Shown here one piece after another: positions 1 through 64,000 of a stretch of 64,000 nt of DNA. The DNA is from Anaerolineales bacterium. Its GTDB lineage: Bacteria; Chloroflexota; Anaerolineae; Anaerolineales; E44-bin32. Each line of letters starts with the position of its first letter. Position 1 is the first letter of the stretch. A program made the position numbers and the translations under genes. The notes below the pieces were generated by a model. It worked only from the letters and a program-made list of their open reading frames with translations. It was not told the DNA's origin and did not search any database. The DNA is taken from the NCBI GenBank assembly GCA_034430615.1, contig DAOUEJ010000203.1, positions 1,575-65,574 on the forward strand, in the 5' to 3' direction.

Positions 1-81
1 TTGATTGCCGTTTAACAGAGCTCGCCCAGTGGCGCGGTGATCACGCCCCCACCCGAATGATTATCAAACAATCGCACAACT

Positions 82-109
82 GTAGGGGCGCACGGCCGTG
101 CGCCCCTAC
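82..109. repeat. perfect 28-nt GC-rich palindrome GTAGGGGCGCACGGCCGTGCGCCCCTAC (stem-loop / REP-like element)
   Basis: Read directly: 12-nt arms GTAGGGGCGCAC / GTGCGCCCCTAC around a GGCC centre. It lies in non-coding DNA about 90 nt upstream of the first CDS. No second copy was seen in this window. Confidence 0.8.
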
Positions 110-199
110 GGGAATTTATCTTTCCCACGTCAGGATGGTGATCAAAAACCCTCTGTAGTAGAGTCATCCCGACATCAAACTATTTATTGAGGCAACCTG

Positions 200-1336
200 A
201 TGAAGGACTTGTTCCTGCTCGATCCCAATGTGATCTACCTTAACCACGGCTCCTTCGGCGCTTGCCCGTTGCCTGTCTTCGAAGCCTATCAACGCTGGCA
301 GTTGGAGCTGGAACGCCAACCAGTGGCCTTTCTTGGCCGGCGCGCGCGGGAGTTAATGGCCACTGCCCGGCGCTCACTGGCCGGTTACCTCGGCTGCGCT
401 GCGGATAATCTGGTCTACTTCCCCAACCCAACCACGGCGATCAACATGGTCGCCCGTAGCCTGGGCCTGAAGCAGGGGGATGAAATCCTTACCAGCGATC
501 ATGAGTACGGCGCCATGGACCGCACCTGGCGTTTTATCTGTCAGAAACGGGGAGCGACCTACCTCCGGCAGGCGATATCCATCCCGCTCGGCGAGCCGGG
601 TAAGATCGTTAGCCAGTTGTGGGCCGGCGTAAACGATCGCACGCGGGTGATCTTCCTCAGCCACATCACCAGCCCGACTGCATTACGTTTCCCGGTCGAG
701 GCTGTCTGTGAGCGGGCCCGCCAGGAAGGCATTCTCACTATCATCGACGGGGCGCACGCGCCTGGCCAGCTTGATCTGAACCTGGAGCAGATCGGGGCAG
801 ATATATACACAGGTGCGTGCCACAAGTGGCTCTGTGCACCGAAGGGTTCAGCTTTCCTGTATGCGCGCCCAGAGGTGCAGGCAAACCTCGAGCCGCTGGT
901 CGTCAGCTGGGGTTGGGAACCAGAGACCCCTGGTCCATCGCCATTCATCGATCAGCACGAGTGGCAGGGAACACGCGATATTGCTGCTTATCTCAGTACA
1001 CCCTCTGCGATTGCATTCCAGAAGCTGAACGACTGGCCGGTTGTCCGGCGGCGCTGCAACCAGATGGCGCAGGATCTCCAAGCGCGCCTATGTGCGGAAT
1101 TTGACATGCAGAAGTTGAACCCGGCCGGTGTACCGGCGCCGATGCAGATGTTCAGCGTGCAGCTCCCCGAAGTGGATCCTGAAGAACTGCAGCGGTCTCT
1201 ATTGGATGAATACAATATCGAGGTCGTCGCCTTGAGTTGGAAGAATCGGCCGCTGCTGCGGGTTTCACTGCAGGCATACAACGACGATGCCGATACCGAG
1301 GCGTTGATCAGCGCCCTTCACGAACTGCTTCACTGA
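200..1336 (+). CDS. class V PLP-dependent aminotransferase (cysteine desulfurase / isopenicillin-N epimerase-like)
   Basis: 378-aa ORF with GAGG 7 nt upstream of the ATG. Motifs: LNHGSFG at the N-terminus, SHITSPTA, IIDGAHAPG, and the PLP-lysine context GACHKWLCAPKGSAFLY. Confidence 0.85.
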   Translation: MKDLFLLDPNVIYLNHGSFGACPLPVFEAYQRWQLELERQPVAFLGRRARELMATARRSLAGYLGCAADNLVYFPNPTTAINMVARSLGLKQGDEILTSDHEYGAMDRTWRFICQKRGATYLRQAISIPLGEPGKIVSQLWAGVNDRTRVIFLSHITSPTALRFPVEAVCERARQEGILTIIDGAHAPGQLDLNLEQIGADIYTGACHKWLCAPKGSAFLYARPEVQANLEPLVVSWGWEPETPGPSPFIDQHEWQGTRDIAAYLSTPSAIAFQKLNDWPVVRRRCNQMAQDLQARLCAEFDMQKLNPAGVPAPMQMFSVQLPEVDPEELQRSLLDEYNIEVVALSWKNRPLLRVSLQAYNDDADTEALISALHELLH

Positions 1337-1382
1337 GTTCACGAGCTTGACGCCGGCACGCTCTACCACCAGAATTACCTTC

Positions 1383-1919
1383 ATGCGAAGGCGCAAGATC
1401 GATTGGACGACCGTCTTCCTCTCACTTGTGGCGCTTGGCCTTGCGGTAGTCGCCTGGGTACGCGGCGGTTCTGCTTTGGCACTCACCGGACTAAAATCGG
1501 GCGGCGAGACGCTGCTCAGCGTGACTCCACTGCTGCTGGCAGCCTTCCTGATCGCGGGCCTGACTCAAGTGCTTGTCTCGCGCCAGATGGTCGAGCGCTG
1601 GCTAAGCACCAGCGCGGGTTGGCGTGGCATCCTACTGGCGTGTGTCGGCGGAGCACTGATCCCCGGCGGGCCGTATGTGTATTACCCGATCGCTGGAAGC
1701 CTACTTAAATCGGGCGCCGGGCTGGGCGTACTGATCGCCTTTGTGTCGGCCAAGAACCTGTGGTCGGTCACCCGCCTGCCCTACGAATTTGCCTTACTGG
1801 GCCCGAAGCTCACACTGCTGCGCTTCAGCTTCACCTTCATCATCCCCCCGCTGCTCGGCTTTGGTGCGGAAGCGCTCTTCGGGCGTCTGATCGACCGCAT
1901 ACGGGAAACCGCACCATGA
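1383..1919 (+). CDS. permease half-protein 1 (polytopic membrane protein, DUF318/ArsP-like permease repeat)
   Basis: Hydrophobic ORF. An ATG at 1383 is preferred over the TTG at 1347. Carries the motif PGGPYVYYPIAGSLLKSGAGLG, which is shared with the next ORF. Confidence 0.7.
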   Translation: MRRRKIDWTTVFLSLVALGLAVVAWVRGGSALALTGLKSGGETLLSVTPLLLAAFLIAGLTQVLVSRQMVERWLSTSAGWRGILLACVGGALIPGGPYVYYPIAGSLLKSGAGLGVLIAFVSAKNLWSVTRLPYEFALLGPKLTLLRFSFTFIIPPLLGFGAEALFGRLIDRIRETAP

Positions 1920-2404
1920 CCTCGGCCACGTTGATTTTGATCGTACTCGCCCTGGCTCTCCTGTCCTTCGCCTACCGCCGGCAGGATGGCAGCCACCGGC
2001 GGGCCTTTGTCATCGGCTGGTCCACAATGCGCCGCACGCTGCCGCTGTTGATCGTAGCCTTCATCATCGTCGGGTACGTCAACGCACTTGAACCACAGGC
2101 ACTGGTGCGCTCGTGGATCGGACCCGGCACCGGGCTGAAAGGGGTCTTCATCGGGATAGCCGCCGGCTTGCTCCTCCCGGGCGGCCCGTATGTTGTTTTC
2201 CCGCTGATCGGCTCTATCTACCGCTCTGGGGCCGGCCTTGGACCTACCCTGGCGATGATCACATCCTGGTCCACGCTAGCGCTACTCTCGGTCTCATTTG
2301 AGCTCCCCTTCATGGGCTGGCGATTCAGCTTGCTTCGGCTGAGCCTTGGCTTGGGCATGCCGATCCTGATTGGCCTGTTGGCTTCCGCCCTCCCCAGTGC
2401 GTGA
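1916..2404 (+). CDS. permease half-protein 2, homologous to the preceding ORF
   Basis: The ATG at 1916 overlaps the upstream TGA (ATGA). Motif PGGPYVVFPLIGSIYRSGAGLG sits at the equivalent position. The long 5' extension of ORF 1760..2404 overlaps the upstream gene and was discarded. Confidence 0.7.
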   Translation: MTSATLILIVLALALLSFAYRRQDGSHRRAFVIGWSTMRRTLPLLIVAFIIVGYVNALEPQALVRSWIGPGTGLKGVFIGIAAGLLLPGGPYVVFPLIGSIYRSGAGLGPTLAMITSWSTLALLSVSFELPFMGWRFSLLRLSLGLGMPILIGLLASALPSA

Positions 2405-2548
2405 ATTCATACTTCTCTAATCGATTTCTAACCTCAACGCGATAGATTCCATCACGGTGTAGGATGCGGTCTGTCTGTAATTGACCGTAAACTCCCCTGC
2501 CCGGTCAAACTTGGCGCCTTTCGAGGGGCGCAAGTGGAGGTTTATTCG

Positions 2549-3775
2549 ATGGTGCACAAACGATCAACCCTGGTGGGCTTAGCGATCAGCGGCCTGCTCA
2601 TTGCCGTAATGCTGGGCGCCTGCGCACCCGCAGTCCCCGGCACCGCAGAAGCAGTAACCCAGCCCCAAACCGCGATCGTGTCGGTCAATACCGTCAGCGA
2701 TCTCGATGCATTGCTCGCCAATCTATACGACGAGGTCAACCCTTCCGTCGTGAACATCCAGGTTCGTCAGCGAGGCGGGGCATTGTTCCAGCAAATGCCA
2801 AGCATACCCGGTATGCCAGATTTTCCGCTTCCCACGCCCGAATCGCCTGATAGCGGGTTTGTCTTTGCCCAGGGCTCGGGCTTTGTCTACGATACTCAGG
2901 GATATATCGTCACCAACTACCACGTCGTTGAAGGCGCCGACAAGGTGACGGTCGTGTTCGCCGATGGCCTGAGCCAATCGGCTGAGATCGTCGGCACTGA
3001 TCCCGACAGCGATCTAGCCGTGATCAAGGTCGCTTCGCTGCCGGAGGGGGTTCAAGCCCTGCCGCTCGCCGATTCGAGCCAGCTGCGCGTGGGCCAATCT
3101 GTCGTGGCGATCGGCAACCCATTTGGGCTGGCGGGCACGATGACGACCGGCATCGTCAGCGCGCTCGGACGCACGCTGCCCTCACAGTCAGTCACCACAA
3201 ACGGGGGACGCTTCAACATCCCCAACGTGATCCAAACTGACGCTGCCATCAATCCCGGCAACTCCGGCGGGCCGCTGCTCAATTTGCGGGGCGAGGTGAT
3301 CGGCGTCAATACGGCGATCGAATCGAACATAAGCCAGTTCTCCGGTGTCGGTTTCGCCGTTCCGGCCGACAACGTTGCCCGGGTGATCCCGGTTCTCATC
3401 ACCGAAGGCAACTACGCTCACCCCTGGTTGGGTATTGCCGGTACCAACCTCACGCCCGAACTGCGTGATGCGATGACCCTTGCTCCTGATCAGACAGGCA
3501 TACTCGTCATCAGCATTGACGAGAACGGACCCGCCCAGGCAGCTGGGCTGCAGGGCAGCGACGAGAATACAGAGATCGACGGCGCTCCGGTCCAAATCGG
3601 TGGCGACTTGATCGTCGGGATTGATAAAGTAGAGGTGCGCGACTTCGATGACCTGCTTGCGTACTTGAGCGGAGAGACATCCGTAGGCCAGCAGGTCACA
3701 CTGCATTTGCTGCGTGACTTGAACCCGCTCGATCTCGAGGTTACGCTGGGCTCGCGGCCGATTTCACAGGGGTAA
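2549..3775 (+). CDS. htrA: HtrA/DegP-family periplasmic serine protease with C-terminal PDZ domain
   Basis: Catalytic-triad contexts TNYHVV, DSDLAVIK and GNSGGPLLN. N-terminal signal anchor and a PDZ-like C-terminus. GGAGG lies 8 nt upstream of the ATG at 2549. Confidence 0.9.
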   Translation: MVHKRSTLVGLAISGLLIAVMLGACAPAVPGTAEAVTQPQTAIVSVNTVSDLDALLANLYDEVNPSVVNIQVRQRGGALFQQMPSIPGMPDFPLPTPESPDSGFVFAQGSGFVYDTQGYIVTNYHVVEGADKVTVVFADGLSQSAEIVGTDPDSDLAVIKVASLPEGVQALPLADSSQLRVGQSVVAIGNPFGLAGTMTTGIVSALGRTLPSQSVTTNGGRFNIPNVIQTDAAINPGNSGGPLLNLRGEVIGVNTAIESNISQFSGVGFAVPADNVARVIPVLITEGNYAHPWLGIAGTNLTPELRDAMTLAPDQTGILVISIDENGPAQAAGLQGSDENTEIDGAPVQIGGDLIVGIDKVEVRDFDDLLAYLSGETSVGQQVTLHLLRDLNPLDLEVTLGSRPISQG

Positions 3776-3800
3776 CAACCAGGTAGCCAAGATTTAATGT

Positions 3801-3835
3801 AAAAACGCGGCCCGGATCCAGGCCGCGTTTTTATT
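3801..3835. terminator. bidirectional intrinsic terminator between convergent genes
   Basis: AAAAACGCGGCC-CGGATCCA-GGCCGCGTTTTTATT: a 9-bp GC-rich stem flanked by an A-run and a T-run. Confidence 0.75.
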
Positions 3836-3874
3836 GTCGTACCCCAAACGGGTTTCGATTTTCGTTACCTCGAG

Positions 3875-4597
3875 TTACACAGCCGCAACCTCTGGCTGGG
3901 CTGTTTTCTCCTCGATCGGTGTTGTCGCCCGGATAAACCCGACGAACATCAGGATCGCACCAAACAACTCGCTTATGTAGAGGGCACCGCTGATGCCCAT
4001 GCGGCTGAACGCACCACCAAAGGCCGGCAGCATCGCCCCGGCCGCGATCAGGATATTGCCCAGGGTGCGGTGCAGCAGCACCCTTTTCCGCCAGAAGATC
4101 CAGGCGGAGTAGACTGCTCCACCCACGAGCATGACGGTGCCATACAGGTTGAAGATCGGCGTCAGGCCGCGTACTCCGGGAGTGATGATCGCGTGCCCGC
4201 TCATCTCGCTCCCCGTGTGCAGGCTACTGGTCATCAGCCCGGGATCCAGCTCGGCGCCAAAAACCCTGATCAGCCCATAAATCGATCCGATGGATAAAAG
4301 CAGCATGAACCCATTGGCCCAACTCCGTCGGGCCAGCAAGTACACCGTCCCCTGTCCCAGCCAGGCCGCCACCAGTATGGCACCGAACAGGTACCACAAA
4401 CGGAAGACCAATGGGTTCCAGCCGAAGGCGCCGTAGTAGCCCTCGCTGAAACCACCGATGGCATAGAAAACCATCCCGATCCCCCACAGGAGCAGGTGCG
4501 GCTTCCTGCTTTTTGCATAACGGCGGAAGACGAAGACGGCGAAGACGATGCTGATTGCGCTCGACAAGAACGGCACGAAAGTATTCAGTAGCGTCAT
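3875..4597 (-). CDS. polytopic membrane protein, function unknown
   Basis: 240-aa ORF with about 7 hydrophobic segments. GGAGGAA sits just upstream of the ATG. Confidence 0.7.
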   Translation of the reverse strand: MTLLNTFVPFLSSAISIVFAVFVFRRYAKSRKPHLLLWGIGMVFYAIGGFSEGYYGAFGWNPLVFRLWYLFGAILVAAWLGQGTVYLLARRSWANGFMLLLSIGSIYGLIRVFGAELDPGLMTSSLHTGSEMSGHAIITPGVRGLTPIFNLYGTVMLVGGAVYSAWIFWRKRVLLHRTLGNILIAAGAMLPAFGGAFSRMGISGALYISELFGAILMFVGFIRATTPIEEKTAQPEVAAV

Positions 4598-4643
4598 ACA
4601 AGTTCCTCCAGAGATGCTTGACTGTACCTAAGCGCGGGCAGGC

Positions 4644-4847
4644 TCAACCCGCACTGGGCAGCCAGCCCAGGACAACCGCAAAAATAATCAAAACGAGTAG
4701 CACGACGCCCCCCCCCAGGATCCACAGGATGACCGGGATGATCTTCTCCCAGACCGGGGGGTATTCGCGGCCGTTGCCGGTTTGCTTGCCCTGGTTACTC
4801 ACGACGGCGATTATAAGCCTCCTTCGAGGGTCACGGCGTCCGCTCAT
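4644..4847 (-). CDS. possible small single-pass membrane protein
   Basis: Short ORF directly upstream of, and co-directional with, 3875..4597. It has a basic N-terminus followed by one strong TM segment (IIPVILWILGGGVVLLVLIIFAVVLGWL). No clear RBS. It contains a G9 run on the coding strand. Confidence 0.3.
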   Translation of the reverse strand: MSGRRDPRRRLIIAVVSNQGKQTGNGREYPPVWEKIIPVILWILGGGVVLLVLIIFAVVLGWLPSAG

Positions 4848-5040
4848 GGCAAGCGCTCTAATTCGGACCATCTGACCAAGCGCGGCGTGGCCTGTTGTGG
4901 CATTACCACGATGGTTGACCCCCTTGAGAGGAAACTTAGCGCTGGATTAAGATTCGCTGAGAGTTTAGACGGGTTCTGGTTCAAGCCCTGGGTGCGCAGA
5001 TGCCTCCCGGTCCCGCATGCCGCACAAAATAGAACTGGCG

Positions 5041-6264
5041 CTAGTCACCCTGCCAGACACGCGTTTCGGGCACAAAAGCAACCCACGCAAACCAGAAATG
5101 CTCTCCGGCCGGCAGGCGCATGAGGGATTTGCCCGCCAGCGGACCCTGCTCAGCTTCCCCGAGGATGTTCCAGGTAGAGCCGGTTTCCCGGTCCTGGAAG
5201 ACGTCAATGCTAATAATGAAGTTCAGAATCCGGCCATCGACGAGGCGCGAGAATGCTCCCGACGAACCCGTATCGGGCCCATTATTGCCAAATGTCGATA
5301 CGGTTCCCTCTTTCCAGAAGATGACCACCGGCTTGCCTGCAACTTCATCGTTGACGACCTGCAGCTCATTTAGCCTGCTGAACGGGTACGCGCTGTAGGT
5401 GCCGTCCAGTTCAAACGCCACCACGCGCTCCATGGGGGCCAGGCGTTCGTCGCCGATCTCCGCCGGGAAGAATGGACTGCTTGTGATGCTGTCGTAGCCC
5501 GGGTACGGATTGCGGCCGTAGTCGCGGGCGTGCCCGGTCTTGCGCGAGAGTACTTCTCCATCGGGGTGCGCTGCTTTGAAATCCGACCAGGCAATGATCT
5601 GGGAGGGGAGGATCTCGAGCATCATGCCGGTCAGTTCCCCGACGATCGCTTCGCCGGTGAATTGCTGCCACCAGGAGAAGGTCTGGCGGTCGTACATCAC
5701 CAAATCCGAGTTGCGTAGGTTGCCGGTGGTGCCGAAGTCCAACACCGTTCCATTGGGGAGCGTGCTACGAAAGGCGAGCGTGGCATTACACAGCGGGCAG
5801 AAGGGGAGCGCCACCGGTTCCCCACCGACGACGTCGTTCACAATCTCGTGCCAGATCAGGATCGCCAGCGGGTAGGCCCGGGCCTTCCCCTGCCACTCGA
5901 AGATCATCACCGGCCAATTCTCTCCGAGCCACGCGTCCGCATCAGAGACGCTCTCAAAAACCGGGGTGTCGATAGCCGGGATGCCGTCCGGGCGCGGGTT
6001 GCCGTTGAAGATTTCACTGTAGGGGAGGCTGTGCTTGCAGAAGTCCGTCCGCCCTTCCCAGAACGACAGCGGGAAATTAAGGCTGCTCCCTTCGAAGGGG
6101 TCGTCGCAACTAGCCTCGACTTCGGTGCTCGACTTTGCTGTGGAGATGGGCGGTTGGACAGGGACGGGTGTTTCATCTGAACCACCGGGCGTGACTGCGG
6201 GCGAGCAAGCGCCGGCAAGCAGCACCATTCCCAAAAGAATCAATATTCTGACTGGTGGCCGCAT
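5041..6264 (-). CDS. DUF3179-family secreted lipoprotein
   Basis: Lipobox LLAGAC. The family-typical stretch DGIPAIDTPVF...ARAYPLAILIWHEIVND...FCPLCN...NSDLVMYDRQT...WQQFTGEAI was recognised from memory of DUF3179 proteins. Confidence 0.8.
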   Translation of the reverse strand: MRPPVRILILLGMVLLAGACSPAVTPGGSDETPVPVQPPISTAKSSTEVEASCDDPFEGSSLNFPLSFWEGRTDFCKHSLPYSEIFNGNPRPDGIPAIDTPVFESVSDADAWLGENWPVMIFEWQGKARAYPLAILIWHEIVNDVVGGEPVALPFCPLCNATLAFRSTLPNGTVLDFGTTGNLRNSDLVMYDRQTFSWWQQFTGEAIVGELTGMMLEILPSQIIAWSDFKAAHPDGEVLSRKTGHARDYGRNPYPGYDSITSSPFFPAEIGDERLAPMERVVAFELDGTYSAYPFSRLNELQVVNDEVAGKPVVIFWKEGTVSTFGNNGPDTGSSGAFSRLVDGRILNFIISIDVFQDRETGSTWNILGEAEQGPLAGKSLMRLPAGEHFWFAWVAFVPETRVWQGD

Positions 6265-6544
6265 GTCGCTTGTCCTTTCCTTATGAACACTGCCGGCCTG
6301 CTCGGGTCATCGTCAGGGCATATGTTGTACTTCTTGCTTGACCACACCGGGTTGAGAGCCAATCTGCATCACGAGCCCACGCCGAATCTGGTCGCCCGGT
6401 TTCGGATGTCTTGCATGTCCTCGGACGCTATCGAAGGGGTACTTCTTACGCGAATCGCGCGGACAGCGATCCCTGATTGGGCATATAAACCAATCTCGGT
6501 GCATACTAGGTATGCATACTGCGCCACTTCACGGAGGCTTGACA

Positions 6545-8158
6545 ATGCGCCGCTGGAACGGATGGGGAGATACCGGGGTTGAATACCCGTTGCCAGCGGG
6601 AGCTCTGGCGTTCCTTACCAAAACATTGGGTGAGGGTAAGGCACCAGTGGACGCCACGATGGACTCGGTGGTTGGGCAGCTTCCGCCCCCGCGCCTCAAA
6701 GCGATCAACGGCGTCAGCACCGATCCTGTCGAACGCCTGCTGCACGCACATGGCCAGAGCCTGCCGGATTGGATCGCGCTGCGCTCCGGCCAAATCGGCC
6801 CAGCACCGGATGGTGTCGCCTATCCAACTAGCACTGAGCAGGTACACCAGCTCCTGGTCTGGGCAATGCATAAAGGGCTGCAGGTGATACCCTACGGCGG
6901 GGGCACAAGCGTCGTCGGGCATATAAACCCGATCGCGGGCGACGCCCCGGTTCTTACCCTCGATCTCACCCGCATGAGCCGCCTGCTGGATCTGGATCAG
7001 ACCAGCCGGCTGGCACGGTTCGAGGTCGGCATCGCCGGGCCTGCACTCGAACTGCAGCTCAGCCACCACGGCTATACACTCGGGCACTTCCCGCAGTCAT
7101 GGGAGTACTCCACACTGGGCGGCTGGATCGCCACCCGCTCCAGCGGTCAGCAGTCCTACCGCTACGGCCGTATCGAAGACCTCTTCGCCGGCGGCTCGCT
7201 GGAGACACCGACCGGGACTCTCATGCTGCCCAACTTCCCGGCCAGCGCCGCCGGACCCGATCTGCGCCAGCTTGTGCTCGGATCTGAAGGCCGGCTAGGG
7301 GTACTGACGGAAGCTACCGTACGCGTTCGCCCTGCCCCTGAACGTGAGCAATTCCTGGGTATTTTCTTCCGCTCCTGGGATGATGGCCTGGCAGCCGCCC
7401 GGACACTCATCCAAGAAGACCTCCCGCTCTCCATGCTGCGCCTGAGCGATGAGCGGGAGACAGAGACAACGCTGGCACTCGCCGGGCATGAGCGGCTGCT
7501 GGGGTTGGGCCGTAAAGCGCTTAAGGCACTTGGGTACGGAGAGCAGCGCACCTTGATGATCCTCGGTTTAAGTGGAAAGGCTGCTGAAATCGGGCAGACT
7601 CGAGCCCGCGCCATGGAAGTGGTGCGCTCCTTTGGAGGTTTAAACACAGGGATCCGGATCGGTGAACAGTGGCGGCGATCACGCTTCAAAACACCCTATC
7701 TGCGCAACACCCTCTGGGAGCTGGGCTACGCCCTCGATACTCTGGAGACTGCACTGTCCTGGAGTGCCTTCGACGCCGCTCGTCGGCAGACGCTAGACTC
7801 CCTCCAACGGGCCTTTGCCGGGCTATCACGTCCGGCGCTGGTCTTCTCCCACCTGTCTCACGTGTACCAGGATGGAGCGAGCTTTTACATCACCTACCTC
7901 TACCCCCGCGGTGATAGTCCTGAGGCAACGCTCGCTGCCTGGCGCAGCGCCAAGGGCGCAGCGAGCGAATCGATACGAGCCTCTGGCGGCACGATCAGCC
8001 ACCAGCACGGCGTAGGGCTGGACCACCGCCCCTACCTCCAGGACGAGAAGGGCAGGCTCGGCCTGAAGATGCTGCGATCACTCGCCGCTAGTCTCGACCC
8101 GGCGGGAATGCTCAATCCTGGAAAGCTGTTTGAAGATCAGCCGTCCGACTCTGGTTAG
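6545..8158 (+). CDS. FAD-linked (PCMH-type) oxidase, alkyl-dihydroxyacetonephosphate synthase-like
   Basis: N-terminal RRWNGWGD motif, IPYGGGTSVVG FAD-binding loop, and a C-terminal HQHGVG...NPGK motif. GGAGG lies 7 nt before the ATG at 6545. Confidence 0.85.
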   Translation: MRRWNGWGDTGVEYPLPAGALAFLTKTLGEGKAPVDATMDSVVGQLPPPRLKAINGVSTDPVERLLHAHGQSLPDWIALRSGQIGPAPDGVAYPTSTEQVHQLLVWAMHKGLQVIPYGGGTSVVGHINPIAGDAPVLTLDLTRMSRLLDLDQTSRLARFEVGIAGPALELQLSHHGYTLGHFPQSWEYSTLGGWIATRSSGQQSYRYGRIEDLFAGGSLETPTGTLMLPNFPASAAGPDLRQLVLGSEGRLGVLTEATVRVRPAPEREQFLGIFFRSWDDGLAAARTLIQEDLPLSMLRLSDERETETTLALAGHERLLGLGRKALKALGYGEQRTLMILGLSGKAAEIGQTRARAMEVVRSFGGLNTGIRIGEQWRRSRFKTPYLRNTLWELGYALDTLETALSWSAFDAARRQTLDSLQRAFAGLSRPALVFSHLSHVYQDGASFYITYLYPRGDSPEATLAAWRSAKGAASESIRASGGTISHQHGVGLDHRPYLQDEKGRLGLKMLRSLAASLDPAGMLNPGKLFEDQPSDSG

Positions 8159-8526
8159 CGTCCGGCCTTGAGCAGGTCGCGGATTTCGGTCAGAAGTTTG
8201 ACGTCTGCTGCTGGCTCCAGTTCCGCTGTCGGCTGTGGCTTTTTCTCAAGGCGTGCCACCGAGCGCACGATCATGAATAACGCGAACGCGATGATGACAA
8301 AGTTGACGATCGCCTGGATGAAATTCCCGTAGGTGATCGTTGCAGCTCCTGCTTGAATCGTCAGCCCGCTGAAGTCAATCCCGCCGATCAGGATCCCGAT
8401 GACCGGCATGAGAAGATCATCGACAAGTGATTTGATGATGGCACCGAAGGCGGCGCCGATGATCACGGCGACCGCCAGATCGATGACGCTGCCGCGCTGG
8501 ATAAAGCTGCGAAATTCCTTGAGCAT
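8155..8526 (-). CDS. mscL: large-conductance mechanosensitive channel
   Basis: 123 aa. N-terminus MLKEFRSFIQRGSVIDLAVAVIIGAAFGAIIKSLVDDLLMPVIG is canonical MscL. Confidence 0.95.
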   Translation of the reverse strand: MLKEFRSFIQRGSVIDLAVAVIIGAAFGAIIKSLVDDLLMPVIGILIGGIDFSGLTIQAGAATITYGNFIQAIVNFVIIAFALFMIVRSVARLEKKPQPTAELEPAADVKLLTEIRDLLKAGR

Positions 8527-8685
8527 GTTGGCCTCCTCATTCCCAGTCGTGTCGAATTTGCCTGATTGTAATCACCTTCCAGCGGCTGATCCAGTTGCCC
8601 TGAGTCCAGGGGATGCTTTGAATCGCTCACTTATTCCTTTCTGCGGCTATTATTAGGAAGGCGAACGGAGGCCTCAACACACGCT

Positions 8686-10299
8686 ATGTGGACTCGCGGC
8701 TGGCGGGATGAAGTCTGGGATCAACTTTCGACCCCCTTCGATGTGATCATCGTCGGTGGGGGCATCACCGGCACCGGGATCCTGCGTGAAGCCACGCGCG
8801 CCGGATTGCGCGCTCTGCTCGTTGAACAGGGAGACTTCGCTTCCGGCACATCAAGCCGTTCTTCGAAACTTGTGCATGGTGGACTGCGCTACCTGCGCGA
8901 CGCCAAGCTGCGCCTGACACTGCTTTCTGTCCAGGAACGCGAACAGTTGTTACGTGAAGGTCGGGGGCTGGTGACCCCGCTCGGCTTCCTGCTCGCCAAT
9001 TTTGACGATGATGCGGTCCCGCCCTGGGTTTTTGGCCTCGGACTAGTTTTTTATGACCTGATGGGGTTGAGGTGGGGGCATCGCCATTATTCCCCTCCTG
9101 GCCTGCGTGCTCTATGCCCGCCCTTAACGAGCCTCGGCCTGCGGGGAGGCTTCCGCTACTTCGATGCACAGACCGACGATGCCCGTCTGGTTCTGCGAGT
9201 GCTCCGCGAGGCAGCCGCGGAAGGGGGCATGGCCCTGAACTATGCCGCTGCGGAAAACCTGCTCATCGGTCGCGATGGCCGGGTGCGCGGCATACAACTG
9301 TCCGATCGAGAACCACGACCTAGTGGGCGGGCCACGGAGGTATTGGGCAGCGTTGTGATCAACGCCACAGGCGCCTGGGCGGACAACTTGCGTGGGGGGG
9401 TGGGTGGAACGCCGCGCCTACGCAAGCTGCGTGGAAGCCATCTCGTCTTTCCCTGGCGGCGCCTGCCGCTCACACGCGCGGTTACCTTTTTGCACCCGGT
9501 CGACGGTCGTCCGGTCTTTGCCATACCCTGGGAAGGTGTGACTGTCTTCGGCACGACCGACGTCGACCACGAATTCGCGCTGGAGGAGCAACCAGCAATT
9601 GCGCCCGTGGAGGTGGACTATCTGCTGGCTGGCCTGGAGCGCGCCTTCCCCGCCTCACGACTGAACGAGAGGGATGTCCAGTGTACCTTTGCCGGCGTGC
9701 GCGGGGTCCTCGATACGGGCAGGGCCGACCCCTCCAAGGAATCACGCGAGCACGTCATGTGGGATGAGCGCGGGCTTCTCACTGTCACCGGTGGGAAGCT
9801 GACCACTTTCCGCTCGATGGCGCTTGACGCCCTTAAAGCCGTCAACCAGGCGCTGCCGGGCATCCCCGCTCTCAACCGCAAGACACGCATGCTGGACGCT
9901 CTGGACGCAGAAGTGGACCCATCTCTCGCTCTCGAACCGGCGCTGCAAACACGTTTACTCGGACGCTTTGGCCAGGATGCACAGGGAGTCATCAAGTGCT
10001 CGCAGGACGCCGAACTCGAATCCATTCATGGTTTGCCGGCAATGTGGGTTGAACTACGCTGGGCGGCCCGTTCAGAAGGCGTTGTCCACCTTGAGGATCT
10101 CCTTGTCCGCAGGGTGCGCCTGGCGCTCACGCTTCCCGGAGGCGGAATGGACAATCTGGAAAGGATCCGCTCCATCGTGCAGCCAGAACTTGGCTGGGCA
10201 GATCAGCGCTGGGAAGAGGAGGTCGAGACCTACAACAAGGCCTGGCGAGATCAATTCTCGCCCCCTGGCGAAGGCGGGGATTCCCGTGGTCAGCGGTGA
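8686..10299 (+). CDS. glpD: FAD-dependent glycerol-3-phosphate dehydrogenase
   Basis: DVIIVGGGITGTG dinucleotide fold followed by GTSSRSSKLVHGGLRYL, as in GlpD/GlpA. Confidence 0.9.
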   Translation: MWTRGWRDEVWDQLSTPFDVIIVGGGITGTGILREATRAGLRALLVEQGDFASGTSSRSSKLVHGGLRYLRDAKLRLTLLSVQEREQLLREGRGLVTPLGFLLANFDDDAVPPWVFGLGLVFYDLMGLRWGHRHYSPPGLRALCPPLTSLGLRGGFRYFDAQTDDARLVLRVLREAAAEGGMALNYAAAENLLIGRDGRVRGIQLSDREPRPSGRATEVLGSVVINATGAWADNLRGGVGGTPRLRKLRGSHLVFPWRRLPLTRAVTFLHPVDGRPVFAIPWEGVTVFGTTDVDHEFALEEQPAIAPVEVDYLLAGLERAFPASRLNERDVQCTFAGVRGVLDTGRADPSKESREHVMWDERGLLTVTGGKLTTFRSMALDALKAVNQALPGIPALNRKTRMLDALDAEVDPSLALEPALQTRLLGRFGQDAQGVIKCSQDAELESIHGLPAMWVELRWAARSEGVVHLEDLLVRRVRLALTLPGGGMDNLERIRSIVQPELGWADQRWEEEVETYNKAWRDQFSPPGEGGDSRGQR

Positions 10300-11258
10300 T
10301 GTCCAGGTTGCGCGCCTGTCGCTTTTCTTTTCCGATCCCTATTCGTTCCCTCTGCCGGACGGGCATCGCTTTCCGGTCGAAAAGTATTCGCAGCTCCGCC
10401 AGCGCATCCTGGAGAGCGAACTCTCCGGGCTGGTCGACCTGTTGATCCCTGTGCCCGCGTCCGAAGCTCAGTTGGGCCGGGTGCACAGCGCCGGCTACAT
10501 CCAGAGTGTGCTCCAAGGGACGTTGACAGACACGGAGCTGCGCCGGATCGGGTTTCCCTGGTCGACGGGACTGGTCACGCGTTCACTCTACTCGGTCGGG
10601 GGGACGATCGCCGCCTGCCATGCGGCCCTGAGCGCTGGTGTGGCCATGAACCTGGCCGGTGGCACGCACCACGCCCATCGCGACTTTGGCTCCGGATTCT
10701 GTGTCTTCAACGACGTTGCCGTAGCGGCACGCGCGGCGCAGGCCGAGTGGGGGACGGGGCCGATCCTGATCATCGACTGCGATGTCCATCAGGGCGACGG
10801 GACGGCGAGCATCTTCGAGGATGACCCGTCGGTGTTCACGTTTTCGATCCACGCTGAGCGAAATTTCCCCTTCCGCAAGTCGAGCAGTGACCTTGATCTG
10901 CCGCTGCCCGACGGGTGCAGAGATGAAGCCTACCTGGATGCCCTGAGTGGGGTCCTGGACGGCTTATTGCATGAAGTGAAGCCTGATCTTGCCCTCTACC
11001 TCGCTGGTGCAGATCCCTATCACGGGGACACGCTGGGCCGCCTGGAGTTATCCAAGGGAGGTTTAGCCACCCGTGACGCTTCTCGTGCTGGCGGCCTGCG
11101 CCCGGCGCCAGATCCCGCTGGCCATCGTGCTCTCCGGGGGTTATGCGTCTCAAATTACCGATACCGTCGACATCCACCTTGAGACCGTGCGCAGTGCCCA
11201 AAGGCACCTGATTGAGTTCCAGCAAAATTACGCATCGACCCGGCCCGAAGTTGACTGA
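10286..11258 (+). pseudogene. histone-deacetylase-family (arginase/deacetylase superfamily) gene with a 1-position frameshift near 11078
   Basis: Frame-2 ORF carries GGTHHAHRDFGSGFCVFNDVAV and DCDVHQGDGT, then degenerates after ...LSKGGLATRD. The conserved C-terminus LLVLAACARRQIPLAIVLSGGY...DIHLETV continues in frame 0 (ORF 11073..11258). The GTG start at 10286 is tentative. Confidence 0.75.
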
Positions 11259-11262
11259 TAAA

Positions 11263-12663
11263 ATGTCAGGACTTATGGAGAAACGAATTCCCTATCAAGG
11301 CAAGCTGGTCGCTCTTTTGGTGCTTGCGCTGCTCATGTCCGCGTGCGCCACCGGCGTTGCGACCCCAGCCAGCAGCGCCACATCCTCTATCACAACGCTC
11401 GCAATGGAGAATACGCCGACCGCACAACCGTCCCCCAGCCCGCCTGCCACGAAGGCGGCCTGCCCGCCTCTCGACGCGGACATCCAGGAACGGATGCGGC
11501 TCATCGAAAGCCAGGTCTCCCAGCTACGCGGGCTCGAGGCCCAGGCCTCCGTCCAGCATTCACTGCTGACACGGGATCAGTTGGCCGAAAAGGTCGAATT
11601 GGATCTTCTCGCTGACTACAGCGACCAGGAGGCCGTCCAGGATGCCCGCCTGCTCTTGCTGCTGGGTTTGATCGAACCGGACGTGCCGCTGCGTGAGCTC
11701 TACCTTGAACTGCTGGGAGAGCAGGTGGCCGGCTTCTACGACAGCGAGGCGGAAGAATTGGTGATCGTGTGCGATGATGGCTTCAGCGGGGTCGATCAGG
11801 TTACTTATGCACACGAATATGTCCACGTGCTCCAGGACCAGGTCTTCGACCTCGAGGCCGGGCTGGAGTACAGTGACGAAGCCTGTCAGGCAAGCGGTGA
11901 ACGCTGCTTTGCGCTTCAAGCCTTGATCGAGGGCGATGCTTCGCTTCTCCAGGAACAATGGCTTCGAACTTTCGGTCTGGAGCAAGTTCTGCCTGAGTTG
12001 CTCGCATTCTTTGACGAATTCGAGATGCCGGTCTTCGATGCCGCTCCAACCTATATCCAGGCCGAACTCACCTTCCCTTACCTTGAGGGCTTAACCTTTA
12101 CCCGGGCTCTTTACCTTTCGGGCGGCTGGGCCGCAGTGGATGCTGCCTACCGCAACCCGCCCGTCTCAAGTGAGCAAATCCTGCACCCGGATCGCTACCC
12201 GCGTGACCTGCCCGTCACCTTTGACCCTCCCGACCTGGCGGGGGTTCTGGGTTCGGATTGGTCGGAACTGGTAAGCGACTCGCTCGGTGAATGGGTAACG
12301 CGCACGATGTTGCAGGAGTCCCTTGAACCCGGTGAGGCTGTCACCGCAGCCGAGGGCTGGGGCGGTGATTTTATTCTTGTCTACGAATCGGGCGATTCGG
12401 ATCGCTTCGCTCTTGTCTTGCTCACCCAATGGGATACAGTTCGTGATGCGCGCGAATTTGCAGATGCATTCGGGACCTACGGGGACCGCCGCTTCGGGGA
12501 AGCCAGCGAATCATCCCCGTCCGAGTCTGTCTGGCATACCAACGATACAAGCAGCCGCTTCCTGCGTAAGTCCAACCAAACCCTTTGGCTACTCACCCCG
12601 GACGCAGACACGCTTGCACTGCTTTCAGACGCGATCACCCTTCCGATATGGCCGACTCCCTAG
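11263..12663 (+). CDS. secreted lipoprotein with HExxH zinc-metalloprotease-like motif
   Basis: Signal peptide plus lipobox (LLMSAC), a Pro/Ser/Thr linker, and the motif YAHEYVHVLQDQ. The ATG at 11263 lies 5 nt after the reconstructed HDAC stop. Confidence 0.75.
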   Translation: MSGLMEKRIPYQGKLVALLVLALLMSACATGVATPASSATSSITTLAMENTPTAQPSPSPPATKAACPPLDADIQERMRLIESQVSQLRGLEAQASVQHSLLTRDQLAEKVELDLLADYSDQEAVQDARLLLLLGLIEPDVPLRELYLELLGEQVAGFYDSEAEELVIVCDDGFSGVDQVTYAHEYVHVLQDQVFDLEAGLEYSDEACQASGERCFALQALIEGDASLLQEQWLRTFGLEQVLPELLAFFDEFEMPVFDAAPTYIQAELTFPYLEGLTFTRALYLSGGWAAVDAAYRNPPVSSEQILHPDRYPRDLPVTFDPPDLAGVLGSDWSELVSDSLGEWVTRTMLQESLEPGEAVTAAEGWGGDFILVYESGDSDRFALVLLTQWDTVRDAREFADAFGTYGDRRFGEASESSPSESVWHTNDTSSRFLRKSNQTLWLLTPDADTLALLSDAITLPIWPTP

Positions 12664-13346
12664 AGCGCGGCCTGGATATTAAACGCATCCAAGCGATCTG
12701 CTTTGATATCGATGGAACCCTGGCCGACACCGACGACGCCTATATTCAGCGAGTAGCCCGCTGGCTCACGCCATTTCGACGCCTGCTGCGCGACGGCGAT
12801 CCGGTGGTAGCGGCACGGCGCCTGGTGATGGCCATCGAATCCCCGGCCAATTCCTTCGTGGCTTGGCTCGATCGCCTTCATCTGGACCAAATCCTCGGGC
12901 CTGCCGCCAACGCTCTCTACCGGCTGCGGGGTGCGTCGGCAACTCCGGAACCCGAGCTCGTCCCGGGCACCCGTGAGGCCGTCCAGCGCCTGGTGCAACG
13001 TTTCCCGCTTGCGATCTGCACTGCACGTGACCAGGCCAGCGCCCACGCTTTCCTCGTCAACCAGGGTCTGGAGACGCTCTTTGCTTGCGTTGCCACGGCG
13101 CGATCGGCGCGTCGGGCGAAACCGCATCCGGCGCCGGTGGCCTGGGTTTGCGAGCAACTTGGCCTCCCGCCGCGCGCTCTCCTTATGGTGGGGGATACGG
13201 TCGTCGATATCCTCGCCGGCCGCCGGGCGGGTGCACAAACCGTTGGTTTGCTGTGTGGCTTTGGAGAGCTTGAGGAGCTGCAAGCTGCGGGAGCAGATCT
13301 CATCCTCGACAACCCCGCCCAATTGGTTGGCTTGCTCCTGGCTTAG
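12648..13346 (+). CDS. HAD-superfamily phosphatase (phosphoglycolate phosphatase-like)
   Basis: Motif I CFDIDGTLADT, motif III K at RRAKP, and motif IV MVGDTVVDILAG. Confidence 0.85.
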   Translation: MADSLERGLDIKRIQAICFDIDGTLADTDDAYIQRVARWLTPFRRLLRDGDPVVAARRLVMAIESPANSFVAWLDRLHLDQILGPAANALYRLRGASATPEPELVPGTREAVQRLVQRFPLAICTARDQASAHAFLVNQGLETLFACVATARSARRAKPHPAPVAWVCEQLGLPPRALLMVGDTVVDILAGRRAGAQTVGLLCGFGELEELQAAGADLILDNPAQLVGLLLA

Positions 13347-13413
13347 TTCCCTTACCGATAACAGAGACCTGCGGCTCGCTCACCAAGCGGCGAGCGTCCG
13401 CATTCCTCCGAGG

Positions 13414-14283
13414 TCACATTGCAAGCTTGAGCAATGCCGGTGGTACCCAGAACTGCCCATAACCAAATAGCGAAAGCCCCAGTGAGCCAAACAGTACCGC
13501 AACCCCGAATGCCATAAGTGCATAGTCGCGGGGGCGATAGTTGAGCTGGATCAGCCAGGTTCGCGGGCCGGTTCCGAAGGCGCGCAGATCCATGGCATCG
13601 ATGATGTCTTCGCTGCCCGAGATCGCCCGGATTGTCACCGGCACCAGGATCGGCGCCAGCTTGCGCACTTGCGCAATCAAGCCTCCCTGGAGTTTCTCTA
13701 ATTCGTAACCGCGCGCTTTCTGCGCGTCCATCGTGAGTTGGAAATCGCGGCCAAAGGTGGGGATAAAGCGCATCGTCAGGTCCATGGCATAGGCGATCTT
13801 GTCCGGGAGCCCGAGCCGGCGGAAGGCAACACCGTAGTGCGCCGGGTTGATCGAATAGGGGATGAGGATGGTGGTGCTGGCCAGGCTGAAGACGCGCGCC
13901 AGTTGGCCGAGGGCGAATATGATCCGCTCGGCGCTGATATTCAGCGTTGGCCGCCAGCCGAAGATCTCAAACCCAGCCTGATAAGTCCTCAGGATATGCT
14001 CCTCTACGTATACCTCCACGCCGCCCCGCCCGGTCAGGAAGGTCAGCAGGGCGAAGAAGGTAATGAACGCTCCAATAAACAACCACGTTCGGCGCGACTC
14101 GCGGAAGGTGATCCCCGAGCGCAGCACCACAACCAGTGCGATGATGGCGAAGAAAGCCAGGAAGCGCACATCCCAGAAGAAGAGCGTGGATATGACGAAG
14201 CAGAAATAGAAGATGAACCAGGCTGAAGGGTCAAAGCCCTGGATGAGGGAGTTGCGTTCACGATAGCGCCAGGTGACGAGCAT
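13414..14283 (-). CDS. ecfT: ECF transporter transmembrane (T) component
   Basis: 289-aa polytopic protein, last gene of the A-S-T operon. It has the CbiQ/EcfT-like layout with an Arg-containing coupling-helix region (AMDLRAFG). Confidence 0.8.
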   Translation of the reverse strand: MLVTWRYRERNSLIQGFDPSAWFIFYFCFVISTLFFWDVRFLAFFAIIALVVVLRSGITFRESRRTWLFIGAFITFFALLTFLTGRGGVEVYVEEHILRTYQAGFEIFGWRPTLNISAERIIFALGQLARVFSLASTTILIPYSINPAHYGVAFRRLGLPDKIAYAMDLTMRFIPTFGRDFQLTMDAQKARGYELEKLQGGLIAQVRKLAPILVPVTIRAISGSEDIIDAMDLRAFGTGPRTWLIQLNYRPRDYALMAFGVAVLFGSLGLSLFGYGQFWVPPALLKLAM

Positions 14284-14335
14284 GCTGCCGGTGAGCGGGG
14301 GAGGGATGCGGGCGCGCCCCTCCCCCGCCGAACTA

Positions 14336-15271
14336 TCAGCGGCCGGTCTGGCGCTGAACCGAGTTGTAGGCGCCGACGAGCAAAGGCACCAGGATCGCAG
14401 CGAAGATCATGTTGGGCCCTGCTGCTGGCAGGAACTCGCCCACGATCGCCACCGACGGGGAGAAACCGTTAATCCAGATGTCGGACAACGCGGCAAAACC
14501 GATGCCGATGAAGTTACCCAGCATGGACCAGATCACGGCCGATGCTAGATCGACGTTGTCCTTGAAGAACATGCGCACCAAGAGGACCAGCACAAAGCCA
14601 ACAACGGCCGAGAGGCCGGCGAAGGCAGAGATGGTGGCGTCGCCGAAGATACCAGCGTCGGGATCAAAGAACATCATATTGGAAAGATCCCGGTTGAAGA
14701 TCCAGAGCAGCGTGGCAACCGCGGCCAGGCCGGTGCTGATATAAAGCACGCTGTTCATGGCCTTCTTCTTGTCGATATAAAGTGCGGCCATGCCGGAGAT
14801 CATGCCCACCAGGCCGTTCGCCACGCTCCACTGCGGCGAGAGACCGAAGCCGGTCAGCGCATCACCGAACATATTGCCAACCGCACCGGTGAAAAAGCCC
14901 ACGACCGGGCCAAAGGCGTAGCCAAAGAACATGGGGATGGAGATCGCCGGACGCAATGAGACCTGGCTCACCGAAGGGACTACGAACACCGTCCCGTTGA
15001 ACAGGTATGAGAAGACTGCGTACAGGGCGGCCCCGATAGCCATGTAGACTACCTCGCGCGTGCCGACGGTCCAGGCCGCATTCTGGCGGGTAAACCAGTA
15101 GACTGCGAATACGATCAACAGTCCGATGGCGACGAAGACGAAGCGCAGCAGGGCGGTTTCATCCAGTTGAAGGTCTGGGTTGAGTGACGGACCCAACCAG
15201 GCAACCAGGATGAAGACGACCAGGACTGCAATCAGTGATAGGGCTACGGACGTCGGTTTCGTGCCGTTCAT
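14336..15271 (-). CDS. ECF transporter substrate-binding (S) component, unusually long (311 aa)
   Basis: Polytopic, Gly-rich membrane protein encoded between the ECF ATPase and the T component. GGAGGAGG RBS. Confidence 0.65.
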   Translation of the reverse strand: MNGTKPTSVALSLIAVLVVFILVAWLGPSLNPDLQLDETALLRFVFVAIGLLIVFAVYWFTRQNAAWTVGTREVVYMAIGAALYAVFSYLFNGTVFVVPSVSQVSLRPAISIPMFFGYAFGPVVGFFTGAVGNMFGDALTGFGLSPQWSVANGLVGMISGMAALYIDKKKAMNSVLYISTGLAAVATLLWIFNRDLSNMMFFDPDAGIFGDATISAFAGLSAVVGFVLVLLVRMFFKDNVDLASAVIWSMLGNFIGIGFAALSDIWINGFSPSVAIVGEFLPAAGPNMIFAAILVPLLVGAYNSVQRQTGR

Positions 15272-15332
15272 GATTTCCTCCTCCGGTTCACGTCGTGAAC
15301 CAGGCGATTAATACTACGGGGCGAGCACACGA

Positions 15333-16949
15333 TCATGCCCCGGCATGCGCCAGTGCTTCTGCGCGCATGAACTTGCCCGTTTGATCATACATCTCGATGT
15401 TCAAAGCCAGCAGAGAGGTCGGTACGAGCCGGCACGCCTCGAGCCGGGTGCGATCGAGCAGCACCTCCTCCGGCGGGCCATCAGCGATCAACCTCCCTTC
15501 GCTGACCAGCAGCACCCGGTTGGCGTATACCACCGCCAGGTCGATATCGTGCGTGATGAAAAGAATGGCATCGAAGCCGGGTATGCTCAAAATCGAATCC
15601 ATGAAATCCATATAGTTGCGGTAATCCTGCCCTGCCGTTGGCTCGTCCATAACAAGGATGCGTGATCGCATGGCGAGTACGGCGGCGATGCTTACGCGCT
15701 TCTGCTGGCCAAACGATAACGCAAGCGGGGGGTCATTTTCCATACCTCCCAGGTTCATGATCTCGATTGCCTGTTCCACCTCCTTCTCGATTTCTGTGCG
15801 CGTGTGTCCCAGGTTCTTGGGGCCGAAGGAAAGCTCCTCGGTCACCGTCGGCGCGAAGAGCATGTGACTTGGGCTCTGGAAGACATACCCCAGTTCGCTG
15901 GCAATCTGCGCCACGCTCTGCTTATCGGTTCGCTGACCCCCAATCCAGACTTCCCCGGCGCTGGGTTTGAGCAACCCGATGGCGTGCTTGACGAGCGTCG
16001 TCTTCCCGGCCCCGTTTGCACCCAGGACAGCGATTACGTCACCCGTTTCGATGTGGAAATGCATGTCCTTGAGCACTTGCCGGGTATCGTCATAGGCGAA
16101 ATCGACATGTTCAAAGCGTACGAGTGGTGCGGACTGCCTCTCCGGTCGGTGAGCGGCGTCGACGGCCGGGGCCTGAGGAGCTTTGCGGGCTAACTGCAGT
16201 ACGCTGCTGGCGGGGAGCTTGATCTCCCGGTAGTCAACGGCTCCGGTCAGCCCTTCCGGTGAGCCTTCGTAGCGGATCTTCCCCCCATCTATAAAGATGA
16301 CTCGCTCTGGTTCGATCTTGAAAACATCCTCGACGCGGTGCTCGACGATCAGAATCGACATGCCCTCGTCTGCTAGATCCCGGATCATGTGCAGCGCATC
16401 CAGGGCGCTGGCCGGATCGAGGCTTGCCAGGGGTTCGTCCAACAGCAGCAGTGAGGGGTGCATGGCGAGAACCCCGGCCAGCGCTACTTTTTGTTTCTCC
16501 CCGCCCGAGAGTAGAAAGGTTTCCCGATCCCGCAGATGGGTGATGCGCAGCCTTTCCAGCGCTCGCTCGGCACGCTCAAGGATCACTTCGCGGGCGAAAC
16601 CAAGATTCTCCAGCCCGAAGGCGACTTCGTTGATGACTTTCGTACCCAGGATTTGGCGTTCGGGGTCCTGCAGGACTGTACCAACGGACTGCGAGATACG
16701 GGCCAAGCTGAAGTCACGGATATCCTCGCCGCAGATCCTGATCGTGCCAGTCAATTCACCCTTATACGAGCGTGGGATAAGTCCGTTGATGCAGCGGGCG
16801 AGGGTTGTCTTGCCGCAGCCGCTCGGCCCAGCAACCAGCAAGACCTCGCCTGCGCGCAGGTGTAGGTTAATCTTTTCCAGGGCTAGTTCATCCCGGTCTC
16901 GGTATTTAAACCACAGGTCTTTAACCTGAAGTGGTATGGAGTCTATCAC
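15333..16949 (-). CDS. fused tandem ABC ATPase of an ECF transporter (EcfA-EcfA')
   Basis: Two Walker A motifs (GPSGCGKTT, GANGAGKTT), two signature motifs (LSGGEKQKV, LSFGQQKRV) and two Walker B motifs (LLLLDEP, ILVMDEP). GTG start. Confidence 0.9.
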   Translation of the reverse strand: MIDSIPLQVKDLWFKYRDRDELALEKINLHLRAGEVLLVAGPSGCGKTTLARCINGLIPRSYKGELTGTIRICGEDIRDFSLARISQSVGTVLQDPERQILGTKVINEVAFGLENLGFAREVILERAERALERLRITHLRDRETFLLSGGEKQKVALAGVLAMHPSLLLLDEPLASLDPASALDALHMIRDLADEGMSILIVEHRVEDVFKIEPERVIFIDGGKIRYEGSPEGLTGAVDYREIKLPASSVLQLARKAPQAPAVDAAHRPERQSAPLVRFEHVDFAYDDTRQVLKDMHFHIETGDVIAVLGANGAGKTTLVKHAIGLLKPSAGEVWIGGQRTDKQSVAQIASELGYVFQSPSHMLFAPTVTEELSFGPKNLGHTRTEIEKEVEQAIEIMNLGGMENDPPLALSFGQQKRVSIAAVLAMRSRILVMDEPTAGQDYRNYMDFMDSILSIPGFDAILFITHDIDLAVVYANRVLLVSEGRLIADGPPEEVLLDRTRLEACRLVPTSLLALNIEMYDQTGKFMRAEALAHAGA

Positions 16950-17117
16950 GCAGGAATAGTCCTTCCCAGCTTTGTATACACTACAACACCATCAACCGCA
17001 AAGGGTGACAGCATCCTGGCGAAACGATCTGTTCCCGGTGGCGATTGACCCGCCTGTGAGCCTGCCCAACTAGTTCTATAATGGGGGTGTGGTTGCCAAA
17101 CCGATCCGGTTTCGTGA

Positions 17118-18545
<1,428 letters not shown>

Positions 18546-18635
18546 AGGTTCTGCTCAGATCAAGGGGTTACAGCGCTCGGGTCTAACATCCCCAGATGGA
18601 GAGTGGTCTTTCCCCTTCATTCTGATCCAACCAAT

Positions 18636-18670
18636 AAGGTCCTGACTGTCTGAGTCAGGACCTTTCTTTT
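18636..18670. terminator. intrinsic terminator between convergent tpl and GTPase genes
   Basis: GGTCCTGACT-GTCTG-AGTCAGGACC followed by TTTCTTTT. Confidence 0.75.
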
Positions 18671-18700
18671 CCTTGCCCCATATCACATAGCGGAAGGGTA

Positions 18701-19936
18701 TTAGTCCTCATGAAGCGGCTTCTCCTCCATCTGGACATCCATCTCGGTCAAGATCTCGCTCACCCGATCTTTGAGGGTACCTTTTTTGGGTTTCCTCTTC
18801 CCCAGCCCTTTCAGCCTCGCTACCAGGGCGTCTCTGACAGCGCGTGAGATGCGCTGCAGTTGATCGCTCGTGATGTCCGAGCCGCTTTCGAACCAGGTGG
18901 CGGTCGCATACCCGATGGCGGCTGTCGTGCCGGCGGCGACGGCCGCCGCGACCAGCCAACCTGGCGGCCCTCCAAATTTACTCAGTTCATAGAACAGGCT
19001 CCGTCCAACCAGGCCGAGGCCGAAAGTAGCGATCAGTTCGCGGGCCCGGGCCAATGTCATGCGCTGATCGTAGATACGGGCTAGCCCAATCACCATTGCC
19101 GCCTGGAGCCCGATGAGCGGGAAGAAATCCAGAAAGGGCAGCGGCGTGATGGCTACCGCAGCTGCGGTCGAGGCAGCCCGCGCAATCGCCCCCTGCGCCA
19201 GATCCCAGCGGTAGCGAGGGATGGCCGCCCCGATGGCGGCCGCAATCCCGGGTTCAGTCCGGGCCACCGCCTGCAAAACGCGACCGATACCCTCTCCTTG
19301 TTTCGCACTCACCGGGATGATTTGATCGCTGCGTATGCCCAGCTCGGCTGCCGCCCTACCGATCACCTGCGGGCGCTCGCGACCGATCAGGTCGATCTTG
19401 TTCAGTGACACCACCAACGGCCTCTCAAGGGCCATCAGATCATGAAACAATCGCTTTTCAGGATCCCCTATCCCGTGGCTGGCGTCAAAGAGGGCCAGGA
19501 GGACATCCGCTTCCGCCGCCGCAGTCAGCGCCAGCGCCCGCTCGCCCTCGCCTACCTGCCCGACGGCATCCGCCCCTGGTGTATCAACCACCACGAACAG
19601 CCCGGTCTCTGCCGCCTTGGACACACGGGTCGTTCCGGGCACTGCGCTGACCTGTGCCCGGTCGCTCTTGGATTGGATCAACTGGTTATATAGGGTGGAT
19701 TTACCCGCATTGGCCGGCCCAACGATGGCCACCCGCTGTTGTCTCCCGGTGGCGAAACGCACGTGCTCGGCGGCACGCTTCAGAAGATCGCGCCAGCCCT
19801 TCCCTTCCCCGGGAATCTGACTGACCGCATCCATCAATCTTCCTTTTTCTCCCTCCGGCAGATCATCCCACAGTCGCTGGATCAACACCGGCCAGCGACC
19901 GACAAACTCCTGTGACTGCTTCTCTTTTTCAGGCAT
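18701..19936 (-). CDS. GTPase with C-terminal membrane-associated (DUF697/YcjF-like) domain
   Basis: G1 GPANAGKST, G3 DTPG, G4 NKID. The C-terminal half is hydrophobic and Ala/Gly-rich. Confidence 0.8.
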   Translation of the reverse strand: MPEKEKQSQEFVGRWPVLIQRLWDDLPEGEKGRLMDAVSQIPGEGKGWRDLLKRAAEHVRFATGRQQRVAIVGPANAGKSTLYNQLIQSKSDRAQVSAVPGTTRVSKAAETGLFVVVDTPGADAVGQVGEGERALALTAAAEADVLLALFDASHGIGDPEKRLFHDLMALERPLVVSLNKIDLIGRERPQVIGRAAAELGIRSDQIIPVSAKQGEGIGRVLQAVARTEPGIAAAIGAAIPRYRWDLAQGAIARAASTAAAVAITPLPFLDFFPLIGLQAAMVIGLARIYDQRMTLARARELIATFGLGLVGRSLFYELSKFGGPPGWLVAAAVAAGTTAAIGYATATWFESGSDITSDQLQRISRAVRDALVARLKGLGKRKPKKGTLKDRVSEILTEMDVQMEEKPLHED

Positions 19937-19981
19937 TCCAGAAACCTCTCGATCTCATCAAGACCATTTTAAACCGGTATC

Positions 19982-20143
19982 TGTGGATAATTGGCTTAAA
20001 ACTGTGGATAAGCGGGATGATCTGGGGAGAACCATGCACAACCTCCGCCGTCCGTACCCCCGCAGCTAGGGGTAAGCCAATCCGTCATCACTAGATATGG
20101 AGTTTTCCAAAGAAAAACCTGGTGCTCGCAGAATTCATCCACA
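19982..20143. promoter_or_regulatory. cluster of DnaA-box 9-mers
   Basis: Perfect TGTGGATAA at 19982-19990 and 20003-20011 (same orientation, 21 nt apart). TCATCCACA (1 mismatch, opposite orientation) at 20135-20143. Weaker 2-mismatch boxes occur near 20206, 20255 and 20262. Confidence 0.5.
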
Positions 20144-20348
20144 TTTCAACCACAATGCCCTGTGAGCGCTTTTTTGTTTCATGTGCGGTCCATCTAGGGG
20201 ATAAACAGATGAGAGCCCCCAGCAGTGTGTATTTTTGTTCTCGTTAGGTCTGCCTCTCCACATACCCACAATCCCTACGACAACTACTACATATTAATAG
20301 ATCATCATAAGAAATGTGAATAATAAGTAGTGTTTCTCCCACTCATAT

Positions 20349-20405
20349 AAAAACTGCGCAGATACGCTCAGGAAGAAAAAGAGCATGTCTGCGCAGTAAA
20401 AAAAC
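20349..20405. terminator. hairpin terminator downstream of gdhA
   Basis: CTGCGCAGA (20354-20362) pairs with TCTGCGCAG (20388-20396). A-runs on both sides give a T-run on the minus strand after the stem. The loop is long (25 nt). Confidence 0.55.
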
Positions 20406-20419
20406 TTGCAAAAGAGAGT

Positions 20420-21694
20420 CTATAACCAACCGCGGAACTGCATGGCGTTCACAACGCGGTCGATGGCCACGATGTAGGCAGCATCACGCATCGCTACCTT
20501 GTGTTCGTTGGCGGTGCCAAGAACGGCCTGGAAGGCGTGGGTCATTTTCTCGTCGAGGCGAGTTAGGACTTCGTCCCGGGTCCAGTAGAAATTCATATCG
20601 TTTTGGACACCCTCGAAGTAAGAGACCGTCACTCCGCCGGCATTGCACAGGAAATCCGGTATCACGAAGACATTGTTTTTCAGGAGTGCTGCTTCTGCAT
20701 CCGGGGTTGTTGGACCGTTCGCACCTTCTGCCACTATGTGGACTTTTGCGCTGATAAGCCCCACATTATCCTTAGTGATCTGGGCTTCGATCGCAGCTGG
20801 TATGACCACATCAACATCTTTGCTCAGCCATGCATCACCATCCTCGATCTTGTATCCGGCAGATTTGGCTTGATCCTGATCGATGGAACCATAGATGTCC
20901 GTGATGCTCTGCAGGAAACGGGCGTCGATGCCATCGTCCTTGCTGTAGGTGAAGGAGGCCTTGGCTGTGTGATCCCAGCATGAAACGGCAACGACCTTAC
21001 CTCCAAGGAAGTCCTGAAAACCCATTGCTGCGTACTGGGCGACGTTTCCGAAGCCCTGGATGGAGGCGGTAGATTGCGTCGAATCCAGGCCGAGATGTTT
21101 CATGGCCTCCCGCAGTGTGTAAACGACACCGAACCCGGTTGCCTCTGTACGGCCAGCTGACCCGCCCGCTCCAACCGGTTTACCGGTGATGACACCGGGT
21201 TGGTATTCGCCGATGAGCTTGGTGTATTCATCCATCATCCAGCCCATCATCTGCGGGGTGGTTCCCACATCCGGGGCGGGAACATCGCTCCTGGGGCCGA
21301 TGTTCTTCCAGATCTGGTCAATCCAGCCCCGGCACAGGCGCTCCTTCTCGCCAGTCGATAATGTAGCCGGATCGACTGCGACCCCGCCCTTCCCTCCTCC
21401 GAGAGGGATGTCTGCGACAGCACACTTCCAGGTCATCCACATCGCCAACGCGCGGATGGTATCCATCGTCTCGCTGGGGTGGAAGCGAATGCCGCCCTTG
21501 GACGGCCCACGCGCATCGCTGTGCTGCACACGGTAACCGAAGAATACCTGGATGCTGCCATCATCCATCCGGACCGGAATCTGGAAGCGGAATTCCCGCA
21601 GTGGCCAACGCAAGACGGAGGAAACCCCCGGCTCCAGGTTGATGAGCTTGGCCACCTTGTCGAACTGAGACTGTGCCATTTCAAATGCGTTCAC
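20420..21694 (-). CDS. gdhA: NAD(P)-dependent glutamate dehydrogenase
   Basis: KGGIRFHP...AMWMTWKCAVADIPLGGGKGGV catalytic-lysine region, and the GFGNVAQY dinucleotide fold. Confidence 0.95.
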   Translation of the reverse strand: MNAFEMAQSQFDKVAKLINLEPGVSSVLRWPLREFRFQIPVRMDDGSIQVFFGYRVQHSDARGPSKGGIRFHPSETMDTIRALAMWMTWKCAVADIPLGGGKGGVAVDPATLSTGEKERLCRGWIDQIWKNIGPRSDVPAPDVGTTPQMMGWMMDEYTKLIGEYQPGVITGKPVGAGGSAGRTEATGFGVVYTLREAMKHLGLDSTQSTASIQGFGNVAQYAAMGFQDFLGGKVVAVSCWDHTAKASFTYSKDDGIDARFLQSITDIYGSIDQDQAKSAGYKIEDGDAWLSKDVDVVIPAAIEAQITKDNVGLISAKVHIVAEGANGPTTPDAEAALLKNNVFVIPDFLCNAGGVTVSYFEGVQNDMNFYWTRDEVLTRLDEKMTHAFQAVLGTANEHKVAMRDAAYIVAIDRVVNAMQFRGWL

Positions 21695-21792
21695 TTTATT
21701 CCCTCAACTTCGGATAGGTTGTGATGGGTGAGTTGTGCCCATCAGCGGACAGTGAGATAAGACCGGGTTTCGGATGCTGAGTCCCGCATCGA

Positions 21793-23268
21793 TCATGCAT
21801 GGGTATCAGGGCTCCACCTGGAAAGAGACTCCAGGAGAATATCTCGAGCAAGGGTAGGTTCAGCGCGCCCGCTGGCTGTACGCATCACCTGACCCAGGAG
21901 CCATTTTTCGAGCGCGTGCTTGCCTGAAAGGTATTGTTCTACCTGTTCAGGGTTCTCGTGAAGAACCTGTTCAACCCAGGCGGTGATCGCGGTTCGATCT
22001 TTGACGATGCCTACCCCCAATGAAGAAACGATATCCTGGGGATCGCCTCCCATCCTCACGATCTCGCCCAGCACGGACTTAGCGCTGGTTGTGTTGATCT
22101 CTCCCCGCTCGACCATGGCCACCAGCCTGGCGAGCGCAAGGGGTGTTATCTTTGTTTCGGCCAGGCTGAGGCCAACCTCGTTCAGGATTCCGAACAGCTC
22201 GCTCGTAAGCCAATTCGCAATCCTGGAGGGAGGTAGTTCCGGCTCGCCCGAGACGGCGGCCTCGAAAAACTCTGCCACTTCCTTTTCCGCCGCGATCACC
22301 TGGGCCAGGTACGGGGAAAGCCGCATCTCCAGGACATAGCGGTTCTGCTTTACGAAGGGTAGTTCGGGAAGTGATCGTCGGATCTCGGCGATCCAGCCGG
22401 GATCCAGGACCAGTGGAGGTAAGTCGGGCTCGGGGAAGTAGCGGTAATCATGCGCTTCCTCTTTACTGCGCTGGGAGACGGTCTCACCAGTTGTTTCGTC
22501 CCAACCTAGAGTTTCCTGGATGATAGGCACTCCCTGATCCGTGAGAGAGCTCTGCCGCTCGAGCTCGAATTCCACGGCGCGCAGCATACTGCGGAATGAA
22601 TTCAGATTTTTAATCTCGGTCCTGGTTGAAAGCTCACGGCTGCCGGGTGGCCGGATGGAAACATTCGCCTCGAAGCGGATCACCCCTTTGTCCATGTCGC
22701 CGCTGTTGACTTCCAGATAGCGGAGAAGGGAGCGGAGCGTGGTAGCGTAGGCCTTTACCTCCTCAAGCGAGGCAAGCTCAGGCTCGCTCACGATTTCGAG
22801 CAGCGGCACCCCGGCTCGATTAAAGTCGACCAGCGAGAATCCGTCCTCGTGGAAGAGTTTGCCGGTATCCTCCTCAAGGTGGACGCGCCGGATGTTGATG
22901 CGCTTCTCTCCGTCGGGAGTTTCAATCGGGAGAAAACCACCGGATGCAAGCGGCAGTTCGTACTGTGAGATCTGGTATCCCTTGGGCAGATCGGGGTAGA
23001 AATAATTTTTTCGGGCAAAGACGCTCCGCTCGGCGATCTGGCAGTCCAGGGCGAGAGCGACGCGCAGTGCGAACTCTACTGCTCTCTCGTTGATGACGGG
23101 CAGCGTTCCCGGCATGCCGGTGCAAATTTCACATACCGAGGTGTTGGGCTCAGCCAGGGTCAGGTCCACGAGTGCACAACCACAGAACATTTTCGAGCGG
23201 GTGAGCATCTCGGCGTGGATTTCCAAACCGATTACGGCCTCATATTGCGAGCGCACCTTGGAGTTCAT
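21793..23268 (-). CDS. gatB: Asp-tRNA(Asn)/Glu-tRNA(Gln) amidotransferase subunit B
   Basis: [13 protein letters not shown]...KMFCGC N-terminus and a GatB/YqeY C-terminal domain. The ATG at 23268 gives a canonical N-terminus. The ORF-track GTG at 23331 is the alternative start. Confidence 0.93.
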
Positions 23269-23333
23269 CGGGTATGGGATCCCGAGAGCGAGGTCAGGTT
23301 TGTCGAGAGCTGCCAGTTCATCCCGGATCACAT

Positions 23334-24488
23334 CTAGCCATGTCGCTGCATGAAACGCATCATTCGTTCCAGAGCTTCCTCAATCTGCTCGTAGTCTGTC
23401 GCGTATGAGCAGCGAACGAACCCACCGGCCCCGAAGGCATTCCCTGGGACAACCGCAACCTTTTCTTCCTGGAGCAGCCGGTCGGCGAACTGCTCATCGT
23501 CCATTCCGCTGGTTTCGATCGAGGGGAAGGCATAAAACGCGCCGTGTGGTTCGAAGGTGGTCAAACCCAGTTCGTTCAGCCCATCTACAATCAACCGCCG
23601 CCGCCGATCGTATTCGGCCAACATGCGTTGCACGTGCTCCTCTCCGCTCTTGAGCGCTTCGAGCGCGGCAAATTGGGACACGGTTGGGGCAGACATGATC
23701 GTGTATTGATGCACCTTGCGCAGGCCTCCCAGGACAACCTCGGGGGCGGCGGCGTATCCAATCCGCCAGCCGGTCATCGCGTAATCCTTGGAAAAGCCAC
23801 CCAATGTGATCGTTCGCTCACGCATCCCGGGCAGCGCCGCAAAGCAAACATGCTGGTGGTCGTAGACCAGGCGGTCATAGATCTCATCCGAGATGACAAG
23901 CAGATCGTGCTGTTCGGCCAACTGCGCAAGCTCAGCCAATCGATCGCGGGTCATGACTGCCCCGGTCGGATTGTTGGGATACCCGATCAGGAGTGCTTTT
24001 GTGCGTGGAGTGATGAGATCGGCCACGGCCTGGGCGCTGACCTGGAACGAATCCTCCACCTGGGTCCGGAGGGCAATGGGTGTGCCACCGGCAAACACCA
24101 CTTCCGGTTGGTAGGAAACGAAGCAGGGAGTTGGGACGATCACTTCATCCCCGGGGTCGATGATGGCAGTCAGGGCAAGATAGAGAGCCTCCGATACGCC
24201 AACCGTGATGAGCAGCTCGCTCTCTGGGTTGTAACTAACGCCGTACAGGCGATCGAGATGGGAAGACAGCGCCTGGCGCAGTTCAAGGATCCCGGAATTG
24301 GAGGTGTAATGAGTTTCGCCAAGTTGAAGTGATTTAATCCCGCTGGCCAGAATCGGGTCGGGTGTGACGAAATCCGGTTCCCCGATTCCGAGCGAGATGA
24401 CATCATCCATCGTAGCTGCAATGTCAAAGAAACGGCGAATACCAGAGGGGGGGACGTCAGCCACTCGTCGAGCGATGAAATCACGCAT
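23334..24488 (-). CDS. class I/II PLP-dependent aminotransferase (aspartate/aromatic type)
   Basis: GEPDF, NNPTG, and [13 protein letters not shown] (PLP-lysine context). Confidence 0.9.
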
Positions 24489-24529
24489 CCGGAATCTCTC
24501 CTATCTCAGGGCTAAGACAGCGATGGGGA

Positions 24530-24751
24530 TCAGGGTATTGAGATCCGCCATTCATCATAGAGTTCACCATAGAAGAGATCAAAGACGCGCCCATCAAGCA
24601 CGCGCACGCGGAAGCGCAACCCGCCGGGGATGCGCCACCGGGCTTCAATCTCCTCGATCTCCAGCCGGTCGCCCTCCCATCGAATCGCGTTCGGGTGATC
24701 GGCATAGGTATAACCGGAATGACACTCCACTAGGTCACGCGTTGTTGTCAC
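24530..24751 (-). CDS. small hypothetical protein (73 aa)
   Basis: Protein-like composition (ECHSGYTYADHP...WEGDRLEIEEIEARWR...FRVRVLDGRVFDLFY). GTG start, weak RBS. Co-directional with its neighbours. Confidence 0.45.
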   Translation of the reverse strand: MTTTRDLVECHSGYTYADHPNAIRWEGDRLEIEEIEARWRIPGGLRFRVRVLDGRVFDLFYGELYDEWRISIP

Positions 24752-24855
24752 AGTGACACGCGAGCCCTTTTATCATCTAGCATATGATCCCTTTTCGCCA
24801 GTGGCAAGTGACCCGTGGTGTCGATGAGACTCATCATAACCCCGCAAAGAGCTGA

Positions 24856-25140
24856 TCACGAAGCGCGTGCCAGATCAGCGAGTGCGCCCGGAAGCGTTTC
24901 CTGTGTAACAAAGAGAGCGCCTTGCACCGTCTCGTTCGCCTTTCGTTGGACATCGGCCTTCCCGTCCACGAAGAAGATCGGCAGGGTTTTTCCGGCCGGT
25001 TGTGTGCGCAGGCAGGGAACTGTTTCGCGACCATGTGATGGGAGCCGTGAAATATGGATGACCACAGCCAGGTTTAGATCCTCGAGTATCCGACGGCAGG
25101 AGCGCTGGCCATCTTCTGCCTCGGTCTCTCTGCCTGCCAC
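24856..25140 (-). CDS. hypothetical ORF; weak resemblance to a degenerate CheY-like receiver fold
   Basis: This is the only protein-like frame in a 490-nt gap. The pattern ...LAVVIHISRLPSHG...LPIFFVDGKAD...GALFVTQE loosely follows a receiver layout, but with the acceptor Asp, Thr and Lys positions substituted. The frame is closed by a stop at 25207-25209. Confidence 0.2.
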   Translation of the reverse strand: MAGRETEAEDGQRSCRRILEDLNLAVVIHISRLPSHGRETVPCLRTQPAGKTLPIFFVDGKADVQRKANETVQGALFVTQETLPGALADLARAS

Positions 25141-25243
25141 CCCTGTGCTCGCAGTTGGTCGGATAAACCGACGGATCCGAGCTGGTTCCAGTGGATGAGG
25201 AAAATCTTAAGGGTTATCAATACCTCGTCCTGTGGAGTCGGTC

Positions 25244-26239
25244 TCAACTCAAATCAACTTCGGAGTGGTCACCGACATTGACGAACCCATGCAGGCCGAA
25301 CAAGCGAACCCCGATCCCGACCAGCGACGCATGCAGCACGCTTTCCTGGATAAAAGCATCCTGCTCAACGATCGTATCTTTGATGACCGAACGCCGGATG
25401 ACGCAATTTGGACCAATCGAGGCATAGGGACCGATTACCGATTCGGCGATCTCGGCTTCAGGGTGTACGAAAACCGGGGGAAGGAAGATTGAACCCTGGC
25501 GAAGCTGGGCGTCGCTTGAATTATCCCGGCCGTGCTCGAGCAGATAGCGGTTCGTCTCCAGCAAGGCGTCTGGTTTACCACAGTCCATCCATACATCAAC
25601 CTGCCTGGTCCGCAAATCCAGCCCATCTTCAAGCATGAGGTTAATGGCATCTGCCAGGTAATACTCCCCACCGAGTCGGGTGCCGCTCGCCATTTGCTCT
25701 TCAAACGCAGTCACCAGGTCCTTCGCTTGCGGGAAATAGTAGAAACCGGCCAGGGCCAAATTAATGCTCGGATCCTCTGGTTTTTCGATCAAGCGCAGCA
25801 CCCGCCCGTTTTTGTCGACATCGGCAACTCCGAAGCGGCGCGGATCGTCTACCTCCTTCACCCACGCGATCGCCGGGCCAGCGTTCTCCAGGGGAATGGA
25901 GAGATCAGCTTCGATGATCGTGTCAACAAAGGCCAGGTAGATCGGTCCCTCAAGCCGCTCCCTCGCCAGCCAGATGGCATGGGATTGGCCCTTCATCTCA
26001 TCCTGGACAACATAGCTGGCGGTTAGCTCCGGATAGCGTTTGTCCATGAACGATTTAATCTGCTCGCCCAGGTAGCCGACGATGAAAACCACTTCATCAA
26101 TGGCGGTTAATGATTCAAACATATCGAGGACATGCCCGAGCACAGGGCGTCCGGCAACACTGACCAGTGGCTTCGGCTTAGACCAGGTATGCGGCCTGAG
26201 CCGTGTCCCGAGTCCAGCCATGGGTATGACGATTTTCAT
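25244..26239 (-). CDS. sugar-phosphate nucleotidyltransferase with C-terminal left-handed beta-helix
   Basis: MKIVIPMAGLGTRLRP...KPKPLV N-terminal signature. C-terminal hexapeptide-like repeats. Confidence 0.85.
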   Translation of the reverse strand: MKIVIPMAGLGTRLRPHTWSKPKPLVSVAGRPVLGHVLDMFESLTAIDEVVFIVGYLGEQIKSFMDKRYPELTASYVVQDEMKGQSHAIWLARERLEGPIYLAFVDTIIEADLSIPLENAGPAIAWVKEVDDPRRFGVADVDKNGRVLRLIEKPEDPSINLALAGFYYFPQAKDLVTAFEEQMASGTRLGGEYYLADAINLMLEDGLDLRTRQVDVWMDCGKPDALLETNRYLLEHGRDNSSDAQLRQGSIFLPPVFVHPEAEIAESVIGPYASIGPNCVIRRSVIKDTIVEQDAFIQESVLHASLVGIGVRLFGLHGFVNVGDHSEVDLS

Positions 26240-26257
26240 AGACTCCCCTTCTCCTGG

Positions 26258-27748
26258 TTATGCCAATACTGGACGCTGCATGTGCCAGGTCGTTTCTTGC
26301 TGATAGGAATGAGCGCTTTTCAGAAGCAGCGCTTCTCCCAGGTGAGGTGCGTTGAGCTGCATGCCGATCGGCAGTCCGCGGGTATCGAATCCGACCGGGA
26401 AGCTGATGCCGGGAACGCCGGCTAAATTTGCCGGCAGCGTGAAAACATCCTCCAGATACATCGAGAGTGGATCGTCTCCATGCTCCCCGATGCGAAAAGC
26501 CGTAGTGGGCGCGACGGGACAAGCTAGCAGGTCGACCGATTGGAAAGCCTGGTCGAAATCAGCCTTGATCAGAGTCCGCACCTTCTGCGCCTGGCCATAG
26601 TACGCATCATAGTAACCGGCCGAAAGGGCATACGTGCCGAGCATGATGCGCCGTTTTACTTCCGGGCCGAAAAGGCTGCCTCGTGTCTGCAGGTACTGAT
26701 CCCAGAGATCGTCTCCAGTGACGCGCGGCCCGAAGCGGACGCCATCGTAGCGGGCAAGGTTGGCGGATGCTTCCGCAGGAGCGATGAGATAGTAGACGGG
26801 AAGTGCAAGATCGGTATGGGGCAGGCTCACTTCTTCGACCGAGGCACCCATGCTTTCTATCATGGCAATTGCCGTGCGGACGGCTGCTTCAACCTCAGGC
26901 TGCATACCATCGATGAAATACTCACGCGGGACACCGATGTGCAAACCGTGCAGGTCTGACCCGTTGAGCACCAGGGCAGGGAGAGGGTCGCGCACGCTGG
27001 TCGAATCAAGCTCATCGTAGCCAGCCATGGTCTCAAAGAGCGGGATAAGATCCGAAGCGGACCGAGCCAGTGCACCGACGGTATCAAGGGATGACCCATA
27101 CGCGATCAGGCCGTAACGTGAGACGCGTCCATAGGAAGTCTTGAGACCGGTTACCCCGCAGAAAGAAGCAGGTTGGCGGACGGACCCGCCGGTATCGGTC
27201 CCAAGTGCGGCGTAGCACAAACCAGCGGCGACCGCAGCAGCGGAGCCGCCGGATGAACCACCAGGAACCCGCTCCAGGTCCCAGGGGTTGTGTGTTGGCC
27301 CATAGGCAGAGTTCTCGGTCGATGACCCCATCGCGAATTCATCGGTGTTGGTTTTTCCCAGGATGACCGATCCGGCATCGATTAGCCGAGAAACGCTGGT
27401 TGCAGTATACGGAGGGAGAAAACCTTCCAGAATTTTAGAGCCACAGGTTGTCTGCACGCCCTGTACGCAGAGGACATCCTTGATCGCAAGCGGGATCCCA
27501 TGCGTGAGCGGCAGGTCCGCCGAGCCGCTTTTCCGCCAGGAGGCTAGCGCACTGTCGGCGGCGTCAGCCTGTTCCAAAGCAAGATCAGGCGTAAGGGTCA
27601 GGAACGCATGCAAGCGAGGGTCAAGCGTGTCGATTCGGCTGAGGCATGCCTCGGTCAGGTCGCGCGAGGATACTTCCCCCTTCCGTAAAGCTGCAGCGGC
27701 ATCCAGCAGTGAGATATCAGTCAGTCCCGGCATAGTATCGGGGCTCAC
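26258..27748 (-). CDS. gatA: Glu-tRNA(Gln) amidotransferase subunit A
   Basis: Amidase signature GGSSGGSAAAVAAG. The start overlaps the gatC stop (ATGA). Confidence 0.95.
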   Translation of the reverse strand: MSPDTMPGLTDISLLDAAAALRKGEVSSRDLTEACLSRIDTLDPRLHAFLTLTPDLALEQADAADSALASWRKSGSADLPLTHGIPLAIKDVLCVQGVQTTCGSKILEGFLPPYTATSVSRLIDAGSVILGKTNTDEFAMGSSTENSAYGPTHNPWDLERVPGGSSGGSAAAVAAGLCYAALGTDTGGSVRQPASFCGVTGLKTSYGRVSRYGLIAYGSSLDTVGALARSASDLIPLFETMAGYDELDSTSVRDPLPALVLNGSDLHGLHIGVPREYFIDGMQPEVEAAVRTAIAMIESMGASVEEVSLPHTDLALPVYYLIAPAEASANLARYDGVRFGPRVTGDDLWDQYLQTRGSLFGPEVKRRIMLGTYALSAGYYDAYYGQAQKVRTLIKADFDQAFQSVDLLACPVAPTTAFRIGEHGDDPLSMYLEDVFTLPANLAGVPGISFPVGFDTRGLPIGMQLNAPHLGEALLLKSAHSYQQETTWHMQRPVLA

Positions 27749-28038
27749 GATTTTTCCAAGACGGGCGGAACGCGAAACATACCGCGTTCTTCCTCAGGCG
27801 CATTGGAGAGCATGAGTTCACGTGGCGGGCACGGCCGGACGATATCCGGGCGGAGCGGCGCTTGCAGCGGCAGAACGCTTGCGGTTGGTGCAATCTGGGT
27901 CGTATCGACCTCATTCAGCCGGGAGGCGTATTCGAGGACAGCGGAGAGCTGTTGGGCATATCGCTCCAACTCTTCTTCTTCAAGCTCAAGCCGCGCAAGG
28001 AATGCGATGTGTCGAACCTCATCCAGGGTTAAGGCCAT
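27745..28038 (-). CDS. gatC: Glu-tRNA(Gln) amidotransferase subunit C
   Basis: MALTLDEVRHIAFLARLELEEEELE... is a typical GatC N-terminus. The ATG at 28038 is preferred to the TTG at 28047. Confidence 0.9.
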   Translation of the reverse strand: MALTLDEVRHIAFLARLELEEEELERYAQQLSAVLEYASRLNEVDTTQIAPTASVLPLQAPLRPDIVRPCPPRELMLSNAPEEERGMFRVPPVLEKS

Positions 28039-28115
28039 AGCAACCAAATTATAGCAGAGCGCTTGTGAGCGACTCGCAGGATCCCGGACTGTGAGAACTT
28101 CCTTGGGGCGGGCAG

Positions 28116-29336
28116 TCAGCCTGGCGAAATGCCATCGAGTACGGCATCGAACATGGGCAAGGTCCGGGTATCGACATATGCCGCCTCGAAGGCAGCCCGA
28201 GCCCGCTTGCTATACTCATTTAGGAGATGTTGATCCGAGGCAAGTGTCCGCAGGAAGGCGACCGTCCCACGGACATCGCCATGACGCAAGCTTGCTCCGA
28301 CTCCAAATTGCCGGATCGCATCATCGACATTGCTGCCTTCTGGCCCGATATAGAGGAGGGGAAGTCCCATAGCTAAGTTTGCATGCATCTTGCTCGGACT
28401 GATCACACCGAGAGCCGACTCGTTCATAGTGATCAGGGCACAATCAGCGCCCGACAGCACGGAAGGTGTGATTTGTTTCGCAACATAAGTGTGGAGATGG
28501 ATATTCTCAAGCCCTCTGCGATCCGCTTCATGAGCAAGTGAAGGCCATTTTGATCCACCTCCCACAAAGAGAAAGCAAATCTTGTCCTGCCTCAGGTAGG
28601 AGGCAGCCTCGAGCACAGTATCGAAGTTGTGGCCGAAGCCCGCATTACCCAGATATAGAACCTTAAAGAAAGCCCCAATGTCGAAAGATTCCCAGCCCGG
28701 CCAAGGATCGGGGTCAAGGCCAAGAGGAAATTGAGCCTGAGACTCCCAATTGGGAATGACCGTACAGGGCACATCAGCCAATCGGGGGTAGCGCGACACG
28801 AGCAGGTTCTGCATTGCTGTATCGAGGCAGACGAAGTGATCAAGTTTTGAAAAAATGATCCAGTTGATGCGATCGAGCAGTCGCGCAATCCAACCACCGG
28901 GTGATATCACATCCGTTCGCTCTAAAATTTCCGGGTAGCAATCCATGTTCCACAAGAGGAATCGTACGCGTGGATGGAATAATTTGTGGGCCACGGCGGA
29001 AAGACCGATGAAGGGAGGCGTTGTAAGTGAGACCAAAATATCCTGGCGAGGGAGCAGCATCAGCCGGACGAGGGTCTGGGTAAAAAAGAGAGCATAATCA
29101 ACAATGCGATGGACGGAGCGCTTCTTCCCAAACATCGGGGTCCACAGCCGTATCACCCGCGGGTTGTCTTTTTGCACAGTCACATGCGAGGGGAATTGGG
29201 GCACATAGCCGCCAACGCTCGTGAGAACGGTGACCGTATCCCCGAGGGCAGCGCGGTGCTCGGCCAGGGAAGCCGCTAGATGCCCGGTTGGGGCGAGGTC
29301 TGGAGGGTAGAACTGGTTGATGATCGTTATACGCAT
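28116..29336 (-). CDS. GT-B fold glycosyltransferase (GT4-like)
   Basis: MRITIINQFYPPDLAPTG N-terminus and a C-terminal nucleotide-sugar binding half. GC content is lower than in flanking DNA. Confidence 0.8.
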   Translation of the reverse strand: MRITIINQFYPPDLAPTGHLAASLAEHRAALGDTVTVLTSVGGYVPQFPSHVTVQKDNPRVIRLWTPMFGKKRSVHRIVDYALFFTQTLVRLMLLPRQDILVSLTTPPFIGLSAVAHKLFHPRVRFLLWNMDCYPEILERTDVISPGGWIARLLDRINWIIFSKLDHFVCLDTAMQNLLVSRYPRLADVPCTVIPNWESQAQFPLGLDPDPWPGWESFDIGAFFKVLYLGNAGFGHNFDTVLEAASYLRQDKICFLFVGGGSKWPSLAHEADRRGLENIHLHTYVAKQITPSVLSGADCALITMNESALGVISPSKMHANLAMGLPLLYIGPEGSNVDDAIRQFGVGASLRHGDVRGTVAFLRTLASDQHLLNEYSKRARAAFEAAYVDTRTLPMFDAVLDGISPG

Positions 29337-29359
29337 ATCAAGCTCAGCAAAGGGAACGG

Positions 29360-30403
29360 CTAGAGCTTCTGCAATCCAGATACCATCTCCGAAATGATAT
29401 CTTCCAGGGAATAGGACATCTCCCAGTGGGGAAAATGGGACTTAAGCTTGGCCAGATTGGAGTAGTAGCAGATATGGTCACCGATCCGGTTCTGTTCTGA
29501 ATAGGTAAGCTGCGGGCGTTTCCCTGACTCCCTTTCTATCATGGCAACACACTCGATTAAGCTGGCTGCGTTGCCCTTGCCCCCTCCGATGTTGTACACC
29601 TCACCCGGTCGTGGATCCTGCGCGAAGTGCCAGAGGGCATTAATCACATCGTGGCTATGGATTTGATCGCGAACCTGTTTTCCTTTGTAACCATAGATTG
29701 TATAAGGGCCTTCGTTCATGGCCACACCAACCAGGTAGCTGAGAAATCCATGGAGCTCGACACCAGAATGATGAGGACCAGTCAAGCACCCGCCTCGAAA
29801 TATCCCGGTTTTCATACCGAAGTATTTCCCGTACTCTTGAGCGAGGATATCACCAGCCAGCTTAGACGCTCCAAAAAGTGAATGCAGGCAGTTGTCGACG
29901 GGAAAATCTTCACCGATGCCCTCTGCGAAACGCGGGTCGGCATAGTCCCAGCGGGTTTCGAATTCAGTAAGAGGGATATGGTTAGGGCCATCCCCGTAAA
30001 CTTTGTTCGTGCTCAGGTGGATGAATACAGCCTTGGGGGCATGCTGCCGGAGCGCCTCAAGCAGATTGAGCGTCCCGTTGGCGTTGACATCGAAATCATC
30101 AAATGGTCGCCGGGCGGCGAGATCGTGGCTGGGCTGGGCAGCGGCGTGGACGATCAGGTCAAAGTCGCTCTTCTTGAAGAGATCAAGCACTGTTTGGCGC
30201 TGGCGAATGTCGAGATCATGATGAGTGAAGTTGCTGCATGTCGCCAGGAGACGATCGCGGTTCCATGTAGTATCACCTTTCTCACCGAAGAAATCAGCGC
30301 GCATGTTGTTGTCAACACCGGTAACCCGGAAGCCCATTGAATCAAAGAAAGAAACTGCCTCAGAACCAATGAGCCCGCTGCTGCCCGTCACTAAAATGTG
30401 CAT
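29360..30403 (-). CDS. NAD-dependent sugar epimerase/dehydratase (extended SDR)
   Basis: [14 protein letters not shown] Rossmann motif and the catalytic YGASK. The ORF-track 5' extension to 30571 looks non-coding. Confidence 0.85.
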
Positions 30404-30588
30404 TAATGCAACCTTCCTTCCGGAGCAGTTGTAATTGAAGCCGTTCACTCTCTCGTCTGACCGGGTAATTCTAAAGCGAGCCGATCCTTTATGAAAGGCC
30501 CGGTCAGTGAGTTGTCGCTGTGAACGATTGGGCGGGTATGGAAATGCCCGGCAGAGGCAAGCTGCGGGCAAAGGGCCTGTGGTGATTG

Positions 30589-30834
30589 TTATTCTTGATA
30601 AGGAAGCGAAACCGGATCGACGTCCCTGAGCACGCCGCCAAGTGAATTGATTGCAGTCTCGACCATCCCTCCCGCTAGAACGGGGACGAATCGGCCGTCG
30701 TCGAGCCGGAGATAGGTGTACTGAACCGTCGCAACCAACCAGCGCAGGGGCTGGCGTGGTGAAGTGCTTATCGGGAGATTTGTAGCTGTCGTTTTCATAC
30801 CTGATATTCCATTCATATCAACGATTCTAGCCAC
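30589..30834 (-). CDS. hypothetical small ORF
   Basis: 81-aa ORF between the LTD gene and the epimerase. No recognisable motif or RBS. Confidence 0.2.
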
Positions 30835-30998
30835 CTTATCTTAAGGAAGCGTTAACAACCTATACGGGCTCTAACCTGTCCGGTTGCCTCGTCAACCTGA
30901 GTATTCCACAGAATCAAGCAGCGCTGTCACATTTGATAGGAAACTGTCAGGCGAATGGCGGCTTTAGGCCAGGAGATGGGTGACTGCGCTTGTTTTGA

Positions 30999-33070
30999 TC
31001 AATCCGTGGACGGTGGGAGACCAGACACGTGGACGGAATCCGATGCGCAGGGGAGCATGCCCAGTGAACGGAGACGGGTAAGGGCTCTGCTCGAGCGAGC
31101 AAGGCGAGGCAGGCGGATCACCATCTGGCCTGAAGCTTCGCAAAGAGTCGGAGAAGGTAGTTCGCGGGCATCTTCTTCATAGGGCAGATTATTCTGGCCG
31201 GGGGTTGGCCACAATCCATAGCGTAAATGGCCCGATCCATCCGGATAGCGACCATAGCTGAGGTTGTACGCCCGCACGCGCAGGTAGCTGATGGAGTCCA
31301 TGACGCGACCATCGGACGCAAGCAAGAGGACGGTATCTCCGCTGTCATTCAAAGCCAGGTGCGTGCGCGAGCGGAAGAAGACACGGTAGCCACCCGCCTC
31401 AATTGTGGTGGACCCAAGCACGTAAGGGGACGACCCGGCGCCAGGGATATCATCGAGCATCCAGCCCTTCAGGTTGACCGGACCCGGCCCGAGGTTGATC
31501 AGCTCGATGAATTCATCCCCTGTATCGATCCCACCCGCGCCCTCCCAATCATAATGGGGACGGATAAGGACCTCGTTGATGACGAGCTTGCCCGGGATCC
31601 AGGTCGGGGCCGGAGTGGGATAGACGATCGAATTTGGTCCGCGCGGTGTGCCCTGGATCGGTTCACCTTGTGCATCTTTCCCGAGGCTGTGATACCCGGT
31701 AAAGCTGGCCCACCCCGACGAACCATCAGTACTGTTCCTGCGTTCCATGCTTGCCCGGGACTGTGCGCTGCCTGCCGGCCAGCCTCCCCCGGCAAGGTTG
31801 GCGGTGTCGATCAAGCCCCCTGCTGCATCACGGAGGGTTAGTGTCTCACCAGAATTGGAGAGGGAGCCAGCGTAGATGAGATCGGCCTCGATATTTTGAA
31901 TGGTTGCTTCGTCGGTTCGTTCGAGCAGGTAGAAGCCTCCGGGAGGGAGTTCTCCGGGCAGGGCGATCATGATGTCACCCCCGTCTCTCAACTGCCAACC
32001 GTCGAGGACAACGGTGAACTCTCCGGTGTTATAGAGCTCAATCCACTCGTCGCTTGCGGAAGCATGTGTTCCCGCCCAGCCAACTTCGTTAATCCACACA
32101 GATCCTAGAGGGGGGGAGACGACCTCCGGGGTGGCGCTTGGCGCTGTCGCAGCCGTCAGGCTTGCTGTCGGGGTAACGCTATACATCGAGTTTGGTTTTC
32201 GCAGGGTTCCAGGAATGGGGTTACCGGCTGCATCATGAGCATTTCCACCGCTCCCAGAATAGGTTACCCAGTTTCCAGGGGAATCGTCACCGCCCCAGCG
32301 CTCCATGCTGGTACGCGAGGAAGCTTCGCCGGCCGGCCAATCGCCACCATTCCGATTGGCGCTATCGACGAGCGAACCTGCGGGATCGCGTAAGGCGAGC
32401 ATCTCGCCGCCGTTGTTCAATGCCCCGGTATAGAGGATGTCTCGGCCGTGACATCCCCCACGCTGCTGTCGTCGGTCCGTTCGAGCAGCACGTAGCCGTA
32501 AGGGGCGATCGCACCCCATACTGAGATGTTGATATCCCCCTCGTCGGTCAAGCGCCAGCCATCCAGCGCGACAGGTTCTGCGCTGGTGTTGTAGAGCTCG
32601 ATCCACTCATCATGGACCGAGGCGATTGTCCCGGCCCACCCCAGCTCATTAATCACCACCAGCCCAGCCGTAACCGTCAAGGCAGGGGGAGCAGGCGAAG
32701 GGCTGGGCGCAGGCGAAGGGCTGGCCAGTGCGGTCGAGGAAGGAGTTGCGCCGGGCGATTGTCCGGGCGAGGGCGATACCGACGGAGAAGCTTGGGTTGG
32801 TGAGGAGGACGGCGTGGGCGTTTCCGTGTCGGATGGCGTTATTGCTGGGATAGAGTCCAAGAGGGTTGCGCTTGGAGTAGAGGTTGGATCTTGGGTGAGC
32901 GATGGGATGGCAGTCGGGGATGGCATCTGGGTAGTGGGAAGAGGCTCCTGCATACGGCGTGCGGGGGAAACCAGATCCACAAAGCCTTGGCCGGGAGGGC
33001 TGGAGATGAGACTGGAAAGAAGAAGGAATCTAAAGAGAAAGAGGGCAAGCAGAGCCCGGGTCATGGTCAC
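30999..33070 (-). pseudogene. secreted protein with four tandem lamin-tail domains (LTD), reading frame broken near 32442
   Basis: Signal peptide plus a P/S/T-rich linker (ORF 32417..33070), then repeated INE(L/V)GWAG...DEWIELYN...L.GW.L.D...LLERTD...GE.L.LRD modules. The first module starts in one ORF (ending ...GDVTA) and continues in ORF 30999..32606 (DILYTGALNNGGEMLALRD). Confidence 0.75.
32691..32726. repeat. 2 x 18-nt tandem repeat inside the P/S-rich linker of the LTD gene
   Basis: GCAGGCGAAGGGCTGGGC followed by GCAGGCGAAGGGCTGGCC, encoding SPSPAP repeats on the minus strand. Confidence 0.8.
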
Positions 33071-33155
33071 CCCCTGTGACCCCGTGGTTCTCTAATGTAG
33101 TGTAGACTGACGACCGGGCAAAGTAAACGAGCGGAATGATCCTAGCCAGTTTGTG

Positions 33156-34721
33156 CTAGTCAACAGGAATCAGGCGCTCGAAGAGCTCCAGCGATGGAAA
33201 ATCTAGCGCAGCGCTTGGGGAAGCTTCGATGGCGCGCTCATCGACCCAACCGACCACTCCGCCGAAGTCAACCATCCACCAATAGGTATCTTTGGCCTGG
33301 ATACCGTTAAGGCCGTTATATTGGGGGAGGATCGAGCCGCTAGCTCCGGAGTCCACGGAGGCGATTGGCACATAGTTCGTGCCTGGCCCCAGCAGGACGT
33401 TCGTGGGGTAGATCGCTTGGACCCTACTCTCTCCCGAGAGTTTATCTGAGTACTCTGCGGGCTCAACAGCAACCATCATCCAACCGTTCGCGACGCCTCG
33501 CTCACGGCCATCAGACGGCTTGTTCTGGACGATGCCGTTGATCCACATCGTGGATGAGCCGCCGCCGTCGTAGTTGATCCCCCAGGATGCACCGAGCTTG
33601 TCTTTACAATAAAAACCTAACTCTGGCAGGGTCATCCCGATGCTGTAGGAGTCGACGCGGCCGTCGACGACGACAAAATATACAAACTCCTGGTTGAAGC
33701 AGATAGCAGTGCGAGGATGGCGCAGAAGAGCTCCGCGATTGTCTGTCTCCAGCACTCGTCCGTCTCTAAGGAAAACCAGGTCACCAGCGAGACTGGCGAA
33801 AGTTTTTGTCCAGGAATCCGGGTTGGGTGAGACGCAATCCTGCTGTAGGTGGGCCAGATCAAGCGAGATGCCTACTTTGTCACCAGCGGAGAAGGTCGAC
33901 AATTTCTCGGAAGCCTCTCCTGTCCAGGACGAGAGAACGATTTCGTTAAACATGATCGGGACAGGACCGAGATCTGTGCGAACCTGGCGAACAGTACCTT
34001 TTACGTAGCGGGGGTTCGGCAGCAAGCCACTGGGACGGAGCAGTTCAATCACGACTTCAACCTGCATATCACCCCCTGGGCTGAACGGTTGCGAGGCGGG
34101 GGTATAAAGGACGATCTCGTCACGCGGGCTGACATTGTTGATGTCATCAATCTCAAACCAGGATCCGGTCTCCAGGTTTGTAATACGCTGCGTCGAGTCT
34201 GGATGATAGACACACCCGCCAGCAAACAGGCTTCGGTCTTGGTTGAAAGCCAGCCCACTCAACCCATGCAAGTCATCATATTTCTTGACATACCAGCCCC
34301 CAGAGATCACGCCGCCGGTTGGTTCACTCGTTTCCATGTCATAGAAGGAGCCATTGATGGCAACGACGACCTTGCTCCGGGAGCCCCACGCCCCCCCCCA
34401 GGCGTTGAGTGACTGGTCGTAGCGATTCGCCATCCCTCGTACGGTTTCTAATCCGGCGCCCAGCAAGCCTTGGGCGAGGGAGCTGTCGATGATCAGGTTT
34501 TGATGGTCTAGATCCATCCGGGCCACGTAGGCCCGGACCGGACCAGGGAGGACAAAGCTGCGGTAATCGATGCCATCCGTGACCGTCGTCCAGGCGGGTG
34601 GGGCAGATGCGCTACTGCTGGCAAGCACCAGCAGAGTTAGCGCCAGGACGAGGGCAAGCCCGGGACGACGCCTGGGATACCTTCGGAGCAGGTTTTCTTG
34701 GAAGCGAGTTAAGACAGCCAC
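33156..34721 (-). CDS. phosphodiester glycosidase (DUF2233) family protein with C-terminal SH3b-like domain
   Basis: Signal anchor. AINGSFY, RTAICF...VVVDGR and INYDGGGSSTMW are typical of DUF2233. The C-terminus (...YWWMVDFGGVVGWVDERAI) is SH3b-like. Confidence 0.8.
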   Translation of the reverse strand: MAVLTRFQENLLRRYPRRRPGLALVLALTLLVLASSSASAPPAWTTVTDGIDYRSFVLPGPVRAYVARMDLDHQNLIIDSSLAQGLLGAGLETVRGMANRYDQSLNAWGGAWGSRSKVVVAINGSFYDMETSEPTGGVISGGWYVKKYDDLHGLSGLAFNQDRSLFAGGCVYHPDSTQRITNLETGSWFEIDDINNVSPRDEIVLYTPASQPFSPGGDMQVEVVIELLRPSGLLPNPRYVKGTVRQVRTDLGPVPIMFNEIVLSSWTGEASEKLSTFSAGDKVGISLDLAHLQQDCVSPNPDSWTKTFASLAGDLVFLRDGRVLETDNRGALLRHPRTAICFNQEFVYFVVVDGRVDSYSIGMTLPELGFYCKDKLGASWGINYDGGGSSTMWINGIVQNKPSDGRERGVANGWMMVAVEPAEYSDKLSGESRVQAIYPTNVLLGPGTNYVPIASVDSGASGSILPQYNGLNGIQAKDTYWWMVDFGGVVGWVDERAIEASPSAALDFPSLELFERLIPVD

Positions 34722-34843
34722 AGCCTCATGATAAGAGATGCGCCTAATCTTGTCGACAGGACTGGAGGGGGAGGGTGGCCGAGCGCCTCCTTAGTATAAT
34801 GAGCGTACATGGGTAAACCCGGCCAGCTTGAGAGGAGCATAAC

Positions 34844-35386
34844 ATGAAGCGCATGGATCGCGGTTCGCTAGCAGCGGCGTTATTCTTGATCAGCTTGGGA
34901 GCCATCTTCCTGCTCATCAACCTGCTCCCGGAGTTGTCCTTCACCCGGACATGGCCAGTGATCTTTCTGGCCGTGGCCGCTGCGTTCTTCCTTCCAGCAG
35001 TCATAGCCGAGGAAGCGCGTCGCGGCCTGGCGGCCCTGGCCATCCCCGGCTCGCTGTTTCTCGGTCTGGGCCTCATCTTCCTGTACAACACGCTCAGCGG
35101 GGATTGGGCAGCCTGGGCGTATGCCTGGATACTCATTCCCGCTTCGATTGGTCTTGGGCTGATCCTTTCCAGTTGGATCGGAGGATGGGGACAACCCGTG
35201 GCCGAAGTGGGCGTGTGGCTGATGGTCTTGAATGGTGCCGCATTTGGGTTATTCGCAACACTCTTCGGCACCGCATTCCTCAAGACCCTCGGTGCCGGGG
35301 CGTTGATTCTGGGGGGGTTGCTCATGCTGCTAAGGGCGTTCCGTAAAGGGATCGCTCCTCCACAGGATGAAGCGACTGAGAGATGA
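34844..35386 (+). CDS. polytopic membrane protein (LiaF/DUF5668-like N-terminus)
   Basis: 180 aa, 5-6 TM segments. RBS GAGAGGAG. The stop overlaps the next start (ATGA). Confidence 0.75.
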   Translation: MKRMDRGSLAAALFLISLGAIFLLINLLPELSFTRTWPVIFLAVAAAFFLPAVIAEEARRGLAALAIPGSLFLGLGLIFLYNTLSGDWAAWAYAWILIPASIGLGLILSSWIGGWGQPVAEVGVWLMVLNGAAFGLFATLFGTAFLKTLGAGALILGGLLMLLRAFRKGIAPPQDEATER

Positions 35387-36195
35387 GGAAGAGGACCCTC
35401 GCAGGGTTGCTCATCGCCTTAGCTCTTGCAGGCTGCTCTATATCTCCGGAAGCTGCCCGGGAAACGGCCCAGGCCGTCACGCAGACCCGTGGGGTACTTG
35501 ACTCGATCGCGGCCAGTACGCGGGCGGCCATGAGCCAACAAACGACAAAGGCTCCGCCGTCCTCAAGCCCATCAGCTCCCCTTGTTACCGCAACCGATTC
35601 GCGCAACCAAACAGCAGTGGAGAAGACTCCGACTGCCGCACAGGTATGGGTCGAGGTTCGCATCGACACGAACTGCAGGCTTGGGCCAGGGCTGGCATTC
35701 GAGATGGTTGGGGCGCTCTTCGTCGGAGAACGGACGATTGTTCTTCAACGCAGCTCGGTACCCGATTATTGGGTGGTCGAAAATCCAGATAGACCCGGCC
35801 ATACCTGTTATCTGTGGGGAAAATATGCTACGTTGGAGGGCGATATCGGATCCTTGCCGCTCGACATTCCCCCCACCGCTACCGCCCAACCCGCATCGAT
35901 CCTTGGCTGGGTCTATCTTGACCTGAACGAGAACGGCATACGCGATCCAGAAGAGACAGGACCAGGCCCAGAGGGGCTCCGGCTGTTACTTAAGATTGGT
36001 GCGTGCCCAGGAGAGGCGACCCTGCGGGTCGTCGACCCAAACGCCTACGGCCGGATCATGATCCAGCCCTTGTTGGCGGGTGTCTATTGCCTAGTCGCAG
36101 ACCCAGAAGCGACTACGCTCGAACCCGAGCAGCGCGAGATTCAACTTGGCCCCAACGAGCAACTGGACGAGGTCAACTTCCGTTTGCTGCCCTGA
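35383..36195 (+). CDS. lipoprotein with SH3b-like and SdrD-B/Cna-B-like segments
   Basis: Lipobox LALAGC. The segment VYLDLNENGIRDPEE resembles SD-repeat B-domain proteins. Confidence 0.7.
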   Translation: MRKRTLAGLLIALALAGCSISPEAARETAQAVTQTRGVLDSIAASTRAAMSQQTTKAPPSSSPSAPLVTATDSRNQTAVEKTPTAAQVWVEVRIDTNCRLGPGLAFEMVGALFVGERTIVLQRSSVPDYWVVENPDRPGHTCYLWGKYATLEGDIGSLPLDIPPTATAQPASILGWVYLDLNENGIRDPEETGPGPEGLRLLLKIGACPGEATLRVVDPNAYGRIMIQPLLAGVYCLVADPEATTLEPEQREIQLGPNEQLDEVNFRLLP

Positions 36196-36283
36196 TGCTT
36201 GAAAACGAAGCAGGGACCGGCAACCAGGTCCCTGCGCAAACCCAAAACCAGATCAGGCCAGCCACAGCCCATAGAATGCAAGC

Positions 36284-37495
36284 TCAGGGCGTGGCGGAGG
36301 GAGATGTTTCTGTCGTAATTGCTCCGCCACCGGCCTCGCTCAGTGTGGTCTCAGTCGGGACTGGTGTGGGTAGAGCTTCCGGGGTAGCCGGCATGCCAGC
36401 CAGCACCCAGCGTTCCCAGATATCGATCCAATCTGCGCGCAATTCCCTGGATGGCGGCATCGGTCCCCATTCGTCAGTTTCCTCGCGGTGGAGGGAGCGG
36501 ATCACGTTGCTGCCCAGATCACCGGCGATCAAGTTCGGGGCGTCATCCCCGCTTTTCAGAACATCTTCTAGACTCTCCATCAGGTAGTTGTTGTTCTTCT
36601 TTCCCGGCCGGTGACACGATAGGCAGCTGCGGCGGATGATTGGCTCGATGTGTACGCTGTAGGTTGGGATTTCGTCCGGTCCGAGTTCGGGCACGGCTCC
36701 AGCAGCCAGGGCTTCTGCCGGAATCTCAACCCGGTCGTCCCAGGTATAGCGCATAAACGTGACAATGGCATCGATCCCACCCCGATCAAGCTCGCCGCCG
36801 TAGGCCAGCCCAAGAGGAGGCATTCCCAGATCCTGCTGTCCGTAATCGATGATGTTGAAGATCGTCGAGTCTGTTCGGGTATAGATGAAATCGGGAGCAT
36901 TGAGTGGTGCGACGATCACCCCCTCCAGACCTTCTACAGTAGTGATTTCACCCCCCTCGCCTTCTCCACCATGACATTCGACGCACTGAATGCTGTACAG
37001 ATCCTGGCCAATCACAATTTGATCAATCACCGAACCAGCTGCGTTGAATTCCTCCTGTGGCGGGGTGCTGGCCGCAGCCAGGACAGTGAGCACAACCACG
37101 CCCACCATTGTTACGCCCATCACACCGAGGCCAAACTTGCGCTTGGACCAATGGCGGAACGGGCTGCGATCGTAAAAGGGTAGCAGCAGCAGCGCCAGGA
37201 CGGCCACGATGGGCACGATTGTAGTTCCCACCCATTCCAGGGATCCCGGGAAATACTTCAACAACTGGAACAGGAAGAGGAAATACCATTCTGGCCTGGG
37301 GATGTAATTGCTGTCGTTTGGATCGGCCGGGGGCTCGCCCTTGACGCCGATAAAGGTTGCCAGGCCGACCAGGAGCAGAAAAATGGCGAAGGACACGATC
37401 ATGTCTTTATAGATGATGTCCGGGAAGAACTTTACGCCGTGCTGTTTGGCGGCTTCGTAGCGTTCTCTGTAGGTTTGCTTAGGATCGGATTCCAC
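36284..37495 (-). CDS. cytochrome bc-complex subunit IV (cyt b C-terminal domain) fused to a two-CxxCH c-type cytochrome
   Basis: The PEWYFLFLFQLLK (PEWY Qo motif) region is followed by CVECH and CLSCH. A GTG at 37495 has AGGAG 8 nt upstream. The ORF-track extension to 37669 overlaps cyt b. Confidence 0.85.
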   Translation of the reverse strand: MESDPKQTYRERYEAAKQHGVKFFPDIIYKDMIVSFAIFLLLVGLATFIGVKGEPPADPNDSNYIPRPEWYFLFLFQLLKYFPGSLEWVGTTIVPIVAVLALLLLPFYDRSPFRHWSKRKFGLGVMGVTMVGVVVLTVLAAASTPPQEEFNAAGSVIDQIVIGQDLYSIQCVECHGGEGEGGEITTVEGLEGVIVAPLNAPDFIYTRTDSTIFNIIDYGQQDLGMPPLGLAYGGELDRGGIDAIVTFMRYTWDDRVEIPAEALAAGAVPELGPDEIPTYSVHIEPIIRRSCLSCHRPGKKNNNYLMESLEDVLKSGDDAPNLIAGDLGSNVIRSLHREETDEWGPMPPSRELRADWIDIWERWVLAGMPATPEALPTPVPTETTLSEAGGGAITTETSPSATP

Positions 37496-37505
37496 CGGGT
37501 CGCTC

Positions 37506-38165
37506 CTATTCGTCCTTGGAGGGGATGTGGCTGATCCCGAGACGGATAACGAGATAGAGATGCACACCAAGGATGCCGAAAAGTGAGGCAGGCAGCATCC
37601 AGATATGAGCGCTGAAGAACCGCACCAGTGTGAGCGTGCCGAGATCGCTGCCCCCGCGTAGAGCATCATTTACGTAAGGGCCTACAAATGGGATTGTCTC
37701 GGCGATCGAGGTGCCAACGGTCGTCGCCCAGTAGGCGCGCTGATTCCAAGGCAGCAGGTAGCCGGTAAAGCCCATACCTAAAGTGACCAGCAGGAGCAGC
37801 ACCCCGGTCAACCAGGTTACTTCACGCGGGTATTTGTACGCGCCATAGAAGAAGGTCCGCAGCATATGCAGGACAACCGTGATCACCATCAGGGTCGCCC
37901 CCCAGTGGTGGATACCCCGAATCAGCCACCCGAAGGCGACGTCGTTCATAATGTAGTTGATGCTATCGTAGGCTTGATCGGGGTGGGGAACGTAATATGC
38001 TGTGAGGAAGATCCCGGTGGCAGCCTGGAGGACGGCCAGGAAAAGAGTTGCGCTGCCAAGGGTAAAAGCCCAGTTGACCTTCGGAACCTTGCGGTCAAGA
38101 ACAGTATTGTAGATGCCGGTCAATCCGAGTCGCTCATCCAGCCAGGTCATAATACGGACTGCCAC
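37506..38165 (-). CDS. cytochrome b6-type (N-terminal four-helix) cytochrome b
   Basis: WLDERL...LQAATGIFLTAYYVP...RGIHHWGA...YLLPWNQRAYWAT, with the haem-ligand histidines in the expected helices. Confidence 0.9.
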   Translation of the reverse strand: MAVRIMTWLDERLGLTGIYNTVLDRKVPKVNWAFTLGSATLFLAVLQAATGIFLTAYYVPHPDQAYDSINYIMNDVAFGWLIRGIHHWGATLMVITVVLHMLRTFFYGAYKYPREVTWLTGVLLLLVTLGMGFTGYLLPWNQRAYWATTVGTSIAETIPFVGPYVNDALRGGSDLGTLTLVRFFSAHIWMLPASLFGILGVHLYLVIRLGISHIPSKDE

Positions 38166-38166
38166 G

Positions 38167-38667
38167 TTAAGCCTCCACCAGGTAGATCAACAGTGTCCCG
38201 TCTTCCACCTTGTAGTCGAAGCTGTCAAGCGGGCGCGGTTGTGGGCCAGAGATGATCGAGCCATCTTTGCCGAAGCGACCGTCATGACAGGGGCACACAT
38301 ACTCTCCCAGGTCCTGCTTGTAGGAGACCCGGCAGCTCAAATGAGTGCAGACATTGGAGAAAACAGCATAGCTATCGTCTGAATTATGGAGTACGTACAC
38401 CCCGTAGCTTTTGGCGGTGCGTTCCCAGCCAACCTGCGATGTACGGGTGAACGAAAAAAGACGGGGTTCGCCGATCACCAGATCTTCAACAAGGCCGAGT
38501 GGAACCCACTCCTCCTTCGATGAGCCGACGCCCTTCAATCCTGGCGAGAGGAGGTAGCCGATCGCAGGCAACCCGACAATCGCGGCGATGACGCCGCCCA
38601 GGATTCCTACTACGCCGGCGACGAACCCCCGACGCGAAAGCCCCGTTTCGGGGTTGGCATGCGCCAT
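38167..38667 (-). CDS. Rieske [2Fe-2S] subunit with Tat signal
   Basis: SRRGFVAG twin-arginine motif, plus CTHLSC and CPCHDGRF cluster boxes. The ATG at 38667 has GGAGG upstream; 38679 is the alternative start. Confidence 0.9.
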   Translation of the reverse strand: MAHANPETGLSRRGFVAGVVGILGGVIAAIVGLPAIGYLLSPGLKGVGSSKEEWVPLGLVEDLVIGEPRLFSFTRTSQVGWERTAKSYGVYVLHNSDDSYAVFSNVCTHLSCRVSYKQDLGEYVCPCHDGRFGKDGSIISGPQPRPLDSFDYKVEDGTLLIYLVEA

Positions 38668-38885
38668 GTCCACCTCCAAAATGAGTGCAAAGGGGCGATC
38701 CGGGCCGCCCCGCCATCGTTACTGCAGATCGTATATGCAGTATTCTACCCAACTTGGACTCAAACCAGAAGTGATCTACTTCACTATGGCTGAGATGCAA
38801 GATGTTTGTTCCCGGGAGCGGCCGAAGAGGAAGGTTAGCAGCCAATCCAGCAACAACCGGCGCTGTTCTGATCGTTGCTTCCACC

Positions 38886-38893
38886 TGTATAAT
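38886..38893 (+). promoter_or_regulatory. extended -10 promoter element TGTATAAT upstream of sdhC
   Basis: TGTATAAT lies 49 nt upstream of the sdhC ATG, with RBS GGGAGG at 38931-38936. No good -35 element. Confidence 0.35.
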
Positions 38894-38941
38894 TTAGACC
38901 TGCGTCAAGCACCGCTGCAGCAACGATCGTTGGGAGGCGTT

Positions 38942-39331
38942 ATGGAACTTAGCAGAAGGGTGAGCTTGATATCTGGCCTGCGCTACAAGGGCGGACAGGG
39001 AATGCTGAACTGGGCCCTGCACCGCATAACGGGTCTGGGCATCCTGCTCTTTGTTGGGACGCACGTTGTCGTTTCCTTCTTCGGACAGCAATTCGGTGAC
39101 GATTTGGCGTTTGCCATCAACGGCGTCTATGAATCCTGGCAGTTCCAGATCTTTGTCTATTTCTCGGTTTTGTTCCACGCCTTCAACGGGACACGTCTGG
39201 CGTTGATGGATTTGTTCCCGGCTTTGATTCGCTACCAGGTGGAACTCATCTGGCTCCAATGGCTGATGTTCGTCCCGGTGTATGCACTTCCCGTTTACAT
39301 CATGATCCAGTCCGCCTTGAGCGGGGTCTGA
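38942..39331 (+). CDS. sdhC: succinate dehydrogenase cytochrome b subunit
   Basis: First gene of the sdhCDAB-ordered operon. Three TM helices, with a His in LHRITGLGILLF. The ORF-track 5' extension was discarded. Confidence 0.8.
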   Translation: MELSRRVSLISGLRYKGGQGMLNWALHRITGLGILLFVGTHVVVSFFGQQFGDDLAFAINGVYESWQFQIFVYFSVLFHAFNGTRLALMDLFPALIRYQVELIWLQWLMFVPVYALPVYIMIQSALSGV

Positions 39332-39347
39332 GTCAAGGAGGATTGGC

Positions 39348-39770
39348 ATGAGATCACACCGAGCTGCTCGCCCCTCCGGGTCATTTGAATACGGGATGTG
39401 GTTGCTAACCCGCATCTCGGGATTGGCGCTGATGCTCTTTGGCGCGATCAGCCTGGGGATGGGTTTCATCCTCGGCGGACGCGAGTACCTGACGATGCCA
39501 GCCATGATCCGCTGGATGTTCTTTCCCAACCCGAATCACGTGATTAACAGCGACATCCCCGACGTTTCGCTGGGGTGGTCGAACGCCGTCTGGCAGATCT
39601 ACAGCATCTTGATGATCTTCCTGGCGTCGGTCCATGGTTTCAACGGTTTGCGCATGGTCGTGGAGGACTACACCGACCGTCCGCTGCTGATCACGTTTCT
39701 GCGCGGGCTGACGATTGTGCTCCTGCTCGGGGGCGTCATCGTCGCCATATATGTTGTTCTGGCATCCTGA
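39348..39770 (+). CDS. sdhD: succinate dehydrogenase membrane anchor subunit
   Basis: Position in the operon, three TM helices, AAGGAGGA RBS. Confidence 0.7.
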   Translation: MRSHRAARPSGSFEYGMWLLTRISGLALMLFGAISLGMGFILGGREYLTMPAMIRWMFFPNPNHVINSDIPDVSLGWSNAVWQIYSILMIFLASVHGFNGLRMVVEDYTDRPLLITFLRGLTIVLLLGGVIVAIYVVLAS

Positions 39771-39800
39771 TCGAGTCTGAGAATACGGAGAGTGCGCTCC

Positions 39801-41588
39801 ATGCAGCATCAATTCGAAGTTGTCATCGTCGGCGGGGGCGGAGCTGGATTGATGGCCGCCCTGACCGCGTCCAAGGGTGCGTCCACAGCCGTTCTGAGCA
39901 AGCTCTACCCGGTCCGCTCGCACACCGGCGCGGCGCAAGGCGGGGTCGGCGCCGCGCTTGGCAGCGAGGAAGAGGACCGCCCCGAGTGGCATACGTACGA
40001 CACGGTCAAGGGCAGCGATTATCTCGGGGATCAGGATGCGATCGAATTCATGTGCGCACAGGCTGTTGAAACAGTGTATGAGCTTGAGCACATAGGCTTA
40101 CCCTTCAACCGCACGGCAGAAGGAAGGATCGCCCAGCGCCCGTTTGGCGGTCATACCAATAACGAAACCGGCAAACCTGTGCGTCGGGCAGCCTACGCTG
40201 CCGACCGCACAGGACATATGATCCTGCAGACCCTGTACCAGCAGTGCATCAAGCAGAAGGTTAATTTTTTTGATGAATTTCAGGTCCTGGATCTGCTCAT
40301 CAGCAAGGGTGCTGCCTGTGGTGTGATCGCGGTCGAGTTGGCTACCGGCGAACTGCACACTTTCCACGCCAAGGCGGTCATTTTCGCTACCGGCGGGTGG
40401 GGACGGGTGTGGGAGATCACTTCCAACGCCCACTCCTACACCGGGGATGGGGTCGCAGTGACGCTGCGGCGGGGCATTCCGGCGGAAGACATGGAGTTCT
40501 TCCAGTTCCATCCAACCGGCATTTACCGCATGGGCATCCTGATCACGGAGGGCGTGCGCGGCGAAGGCGGCGTGCTGGTCAACAACGATGGCGAGCGCTT
40601 CATGGAGCGTTATGCCCCGACCGCCAAGGATCTGGCTTCGCGCGATGTCATCAGCCGGGCCATGTACCTAGAAATGAGGGATGGGCGTGGCATCAACGGC
40701 AAGCGCTATCTGTACCTGGACGTACGTCCAGACACGGTGAATAAGTATGCCCGTAGCGACGGGCGCACCTGGCCCGATGGATCGCCCTACCAGATCTCCG
40801 GGGCTGACATCATGTCCAAACTGCCGGACATTATCGACTTTTGCCGCACCTACATGGGGGTCGATCCGGTGACGCAGCCGATGCCGGTTCAACCTACCGC
40901 TCACTACGCTATGGGCGGTATCCCGACGACGATGTACGGCGAGGTCGTGATTGACGATAAAAATACGCTGATGCCCGGGTTATTTGCGGCGGGGGAGACG
41001 GCCTGCGTCTCGGTGCATGGTGCCAACCGTCTGGGAACGAACTCATTGCTCGATATCATCGTCTTCGGCAAGCACTCCGGGCTACGGGCGGCCGAGTACG
41101 CCAACCAAAGCACCTACCTTCCGTTGCCAGCAGAACCGGAGGGGTTCGTGCGTGAGCAATTGGAAGCGCTTCGAAATGCGGACGGCAGCGAGCTCGCCGT
41201 CGACCTGCGCAAGGAAATGCAAGATATCATGTTCGCCGATGTAGGCGTTTTCCGCACAGAAGAAGGCATGTCGGCCGCGCTCGAGAAAGTGAAAGAACTC
41301 AAGCAGCGCTTCCGTAATGTGCGAGCAAAGGACCCGAGCCGCATCTTCAACACCGATATCCTTGAGGCTTGGGAACTGGGCTGCTTGTTGGACCTGGCAC
41401 ATGTTACGGCCAGGTCGGCTCTCGAGCGCAAGGAAAGCCGCGGAGCGCATGCACGCGATGATTATCCCGAAAGGGATGATGTGAACTGGCTCAAGCATTC
41501 ACTAGCCTACCTGGACGATAAGGGTGTCTCGCTGAAATACAAACCGGTGACGATGACACGCTTCGAGCCCAAGAAACGGGTGTACTAG
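39801..41588 (+). CDS. sdhA: succinate dehydrogenase flavoprotein subunit
   Basis: VVIVGGGGAGL, the RSHTGAAQGG covalent-FAD His context, HPTG, and HGANRLG. Confidence 0.95.
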   Translation: MQHQFEVVIVGGGGAGLMAALTASKGASTAVLSKLYPVRSHTGAAQGGVGAALGSEEEDRPEWHTYDTVKGSDYLGDQDAIEFMCAQAVETVYELEHIGLPFNRTAEGRIAQRPFGGHTNNETGKPVRRAAYAADRTGHMILQTLYQQCIKQKVNFFDEFQVLDLLISKGAACGVIAVELATGELHTFHAKAVIFATGGWGRVWEITSNAHSYTGDGVAVTLRRGIPAEDMEFFQFHPTGIYRMGILITEGVRGEGGVLVNNDGERFMERYAPTAKDLASRDVISRAMYLEMRDGRGINGKRYLYLDVRPDTVNKYARSDGRTWPDGSPYQISGADIMSKLPDIIDFCRTYMGVDPVTQPMPVQPTAHYAMGGIPTTMYGEVVIDDKNTLMPGLFAAGETACVSVHGANRLGTNSLLDIIVFGKHSGLRAAEYANQSTYLPLPAEPEGFVREQLEALRNADGSELAVDLRKEMQDIMFADVGVFRTEEGMSAALEKVKELKQRFRNVRAKDPSRIFNTDILEAWELGCLLDLAHVTARSALERKESRGAHARDDYPERDDVNWLKHSLAYLDDKGVSLKYKPVTMTRFEPKKRVY

Positions 41589-41595
41589 GAGAGGT

Positions 41596-42300
41596 ATGAT
41601 GGAGGTCAAGCTTCGAATACTGCGCTACAACCCGGAAACCGATTCAAAACCCCACTACGAGGTCTACGCGATTGAGGCCGAGGAGAACGACCAGATCCTC
41701 GACCTGCTCAACCGCGTCAAGTGGTACCAGGATGGCACGCTTTCCTACCGCCGTTCCTGCGCACACGGGGTATGCGGATCGGATGCGGTCAGAATCAACG
41801 GGGTCAATCGACTGGCTTGCAAGGTGCTGGTAAAGGATGTTGGAAGGAAGGTAACAGTCGAACCGCTGCTTGGGCTACGGGTGATCAAAGACCTGATCGT
41901 CGACATGGAGCCGTTTTTCGACCACTACAAGTCGGTGATTCCATACTTCGTGAACGACGAACCTGCTCCTGCGCGCGAACGGCTTCAGAGCCCGGAGGAA
42001 CGGGCCCGTTTTGATGATACGACCAAGTGCATCCTGTGTGCTGCGTGCACGACCTCCTGTCCGTCCTTCTGGGCCAGCGGCGAGTATGTTGGTCCGGCCG
42101 CGGTCGTACAGGCGCACCGCTTCATCTACGACAGCCGCGATCGGGCCGGCGCCGAGCGGCTGGAGCTGCTTAATGACCGCGTCGGGGTTTGGCGCTGCCA
42201 TGATATCTACAACTGCACCAACGCGTGCCCGCGTGAAATCGAGGTGACCAAAGCGGTGGGCGAAGTCAAGCTGGCGATTGCGACCGGCCGTATTGAGTAG
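41596..42300 (+). CDS. sdhB: succinate dehydrogenase iron-sulfur subunit
   Basis: CAHGVCGSD (2Fe-2S), CILCAACTTSCP and CHDIYNCTNACP ferredoxin motifs. Confidence 0.95.
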   Translation: MMEVKLRILRYNPETDSKPHYEVYAIEAEENDQILDLLNRVKWYQDGTLSYRRSCAHGVCGSDAVRINGVNRLACKVLVKDVGRKVTVEPLLGLRVIKDLIVDMEPFFDHYKSVIPYFVNDEPAPARERLQSPEERARFDDTTKCILCAACTTSCPSFWASGEYVGPAAVVQAHRFIYDSRDRAGAERLELLNDRVGVWRCHDIYNCTNACPREIEVTKAVGEVKLAIATGRIE

Positions 42301-42342
42301 CCCCCTGAGGCACCCTCGCGCCGCCCGCGGGTTTGATGAAGC

Positions 42343-43419
42343 ATGGACCTGAGAGAGATCTTCGACCGACCACCCCGCATCCTGATCGCCGATGACGATT
42401 GGCTCAATCGGGATCTACTGAAGACCTATCTGGTCAATTCCGGCTGCGAGGTGGTCACGGCGCCCGATGGAAGATCTGCGCTCGAGCTGGCAATGCAGAC
42501 CCCCCCTGATTTGGCCCTGGTCGACGTGCAGATGCCGCGCATGGATGGCCTTTCGCTCTGCAAGACGCTCAAATCTAACCTGGCAACCCGCTTTGTCCCG
42601 ATCGTGATCGTGACGGCCCTCGACAGCGATGACGAGAAGCTAAAGGCGATTGAGGCCGGAGCCGACGATTTCATTACCAAGCCCTACTCTTCGGTGGTGC
42701 TGCTCACACGGCTGCGCTCGCTCTTGCGAATCAAGCAACTGCACGATGAAGTCGAATCGCGCAACCGGTTGCTGCGGCAGGTGTTGGACCGCTTCCTGGC
42801 GGAGGACGTGACCGATATCATCCTCACCGACCCCGAGCGCTACTTGAAGCTGGGGGGCGACATCCTTCAGGTCACCGTCTTGTTCGCAGATATCCGTGGC
42901 TTCACACGCTTTACCGAAGAGCACAGCGCCGAGCACGTCATCGAAACGCTGAACAGGATCTACCAGGCACTCAGCAAGGTAGTCTTCGAACACCGCGGGA
43001 CTTTTGATAAGTACCTCGGCGACGGCTTCATGGCCTTCTACGGGGCGCCGGTGGCAGCCGAGGATGACGCCTTGCGCGCGCTCGAAACCTCGATCGAGAT
43101 GCAGCGGCTCTTTAAGGAACTACGGGATAGTTCGGGTGATGAATTGAAGAACCTGGGGCTGGGCATCGGGCTGCACTCCGGCGAGGCGGTCGTGGGAAAC
43201 ATCGGCTCGGAGAAAGTGATGGACTACACCGTGATCGGGGATGTGGTGAATGTCGCAAAGCGGCTGCAGGAGCAGGCTGGTGGGGGACAGATCTTGCTCA
43301 GCAAGAACACGTACGAGCTGGCGCACAAAGAAGTCGATGCCGAACCCCTCGAGCCGATCCAGGTCATCGGCCGGCGGGAGCCGATCCCGGCGTACTTAAT
43401 CCAGGTCTCGGGCACTTGA
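42343..43419 (+). CDS. response-regulator receiver fused to class III adenylate/guanylate cyclase
   Basis: Receiver: ILIADDD...DLALVDVQMPRMDG...IVTA...KPY. Cyclase: VTVLFADIRGFT...KYLGDGFMAFYG...GNIGS. Confidence 0.9.
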   Translation: MDLREIFDRPPRILIADDDWLNRDLLKTYLVNSGCEVVTAPDGRSALELAMQTPPDLALVDVQMPRMDGLSLCKTLKSNLATRFVPIVIVTALDSDDEKLKAIEAGADDFITKPYSSVVLLTRLRSLLRIKQLHDEVESRNRLLRQVLDRFLAEDVTDIILTDPERYLKLGGDILQVTVLFADIRGFTRFTEEHSAEHVIETLNRIYQALSKVVFEHRGTFDKYLGDGFMAFYGAPVAAEDDALRALETSIEMQRLFKELRDSSGDELKNLGLGIGLHSGEAVVGNIGSEKVMDYTVIGDVVNVAKRLQEQAGGGQILLSKNTYELAHKEVDAEPLEPIQVIGRREPIPAYLIQVSGT

Positions 43420-43500
43420 GCCCACCATCCTATATGTCTGATTTGAGGCACGGGCCAGGCACGCGGGGATGCTATAATTCCGTTGAGTCGTATACTGCCG

Positions 43501-43574
43501 GCCCCAGTAGCTCAAATGGATAGAGCAAGGCTCTCCTAAAGCCTAGGTTGTGCGTTCAAATCGCGCCTGGGGCA
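43501..43574 (+). tRNA. tRNA-Arg (anticodon CCT), no encoded CCA
   Basis: Hand-folded cloverleaf: acceptor GCCCCAG/CTGGGGC, D stem GCTC/GAGC, anticodon stem AGGCT/AGCCT with loop CTCCTAA, T stem GTGCG/CGCGC with loop TTCAAAT, discriminator A. Confidence 0.9.
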
Positions 43575-43577
43575 CAA

Positions 43578-43606
43578 AGCGCCTCCCGCAAGGGAGGTGC
43601 TTTACC
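43578..43606. terminator. hairpin terminator between the tRNA and a convergent acyltransferase gene
   Basis: AGCGCCTCCC-GCAA-GGGAGGTGCT followed by TTACC. The U-tract is weak. Confidence 0.5.
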
Positions 43607-43657
43607 TATCGTTTTATGGACAGCGGTATCCGTTTCGGGGCGGACACCCCGCGGTCG

Positions 43658-44770
43658 TCACAGCTGCTTTTGATAAATCCGGTAGCGACGCAGTGGCGAG
43701 GCGTCCAGCTTGCGGATGGCATTGTTCATGGGGACGTTATCTTCCAGCACGTAGTTGATCTCCAGCCAGACATCGGGTGCGTTGAGCGATTCGTAAAGTT
43801 TGCGGTAGATCAGGCTATCGACGCCCAGGCCGTGGTATTCGGGGATCACGCCCAGCGCGAACATGCGGTAGCTGCGCAACCGGGGTAGGCCGTAGAGTAG
43901 TTTAATCCAGCCGAAAGGCAGCAGCCGGCCGTTCAGCCCCCGCAGCAGTTCGTTGACGTTGGGAAGAGCGATGGCGAAGCCGATCGGACGCCCGGTAGCA
44001 TCCTCGGCGATGATCACCCCCTTGGGCTGGATAACCGGTTTCAGGTCACGCGCCATGGCCCGGGCCTCGGCCTCCGTCACGGGAGCATACCCCCAGTTGT
44101 CGGCAAGGCTCTGGTTGGATAGGTCGACGATCGTCTTCACCTCCTGATCGTAGCGGCGCATATCCACCTGGCGCACTGTGACGCCATAGCGCCGGGCGAC
44201 GGCATCAGTCAAGGTGAGAATGCGAGCCGGGATGCGGTAGCCATCGGCAGACGAAACGGAATAGCACAGCAGGTCCTTGATCTTGCGCAGGCCGAAACTC
44301 TCCATCTGCCCGATGTAATAAGGTGGGTTGTAGGGCGCCATAATGGTTGGCGGGGGCGAGAATCCTTCGACCACCAGCCCCCATTCCTGGGAGACAAAGG
44401 TCCATGGGCCGCGCACGGTTTGCATGCCGCGCCCGCGCAGCCAGGCGGCGGCCGTTTCGAGCAGCATGTTCGCGGCAACTTCATCGTCCGGGCATTCGTA
44501 ATACCCGTACAGCCCAACCTGCTCGTTCCAGAAGTCGAGCGCCAGGTGATCGATGAAGGCCGCGATGCGCCCGATCACTCGCTCCCCCTCCAGGAGCAGG
44601 AAGAGCGCATATTCACAGTGGTCGAGCAGCGGGTTGCGCTTCGGGTCGAATTGACCCCACTGTTCGTCGCGCAGCGGCGGCACCCAGAGCGGATCATCCC
44701 TGTAGTGGCGGTAGGGCAGATCGATGAACAGCTTAAGGTCAGCCTTTGATTCCACGCGCTGGATCTTCAT
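43658..44770 (-). CDS. uncharacterised GNAT-like acyltransferase family protein
   Basis: 371 aa from the ATG at 44770 (GAGGAG RBS). The N-terminus MKIQRVESKADLKLFIDLPYRHYRDDPLWVPPL matches proteins I recall being annotated as N-acetyltransferase. Confidence 0.7.
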   Translation of the reverse strand: MKIQRVESKADLKLFIDLPYRHYRDDPLWVPPLRDEQWGQFDPKRNPLLDHCEYALFLLLEGERVIGRIAAFIDHLALDFWNEQVGLYGYYECPDDEVAANMLLETAAAWLRGRGMQTVRGPWTFVSQEWGLVVEGFSPPPTIMAPYNPPYYIGQMESFGLRKIKDLLCYSVSSADGYRIPARILTLTDAVARRYGVTVRQVDMRRYDQEVKTIVDLSNQSLADNWGYAPVTEAEARAMARDLKPVIQPKGVIIAEDATGRPIGFAIALPNVNELLRGLNGRLLPFGWIKLLYGLPRLRSYRMFALGVIPEYHGLGVDSLIYRKLYESLNAPDVWLEINYVLEDNVPMNNAIRKLDASPLRRYRIYQKQL

Positions 44771-45178
44771 CTTGCGCTCCTCGTACAGGGATGCGGCGGA
44801 CCTGCCCAGACCTTTGAAAACCGTTTCCCTGCTTGGGTTCGATGCGAGGTGCATATCTTCGAACAGTTCGTGTTAGATCGCAACCCGGCAAAGTTGGGGT
44901 GCCGGGCGTTGTGAGGGGCCTGAACACTTACACGCGAATTACTTGTTCCCTGCCTTTCCGGCTCCGCATTCCGGCAGTTATCGTTGTGTGAGTCATAGAA
45001 GTCCGGTCGCAAAGCAGGCCGGACTCATTTGTTAATGGTGGGAGCTTTTTTTTGCGAAACCAACGCGGGCAGGTATTGTATTTGTGGATAAAAACCGAGT
45101 CACCGTATAAATGCTGGCTTGGTCTGCCCGCAAGATCTGGAAGCCTATGCGCAGTCGCAAACCGTGTGGAGTTGTCTG

Positions 45179-45505
45179 TCAATCAGGCAGGTCGTCCAGG
45201 ACCTGCTGCATGCTCCGCTTGTATTCCCGGAAGGCTTTCCTTCCCAGTTCGGTAAGCCGTAAGCGCGTGTGGGGTTTCTTGCCCAGAAAGGTCTTCTCGA
45301 TTTCGACGTAGCCAGCCTGCTCCAGCTTGGCCAGATGGGTGGCCAAGTTGCCCCAGGTTAAGCCGGTCAGGTTCTTCAGGAAAACGTAGTCCGCACTCTC
45401 GACGACATAAAGGTAGGTAAGGACCATTAGCCTGGCGGAGGCGTGAATGACCTGATCGATGTCGGCAAGCGGGTGCAGATCCTGATCTGGAAGTGTTCTG
45501 GCCAT
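45179..45505 (-). CDS. winged-helix transcriptional regulator (HTH_34/ArsR-MarR-like)
   Basis: ...IHASARLMVLTYLYVVESADYVFLKNLTGLTWGNLATHLAKLEQAGYVEIEK... The start lies 1 nt after the upstream stop. Confidence 0.8.
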   Translation of the reverse strand: MARTLPDQDLHPLADIDQVIHASARLMVLTYLYVVESADYVFLKNLTGLTWGNLATHLAKLEQAGYVEIEKTFLGKKPHTRLRLTELGRKAFREYKRSMQQVLDDLPD

Positions 45506-45506
45506 C

Positions 45507-46148
45507 TCAGGCTTGCCTCCCGGGGAGGCCGTTCTCCGGTGCGGGATAGCTGCGCAGAAGTTGCACGAACAGGCCAAGGCCGATCAGGATCATCACCCCC
45601 GCGACGGCTCCAAAGGTGACCGGGAAGCCGTGGTGGGTGGTAAGCCCTCTGGAAAACAACCACTCACCAACCAGCGGGGAAAGCCCAGCCAGCAAGCCAT
45701 ACAGATACAGCCGCGGTAGGTTAAGGACGTAAGCTGCAAAGCTAAACCCGAGCAAGAGCATCAGCCCAAAGGCCATCGAGGTCAATTGGCCAGGGATGGA
45801 TCTGTAGTTGAGCGCGGCAAGGATGCCCAGAACGAGAGCAAGGAGGTTCACCACAAGCATGAGAAAGCTTAATCTGCCCAGTGCGGCTCTGCGGGTTTCG
45901 CCGAAGATCACGTACCCGACACGGGGCAGAATGACGCGCTTTCGGATTTGCCGGATCGCCAGGTAAAGCAGCCCCCAGACGGGGAGGAACACCGCCGAAC
46001 TCCAGAAATCTCCCAGCCGTGCGCTGAGCAAGGGAGCAACCGAGAACATGATAAAGAAGCACCCCAGGAACATATCCCAGAGTCCATCATTGGTAGCGGT
46101 TCTAAAAACCTTCCGTTCTGCATCTTTGAGGCTGATTGGTTGAGACAC
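45507..46148 (-). CDS. polytopic membrane protein, function unknown, co-transcribed with the regulator
   Basis: 213 aa, 5-6 TM segments. GTG start with AGGAGG 7 nt upstream. Confidence 0.75.
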   Translation of the reverse strand: MSQPISLKDAERKVFRTATNDGLWDMFLGCFFIMFSVAPLLSARLGDFWSSAVFLPVWGLLYLAIRQIRKRVILPRVGYVIFGETRRAALGRLSFLMLVVNLLALVLGILAALNYRSIPGQLTSMAFGLMLLLGFSFAAYVLNLPRLYLYGLLAGLSPLVGEWLFSRGLTTHHGFPVTFGAVAGVMILIGLGLFVQLLRSYPAPENGLPGRQA

Positions 46149-46200
46149 GGGAGACCTCCTGGAGTAGTTACAATCTTGGGTTCAATGCCTTGTCTTTGTG

Positions 46201-46249
46201 TTTCAAAGTACTTTGAAATTATATTATGTCGGAAATGCCCGAATGTCAA
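46201..46249 (-). promoter_or_regulatory. sigma70-like promoter (TTGACA-17 nt-TAATAT) followed by a perfect 18-bp palindrome operator
   Basis: Minus strand reads TTGACA (46249-46244), a 17-nt spacer, TAATAT (46226-46221), then TTTCAAAGTACTTTGAAA (46218-46201) covering the expected +1. Confidence 0.5.
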
Positions 46250-46327
46250 ACGGTTGGGAGGGTGCACAGGGGAGAATCTGGGAACGAATGATGAATAGCC
46301 GCTCCCGTCGAACGCGGTGGACTATAG

Positions 46328-46352
46328 AAAAAGCCCGGTCATTAGACCGGGC
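46328..46352 (-). terminator. intrinsic terminator of the DUF937 gene
   Basis: Minus strand: GCCCGGTC-TAAT-GACCGGGC followed by TTTTT. Confidence 0.7.
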
Positions 46353-46384
46353 CAGGTTGATCGTTTAGCGATGCAGTCCTCTGG

Positions 46385-46978
46385 TTACTTTTTCCCGCCA
46401 AACAGACCGCCGAGTAGGTTCGCACCCAGGCTGATGACCTCTTCAGTCATGTCGCCGTCGCCGTCCATATCCAGGAGTCGCGCCAGGCCGGAGGTCGTCT
46501 TCTCGACCGTGTCACGCTCCTGCTGCAGCACCTGCGACACGCCCTGCGCGTCGAGCGAATTATTCTGCTGGATCTTACCGAGCGCGCCCATAACGATCGG
46601 TGCTAGGATCGCCAGCAACGTGGAGACGGCCTGGGGATCCAGCCCGCTGCCCTTGCTGACATTGCTCTCCACTGAGCCTTGTTTCTCGCCGAAGACGTGC
46701 CCCAGGATGGCCATGCCATCCTTGATCGTGTCTTTTTGTGAGACCTTCTCGATGAGGCCGTCAAGGATGCTGCCGTCGTGGTCCTGCTGCAGGGCCTGGG
46801 TCAGCGCCTGTGCGCCATCGGGCGAGGAGGCGTTGCGGTTCAGGGCGCCGATCAGCATTGGCAGCGCCAGGCCGATCGCCTGCTGCGCCTGACCGTCATC
46901 AATGCCAAGCTGGTCGCTGATCTTTGAGACCGCACCTCCGCCGAGGTGCGAAACGATAAGTTGAAGTACCGAGTCCAT
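46385..46978 (-). CDS. DUF937 family protein
   Basis: MDSVLQLIVSHLGGGAVSKISDQLGIDDGQAQQAIGLALPMLIGALNRNA plus repeated helical modules typical of DUF937. Confidence 0.8.
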   Translation of the reverse strand: MDSVLQLIVSHLGGGAVSKISDQLGIDDGQAQQAIGLALPMLIGALNRNASSPDGAQALTQALQQDHDGSILDGLIEKVSQKDTIKDGMAILGHVFGEKQGSVESNVSKGSGLDPQAVSTLLAILAPIVMGALGKIQQNNSLDAQGVSQVLQQERDTVEKTTSGLARLLDMDGDGDMTEEVISLGANLLGGLFGGKK

Positions 46979-47116
46979 GGATTAACCTGTTCCCCTTCTA
47001 GGATTTCTTGGTAGAATGCCATCCCCCAGCATCTTCAAAAGTGTATCATAGCTCGTAGGAGGAGCTGATGCCTCCCGATAAACCATGGCTTGATAAAATC
47101 GACCCAAGGAAGGCTC

Positions 47117-47596
47117 ATGGCCCAGAAGACGAATGCCATGCGTGTGCTCGATCAGGCCGGGATCTACTACCGGGTTGAGACCTATGAACTGGAAAGGGCA
47201 GACCAACTCGCCGATCGTGCGGCGAAGGCATTGGGTATCGCACCCGAGCGCATCTTTAAAACCCTGGTAGCGATCGGTGATCGGGTCGGTCCGCTTCTCG
47301 TCCTGGTCCCGGCTGGGACAGAGGTTGATCTACGCCGCCTGGCGGACGCGACCGGCAATAAGCGGGTCGATATAGCGCCACAGCGTGATGTGCTGGGGCT
47401 AACGGGTTATGAACGCGGCACAGTGACGCCGCTGGCGATGGCGAAGAGCTACCCGATCTGGATCGACGAGACGGTCGAACTGTGGGATGAAGTCGGGATC
47501 AGCGCAGGTGCGCACGGGCTCGAGATCATGCTCGTGCCAAAGGATCTGCTGCGCGTGACAGGAGCGCGGACGGCGGACGTCGCCCGCTCGCGCTAG
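47117..47596 (+). CDS. ybaK: Cys-tRNA(Pro)/Cys-tRNA(Cys) deacylase
   Basis: MAQKTNAMRVLD...Y, and the YbaK/EbsC layout with GYERGTVTPL. AAGGAAGG RBS upstream of the ATG at 47117. Confidence 0.85.
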   Translation: MAQKTNAMRVLDQAGIYYRVETYELERADQLADRAAKALGIAPERIFKTLVAIGDRVGPLLVLVPAGTEVDLRRLADATGNKRVDIAPQRDVLGLTGYERGTVTPLAMAKSYPIWIDETVELWDEVGISAGAHGLEIMLVPKDLLRVTGARTADVARSR

Positions 47597-47615
47597 GCGG
47601 TTGTTGATTTGGTTT

Positions 47616-47948
47616 TTACGCCGGGGCGCGAGCGCCCATCCAGAAGCGCGGCCAAGAACCACCGCTGCCGCGCAATGCAATAAGCGAATACAAGCTGGCG
47701 GCGAAAAAGCCCAGCACCATCACCAGCGCGATCCAGACCAACGCGCGGGGCCAGCTCGCCTCACGGTATACGATCCAGCCCGAGAAGAGCGCAAAACCCA
47801 CGTACAGATCGACCAGCGAGACGATCCCCCACGGCATCGAGAGCAGGGTCGAGCCCTCGGCCGCAAAATCTCCCTGGATAAAAGCATAGGCCAGCACGAC
47901 CCCCATGGCGGTCAGCCCCAGTCCGGCCAGCAGCGTTGCATTTCGCAT
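47616..47948 (-). CDS. DUF1475 family small membrane protein
   Basis: 110 aa, 3-4 TM segments, with ...AYAFIQGDFAAEGSTLLSMPWGIVSLVDLYVGF... Confidence 0.7.
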   Translation of the reverse strand: MRNATLLAGLGLTAMGVVLAYAFIQGDFAAEGSTLLSMPWGIVSLVDLYVGFALFSGWIVYREASWPRALVWIALVMVLGFFAASLYSLIALRGSGGSWPRFWMGARAPA

Positions 47949-48103
47949 CGTGTACTCCCTCCTAAGCGCGCCTCCGGTGAAGCGCGCCTGCAGCAGGGAT
48001 TAGACCGGACCCGGGCCGATCAGTCAAGGCTGTCACCTGGACCCCTTGTGAGGGATTGATAGCAGGTCAGGAGGTGAGCAGCCAGTGGCTCTACCGGAAA
48101 GAC

Positions 48104-48132
48104 AAAAAAGCCCCATCCGACACGGATGGGGC
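48104..48132 (-). terminator. intrinsic terminator of the Roadblock/LC7 gene
   Basis: Minus strand: GCCCCATCCG-loop-CGGATGGGGC followed by TTTTTT. Confidence 0.75.
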
Positions 48133-48165
48133 CAGGGGGGATTCGATGTGGTAGTCGTTGAAAAA

Positions 48166-48648
48166 TCAGCCTTCTTCGATGTATTTCTTAAGATCATCCG
48201 ACCGCATTAGCAGTGTGTTTGGTTCGGAAAATTTCCTTGAACTCATATCAAGTGCTTGCATTAATGCTGGTACGGCATCCTTTAGGGCGCCGAAGATCTT
48301 GTGGATCGGGGTTTTTGAGCCGTAGCCAATGCTGAGAGCAACTTCACGATTGATGCGCATCACCAACTGCTGCAGTTCGGCGCCGGCCATGAGGGTATAG
48401 CGCCATTTTCCAAAGGAGACCTCAGCCTGGGCCTTCTCTCCCATGCGCATGATGTGTGCGCTGGCTGCGATCGCTAAGTCGAGGCCGCTGCCCATGTCTT
48501 CCGGGTAATTGGCTAGGATCAGCCCGTCGTAATCCATCAGGATCGCCCAGCGGAAATCCGAGCCAGGCGCTTTTAGTATGCGCAGGGCTTCTTCCAACGC
48601 CGTCACGCGCGGATCGATGCTCGTTGTTGAATCTGAATTTGGATACAT
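48166..48648 (-). CDS. Roadblock/LC7 (MglB-like) domain protein
   Basis: The pattern ...WAILMDYDGLILANYPED...LAIAASAHIMRMGEKA...LQQLVMRINREVALSI follows the Roadblock fold. Confidence 0.65.
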   Translation of the reverse strand: MYPNSDSTTSIDPRVTALEEALRILKAPGSDFRWAILMDYDGLILANYPEDMGSGLDLAIAASAHIMRMGEKAQAEVSFGKWRYTLMAGAELQQLVMRINREVALSIGYGSKTPIHKIFGALKDAVPALMQALDMSSRKFSEPNTLLMRSDDLKKYIEEG

Positions 48649-48997
48649 CGCGTCCCCTCTACCTTATCAGTTCCAGGCCATCAGCCCTATTTTGGCATAG
48701 AACTGGATGAATGGACATTGCGAACGCTTTACAATTGCCCGCCATCTTGTGCCTACTGAGGTCCAAGCCAAGGGCCTTGTGAACTAAACGTGATCAAGGC
48801 CACTCTCCGCGTAGACGCCGCCGCGCTCGGAGGGCATTCCGAGCTCACGACCAACCCTGCAAGAAACGAACCGCTGCAGGATCCAATTTGAACGGCCGAC
48901 CTCCGGCAATGACACTTTCTGGCTGAATGGGTCGATCACCGCTTGAACCACCCCGTTGATACGAGGACCTGGATGCACTTATCTCACAGGGTCGCAG

Positions 48998-49867
48998 TTA
49001 TCGGCGGTTGACGATCACGATCCCGGACACGACCAGCATCGATCCCAAGGCCAAGTGCCAATCCAAATGCTCACCAAGGAAAATCACGCCGGCCGCGACC
49101 CCGACCACCGGGAAAAGATAGGTCACGAGCGTGGTGCGGGTTGGCCCGACCTGGTGCAGCAAATAGAAATACAGCAGGTACGCGATAAAGGATCCAAGCA
49201 GTCCCAACCAGAGCAAGGCTACCCAGGTGAGCGGCTGGGCCGGGAGGGTCAACGGATGATCGACAGCAATTGCCCCAATCCAGACCAGCAAGTCACCGCT
49301 GAGCATGGGCACAAGCGCCTGCACAAAAGTGGGCACGTTCTTTAAGGTCCTTCGTGCATACACAGAACTGGCCGCGTACGATACAGCGGCAACGACGACC
49401 GCCAGTTGTCCGAACACACCCTGGGTGACCCCGCCCTTCCCTAGGTCACGACTGAAGAGCAGCAGGATTCCGAGGAATCCAAGCACCAAGCCGGCTACCT
49501 TGGGCAAGGTCATGTTTTCGTCGGTAAGAAAGAAGTGGGCGATGATCAGGGTGAAAAGCGGCACGCTGCTGTTGAGCACTGAGGCCACGGCCGAGTCGAC
49601 GCTCTGTTCACCCCAGGTGATGAGCAAGAAGGGCAGAGCGGTGTTGGTAACACCCATTAGGATCAACCAGAACCATGTGCGCCTCGAGCGGGGAAAGGAT
49701 GGCCGGCGGATGGCAACGGCGATCGTCATCGCCAGCCACCCGAACAGCAGCCTGAACCCGACCAGGGTCAACGGGGTCAGCTCGCGCAAACCGATCTTGA
49801 TCCACAGGAAGGAACTGCCCCAGATCAATCCCAGCAGGAGGAACGCAGACCAATTCCTGGTCGTCAT
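48998..49867 (-). CDS. EamA/DMT-family transporter
   Basis: 10-TM protein with two EamA-like halves (LIWGSSFLWIKIGL...). Confidence 0.9.
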   Translation of the reverse strand: MTTRNWSAFLLLGLIWGSSFLWIKIGLRELTPLTLVGFRLLFGWLAMTIAVAIRRPSFPRSRRTWFWLILMGVTNTALPFLLITWGEQSVDSAVASVLNSSVPLFTLIIAHFFLTDENMTLPKVAGLVLGFLGILLLFSRDLGKGGVTQGVFGQLAVVVAAVSYAASSVYARRTLKNVPTFVQALVPMLSGDLLVWIGAIAVDHPLTLPAQPLTWVALLWLGLLGSFIAYLLYFYLLHQVGPTRTTLVTYLFPVVGVAAGVIFLGEHLDWHLALGSMLVVSGIVIVNRR

Positions 49868-49882
49868 CGGATAATCAAGTTG

Positions 49883-51235
49883 TCATGCTCGCTGGGATTG
49901 TCTTTGTGCTTGCTTGATGTTCACCGATAGCAGCAGCACTAAGCCGATCACCAGGAAGGCGATAATAGAAAGAACTGCTGCCCGTAGCCCTTCCTGTTCT
50001 GCCAGTACCGCAGTTAAGCCGCGTTCCTGAAACCAGAGCGCGGCACGGAATGCGAGCCACCCATAGACTGCCGGGCCGATGAAGGAGGAGGTCCGGCCAG
50101 CCACAGAGAAAAAGCCATAAAACTCGGCGCTCTTCCCCTTTGGCGCAAACAGCCCAACGGTTGCCCTGCTGACGGACTGGACGCCGGTCAGCGCGAAACC
50201 TGCTAGCCCACCGATGATAAAGAAACCGGTCAGCGTCTGGTTGAAGTACATCCAGACCGCTGCGGCCGTCATCATTACCAGAGAGATCAGCAGCGACTGC
50301 TTGGGGTTGATGGAATCTGCTGCAAGGCCGAACAGGTAGGCGCCGGCGACGCTCGTGACCTGGACGATGATCATGAAGATGATCAACTGTTGTTGTTCCA
50401 TGCCAAACAGGACGGCGCCCAGGATGGCGGCGAAATCAAGCGCCATAATGATCCCATCGTTGTAGATCAGGAAGGCGATCATGAATTTGATGAATTCGCG
50501 GTACTTGCGCACGGAGCGGAAAGTGGCCACCAGGCGCTTGAAGCCGATCGAGAGCAAGTTCTCTCCGGCGGGTAGTGCTTGCGGCTGGGCGCGCTCCCGC
50601 AGCCAGAGAAAGATCGGTGCCGCAGAAAGTGAGAAATAGACAGCAGTGATCAAGAATGCGTAGTGGATGATCTGGTCGCCTTCCACAAGCAGGATTAAGG
50701 CCAGGACAAGGACAAGGCAAAGGATCCCGCCCGCAGAGCCGATTGCCCACCCGTTGCCCGAGATTCGTCCAATCTCATCTTCGCTGGCGATCTCGGGCAG
50801 CAGCGCGTTATAGAAAACCTGGGCGCTGCGATACCCGATCTCGGCCAGGATGAAGAATATCATGCCGGTGACGACATCGCCCGGGCCAACGAGGAAAAGC
50901 AGGGCGGTGAAGGTGCAGGCCAGAGCTGTATAGAAGAACAAGAAGCGTTTTTTAGCGCCAGAGAAATCAGCGATCGCACCCAGGACAGGCGCGGTTAGAG
51001 CGACGACGAGCATGGCGATGCCGACAGCATACCCCCATAAACGCGAGCCCTCTGGTCCACCGACGACCTCTCCCTGGAAGTAGGCCGAGTAGACAGCCAG
51101 GAGAACGACGGCTGCATAAGCCGAATTACCGAAATCATAGAGATACCATGCGATCCGTTCCCGCCGGTTTGAGAGCCCCGGTTGTGGGTTTACGCCCTGC
51201 GCGAGTACTTCGGCCATGTTAATACCTCGCTCCAT
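49883..51235 (-). CDS. MFS transporter (UMF1-like)
   Basis: 450 aa, 12 TM segments. N-terminus ...RRERIAWYLYDFGNSAYA is typical of the UMF1 family. The start is 51235 or 51217. Confidence 0.85.
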   Translation of the reverse strand: MERGINMAEVLAQGVNPQPGLSNRRERIAWYLYDFGNSAYAAVVLLAVYSAYFQGEVVGGPEGSRLWGYAVGIAMLVVALTAPVLGAIADFSGAKKRFLFFYTALACTFTALLFLVGPGDVVTGMIFFILAEIGYRSAQVFYNALLPEIASEDEIGRISGNGWAIGSAGGILCLVLVLALILLVEGDQIIHYAFLITAVYFSLSAAPIFLWLRERAQPQALPAGENLLSIGFKRLVATFRSVRKYREFIKFMIAFLIYNDGIIMALDFAAILGAVLFGMEQQQLIIFMIIVQVTSVAGAYLFGLAADSINPKQSLLISLVMMTAAAVWMYFNQTLTGFFIIGGLAGFALTGVQSVSRATVGLFAPKGKSAEFYGFFSVAGRTSSFIGPAVYGWLAFRAALWFQERGLTAVLAEQEGLRAAVLSIIAFLVIGLVLLLSVNIKQAQRQSQRA

Positions 51236-51272
51236 GTAAACCTGGATATGATGAAAGCATCAAAGTGATAGC

Positions 51273-52061
51273 TTACAGGTCAGGATCTTCAGCCCAGGGG
51301 TAGATCTCCGTCCCTTTGGCTGCGGCGCGGATGGCTGGATCGTTGGCGTAGTGCCCCCTGCGTTCTTCTGGAATGAGCGCTGCAATTTCCTGCATCATGC
51401 GCTGCCCGATCTGGTCCAATTGCTCACGCCTGTCCGTCCTGCTTCGCTCCACCCGGAACGGGCCAAAGGTGCGGCCGATGCGGATCTTGACCTCAGCCCT
51501 TCGGCCGTGCCGCAGAGCGGGGAAAATATCGGTAAGGCCATCCAATCCGATGGGCAGAATCGGGGCGCCAGTTCTGGCGGCGAGGTAGGCGGCCCCAGGT
51601 CGCGCCGGTCTTAAAACCGTCGCCCAGTTCCCGGCTTCAGGGAAAATACCCAGGACCCCGCCCTGGTGCAGGACCTGCTCGGCCGACATCAGCGCCCGGC
51701 GCGAAACGGCACCACGGTAGACGGGAAATACACCCCACAATGCAGGGAGCCATGTTACGACACGGGGGGCATTCGGCATGCGCGCCCCGGCCAGGAATTC
51801 GAGCGGCCAGGGACAAGCCCGGATCATCGCTACCGGGTCGATGAAACTGAAGTGGTTGCCGACCACGATCAGCGGTCCGCCTGCGGGTAGGTTTTCCAGG
51901 CCCACGATCTCAAGCCGTGTGAGGATACCGAGTGCGGCACGAATCAAGCCGCGTAGGATTCCTCGGATTGCAAGACGCCGGGGATAGGTGATCGACGGAG
52001 TGAACGAGTAGGGGATCGTGCTCGGGTCGGAAGCCATCATCCATGCAACCCCGGAACGCAT
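51273..52061 (-). CDS. 1-acyl-sn-glycerol-3-phosphate acyltransferase-like (PlsC family)
   Basis: The HX4D box VGNHFSFIDP and FPEAG. The start is uncertain (52061, 52040 or 52037). The ORF-track extension overlaps the MBL gene. Confidence 0.8.
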   Translation of the reverse strand: MRSGVAWMMASDPSTIPYSFTPSITYPRRLAIRGILRGLIRAALGILTRLEIVGLENLPAGGPLIVVGNHFSFIDPVAMIRACPWPLEFLAGARMPNAPRVVTWLPALWGVFPVYRGAVSRRALMSAEQVLHQGGVLGIFPEAGNWATVLRPARPGAAYLAARTGAPILPIGLDGLTDIFPALRHGRRAEVKIRIGRTFGPFRVERSRTDRREQLDQIGQRMMQEIAALIPEERRGHYANDPAIRAAAKGTEIYPWAEDPDL

Positions 52062-52074
52062 TCGGGGTTGCTTG

Positions 52075-52824
52075 CTACTCCTGCCAATGATCGAGGGGAT
52101 CGGGAGAGAGGGACAGCCCCAGGTAGTCCAGCACTGCCAGACGCCCGCGCTCGAGGATCGGATCACCGTGGGAGGGGAGCAGGTGCAGGAAATCAAGTTC
52201 AGCCAGGCGGCGGATGGATTGCTGTGCCAGCACTGGGTCTGAACTTAAGGCGCGATAGGGTGGAGATAGCCGCCCACCGATATTCATGACAGCGTCACCA
52301 CAGAGCATGGCCTGATCACGTGGATGCAAAAAACCGACTTGCCCGGGTGAGTGTCCGGGGAGTTGGATGACAACCATCCCGGCAACCGCTTCCCCCCGCT
52401 CGAGCGTGCGTGCGACCGGGTAGCCCCAGCCTGTTTGCGGGATAATGTAGCGAGCCAGGAGGAAGAGCAGGTTGCGTGAAGGTACGTAACGGTAATCGGA
52501 TTGTCCGGTGATGAAACGGGCTTCCTCGCGATGACAGATTAGGGGAGGATTCCACTCAAGCAGCACATCACCCAGTCCACCGCTGTGGTCGTAATGGGCG
52601 TGGGTGAGTAAAACCTGACGCGGACCCTCGCCTTCGGTAAGCTCATTGATGGCCACTACCAGGTCCTGTGCCGTTTCTGTCGGCCCCGCATCGATCAGTG
52701 TCCATCCATCACTGTCTTCCACGAGAAAGGCCGAGACGGGAACGGTCACGGGGCCGAGGATGTGGATAGGCAACTCGATCCGGTAAATATGGTCCGTAAC
52801 CTGTTGAAAATCCAAATGCATCAC
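52075..52824 (-). CDS. MBL-fold metallo-hydrolase
   Basis: THAHYDHSGG motif, plus downstream His and Asp ligands. Confidence 0.9.
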   Translation of the reverse strand: MMHLDFQQVTDHIYRIELPIHILGPVTVPVSAFLVEDSDGWTLIDAGPTETAQDLVVAINELTEGEGPRQVLLTHAHYDHSGGLGDVLLEWNPPLICHREEARFITGQSDYRYVPSRNLLFLLARYIIPQTGWGYPVARTLERGEAVAGMVVIQLPGHSPGQVGFLHPRDQAMLCGDAVMNIGGRLSPPYRALSSDPVLAQQSIRRLAELDFLHLLPSHGDPILERGRLAVLDYLGLSLSPDPLDHWQE

Positions 52825-52828
52825 CCTT

Positions 52829-53557
52829 TCAGAGAATTAGATCGTCAATCAACGATGGCAGCTGCATAAGCGAGTCGACGGTATGCTCGGGTTTGATCTC
52901 GCCAGGTTGATCGGGTTCAGCGAAGCTGCGCATCCAGATTTGATGCATGCCAACCCGTTGAGCGCCAAGGATGTCCTGGTCCAACCTGTCGCCCACCATA
53001 ACGACCTGCTCCGGCTCATGCTGCCAATGCTCCAGAATCTGCAGAAAAGGACCGGGTGCAGGTTTGCGTGAGCCGATGGCAGCTGAGATCAGGATCGGAT
53101 CGAAGAAACTGCGGATGCCAACCTTATCGATCAATCGTTGGACATTGGCTTCATCAGCTGCATTGGATAACAGGCCCAGGCGCAGACCCCGGCGCTGCAG
53201 GATGTTGAGGGTCATCTCAAGTCCCGGAACACCTACCCAGTGCTGTTCTGTGACTGCGTACATACGCTCCAGCGCGAACGCGACCACTTGCGGATCGACT
53301 CCATCGATTCCCACCGAGGCCAGCGCATCACCCAGCACCGCCCGCGTCGTGTGTTCGACATGATCGCCAAGGCGGTTCCGTTGGTACTCCTGCATACGCC
53401 CGGCGAACTCGCCGATCAGATCCTGTCTTCCCCAGTCTACGCCGGTCTCGTGCAGCGCCCCTTCCAGCGCCGCCAAGCTTTCTGGCCATACACTTTCCCA
53501 CTCGCCATCGAAGCGAATCAAGGTTGACCCGAGATCGAAGATGATGCCCTCAATCAT
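52829..53557 (-). CDS. HAD-superfamily hydrolase
   Basis: IIFDLGSTL (motif I with Gly in place of the second Asp), LLSNA, and MVGDRLDQDILG. Confidence 0.8.
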   Translation of the reverse strand: MIEGIIFDLGSTLIRFDGEWESVWPESLAALEGALHETGVDWGRQDLIGEFAGRMQEYQRNRLGDHVEHTTRAVLGDALASVGIDGVDPQVVAFALERMYAVTEQHWVGVPGLEMTLNILQRRGLRLGLLSNAADEANVQRLIDKVGIRSFFDPILISAAIGSRKPAPGPFLQILEHWQHEPEQVVMVGDRLDQDILGAQRVGMHQIWMRSFAEPDQPGEIKPEHTVDSLMQLPSLIDDLIL

Positions 53558-53572
53558 TACGCCTGATCCGGT

Positions 53573-54610
53573 TCAATAGCCGCGCTGTGGATCATAAACA
53601 TTGAGCAGGGGCCGGTCAGAAAGGTAGCGCTGAAGGTTCTGACAGAAGAGACCCACAGCACGTTCAAGATAATGAGGGGATGCACCCGCTAGGTGTGGAG
53701 ATAGCATCACGTTCGGCATCTCCCACAAAGGGCTGCTCTCAGGCAGGGGTTCAACCGGGAATACATCCAGGGCAGCGCCAGCCAGGCGTCCGCCGCGCAG
53801 CGCCTCTACCAGCGCTCCGTGGTCGACGACGCCCCCACGCGAGATGTCGATCAGGTAGGCCGTGCTCTTCATCGCTTTCAGGATCTCGGTGTTGACCATG
53901 CCCTGTGTCTTTGGCGTGAGCGGGACGCAGATCACGAGGAAGTCACACAGCGGCACCATCGTGCGCAAAGCCTCGGGAGGGTAGATGCGGTCTGGAAGAT
54001 CTGCCGACGGGTCGCCCAACCCCTCCGGTAGGTAGCCGGGGTCCTGGAGTTGCATCAGGTTCAGTTTCGTGGCGAGTAGATTGGCGCCGAATTGTTTGCA
54101 CAATCGACCGATCTCCCGCCCTATGCTTCCATACCCAACGATTCCGACCGTACTCCCGCGCAGTTCCGTTGGCTGGAAACGGGTGTAGCGGCCATCCGCC
54201 CATTGTTCTGCGGGTTTGCTGCGTAGGGTTTCTGGAGCCTTGTGTCCAAGGGCGAGCATGCTCATCAACGCGAACTCCGCCATCTGTGGCGCGGATGCAC
54301 CGCTCATCGTTGTGAAAACCACATCGGCTGAGAGCAGTGGGTTTCCGTTGAAGTGATCCAGCCCAGCATAGTGAATCTGGACCCAGCGCAGGTTGGGCAC
54401 CTGGTCTGGCTCCGGCAGTGCGGCGATGGTGTAGAGCACCTCGGCTTGATTGAGCAAATCTTCAGGGATAGCAGCCGCATCCCGCGCCTGGGTGATATGC
54501 AGCTTGAGATCGGGCGAGACCGCCTGGATACGATCCAAGAGCGGCTGTGGAAAGGTCATGGTTAGGAGCAGGTGAATCTTGCGCTCGCTGCGTTCCGTCA
54601 TGCGGCCCAT
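53573..54610 (-). CDS. D-isomer-specific 2-hydroxyacid dehydrogenase
   Basis: The NAD fold GIVGYGSIGREIG, plus the catalytic R/E/H layout (ISRGGVVD..., SPHLAG). Confidence 0.9.
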   Translation of the reverse strand: MGRMTERSERKIHLLLTMTFPQPLLDRIQAVSPDLKLHITQARDAAAIPEDLLNQAEVLYTIAALPEPDQVPNLRWVQIHYAGLDHFNGNPLLSADVVFTTMSGASAPQMAEFALMSMLALGHKAPETLRSKPAEQWADGRYTRFQPTELRGSTVGIVGYGSIGREIGRLCKQFGANLLATKLNLMQLQDPGYLPEGLGDPSADLPDRIYPPEALRTMVPLCDFLVICVPLTPKTQGMVNTEILKAMKSTAYLIDISRGGVVDHGALVEALRGGRLAGAALDVFPVEPLPESSPLWEMPNVMLSPHLAGASPHYLERAVGLFCQNLQRYLSDRPLLNVYDPQRGY

Positions 54611-54688
54611 TGTACATCACTCTCGAGCGACTGCCATGCGGCCGGTAGGCTATACTGGGTGAGGAGAGATAGCCCCGGAGGGGTATTC

Positions 54689-55561
54689 ATGGAGTACGGT
54701 GCAGTTTTTCCCCAAACCGACCTTGAAGCCGAGCCGGAAGGTATCCTGAGATTTGCCCGGGACCTTGAGCAGCAAGGGTTCAACCACATCCTGGCCTACG
54801 AACATGTGCTGGGTGTGGATTCTGATCACATCAGCGGATCACGTGGTCCTTATACGCTTGAGCACCCGTTCCTATCACCTTTCGTGGTATTTGCCTTCAT
54901 GGCGGCTGTGACAAGCCGAATCGAATTTGCCACAGGGATCTTGATCCTGCCCCAACGCCAGACAGCGCTTGTTGCCAAGCAAGCCGCCACACTGGATCGA
55001 TTGAGCGGTGGCCGACTGCGGCTGGGTGTCGGGATCGGGTGGAATGAGGCCGAGTACATTGCTCTTGGGAAGAACTTCCACGATCGTGGAAAGCGCAGCG
55101 AGGAACAGATTGAGATCCTGAGAGCGTTATGGACTCAATCCAGCATCTTCTATCAGGGCGAGTGGCACACTCTTCCTTACGTCGGCCTTAACCCCGGGCC
55201 GGTCCAGCAGCCGATCCCGATCTGGATCGGCGGCGGCGCGGATGCGGTCCTGCGGCGTGCGGCGCGGCTGGCAGATGGCTGGATGCCAAACTACCGCCAG
55301 GCCGATCAGGCCATCCCTTCCCTCGACCGTCTCGCATCCTATCTTGAGGAAGCAGGCAGGGAGCCCGGATCGTTTGGGATTGAAGCCCGGATCCGATACG
55401 CCGATGGAGACCTCGAGTCGATCGAAGAAAGCCTGCGGGCGTGGCAAGAGGCCGGTGCGACGAAGGTTTCCCTCAACACAATGGGCTGTGGTTTTAAAAC
55501 CGTGGATGAACACCTGGGCGCCTTCCAAGCGTTCGCCCGAGCCTTTATCCCATCCCCTTAG
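54689..55561 (+). CDS. luciferase-like (LLM class) oxidoreductase, probably F420-dependent
   Basis: TIM-barrel LLM pattern (...LSGGRLRLGVGIGWNEAEY...). The ATG at 54689 is preceded by GGAGG. The ORF-track extension overlaps the divergent gene. Confidence 0.8.
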   Translation: MEYGAVFPQTDLEAEPEGILRFARDLEQQGFNHILAYEHVLGVDSDHISGSRGPYTLEHPFLSPFVVFAFMAAVTSRIEFATGILILPQRQTALVAKQAATLDRLSGGRLRLGVGIGWNEAEYIALGKNFHDRGKRSEEQIEILRALWTQSSIFYQGEWHTLPYVGLNPGPVQQPIPIWIGGGADAVLRRAARLADGWMPNYRQADQAIPSLDRLASYLEEAGREPGSFGIEARIRYADGDLESIEESLRAWQEAGATKVSLNTMGCGFKTVDEHLGAFQAFARAFIPSP

Positions 55562-55885
55562 CGAAACCAAGATTTGCCAGGCAATTCCGGGAAGCGAAGG
55601 AGTTTCCCTTCCCTGCGTGACTTCCTGCCTCCGGTGGGGTTACCACATACGATGCGCAAGCCTTTCATTACGAGCAGGCTGTCCACAAACGGCTGCGCAG
55701 AAATGTAATTTCAGGTCAGGACATCGTCCATTGTTCGCAAATGTTGGTTGGTGAGCATTTGCGAGCCGCACCCTCCACCCCTGGCCGCCTCGAAAGGAGG
55801 GAGACTGCCCCTGATCACGACTCCGTCCAATTCACATTCGAACCATCGGCAACCCATCTAGAATTTGAGCCAAGGAGAGAGATAC

Positions 55886-57226
55886 ATGGATACGACCAAG
55901 GGACGGATGGGTTACCTCCCTAATGACCAACCGCCATTCGGACAATTGATCCTGCTGGGTTTCCAGCATGTCCTGACGATGTTCCCGGCGACGGTCTTTG
56001 TAGCCCTGTTCACCGGTTTCCATACGAGCACAGTTCTGTTTGTCGCAGGTATGGCGACCATCGTCGCGCTCGTGCTTTCCAAATGGCGCATTGGAAAATT
56101 TATCCCCCTCTTTTATGGGTCCAGTTTTAGCTACATGGCGGCTTACCTGGCGCTCACCAACGCTGAATGGGGCGTACCAGCCTCGGATGCCACATTGAGC
56201 GTGATCCAGGCCGGCATCCTCGTGACAGGTTTGGTCAACATCGCCGTTGGCTTCATCATCCGCTGGGTGGGCAAGGACGCTATCGATAAGGTCCTTCCTC
56301 CGGTTGTCACAGGCTCGGTTGCGGCCGTCATCGGCTTCGCCCTCGGTTTTGCGGCACTTGGTATGGCTGAAGCGCATTGGGGCGTTGCCATCATCACCCT
56401 CTTCGTCACGGTTATGTTCTCGGTCTACCTGCAGGGGCGAGGCTTCATCGGCATGCTGCCTGTCCTTCTGGGAGCGATTGTGGGCTATCTTATCGCCTGG
56501 GGTGTTGGGCTGGTGGACTTTTCCCCGATCGCGCAGCACGCGCTGATCGAGGTGCCGCACTTCACCTTCCCCGGCTTTACAGGCGCACTCGTTGGACAGG
56601 CGATTATCAGCGTCGCGATCATGGCTATCGCCACCATCCCCGAATCGACCGCCCACCTGTACCAGATCAGCCTGTACGTCGATCGCTTTGCCGAGGAGAC
56701 CGGGCGTGAGAAGTACCATCTCGATGAGTACCTTGGCTTCAACCTGATCTTGGATGGCATCGGCGATTTCATCAACGGGCTCTTTGGCTCAACGGCCGGG
56801 ACGAACTACGGTGAGAACAACTCGTTGATGGCGATTACGCTTAACTACTCCGGCCCAGCGCTCATCGCGGCCGGGGCAATCTCCATGCTGCTCGGGTTCG
56901 TCGGAAAATTAACCGGTTTGCTGCAGACAGTACCTCTGGCAGTGAGCGGTGGGCTGGCGATCTACCTGTTCGGCGTTATCGGCATGCAGGGCGTGGCCTT
57001 GATGGTCGAACACAAGGTCAACTTGTTCGATCCGAGAACGCTGGCGGTGGGTGCGACGATCATGGTCATCGGCATCGGTGGCCACATCGGCTACCCGAAT
57101 GGGCTGATGCCGATCAATGCGCTGACCGGCGTTTTCCCCAATGGCTGGCCGGCGATCGCCACCGGCGCCGTTGCCGGGATCCTGCTTAACGCAGTTTTCC
57201 TGATCTTCAAACCAAGCAACAAGTAA
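55886..57226 (+). CDS. NCS2-family nucleobase (uracil/xanthine-type) permease
   Basis: ...LGFQHVLTMFPATV... and ...ESTAHLY...NYGENNS motif regions. AAGGAGAGAG RBS. Confidence 0.9.
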   Translation: MDTTKGRMGYLPNDQPPFGQLILLGFQHVLTMFPATVFVALFTGFHTSTVLFVAGMATIVALVLSKWRIGKFIPLFYGSSFSYMAAYLALTNAEWGVPASDATLSVIQAGILVTGLVNIAVGFIIRWVGKDAIDKVLPPVVTGSVAAVIGFALGFAALGMAEAHWGVAIITLFVTVMFSVYLQGRGFIGMLPVLLGAIVGYLIAWGVGLVDFSPIAQHALIEVPHFTFPGFTGALVGQAIISVAIMAIATIPESTAHLYQISLYVDRFAEETGREKYHLDEYLGFNLILDGIGDFINGLFGSTAGTNYGENNSLMAITLNYSGPALIAAGAISMLLGFVGKLTGLLQTVPLAVSGGLAIYLFGVIGMQGVALMVEHKVNLFDPRTLAVGATIMVIGIGGHIGYPNGLMPINALTGVFPNGWPAIATGAVAGILLNAVFLIFKPSNK

Positions 57227-57254
57227 CATCCCCGAAGAGACGGATTGCGATACT

Positions 57255-57282
57255 CAGGGAGCAGCCAACCGGCTGCTCCCTG
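57255..57282. terminator. 12-bp GC-rich hairpin between the convergent permease gene and the catabolic operon
   Basis: CAGGGAGCAGCC-AACC-GGCTGCTCCCTG. There is no U-tract on either strand. Confidence 0.4.
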
Positions 57283-57324
57283 GCGTTAGGCCGGGGGCAC
57301 AGCGGCAATGGATGGATCTTATGC

Positions 57325-58284
57325 TTAGTCTACGGGGGAAGCGAGCCGGAGCGTACCGAGCACGAATCCACTGACCGCGTCTTCGCCAGAGGTATGGCCC
57401 ACCGCGAGCAGCGTATCGAGGGCAGCATCGATCTCTTCAGGATCGCCCTCCACGCAGGCCATGAGCAGCCCGTGCCAGTATGCGGCCGCTTCACCCCGTG
57501 CAGCGGCTCGGATGTGTGCGGCGGGGAACAACCCCGTGCGCGGGGCTGCGGCCTTTTCCAGTACACCGCACAGCGCTTTCGCCTCGCTGGATTTGAACAT
57601 TGACCATATCGCATACATCAAGCCCACCAGGAAGTCGTCACCGCTCGGTGTAAGCCCGATCCCAAGCCCGGCCAGCCTGGCCGCGCCCTGCCCCAGTTTG
57701 CGCCCATCCCGGAAGGCGAGACCGTCCATTAGAATCTTGATGGGTGCGGCTGCCTTCGTCCACCATGGCGATCGGGCACCCTGCCAGGCTGCAGCTGGAT
57801 TGTCGATTAGTGCAGCAAGCCCATCCGCCGACCGGTCTTGCAGCAGTTGCTCCTCGATCTGAGAGAGCCAACCTGAGGCGCGGCTCAAAGCAGCACGAAT
57901 CGCTCCCCAATCGGGGCAACTGGTCCAGAGTTCGGCGTCGTTGATCGACACCCGCAGCACGCCAACCCTGATCTCATCGGATGTGATCTTGACCGGGCTA
58001 TCGGCGTCGAGATACCCGGTGAAACTATCCCAGGCGGGATGGCGCTCAAGAGCGATGGCGAACGGATCCATTTGCCCGGGATCAAGGATCAGCGAGAGGA
58101 TCTTGTCTTGATCATCGATAAGATTGCAGGTGGTCTTGAATACATGTAGGATCCGGGATGTGCGCCCTTGCTGGAGCAAGGTCAGCGCGCCCGGGGCAAC
58201 TGATATTGCACGGAGATTGATCTCTACCTCCGGCAGCTCTAGCGACGGGTTTCCTTGCCGATCATCAAAGTGGGATTTACTCAC
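57325..58284 (-). CDS. DUF2877 / AllH (YlbF)-like protein
   Basis: GLGIGLTPSGDDFLVGLMYAI and LLAVGHTSGEDAVSG, as in E. coli YlbF-type proteins. Confidence 0.8.
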   Translation of the reverse strand: MSKSHFDDRQGNPSLELPEVEINLRAISVAPGALTLLQQGRTSRILHVFKTTCNLIDDQDKILSLILDPGQMDPFAIALERHPAWDSFTGYLDADSPVKITSDEIRVGVLRVSINDAELWTSCPDWGAIRAALSRASGWLSQIEEQLLQDRSADGLAALIDNPAAAWQGARSPWWTKAAAPIKILMDGLAFRDGRKLGQGAARLAGLGIGLTPSGDDFLVGLMYAIWSMFKSSEAKALCGVLEKAAAPRTGLFPAAHIRAAARGEAAAYWHGLLMACVEGDPEEIDAALDTLLAVGHTSGEDAVSGFVLGTLRLASPVD

Positions 58285-59194
58285 CGGTTTTCAGATTCAC
58301 TTGCTCATGCAAGAACTCGAGGAAGGTCCTGGGTGGACGCCCGAGCAACCCTCCCAGAACACGCGAGTTTCCCCAGAAACCGTGTTGCGCATAGTACTCG
58401 AACATCTTCAGCAGAGTCTCAATCTGGTAGCGGCTCATACCAGACTGCTGTGCCTGTCGTTCCCAGGCGACTCGATCGATTTCAATCACCTGCACGGGTT
58501 TGTCCAGGACTTTACCGATTGCCGAGGCTGCCCGGGCCGGGGTCCAGGTTTCACCGGAAGATAACTCGTAGGTAGCCCAGAAGTGCTCCGGCCTGCCAAG
58601 AACGAATCCCGCTGCGCAAGCGACGTCTTCCAGATCGACCATGCCTAGTTTTGAGTCCGCTGGATAGGGTACCGGGAAGATACCTTCGGTACGGGCCGAG
58701 GCCAAGCCTGGAAGGAAATTCTGCATGTAGGCTTCCGGCTGCAGGATCGTAAAGGGAAGCCCGCTGGCGTAGATCCGCTCTTCCACCTTGGCCTTTTTGA
58801 TGTGGTGGGGCATCGCCTGAACGTAGGGGTGGAGCACAGAGTGGTATACGAAGTGGCCGACGGCATGCTGATCAGCGAGGCGAAGCACGTTCTCTCCGAT
58901 CTCGACTTCCTGTGGGTGGATGTTGGGTGGGATGTGGTAGATGCTGGAAATGCCGCGGAAAGCCGATTCGAGCGAACCCGGATCGAGCAGATCACCGGGG
59001 CAGGCTTCGCTGGCCCCGGACTGGAGAGCGATGGGGATCTGTTCTGCGCGGCGAACGAGAGCCCGGCAGGAGCGCTCCTGCCGGGCAAGCTCGCGTAGGA
59101 GCGCTAACCCGGTCTTGCCAGCCGCGCCAGTGACCAGGATCACGATCAGTCTCCGCGTGTGCGAGCCGGGTATTGCTCCCGGTTCAAGCCCCAA
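58277..59194 (-). CDS. NmrA-like NAD(P)-binding (atypical SDR) protein
   Basis: ILVTGAAGKTGLALLREL Rossmann motif. Overlaps the next gene by 8 nt. Confidence 0.85.
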   Translation of the reverse strand: MGLEPGAIPGSHTRRLIVILVTGAAGKTGLALLRELARQERSCRALVRRAEQIPIALQSGASEACPGDLLDPGSLESAFRGISSIYHIPPNIHPQEVEIGENVLRLADQHAVGHFVYHSVLHPYVQAMPHHIKKAKVEERIYASGLPFTILQPEAYMQNFLPGLASARTEGIFPVPYPADSKLGMVDLEDVACAAGFVLGRPEHFWATYELSSGETWTPARAASAIGKVLDKPVQVIEIDRVAWERQAQQSGMSRYQIETLLKMFEYYAQHGFWGNSRVLGGLLGRPPRTFLEFLHEQVNLKTGE

Positions 59195-59195
59195 T

Positions 59196-61535
59196 TCATC
59201 CGGAGCGGGCCAGGTTGATCAGTTCCCAGAGCCGGCTCGGGCTGAGCGGGATCTCGAGCAGCTCGAGACCTTCGATCTGGAGCGCATTCTCGAGCGCCTG
59301 GCAGAAAAGCGGTCCAACTGGAATTGCGCCAGCCTCGCCCGCACCCTTCACCCCAAGTGGATTGAGGGGAGAGGGTGTCTCCTTGTGACCGATCTCGATC
59401 CTGGGGACATCCAGCGAGGTTGGCAGCAGGTAGTCCATGAAGGTCCCGTTGAGCAGCTGCCCGTTCTCGTCGAAAACCAAATGCTCGTAGTAGGCGTTGC
59501 CTATCCCCTGGGCTATACCACCCTGAACTTGGCCATCGATCAGGAGCGGGTTGATCACCTTGCCGGCGTCGTGGACGGCGATGTACTTCTGGATGTTGAT
59601 CATCAGCGTCTCTGGATCTACTTCCACGATCATGGCGTGTACGCCGTTGGCCGTCGCCCCTGTCGCCGGGCCGAAGTAGTTGGTGGACTCGAGCCCGGGC
59701 TCCGTGCCTGGCTTAACGGCCCCACGCAGCGGGTTGGCCTGGGCTGCCAGTTCCCCGAGAGCGATCCCGCGTTCGGGTTCGTTCTTCACGTACACCCGGC
59801 CGCCTTGAAGCTCAAGCGCCTCCTGCTCGACCTCGAACATCTCAGCCGCCAAGGCGAGGATCTTATAACGGACATCCTTGGCGGCCTCGTTGATCGCGTT
59901 GCCAGCAACCACCGTCCCCCGGCTGGCGAAGGTCCCGGTCCCCCAATGGAACTGGTCAGTGTCACCCGTGACGACGTAGATTTCGCTGACCTCCACGCCC
60001 AGTTGTTCGGCTGCGATCTGGGCGAAACTGGTGAAATGTCCCTGGCCCTGGGTGCCGACCCCGGTGACAACCGAGATTTTTCCGCTTGGCTGCACCTGCA
60101 CCCGAGCTCCTTCGTAGGGGCCGATGCCGGTGCCTTCCACGTAGGTGACGACGCCGATGCCGACGTGCCGGCCTTCGGCGCGCAGCCTGGGCTGTGTCTC
60201 CGTGATGAAGTCCTCGTACCCAATCATCTCCAACGCTTTTGCCAGGACCGGTTCGTAGTTGCCGCTGTCGTAGACCAGCGAGGTGAAGTCTTGGTAGATG
60301 ATCTTGTTGTCCTTGGGGAAGGCATCAGTCGGGATGAAATTGCGGCGGCGGATCTCGGTCGGGTCGAGGCCTAGTTCGTTGGCTGCCAGGTCCAACAGGC
60401 GTTCCATGACAAACACGCCGTGCTGGCGGCCGGCGCCGCGGTACGGGGTCACGATCATCTTATTTGTGAAGACGGCCTTGAACTCGCTGTAGTAATTGGG
60501 GATGTCGTAGCAGCCCAGCAGCGTGCACTGGCTGTTGATGGGAACCGTCAGGCCGTAGGGGTCGTAGGCTCCGCTGTCGTGCAAGAAGACGTCGTGGATG
60601 CCGAGGATGCGGCCATCTTTGTCCAGGGCTATTTCGGCTTCATGGATCTGGGATCGTTCTTGGGTGGTGGCGACGAAGTTCTCGGCTCGGTCCTCAATCC
60701 ATTTCATTGGCCGATGGTACTTGATCGAGAGCCAGGGCAGGAGCATCTCCTCCGGGTAGAACATCATGATTTTAGGTCCGAATGCACCCCCGATGAAGGG
60801 TGCGACAACCCGCACCTGGTGCTCGCTCAAGCCAAGCATGGTAGCCAGACCGTTCCGGATGGGGATCGGCGCCTGGGTGGTATCCCAAACCGTCAAGCGC
60901 TGCGATTTTGGATCCCAGTGCGCGACGATGCCCCGGTTTTCCATGGCGGCCGCGGCCCCGTGATCGTACGTGAAGCAGCGGCGGATGATGTGATCGGCTG
61001 ACTGGCGCACCTGCTCATAGTCCCCGATCTCCTGGATCACGTGGGCAGCCAGGTTGGTTTCAAGATCTTCATGGATCGGTATCGTCTCCGGGTCAAGAGC
61101 ATTCTCAAGGTCGGCGACAACCGGCAGTGGTTCGTAATCCACAATGATGCGGGCCACCGCATCCTCGGCGATGTAGCGGTCTTCGGCGATGACGGCGGCC
61201 AGCGGTTCACCTACGTGGCGAACCCTATCCTGGGCCAGGATCGGCTGGGTACGTGCGTTAAAGATTAGGCGTTCGATCGGCGGAGGTGAGACCAGCAGTG
61301 GTCCCCTGGTCCAGTACTCCCCCAGGCTTTCTGCGGTGTGGATATCGATCACACCCGGTATCTCGAGGGCGGCGGAGACATCAATTTTCAGGATGCGCGC
61401 ATGTGCGTAAGGACTGCGTAGGAAGGCGATGTGCGCCATGTTCGGCAGGTGCACATCGTCAACAAAGAGCGCTTGCCCAGTCAGCAGGCGTGCGTCTTCG
61501 TTGCGTGGGATTCTCTTGCCTATATATTGTCCCAT
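59196..61535 (-). CDS. xanthine dehydrogenase/aldehyde oxidase-family molybdopterin-binding large subunit (CoxL-like)
   Basis: 779 aa. N-terminus GKRIPRNEDARLLTGQALFVDD, the loop PYRGAGR, and the C-terminus NPLGVKGAGEAG. Confidence 0.93.
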   Translation of the reverse strand: MGQYIGKRIPRNEDARLLTGQALFVDDVHLPNMAHIAFLRSPYAHARILKIDVSAALEIPGVIDIHTAESLGEYWTRGPLLVSPPPIERLIFNARTQPILAQDRVRHVGEPLAAVIAEDRYIAEDAVARIIVDYEPLPVVADLENALDPETIPIHEDLETNLAAHVIQEIGDYEQVRQSADHIIRRCFTYDHGAAAAMENRGIVAHWDPKSQRLTVWDTTQAPIPIRNGLATMLGLSEHQVRVVAPFIGGAFGPKIMMFYPEEMLLPWLSIKYHRPMKWIEDRAENFVATTQERSQIHEAEIALDKDGRILGIHDVFLHDSGAYDPYGLTVPINSQCTLLGCYDIPNYYSEFKAVFTNKMIVTPYRGAGRQHGVFVMERLLDLAANELGLDPTEIRRRNFIPTDAFPKDNKIIYQDFTSLVYDSGNYEPVLAKALEMIGYEDFITETQPRLRAEGRHVGIGVVTYVEGTGIGPYEGARVQVQPSGKISVVTGVGTQGQGHFTSFAQIAAEQLGVEVSEIYVVTGDTDQFHWGTGTFASRGTVVAGNAINEAAKDVRYKILALAAEMFEVEQEALELQGGRVYVKNEPERGIALGELAAQANPLRGAVKPGTEPGLESTNYFGPATGATANGVHAMIVEVDPETLMINIQKYIAVHDAGKVINPLLIDGQVQGGIAQGIGNAYYEHLVFDENGQLLNGTFMDYLLPTSLDVPRIEIGHKETPSPLNPLGVKGAGEAGAIPVGPLFCQALENALQIEGLELLEIPLSPSRLWELINLARSG

Positions 61536-61581
61536 CGATGCCCTCCGTGTTTTATGGATCAGAAATCATGTACAACCCTTA

Positions 61582-62367
61582 CTATTCCTCGGTGAAGGCC
61601 ACGGCTCGGCAGAAGGCAGCCTCGCCGCCCTTGAAGAGCCACGGGAAGCAGCCCAGGGTTAACCGGCGATTTTGAAGTTCGGGCGCCCCGATCATCCCGC
61701 CCAGGTTCTCGACGTGGATGCAGTCGTGCGGGAAGAGGGCGTTATGGGTTAGTTGGTAGGCCATCTCCGGGAACAATTCGGGGACTTTGTCCTTACCGAA
61801 CTTCGCCTCACATTGTGCGGTCACCTTCTGCCACTGCTCGAGTCCACCTTTGCCGAGAAAGCGGCCGATCGGCAGGTTCATGGGGTGGTCGGTCGAGATC
61901 ATGTCTACGCCCCAGATGTGGATCTTCTTCTCCAGAAGCCAATCGACGATCTCGAAATGCGGACCTGGGTGACGGAGGATATATTTTTCCTCGTCTGGCT
62001 TGGAGCCGAACTGCGCATGCTTATGCCAGCCAGTGTGGATGTAAAGAATATCACCCTCACGTACCTCGACTCGCTCCTCGATCATGGCCGGGGTGAAGAT
62101 GTCCAGTTCATCGAGCACGTCACTCAAATCAACGATCACCCCCTCGCCGTACAGCCATTCCAGCGGGATTTGATCGATGGTCTTCCCACCGGTGACGAAA
62201 TGGCGCGGCGCATCGAGGTGCGTACCCATGTGGTTGGAGGTCTGAATATATTGCGCATTCACACCCTGCTCTGCCTTGCGCTTGATAAACTTCACCTCGA
62301 AGGGCGGGTAGAACGGCCAGTTGGGAGCGTCCTGGTTTAGTGGTTGTGAGAGGTCGTGGATCTTCAT
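61582..62367 (-). CDS. cyclase-family protein (kynurenine formamidase-like metal hydrolase fold)
   Basis: HMGTHLDAPRHF motif. The ATG at 62367 has GGAGGAA 6 nt upstream. Confidence 0.88.
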   Translation of the reverse strand: MKIHDLSQPLNQDAPNWPFYPPFEVKFIKRKAEQGVNAQYIQTSNHMGTHLDAPRHFVTGGKTIDQIPLEWLYGEGVIVDLSDVLDELDIFTPAMIEERVEVREGDILYIHTGWHKHAQFGSKPDEEKYILRHPGPHFEIVDWLLEKKIHIWGVDMISTDHPMNLPIGRFLGKGGLEQWQKVTAQCEAKFGKDKVPELFPEMAYQLTHNALFPHDCIHVENLGGMIGAPELQNRRLTLGCFPWLFKGGEAAFCRAVAFTEE

Positions 62368-62451
62368 GATTTCCTCCATGCTTGATAAGCGAACGGTTTC
62401 GTGGATAAAATATCTGCTCGACGGCGCGGGCTGTTACCCACGCCAGAGCAT

Positions 62452-63693
62452 TTACAACCCGTAGGTCTCGGCAAAGGCGACCAATGCCTGCTCAAAGATC
62501 TCCATAGGGGGACGGACAAGCCCGGCCCCCACCTGCCCGACCCCGGCATCTTTGTGTGCGATCCCCGTATTTACCCGCGGGGCAATACCCAGCTCGACAA
62601 CCTTGCGAATGTCGATGCCCGTCGGTGTGCCGCGGAAATCGAGCGGCGGGATGCTGAAATGGCTGTGTTCGGCGACTGTGATCTCGTACATCTCAAGCGT
62701 GGCGTTGAGCGCATCCTGGGGGGTGCCACTGACGAAGGTGACGATGGCCGGTGCGGAGGCCATGGCAAAGCCGCCGATCCCGGCGGTTTCGGTGATGGTG
62801 CTGTCGCCGATGTCCGCGTTTGCATCCTCGCTTGAGTAGCCTGGAAAGTAGAGACCGTCCGGGATTTGTGCCGGAGCCGTGAACCAGCGATCACCCAATC
62901 CGCTGACCCGGATCCCGAAATCGGTGCCGTTACGTGCCATCGCTGTCACCAGGGTCGAGCCTTCGACACCGTGGGCGGCATCGGCCATGGCCTTGCAGGC
63001 CGCCATGACGGGGTTGAGCACGCTCAGTGCGTTATCCCCCAGGAACGCAAGCACTTCCGCCTTGACAGTATCCGAGACTTTCGCTCGCGCAATGGCCGGC
63101 GCCAGTTGTTTCAAGTATAGGAGGGAACCGGCCTTGTTGCGGTTGTGGCCTTCATCGCCCATGTGCAGGGCCTCGGCTAGCAGCGCCCGCATGTCGATGC
63201 CCTCAATGGATGTCAGGGCTTCCTCGAGCACCGGAGCCATGGTGTCGTTCATCCATCTCAGTTTTGAGATGACCTCCGGACTGAAAGCGCCATACCGCAG
63301 CACCTTGCCATAGCCCTCGTTCAGATTGGAGTAGGCATGGTTCTCGCCTTCGACATTATCAATCACGTAGACCGCCATAGAGGCTGAGATTACACCGGCC
63401 ATCGGGCCGACCGAGCTGTGGTGATGGCAGGGCTCAAAGGCGATCTCGCCGCTGGCGGCCAACTCACGGGCCTGGGACTCATTCTCTGCCAGTCCCTCGA
63501 AGATCAACGCCCCAATCACCGCTCCGCGCAGTGGGCCCGACATGCGCTCCCACTCGATCGGTGGACCTGCATGCAGCAGGAGATTATCCCGCATGCCGGG
63601 GATGACCTCGCGCGCCGTGGCGATGCCGGTAAGCATCGGCCGGGCGGTGATCATGCGTTCAACGGCGATCTGATTGGCTGCATCAATATCCAT
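62452..63693 (-). CDS. DUF1116 / AllG (YlbE)-like protein
   Basis: ...LLHAGPPIEWERMSGPLRGAVIGALIFEGLA...FEPCHHHSSVGPMAGV...NLNEGYGKVLRYGA..., closely following my memory of E. coli YlbE. Confidence 0.85.
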   Translation of the reverse strand: MDIDAANQIAVERMITARPMLTGIATAREVIPGMRDNLLLHAGPPIEWERMSGPLRGAVIGALIFEGLAENESQARELAASGEIAFEPCHHHSSVGPMAGVISASMAVYVIDNVEGENHAYSNLNEGYGKVLRYGAFSPEVISKLRWMNDTMAPVLEEALTSIEGIDMRALLAEALHMGDEGHNRNKAGSLLYLKQLAPAIARAKVSDTVKAEVLAFLGDNALSVLNPVMAACKAMADAAHGVEGSTLVTAMARNGTDFGIRVSGLGDRWFTAPAQIPDGLYFPGYSSEDANADIGDSTITETAGIGGFAMASAPAIVTFVSGTPQDALNATLEMYEITVAEHSHFSIPPLDFRGTPTGIDIRKVVELGIAPRVNTGIAHKDAGVGQVGAGLVRPPMEIFEQALVAFAETYGL

Positions 63694-63700
63694 ATTTCGC

Positions 63701-64000
63701 TCAACCTTTCTTTACTGGTTCGTCTTGGTCCCCTGCTTGCTGTGAGGATTTAATCCTGCTCAGGATCCCTATCAGTCTCTCATTCCCGCCCGCAGGCGGG
63801 CGCCAGTCGACCTGGATTGACGCAGCGCCCTGGGAAAGAAGGCTGTCATAAAACGATTCGAGCCCAATGTTGATCGCCGCCACGGGCGCAGCGAGCGCGG
63901 TCGTGGAGATGGCTGGCTGATCCTGCTCCGTGGAATCGCCCAGCAGCGCAACGGCATAGGCCACCAGGCTGATCGTGTCGGTGACCACTTTTGCGCCGGC
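63701..64000 (-). CDS. C-terminal part of an FdrA / AllF-like (succinyl-CoA-synthetase-alpha fold) protein, truncated by the window edge
   Basis: The frame is open to position 64000. The tail ...INIGLESFYDSLLSQGAASIQVDWRPPAGGNERLIGILSRI resembles the FdrA C-terminus. It ends 7 nt before the DUF1116 gene. Confidence 0.65.
   Translation of the reverse strand, partial: AGAKVVTDTISLVAYAVALLGDSTEQDQPAISTTALAAPVAAINIGLESFYDSLLSQGAASIQVDWRPPAGGNERLIGILSRIKSSQQAGDQDEPVKKG

Follow-up and report, generated by a model that had tools for sequence, protein, structure and literature searches.

A single-copy module of DnaA boxes and DnaA-trios distant from dnaA is the probable chromosomal origin of an Anaerolineales bacterium

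The DNA analysed here, called the window throughout, is a stretch of 64,000 nucleotides (C203:1575-65574) from a metagenome-assembled Anaerolineales genome, which consists of 230 contigs and measures 3.30 Mb (56.9% G+C, 2.3% contamination). The bacterium is an uncultured member of Chloroflexota, and its nearest named relatives are MAGs assigned to Anaerolineales or to 'Chloroflexia'. The region of interest is a gap at positions 19937-20419, located between two genes of the minus strand, downstream of gdh and upstream of a GTPase gene. The left flank is a GTPase gene (18701-19936, minus strand) encoding MMR_HSR1 and DUF697 domains, the right flank is the glutamate dehydrogenase gene gdh (20420-21694, minus strand); both are syntenic within the family only. 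Genes to the right of the gap are transcribed toward it, as the original prediction had stated, and lie on the minus strand from 20420 to about 38 kb. The gap is AT-rich (44.3% G+C, 57-62% in the flanks), and the interval 20281-20340 contains exactly 17 G+C in 60 residues, the figure obtained earlier by hand count. The gap had also been described as the longest non-coding stretch of the window. This depends on the gene calls: crude ORF calls leave four longer gaps in the window, each of them at least partly explained by ORFs or frameshifts.

The gdh terminator takes up the rightmost 75 nt of the gap, which are not part of the origin discussed below. This intrinsic terminator (20347-20397, minus strand) is a hairpin with an interrupted stem of 16 pairs followed by UUUUUAU (-33 kcal/mol, z-score -5.5). 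Because it occupies the right end of the gap, the element proper spans approximately 19975-20340, and the GTPase gene needs a promoter of its own within the gap. A promoter and terminator scan of the locus gave nothing above chance; the sole promoter-like site of that scan falls within the AT-rich element described below. A search of 19700-20700 against Rfam (E <= 1) returned no match, so that neither a riboswitch nor a small RNA is indicated.

DnaA boxes are found in three groups. The leftmost group is made by two perfect boxes and a weak one, all on the minus strand. The perfect boxes R1 (19982-19990) and R2 (20003-20011) read TGTGGATAA on the plus strand and TTATCCACA on the minus strand, have the same orientation, and start 21 nt apart, as originally reported; the first starts 46 nt away from the start codon of the GTPase gene (19936), a distance also given correctly before. 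Among the aligned family sequences R1 keeps its position, about -275 from the core described below, and R2 is conserved at <= 1 mismatch in 9/10 of the aligned family sequences. The weak box R3 (TGGGGAGAA, 20023-20031, 2 mismatches) starts 20 nt after R2, and corresponds to the alignment block cTGkGGAgAa. The middle group is on the plus strand, and includes M1 (TCATCCACA, 20135-20143), which is the inverted 1-mismatch box noticed earlier, and, 11 nt after it, M2 (TCAACCACA, 20146-20154, 2 mismatches); M1 falls in the conserved alignment block TCCACA-N7-CCACAA. A possible weak box of low weight (AGGGGATAA, 20196-20204, minus strand, 2 mismatches) is not clearly conserved in the alignment. The third group is the pair of core boxes, also on the plus strand. 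Boxes with 2 mismatches start in all at 20023, 20146, 20196, 20254 and 20262, five where at least three had been announced. A box-like sequence with 1 mismatch (TGTGAATAA, 20315-20323, minus strand), detected by the box scan, lies inside the putative unwinding element, and a similar site recurs at +52 to +57 from the core in several families.

Boxes with <= 1 mismatch number 17 in the window, compared to 7.6 +/- 3.1 in shuffled sequences, and a count of 17 was not attained in any of 100 shuffles. Within the gap, 342 nt contain four of the 17, namely two perfect boxes and two 1-mismatch boxes, along with at least five 2-mismatch boxes. Only 22 perfect boxes occur in the whole 3.3-Mb genome. The gap is the top-scoring 500-nt cluster of DnaA boxes genome-wide, and the box-density check suggested by the original prediction thus points to the gap and not to the surroundings of dnaA. 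A second pair of perfect boxes is found in the genome at C17:67947 and 67969.

The core is located at 20254-20335, and reads on the plus strand CTCTCCACA / (A)TACCCACA / ATCC / CTA CGA CAA CTA CTA / CATATTAATAGATCATCATAAGAAATGTGAATAATAAG. Core box 1 (CTCTCCACA, 20254-20262) has 2 mismatches, and is replaced by TGATCCACA, TCATCCACA or TTATCCACA in relatives. Core box 2 (ATACCCACA, 20262-20270), also with 2 mismatches, starts 8 nt after box 1, an arrangement comparable to that of B. subtilis boxes 6 and 7. Both are on the plus strand. A C-rich spacer of 4 nt follows (ATCC, 20271-20274; GCCC, CCCC or GGCC in relatives), and next to it a putative array of DnaA-trios on the minus strand (20275-20289), 5'-TAGTAGTTGTCGTAG-3', that is 3'-GAT GCT GTT GAT GAT-5', in which 3/5 trios are GAT. 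The trio consensus of the order, given on the plus strand, is CTA CTA NGA YTA CTA, and five perfect GAT trios are found at the equivalent place in some relatives, for example G213 and G275. The array borders a candidate DNA unwinding element, CATATTAATAGATCATCATAAGAAATGTGAATAATAAG, which spans 20290-20335 and has 22% G+C. The A/T-rich tract had been proposed as a possible unwinding element, and no 40-mer in the 64-kb window is less stable than the one located there (20291-20330, 20% G+C), which begins 2 nt past the trios. The equivalent stretch is 62-84% A+T in 27/30 loci of relatives. Relative to the core, R1-R3 stand about 250 nt to the left in the opposite orientation, with starts 21 and 20 nt apart.

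The module resembles the basal unwinding system (BUS) of the B. subtilis oriC (incC), which is made by DnaA-box 6/7, a GGCC spacer, DnaA-trios and an AT-rich 27-mer (PMC8287927, PMC6669920). In the supplement of PMC8287927, from which the orientation of the trios was taken, the B. subtilis module is written 3' to 5' as AATAGGTGT / TTAGGTGT / CCGG / GATGATAATGAAGATGAT...; its top strand reads TTATCCACA / AATCCACA / GGCC / CTA CTA TTA CTT CTA CTA / AT-rich (PMC8287927). The two modules share order of the parts, strand, a second box offset by 8 nt, a 4-nt G/C spacer, the frame of the trios and the AT-rich element; both have further boxes at a distance upstream, which in B. subtilis act through a loop. 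Unlike in B. subtilis, dnaA and dnaN do not flank the module, each core box has 2 deviant bases, and trios 2 and 3 (GCT, GTT) lack the central A. The distal boxes also differ, being a phased triple, spaced 20-21 nt, reversed, and about 250 nt away.

The published BUS rule (Pelliciari et al. 2021) demands a box with <= 2 mismatches followed, after 0-16 nt, by at least three consecutive 3'-NAN-5' trios; an optional second tandem box with <= 4 mismatches is permitted (PMC8287927). At the locus, CTCTCCACA and ATACCCACA have 2 mismatches each, and 4 nt separate the second box from the first trio. Order and strand of boxes, G/C spacer, trios and AT-rich tract match what the supplement lists for B. 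subtilis, Geobacter and Deinococcus. NAN trios are instead at most two in a row at 20275-20289, where the array departs from the search rule through a conserved NGA unit in its middle (GCT or GTT on the trio strand); the locus has the layout of a basal unwinding system and probably works like one. A re-implemented scan of the whole genome with the generic rule was unspecific. Its top matches resemble repetitive triplet runs, and feature neither a second box nor an AT-rich tract; the scan misses 20275-20289 because trios 2 and 3 have no central A. For both reasons it was replaced by a pattern derived from the order, used along with a reversed control.

This core pattern, CCACATAYYCACA-N4-CTAC-N5-CTACTAC, was derived from three cores and allows <= 2 mismatches. 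It is single-copy in the genome under study. Among 401 genomes of the order it has one match per genome in 84 (46/123 genera) and never two, and the reversed pattern has no match in the same 401 genomes. Matches are found also in Sporosarcina, Brochothrix, Peribacillus, clostridia, Poribacteria and others; judged by its sequence, the core pattern is a general unwinding module of bacteria. The phylum is marked instead by the triple array, searched as TGTGGATAA-N12-TGTGGATAA-N11-TGKGGA, which is nearly confined to Chloroflexota (77 among the 80 matches listed). Among the matches listed are Anaerolineae, Chloroflexia, Caldilineae, Ardenticatenia, Limnocylindria and Thermomicrobiales. In about half of the listed loci, a crude search placed the core 193-317 nt from the triple array.

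The order gdh-gap-GTPase and both box groups are kept in two relatives, whose GTPases show 77% and 59% identity. Ten sequences of the same family were aligned; the conserved columns are those of R1-R3, of the middle boxes and of the core, together with the beginning of the AT-rich tract, and the remainder could not be aligned. In other families the module is flanked by unrelated genes, encoding GNAT, deoxynucleoside kinase (dNK), SpoVS and metallo-beta-lactamase-fold (MBL) proteins, and further by genes for aldo-keto reductase (AKR), YchF and ABC-2 permease. The layout in those families is unchanged: three reverse boxes near -298, -277 and -257 precede a pair of core boxes at -4 and +4, after which an AT-rich tract follows. 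Conservation of the box pattern in relatives had been named as a check in the original prediction; the pattern is kept in orthologous gaps, and also where the neighbours differ. As it persists beside unrelated genes, the module appears to be autonomous, and not an operator of the GTPase gene.

Most contigs of the genome have a monotonic GC skew of 0.03-0.06. The sign of the skew follows the contig and not the gene strand, with a term of about 0.04 for replication and of about 0.013 for coding. The cumulative skew of C203, the contig that holds the window, is V-shaped, with a flat minimum at window positions 20278-27343, and C203 is the sole long contig combining normal composition with a clear V. 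Strand-corrected gene skew is -0.025 to the left and +0.025 to the right (p = 0.003; block permutation, p = 1e-4). The left arm of C203 is short (21.8 kb) and its skew is modest, and the minimum is flat over 7 kb. The contigs carrying dnaA (C102) and dnaN (C72) have monotonic skew with no switch. A skew analysis had been recommended to discriminate the gap from a site next to dnaA, and its outcome is in favour of the gap. Two other contigs were discarded as origin candidates, C101, in which a low-GC island is responsible for the V shape, and C86, which has almost no skew. The single parS of the genome is found together with dnaN on C72, and neither dnaA nor dnaN is on C203. The genome encodes an intact DnaA (462 aa, on C102), in which the DNA-reading motif GGRDHTTV is preserved. 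About 18 kb of genes to the right of the gap would be head-on to a fork leaving it. This orientation had been raised as an objection to an origin; gene co-orientation bias in the genome is just 55-60%, which weakens the objection.

Skew was also computed over 400-kb stretches in six relatives with long contigs. In G355, a member of the same family, the minimum (821,741) is 170 bp from the core (821,572), and dnaA (1,070,863) resides in uniform positive skew. In G399 the distance is likewise 170 bp (minimum 981,846, core 981,678; dnaA at 767,070, no switch), and in G242 it is 4.6 kb (minimum 433,763, core 429,189; dnaA at 270,108, no switch). In these three genomes dnaA is 159-249 kb from the core, in DNA of uniform skew. 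The other 3/6 relatives are discordant, as the minimum is away from the core. In G353 it is found at 1,156,810, 101 kb off the core (1,258,126; dnaA at 1,126,042). G377 has no sign change from -160 to +240 kb; at its core (3,309,666; dnaA at 3,391,496) the skew steps in magnitude only. G015, a complete genome, has a noisy profile with a local dip at the core (166,728; dnaA at 531); sampling at 128-kb steps was too noisy to place an origin, and the dip emerged at finer sampling. A broader test used 8-kb loci found by the core pattern in a public scan, among which 28 from Chloroflexota extend for >= 1.5 kb to either side. The left flank has negative skew in 28/28 and the right flank positive skew in 22/28, and the right minus left difference is positive in 27/28 (Wilcoxon p = 5e-8).

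The lack of a nearby dnaA or dnaN had been counted against an origin at the gap. The argument is weak, as dnaA lies from 80 kb to 1.07 Mb from the core in the eight relatives in which both are on one contig. The only parS sites of the genome are instead 2.4-24 kb from the core in 6/6 relatives, and dnaN is 4-46 kb from it in 5/6. In the discordant G353, G377 and G015 parS is 6-8 kb from the core. Since parS is still beside the core in these genomes, recent inversions or rearrangements are favoured over a moved origin.

Elements, order of the elements, single-copy conservation, position of the skew switch and the parS/dnaN neighbourhood of relatives are direct observations of this study. The locus features a cluster of boxes, an AT-rich element beside them, a minus-to-plus skew switch and a single-copy status, as befits an oriC. 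We conclude that 19975-20340 is very probably the chromosomal oriC of this Anaerolineales bacterium, a DnaA-driven origin far from dnaA. The original prediction had weighed an origin against a DnaA-controlled GTPase promoter; box density, skew and conservation favour the former. By analogy with the B. subtilis model (PMC6669920, PMC8287927, PMC10721633), from which DnaA binding, direction of oligomerisation, looping and site of opening are all borrowed, DnaA would bind the tandem co-oriented boxes at 20254-20270, and ATP-DnaA would oligomerise over the 4-nt spacer onto the minus-strand trios (20275-20289). The oligomer is predicted to stretch the duplex and to open it into the AT-rich element (20290-20335), where the helicase would be loaded. 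R1-R3 (19982-20031), spaced by two helical turns, phased on one face of the helix and pointing the opposite way, and the middle boxes (20135-20154) may recruit more DnaA, probably delivered to the core through looping of the DNA or along a continuous oligomer.

DnaA is also known to act as a transcription factor, and the boxes might form an operator which tunes transcription of the MMR_HSR1/DUF697 GTPase gene to the replication state, no origin being present. The perfect boxes are indeed 46-75 nt upstream of the start codon, where the GTPase promoter must lie, and this gene needs a promoter inside the gap because of the gdh terminator. The pair at C17:67947/67969 indicates that perfect boxes may be paired outside origins in this genome, and C17:67947-67977 is likely an example of a non-origin cluster. 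Boxes of a DnaA-regulated promoter would travel with the gene across relatives; here the same array and core, at the same spacing, are found beside unrelated genes in other families. An operator gives no account of the trios and AT-rich element, of a core present in single copy, of the skew switch or of parS and dnaN lying nearby in relatives, the promoter scan has nothing above chance to offer, and we regard the explanation as very unlikely. A secondary effect of DnaA on the GTPase promoter in this family is possible, and is compatible with an oriC at the locus.

The locus could alternatively bind DnaA for titration or reactivation, or be a relic origin, with forks starting elsewhere. Like datA and DARS of E. 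coli and the DBCs of B. subtilis, it is an intergenic cluster of consensus boxes away from dnaA, and the position of the skew minimum off the core in 3/6 long-contig relatives could be explained in this way. Known titration sites (datA, DARS) have no trios and no unwinding element, and sites of the datA/DARS/DBC type are not at a skew switch; 19975-20340 features trios and a putative unwinding element, and the minimum coincides with the core in the genome under study and in G355, G399 and G242. The switch is at the core across the 28 loci, the only parS of each discordant genome is within 6-8 kb of the core, and a second copy of the core was not found in any genome searched. A titration site or a relic is, on these grounds, highly improbable. 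The V of C203 might even be produced by a chimeric contig or an acquired island, the boxes being fortuitous. The assembly is a metagenomic one in 230 contigs with 2.3% contamination, and C101 illustrates how a low-GC island may give rise to a V. G+C content is normal on either side of the gap, the order gdh-gap-GTPase is kept in genomes of the same genus and of the same family, and the excess and conservation of the boxes are far beyond chance, so that an artefact is hardly credible.

As an oriC, the locus is an ordinary kind of element, and its assignment is solid, useful and unsurprising. The E. coli oriC, located between mnmG/gidA and mioC, 42 kb from dnaA, is likewise DnaA-dependent and separated from dnaA. 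Both are compact single modules of about 250-360 bp with high-affinity boxes of opposite orientation at the ends, and in both flanking genes are transcribed across or toward the origin. Unlike the E. coli oriC, the candidate origin has a Bacillus-type core with clear trios in place of 13-mers, one GATC and no cluster of them, and boxes spaced by two helical turns; sites for IHF or Fis, known from E. coli oriC, were not recognised in the gap.

An origin fixed in an uncultured Anaerolineales genome is an anchor for contig ordering and for the reading of strand skew, and supports growth-rate estimates from metagenome coverage by peak-to-trough methods. A one-line signature suffices, at a strict setting, to find the origin in about 1/5 of the genomes of the order. 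Searches for origins in this group are better guided by dnaN and parS than by dnaA, which is a poor indicator. Origin predictions for complete genomes are provided by databases such as DoriC. The DoriC/Ori-Finder entry ORI94030346, from Anaerolinea thermophila UNI-1, has a core candidate of weak score at genome positions 420-460, in which a 16-nt spacer separates a 2-mismatch box from trios scoring 7 (PMC8287927). The discrepancy between this entry, which concerns the same class, and a module whose distance from dnaA ranges in relatives from 80 kb to 1 Mb is a lead and not a result.

A literature search found no paper on the architecture of Chloroflexi or Anaerolineae origins. Chloroflexota may share a phylum-specific and so far undescribed origin design, composed of four parts. 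A triple of boxes at two helical turns would face a Bacillus-type core about 190-320 nt away; a palindrome, CCCCATATATGGGG, would have a fixed place some 200 nt ahead of the core, with a further copy near -40 to -70 in some cases, would bind an origin-specific factor, and would have decayed to CCCCCGCAGCTAGGGG in the window; the middle DnaA-trio would be routinely non-canonical (NCT); and dnaA would have left the origin throughout Anaerolineales. Taken jointly, the four parts are a tentative proposal that falls somewhat short of probable. If dnaA has departed from the origin as supposed, dnaA-adjacent oriC predictions in the class are misplaced. Non-canonical middle trios, phased inverted distal boxes and the palindrome are natural tests of the DnaA unwinding model outside Firmicutes.

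The palindrome was revealed by the 7-mers most over-represented between array and core in 76 non-redundant Chloroflexota origins, ATATGGG and CCCCATA, which are not DnaA boxes. ATATGGG is present in 44/76 origins, where 2 are expected, and both 7-mers are parts of the 14-bp palindrome CCCCATATATGGGG. At <= 2 mismatches, the latter is found at -235 to -165 from the core in 34/76 origins, 27 of which share one 20-nt bin, and at -90 to -25 in 11/76. Its density is 2.1 per kb in origins vs 0.007 per kb in flanks. We know of no binding factor assigned to it, and the palindrome is regarded as a lead, outside the oriC assignment. In the window, the place of the relatives' palindrome, about -200 from the core, is occupied by the degenerate CCCCCGCAGCTAGGGG (20057-20072), a decayed form which retains just the G/C clamps.

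The palindrome CCCCATATATGGGG was found, with its position fixed, in 34 of 76 origins of Chloroflexota, and it is enriched in the origins approximately 290-fold relative to the flanking DNA. In the origins of relatives, the palindrome resides near -200 and in the range of roughly -40 to -70 relative to the unwinding core, the block made by tandem DnaA boxes, a 4-nt spacer, DnaA-trios and an AT-rich element. A decayed copy is found in the proposed origin of the window, at 20057-20072. To our knowledge, no factor binding this palindrome has been described. The right end of the region viewed in the original prediction as a non-coding island is taken up by the strong intrinsic terminator of gdh (window 20347-20397, minus strand), which features an interrupted stem of 16 pairs followed by UUUUUAU.

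In the source genome dnaA and dnaN lie apart from each other, on two contigs that do not include the window. The dnaA gene, on contig C102, is on its own within uniform GC skew; dnaN resides at 16.3 kb of contig C72, which also carries parS (29,306). In relatives, dnaN and parS are found 2-46 kb from the origin, dnaA in contrast at distances ranging from 80 kb to about 1 Mb. In three relatives in which the same core resides on long contigs (G353:C1, G377:C2, and G015:C1, the last a complete genome), the skew minimum is at least 100 kb off the conserved core, or absent, while parS is still located 6-8 kb from the core, suggesting that recent inversions occurred beside the origin.

Among the contigs of the source genome, a clear plus-to-minus skew switch was observed in C212 only, outside the window, near 12-13 kb (cumulative +335, then -885), and this region is a candidate replication terminus. 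A skew minimum is imitated by the interval 1-18000 of contig C101, likewise outside the window, which has a low GC content (47-54%, versus 57-61% across the remainder of the contig) and strongly negative skew at 9-15 kb; the interval probably stems from DNA acquisition or from a chimeric join.

DnaA boxes were also identified away from the proposed origin. The cluster ranking second in the genome search, located outside the window at 67947-68072 of contig C17, includes two perfect boxes, spaced 22 nt start to start, and a box with one mismatch. Neither an unwinding core nor a skew switch was found at this site, which is probably a non-origin DnaA-box array. In the window, a lone perfect box is found on the minus strand at 45083-45091, which places it some 25 kb rightward of the proposed origin.

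Follow-up and report, generated by a model that had tools for sequence, protein, structure and literature searches.

An undescribed, conserved Chloroflexota gene cluster linking AllFGH-type subunits, a molybdenum hydroxylase and a cyclase-fold hydrolase, with a proposed role in pyrimidine catabolism

Gene content and layout of the locus

The last part of the 64,000-nucleotide stretch of DNA analysed (the window) carries a minus-strand run of six co-directional genes encoding the C-terminus of AllF, AllG, a cyclase-fold hydrolase, a CoxL-type molybdenum subunit, an NmrA-like protein and AllH, with an NCS2 permease gene on the plus strand convergent with them. Open reading frames and profile matches confirm the gene order and the convergent permease of a preliminary description, together with its observation that an AllF/G/H-like trio is interrupted by three other genes. 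The features, including two partner genes on an identical 180-kb contig (L001), are as follows.

63701..64000, minus strand: 3′ end of allF (FdrA-like subunit), C-terminal 98 aa; the gene continues past the window edge (complete at L001:8272-9993, 573 aa)
62452..63693, minus strand: allG (DUF1116 subunit), 413 aa; PF06545, 319.5 bits
61582..62367 (ORF to 62379), minus strand: cyclase-fold (PF04199) metal-dependent amidohydrolase, 261 aa; PF04199, 136 bits
59196..61535, minus strand: coxL-type molybdopterin large subunit, 779 aa; PF01315, PF02738 and PF20256
58277..59143 (ORF to 59194), minus strand: NmrA-like NAD(P)-binding reductase, 288 aa; PF05368, 96.7 bits
57325..58284, minus strand: allH (DUF2877 subunit), 319 aa; PF11392, 79.5 bits
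57255..57282, no strand: perfect 12-bp hairpin with a 4-nt loop, in the 98 nt that separate allH from the convergent permease gene
55886..57226 (ORF from 55865), plus strand: NCS2/NAT nucleobase permease, 446 aa, uracil-permease-like; PF00860
L001:5426-6800, operon strand: coxM and coxS, partner genes of coxL

Three of the junctions first stated, a 7-nt gap, a 46-nt gap and an 8-nt overlap, stand. The cyclase gene probably starts at ATG 62367 with GGAGG ahead of it, which narrows the allG-cyclase gap from the 72-84 nt given earlier to 84 nt. The NmrA gene probably starts at GTG 59143, which has a GGAG Shine-Dalgarno sequence ahead, agrees with the gene call and places the Rossmann motif N-terminally, such that the CoxL-NmrA gap is likely 52 nt and not the 1 nt first reported. 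The hairpin is likely a bidirectional terminator, a function that is only inferred, there being no T-run after it.

It had been suggested that the rest of fdrA and coxS/coxM-like genes be sought beyond position 64,000, and on L001 the remainder of fdrA and predicted coxS and coxM were found along with an amidase gene. The operon begins outside the window with coxM, coxS and the malonamidase-like amidase, which with full-length allF lie upstream of the window genes on the same strand, so that it comprises more than six genes. Genes for a dicarboxylate CoA-transferase and a thiolase are divergent from it. The reported absence of carbamate kinase, allantoinase and ureidoglycolate genes holds for the window and a further 9.7 kb of flank, and neither canonical allantoin genes nor a barbiturase-family gene are present at the locus. 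A canonical allantoin regulon in the flanks, which would have made the arrangement a trivial variant, was not found.

Conservation of the cluster across genomes

The idea of a distinct pathway would also have fallen had the neighbourhood not been conserved in relatives, and it is strongly conserved. Species-representative genomes carry the cyclase gene at over 560 sites, the best 80 of which were surveyed further; in 40 of 50 long related loci (at least 15 kb) the cyclase lies together with AllF, AllG and CoxM/S/L, which form the conserved core. At least three gene orders were seen (an Anaerolineales type, a Caldilineaceae type and a divergent Thermomicrobium type). An association that recurs in so many long loci, and in more than one gene order, goes far beyond chance. 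The cluster is real, widely conserved in Chloroflexota and undescribed; no paper on this gene arrangement was found in the literature.

The remaining genes are less constant. NmrA was detected by tblastn in 12 of the 80 loci, AllH by profile search in 22 loci (19 of them among the 80) and the amidase in 27/80, which marks all three as lineage-specific accessories, so that reduction is not a core step. Otherwise the earlier inference is supported, namely that an N-heterocycle or ureide is degraded by a separate pathway, not yet described, whose hydroxylation and ring-opening steps supply a carbamoyl transfer of AllFGH type. The NmrA-like reductase is an accessory of unknown substrate, its slot being shared with or taken by a cytosine-deaminase-like gene in four loci (L019, L022, L028 and L077), where that gene lies within the operon. 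The profile search detected no AllH within 10 kb in any Caldilineaceae-type locus, and the amidase is missing from most Caldilineaceae-type and Thermomicrobium-type loci, while AllF and AllG are nearly always present.

The encoded enzymes and their candidate substrates

In the molybdenum subunit the active-site loop, PYRGAGR, is of form-II type and not the form-I CODH motif (A/S)YRCS(F/L)R, the catalytic Glu lies within GAGEAG, and the best PDB relatives are CoxL, quinoline 2-oxidoreductase and 6-hydroxypseudooxynicotine dehydrogenase. The protein falls under every NCBIfam cut-off, and far under those for xanthine dehydrogenase (431.6 vs 780). It shares with the form II CoxL/quinoline 2-oxidoreductase group the L/M/S three-subunit architecture, the YRGAGR loop and scores of 420-520 bits to CoxL and Qor structures, but it is not a form I CODH and its genomic partners are unlike those of any characterised member. 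That CoxL/M/S is a (form II) carbon monoxide dehydrogenase with functionally unrelated neighbours is scarcely credible: CODH_aero_grp5 is its best NCBIfam match and JGI annotates a protein from its 90% cluster as ‘carbon-monoxide dehydrogenase large subunit’, yet the match (887.8 bits) is below the cut-off of 950, the loop differs, CO oxidation by form II is itself unresolved (PMC13240472), and the close linkage to the cyclase and AllF/AllG, kept through rearrangements, points to a single pathway. We propose that CoxL/M/S is a uracil/thymine hydroxylase, without a reference uracil dehydrogenase gene to compare and with nearest relatives acting on CO, quinoline or nicotine derivatives.

The cyclase is 77-93% identical over the best 80 loci, and 27 homologues all keep its HxGTHxDxPxH metal motif unchanged. 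The only structures matching its AF2 model are PF04199 proteins, among them isatin hydrolases and kynurenine formamidases, with 16-23% identity. The cyclase has the fold and metal site in common with isatin hydrolase, which also opens a cyclic amide, and with kynurenine formamidase, whereas this low identity and a score far under the arylformamidase cut-off (62.7 vs 223) set it apart in a very tightly conserved subfamily of its own. It is proposed to be the ring-opening enzyme, an analogue of barbiturase; no AtzD/barbiturase-family gene occurs in any of the 80 loci. The PDB holds no PF04199 enzyme acting on barbiturate, the nearest solved relatives being about 20% identical, and we know of none elsewhere. 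A cyclase homologue (about 40% identical) also lies among pyrimidine uptake and deamination genes on haloarchaeal megaplasmids (Halostagnicola, Halorussus, Haloarcula), with a CoxM/G/S/L-type hydroxylase, XdhC, codB, NCS2 permeases and a bona fide cytosine deaminase (459 vs 438). These clusters differ in lacking AllF/AllG and in having a CocE/NonD hydrolase and a dihydropyrimidinase-like amidohydrolase, and since their CoxL is just 30% identical the analogy rests on the cyclase alone.

The AllF fragment in the window matches positions 475-554 of the 555 in the NCBIfam PRK06091 (FdrA) model, and the full-length protein passes its cut-off (508.9 vs 433 bits), carries PF27530 and PF00549 and matches the E. 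coli FdrA structure 3DMY with 325 bits. AllG scores 434.6 bits against PDB 3CLQ, is 50-53% identical to the E. coli ylbE and yahG products and 58-89% identical among related loci, and lies directly upstream of the cyclase in 45/63 loci. The AF2 model of AllH (pLDDT 91.7) has no structural match in the PDB; GLGxGLTPSGDD and GHTSGxD are invariant. E. coli AllFGH interconverts oxalurate plus Pi and carbamoyl phosphate plus oxamate, its sole proven substrate pair, and has transcarbamylase activity when purified (Kim and Kim, 2024; PMC11326118). As in E. coli allFGHK (oxamic transcarbamylase plus catabolic carbamate kinase; PMC11326118), the three subunit families are present and intact, but here the trio is interrupted by three genes, belongs to an operon that also encodes a Mo hydroxylase and the cyclase-fold enzyme, and lacks allantoin genes and, at this locus, carbamate kinase. 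Many relatives can do without AllH or have it at a distance, and ureidomalonate is proposed as the substrate in place of oxalurate. Carbamate kinase, a search for which had been advised, is not in this flank, yet is clustered with the operon in four relatives (L025, L033, L036 and L048).

These data bear on a highly improbable alternative, a route for a non-nucleobase N-heterocycle of nicotinate, picolinate or quinoline type, in which ring hydroxylation falls to the Mo enzyme, the cyclase is a formamidase or deformylase, the amidase acts on a maleamate-type amide and FdrA/DUF1116 are CoA-ligase-like. The quinoline and nicotine-pathway relatives of CoxL, the kynurenine formamidases within PF04199 and the succinyl-CoA-synthetase-alpha-like fold of FdrA are in keeping with it; against it are the purified transcarbamylase activity (PMC11326118), the linked carbamate kinase, the nucleobase/pyrimidine-type transporters and accessory genes, and the lack of any recurrent ring-cleaving dioxygenase or monooxygenase family in the loci.

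Those transporters and accessory genes also inform the choice between ureides, and they point to pyrimidines. The best NCBIfam match of the window permease is uracil permease (211 bits, under the cut-off) and its best PDB match UraA (E 1e-42, vs 4e-13 for SLC23), with UraA Glu241, His245 and Glu290 aligned and conserved; an orthologue (65-69% identical) adjoins the cluster in 6 related loci, other loci having NMT1-type ABC transporters instead. Dihydropyrimidinase occurs in 18 loci, passing TIGR02033 (593.5 vs 393.25), and a CN-hydrolase in 19, both being inserted between the cyclase and coxM in L030 and L072. Any pyrimidine-type accessory gene is present in only 27/50 long loci. It is unlikely, though a real possibility, that the same architecture of Mo hydroxylase, cyclase ring-opener and AllFGH phosphorolysis serves a different cyclic ureide: a purine-derived or imidazolidine compound giving oxalurate (e.g., parabanate or 5-hydroxyhydantoin), an s-triazine-like ring or a modified (thiamine-type) pyrimidine. 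NMT1/THI5-like binding proteins, found in the Caldilineaceae type, also serve thiamine pyrimidines. Oxalurate/oxamate remains the only proven AllFGH pair (PMC11326118), and FdrA/DUF1116/DUF2877 plus carbamate kinase modules adjoin xanthine permeases in Peptoclostridium, cyanuric acid hydrolase in Aminobacter and triuret/biuret genes in Nitrospira (PMC12625717). Set against this, uricase, allantoinase and allantoicase families do not recur in the 80 loci, the recurrent amidohydrolase scores as dihydropyrimidinase (593 bits) and not allantoinase (266, cut-off 357.85), CoxL falls well short of the xanthine dehydrogenase cut-offs, the permease is UraA-like and not xanthine-type, and hydantoin C5 lacks the sp2 C-H that Mo hydroxylases attack. 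A pyrimidine is the most likely substrate, ahead of any derivative of a purine or of allantoin.

The Aminobacter sp. SR38 plasmid pSR8 carries an annotated, uncharacterised fdrA - DUF1116 - cyanuric acid amidohydrolase - carbamate kinase - deaminase-like amidohydrolase - ABC transporter - DUF2877 cluster, which resembles ours in its logic, in the order FdrA, DUF1116, ring-opening amidohydrolase, in its distant DUF2877 and in a cytosine-deaminase-like gene, and thus puts a ring-opener in exactly the slot of the cyclase. It differs in that its ring-opener is of the AtzD family and it has carbamate kinase, while a Mo hydroxylase is missing because cyanuric acid needs no hydroxylation.

A proposed pyrimidine route

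Uracil/thymine dehydrogenases, converting the base to the barbiturate type, have long been known, the known ureidomalonase is an amidase-signature family member, and ureidomalonate is the oxalurate homologue longer by one carbon. The oxidative pathway of Rhodococcus and others comprises uracil/thymine dehydrogenase, barbiturase and ureidomalonase, with barbiturate and 3-oxo-3-ureidopropanoate as established intermediates (Soong et al., 2001, 2002, summarised in PMC3758960). From sequence and context we put at about even chances that the operon is catabolic for uracil/thymine, by way of barbiturate and ureidomalonate to carbamoyl phosphate plus malonamate and on to malonate. The UraA-like permease would import the base, with cytosine feeding a uracil-type substrate in some relatives; CoxL/CoxM/CoxS would oxidise C6 of uracil or thymine to give barbiturate or 5-methylbarbiturate; and the cyclase-fold metallo-amidohydrolase, standing in for the unrelated barbiturase, would open the ring to ureidomalonate (3-oxo-3-ureidopropanoate). 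By analogy with the E. coli oxalurate reaction, AllF-AllG-AllH may cleave the N-acylurea phosphorolytically, giving carbamoyl phosphate and malonamate, from which the malonamidase-like amidase may release NH3 and malonate, the divergently encoded dicarboxylate CoA-transferase and thiolase then bringing malonate into CoA metabolism. Carbamoyl phosphate would feed biosynthesis or be used by carbamate kinase, yielding ATP, NH3 and CO2. The first two proposed intermediates and malonate as end product are shared with the pathway of Rhodococcus and others, whereas a PF04199 hydrolase would replace the AtzD/barbiturase-family enzyme and the acylurea would be split by phosphate and not hydrolysed to urea and malonate. 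The CoA-transferase best matches dicarboxylate CoA-transferases and recurs in a second arrangement in L024.

The amidase keeps the Ser-cisSer-Lys triad. Among solved structures malonamidase E2 is nearest to it (36% identity over 385 aa, E 2e-50), and it also matches relatives of allophanate hydrolase, AtzE and biuret hydrolase, whose substrates are ureido-type amides. It could itself be a ureidomalonase, making AllFGH redundant. Such a classical hydrolytic pathway, in which ureidomalonate comes from the cyclase or another hydrolase, urea and malonate are formed and AllFG(H) handle a side product or have a non-transcarbamylase activity, is improbable: it would complete a known route (PMC3758960) with an enzyme of the expected family and matches, but the many loci with AllF and AllG and no amidase, the carbamate kinase in four clusters, which argues for carbamoyl phosphate as product, and the malonamidase likeness speak against it.

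The phosphorolytic pyrimidine route has further weak points. Biochemical and genetic data are lacking for all of these proteins; the substrates and reactions are all inferred from context and homology, and what has been established is gene content, domain integrity, conservation and co-location. Caldilineaceae-type loci lack a nearby AllH, although all three subunits are required in E. coli. Neither the window nor its flank encodes a carbamate kinase, and the scheme gives no role to dihydropyrimidinase and CN-hydrolase, two enzymes of the reductive route. If the proposal is true, uracil-type bases would be broken down via a new kind of ring-opening hydrolase, giving energy-rich carbamoyl phosphate.

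Organisation of the operon

ORF listing and profile scans bore out the six co-directional minus-strand genes, convergent with an NCS2 permease gene, that had first been read from the sequence alone.

Features of the operon and its flank
57325-58284, minus strand, AllH/DUF2877
58277-59194, minus strand, NmrA-like ORF; probable start GTG 59143, with GGAG ahead of it
59196-61535, minus strand, CoxL-type molybdopterin subunit
61582-62379, minus strand, PF04199 cyclase ORF; probable start ATG 62367, with GGAGG ahead of it
62452-63693, minus strand, AllG/DUF1116
63701-64000, minus strand, FdrA/AllF, last 98 codons
55865-57226, convergent with the operon, NCS2 permease
57255-57282, perfect 12-bp hairpin between allH and the permease gene convergent with it

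The junctions are as the preliminary description gave them (gaps of 7, 72-84 and 46 nt and an 8-nt overlap), save that the CoxL-NmrA spacer would be 52 nt and not 1 nt because NmrA probably starts at GTG 59143, and that the cyclase probably starts at ATG 62367. Scanning for promoters and terminators gave counts at chance level and was uninformative; only the hairpin that follows allH and one site in the divergent spacer resembling a promoter deserve mention.

The fragment of AllF in the window matches the C-terminus of the FdrA profile. The exact AllG protein is also encoded on a 180-kb contig (L001) of the Chloroflexota MAG GCA_964599805.1, along which the locus was extended past position 64000 as had been proposed, recovering the remainder of allF (573 aa in full) and, 5′ of it on the same strand, coxM (FAD subunit), coxS (2Fe-2S subunit) and an amidase-signature amidase. 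Divergent from the operon are genes for a CoA-transferase of family III and a protein with a thiolase domain, followed by a CoxG-like protein and a transporter of the lactate permease family. The lack of a carbamate kinase, allantoinase or ureidoglycolate gene, already remarked upon for the window, extends to L001.

The remaining window encodes housekeeping functions unrelated to the operon (GatCAB, glutamate dehydrogenase, succinate dehydrogenase, ECF transporter). Three genes close to the permease were not counted as pathway members; their synteny is confined to the nearest relatives (L002, L004 and partly L022). Only short ORFs (up to 213 aa) occupy about 4 kb at 44850-49000 after a tRNA gene, unlike the rest of the window.

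Other features of the window
54572-55561, plus strand, F420-dependent LLM-class oxidoreductase adjoining the permease (TIGR03619, 274.9 vs 166.9)
53573-54610, minus strand, D-2-hydroxyacid dehydrogenase
52829-53557, minus strand, HAD hydrolase
43501-43575, tRNA-Arg(CCT)

Conservation across related loci

A species-level scan (one genome per species) gave at least 560 places encoding the cyclase, from which the best 80 were taken for comparison. Nearly all of these are from Chloroflexota (Anaerolineales, Caldilineales, Thermomicrobiales and others), with a few MAGs labelled Zixibacteria, Bacillota or Symbiobacteriaceae. A haloarchaeal origin, suggested by early 'Halo' NCBIfam matches, was discarded as the names of the homologues are those of Chloroflexota. 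The proposed neighbourhood mining placed at least four of AllF, AllG, CoxM, CoxS and CoxL with the cyclase in 40 of the 50 loci that span 15 kb or more (tblastn), in several gene orders; by the same method 45 of 63 loci have AllG immediately 5′ of the cyclase, and only four long loci have the cyclase alone. Since the linkage persists through rearranged gene orders, the conserved core is AllF, AllG, the cyclase and CoxMSL.

Gene orders in related loci
Anaerolineales type: coxM-coxS-amidase-allF-allG-cyc-coxL-(nmrA/deaminase)-allH
Caldilineaceae type: allF-allG-cyc-coxM-(dinB)-coxS-coxL
Thermomicrobium type: CK-allG-allF-allH divergent from coxM-coxS-coxL-cyc-cyc2 (CK, carbamate kinase)

The amidase is found at 27 of the 80 loci and the CoA-transferase at 12. 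NmrA is likewise found at only 12, and the reduction that the preliminary description had set alongside hydroxylation and ring opening is demoted to an accessory step, the other two being kept. Profile searches detected AllH at 22 loci, 19 of them among the 80, with none within 10 kb in loci of the Caldilineaceae type.

Median identity to the window protein
Cyclase, 81%
AllG, 73%
CoxS, 71%
CoxL, 70%
CoxM, 56%
Amidase, 55%
AllF, 53%
NmrA, 47%
AllH, 34%

Conservation of the cyclase is extraordinary: its 120 best homologues in the database are at least 77% identical, and across the phylum (loci L004-L083) its identity is 77-93%, compared with 26-45% for AllH and 44-73% for AllF in the same operons. 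It is unusual for a small hydrolase to be so constrained; the constraint is unexplained and may stem from a complex with AllG, which ranks second in conservation. Two Thermomicrobium MAGs (L036, 10758-11654, and L034) have a second PF04199 paralogue, 41-43% identical, directly 3′ of the conserved cyclase gene and followed by a Zn-dependent alcohol dehydrogenase. At another locus (L085, the same as L029) a lone conserved cyclase without AllFG or CoxLMS lies beside tandem moeA and a molybdate/tungstate-type ABC transporter. Matches for the cyclase and DUF1116 on Rhodococcus plasmids were set aside, being in unrelated contexts (Rieske oxygenases, glutamine-synthetase-like genes).

A proposed route of pyrimidine catabolism

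It is highly probable that these genes form one conserved catabolic unit in which an AllFGH-type step forming carbamoyl phosphate is supplied by a molybdenum hydroxylase together with a ring-opener of cyclase fold. This unit supports the earlier inference of a distinct, undescribed pathway for an N-heterocycle or ureide, with the substrate now narrowed to a pyrimidine. In the oxidative pyrimidine pathway uracil or thymine is converted through barbiturate and 3-oxo-3-ureidopropanoate (ureidomalonate) to urea and malonate, by a dehydrogenase, a barbiturase of the AtzD family and ureidomalonase (PMC3758960). In the proposed model CoxLMS would be the uracil/thymine hydroxylase and the cyclase a non-homologous barbiturase, with AllFG(H) converting ureidomalonate and Pi to carbamoyl phosphate and malonamate. 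Action of AllFG(H) on ureidomalonate (H2N-CO-NH-CO-CH2-COO-) is proposed because this compound is the homologue of oxalurate (H2N-CO-NH-CO-COO-). The amidase would release malonate and NH3 from malonamate, the CoA-transferase and thiolase would assimilate malonate, and carbamoyl phosphate would be consumed by carbamate kinase or biosynthesis. Every substrate assignment is an inference, as is the AllFGH activity here, and belief and doubt in this specific pyrimidine model are evenly balanced.

A complete Mo/FeS/FAD hydroxylase is encoded by coxL in the window and coxM and coxS on L001. The active-site loop of CoxL is PYRGAGR, as in form II CoxL and other hydroxylases, with the catalytic Glu kept, while the form I CODH motif (A/S)YRCS(F/L)R is not present in CoxL (TIGR02416, 544 vs a cut-off of 991). 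CoxL missed every cut-off among the curated families, including the xanthine dehydrogenase profiles (XdhA/PucD/XdhB; 431.6 vs 780, 302 vs 784 and 237 vs 850). A near-identical protein carries the public name CO dehydrogenase, which a genuine CO dehydrogenase of form II, unrelated in function to its neighbours, would match; set beside the persistent linkage to AllF, AllG and the cyclase, this reading is scarcely credible. The function of form II CoxL enzymes is unresolved (PMC13240472). For the uracil/thymine dehydrogenase, the role favoured here, literature searches found no reference sequence and no paper naming its gene.

The metal site HxGTHxDxPxH is invariant in the cyclase, and its PF04199 fold is nearest to isatin hydrolases and kynurenine formamidases at only 16-23% identity; the AF2 model is moderate (pLDDT 75, poor round the metal motif) and served for fold assignment only. 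Kinship with formamidases would suit a pyridine- or quinoline-type pathway with the cyclase as a deformylase, which is nonetheless judged improbable; the cyclase fell short of the arylformamidase equivalog TIGR03035 (62.7 bits vs 223.05) though the metal-binding motif is conserved. With regard to the preferred barbiturase role, tblastn with an AtzD-family protein detected no AtzD/barbiturase-family gene at any of the 80 loci or in the window, consistent with replacement of barbiturase.

By sequence comparison AllF and AllG are clearly homologous to their E. coli counterparts. AllF of L001 scores 508.9 bits against PRK06091 (cut-off 433) and 325 bits against the FdrA structure 3DMY, with HMA_AllF_N (PF27530) and Ligase_CoA (PF00549) present, while AllG, about 50% identical to E. 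coli YlbE/YahG, scores 319.5 bits against PF06545 (cut-off 27) and 435 bits against PDB 3CLQ. AllH reaches 79.5 bits against PF11392 (cut-off 25). Its AF2 model is confident (pLDDT 91.7, pTM 0.90) and consists of a beta domain at the N-terminus and an all-alpha domain at the C-terminus; nothing in the PDB matches it structurally (best Foldseek E 0.31). Two glycine-rich motifs of AllH, GLGxGLTPSGDD (206-217) and GHTSGxD (296-302), are invariant and resemble loops that bind phosphate or nucleotides. Purified E. coli AllF-AllG-AllH is an oxamic transcarbamylase (oxalurate + Pi <-> carbamoyl phosphate + oxamate); its class has no relation to ATCase/OTCase, and carbamate kinase is encoded alongside it (PMC11326118). 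In E. coli allF, allG and allH are contiguous and followed by allK, whereas here the cyclase, coxL and nmrA genes separate allG from allH. No genes for allantoin or ureidoglycolate (allECD, oxalurate supply) are found on L001 or among the recurrent neighbour families of the 80 loci. E. coli has a second, uncharacterised paralogue set of allFG, yahF/yahG, and FdrA/DUF1116 genes of this type are widely mobilised, occurring on about 180 enterobacterial plasmids.

Carbamate kinase, part of the E. coli cluster and missing from both window and L001, lies inside the cluster at only four related loci (L025, L033, L036 and L048), the last having CK-coxM-coxS-amidase-allF-allG-cyc-coxL-allH-dihydropyrimidinase on one strand throughout. 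Plasmid pSR8 of Aminobacter sp. SR38 (L092; NZ_CP062120.1, 59842-73654) encodes a hypothetical protein (454 aa), FdrA, DUF1116, cyanuric acid amidohydrolase and carbamate kinase, then a cytosine-deaminase-like amidohydrolase, a BMP ABC transporter and DUF2877. Its ring-opener, which passes the cyanuric acid amidohydrolase equivalog, is of unrelated fold and fills the exact slot of the operon's cyclase. The plasmid cluster suggests an undescribed route yielding carbamoyl phosphate once the ring of cyanuric acid has been opened (phosphorolysis of carboxybiuret or biuret). Other FdrA/DUF1116/DUF2877/CK modules adjoin xanthine permeases, and modules of this type adjoin triuret/biuret genes (PMC12625717). 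What these systems share is a cyclic ureide whose opening gives an N-acylurea, which an AllFGH-type enzyme then splits with phosphate. The same architecture could act here on another ureide (oxalurate precursors, triazines or a thiamine-type pyrimidine), an alternative that is unlikely yet the strongest of those weighed; the accessory genes at related loci are of pyrimidine type and point to the substrate of the pyrimidine model.

The window permease is closest to the uracil permease UraA (E 1e-42 vs 4e-13 for SLC23), and Glu241, His245 and Glu290, the uracil-binding residues of the UraA structure, are aligned and conserved in it (compared with 3QE7); the score of the uracil permease equivalog was not reached (211 vs 477). 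UraA-like permeases occur at six related loci and NMT1-type ABC transporters at six of the 80 (tblastn) and on a separate Caldilineaceae contig (L086). A cytosine-deaminase-like amidohydrolase is encoded between coxL and allH at L019, L022, L028 and L077. Dihydropyrimidinase, passing its equivalog cut-off (593.5 vs 393.25), is present at 18 related loci and a CN-hydrolase of beta-ureidopropionase type at 19, the two lying between the cyclase and coxM at L030 and L072; both of these reductive-pathway enzymes are absent from the window and L001. Haloarchaeal megaplasmids encode a cyclase about 40% identical beside a CoxM/G/S/L hydroxylase, XdhC, codB, NCS2 permeases and a cytosine deaminase that passes its cut-off. 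Three such clusters (L087, L088 and L090) also have a dihydropyrimidinase-like amidohydrolase, a CocE/NonD hydrolase and Zn-ADH, without AllF/AllG, and may represent a hydrolytic version of the pathway in archaea; the parallel rests on the cyclase because the haloarchaeal CoxL is only 30% identical to that of the window.

As a candidate for the ureidomalonase step there is only the amidase-signature enzyme, of unassigned specificity, its nearest solved relative being malonamidase E2 (E 2e-50, 36% identity over 385 residues), with which the catalytic Ser-cisSer-Lys is aligned. Malonamidase Arg158 was considered as a marker of specificity and rejected, since although conserved in the operon amidase it is non-discriminating, being part of the GGS(I/V)R motif general to amidase-signature enzymes. 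A hydrolytic route, with the amidase acting as ureidomalonase and AllFGH in another role, is a further possibility; with malonamidase E2 as the nearest relative and AllFG in the conserved core, it is judged rather improbable. For the malonate branch of the pyrimidine model, the best matches of the CoA-transferase are dicarboxylate transferases.

Standing and implications of the model

The pyrimidine model leaves without explanation the role of NmrA (or of Zn-ADH in Thermomicrobium and haloarchaea), the frequent co-location of reductive-pathway enzymes, the Caldilineaceae loci without a nearby AllH and the tighter constraint on the cyclase than on its partners. The arrangement had not been recognised as a described pathway, and full-text literature searches likewise found no description of it. 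Each part falls in a known family, and a known pathway already has the proposed intermediates; what is new is the set of enzymes and the proposed step of phosphorolysis. That the cluster encodes a previously unknown form of oxidative pyrimidine catabolism, phosphorolytic and with a potential yield of ATP, can be put forward only tentatively, with doubt somewhat outweighing belief.

If true, the model would give the orphan uracil/thymine dehydrogenase its first genes, closing a gap of 70 years, and would supply a function for a clade of 'form II CoxL' proteins, form II CO dehydrogenase being a group routinely mis-scored in metagenomes as CO oxidation potential. Barbiturase would have evolved independently on the cyclase fold as a non-homologous replacement. 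Ureidomalonate would become a second physiological substrate of the AllFGH class, which would be redefined as general N-acylurea phosphorylases acting after ring-opening amidohydrolases, a general module by which carbamoyl phosphate, and through it ATP, is recovered from cyclic ureides. Hundreds of Chloroflexota species of soils, sediments and wastewater carry the cluster, which therefore bears on the recycling of nucleobase nitrogen by abundant heterotrophs.
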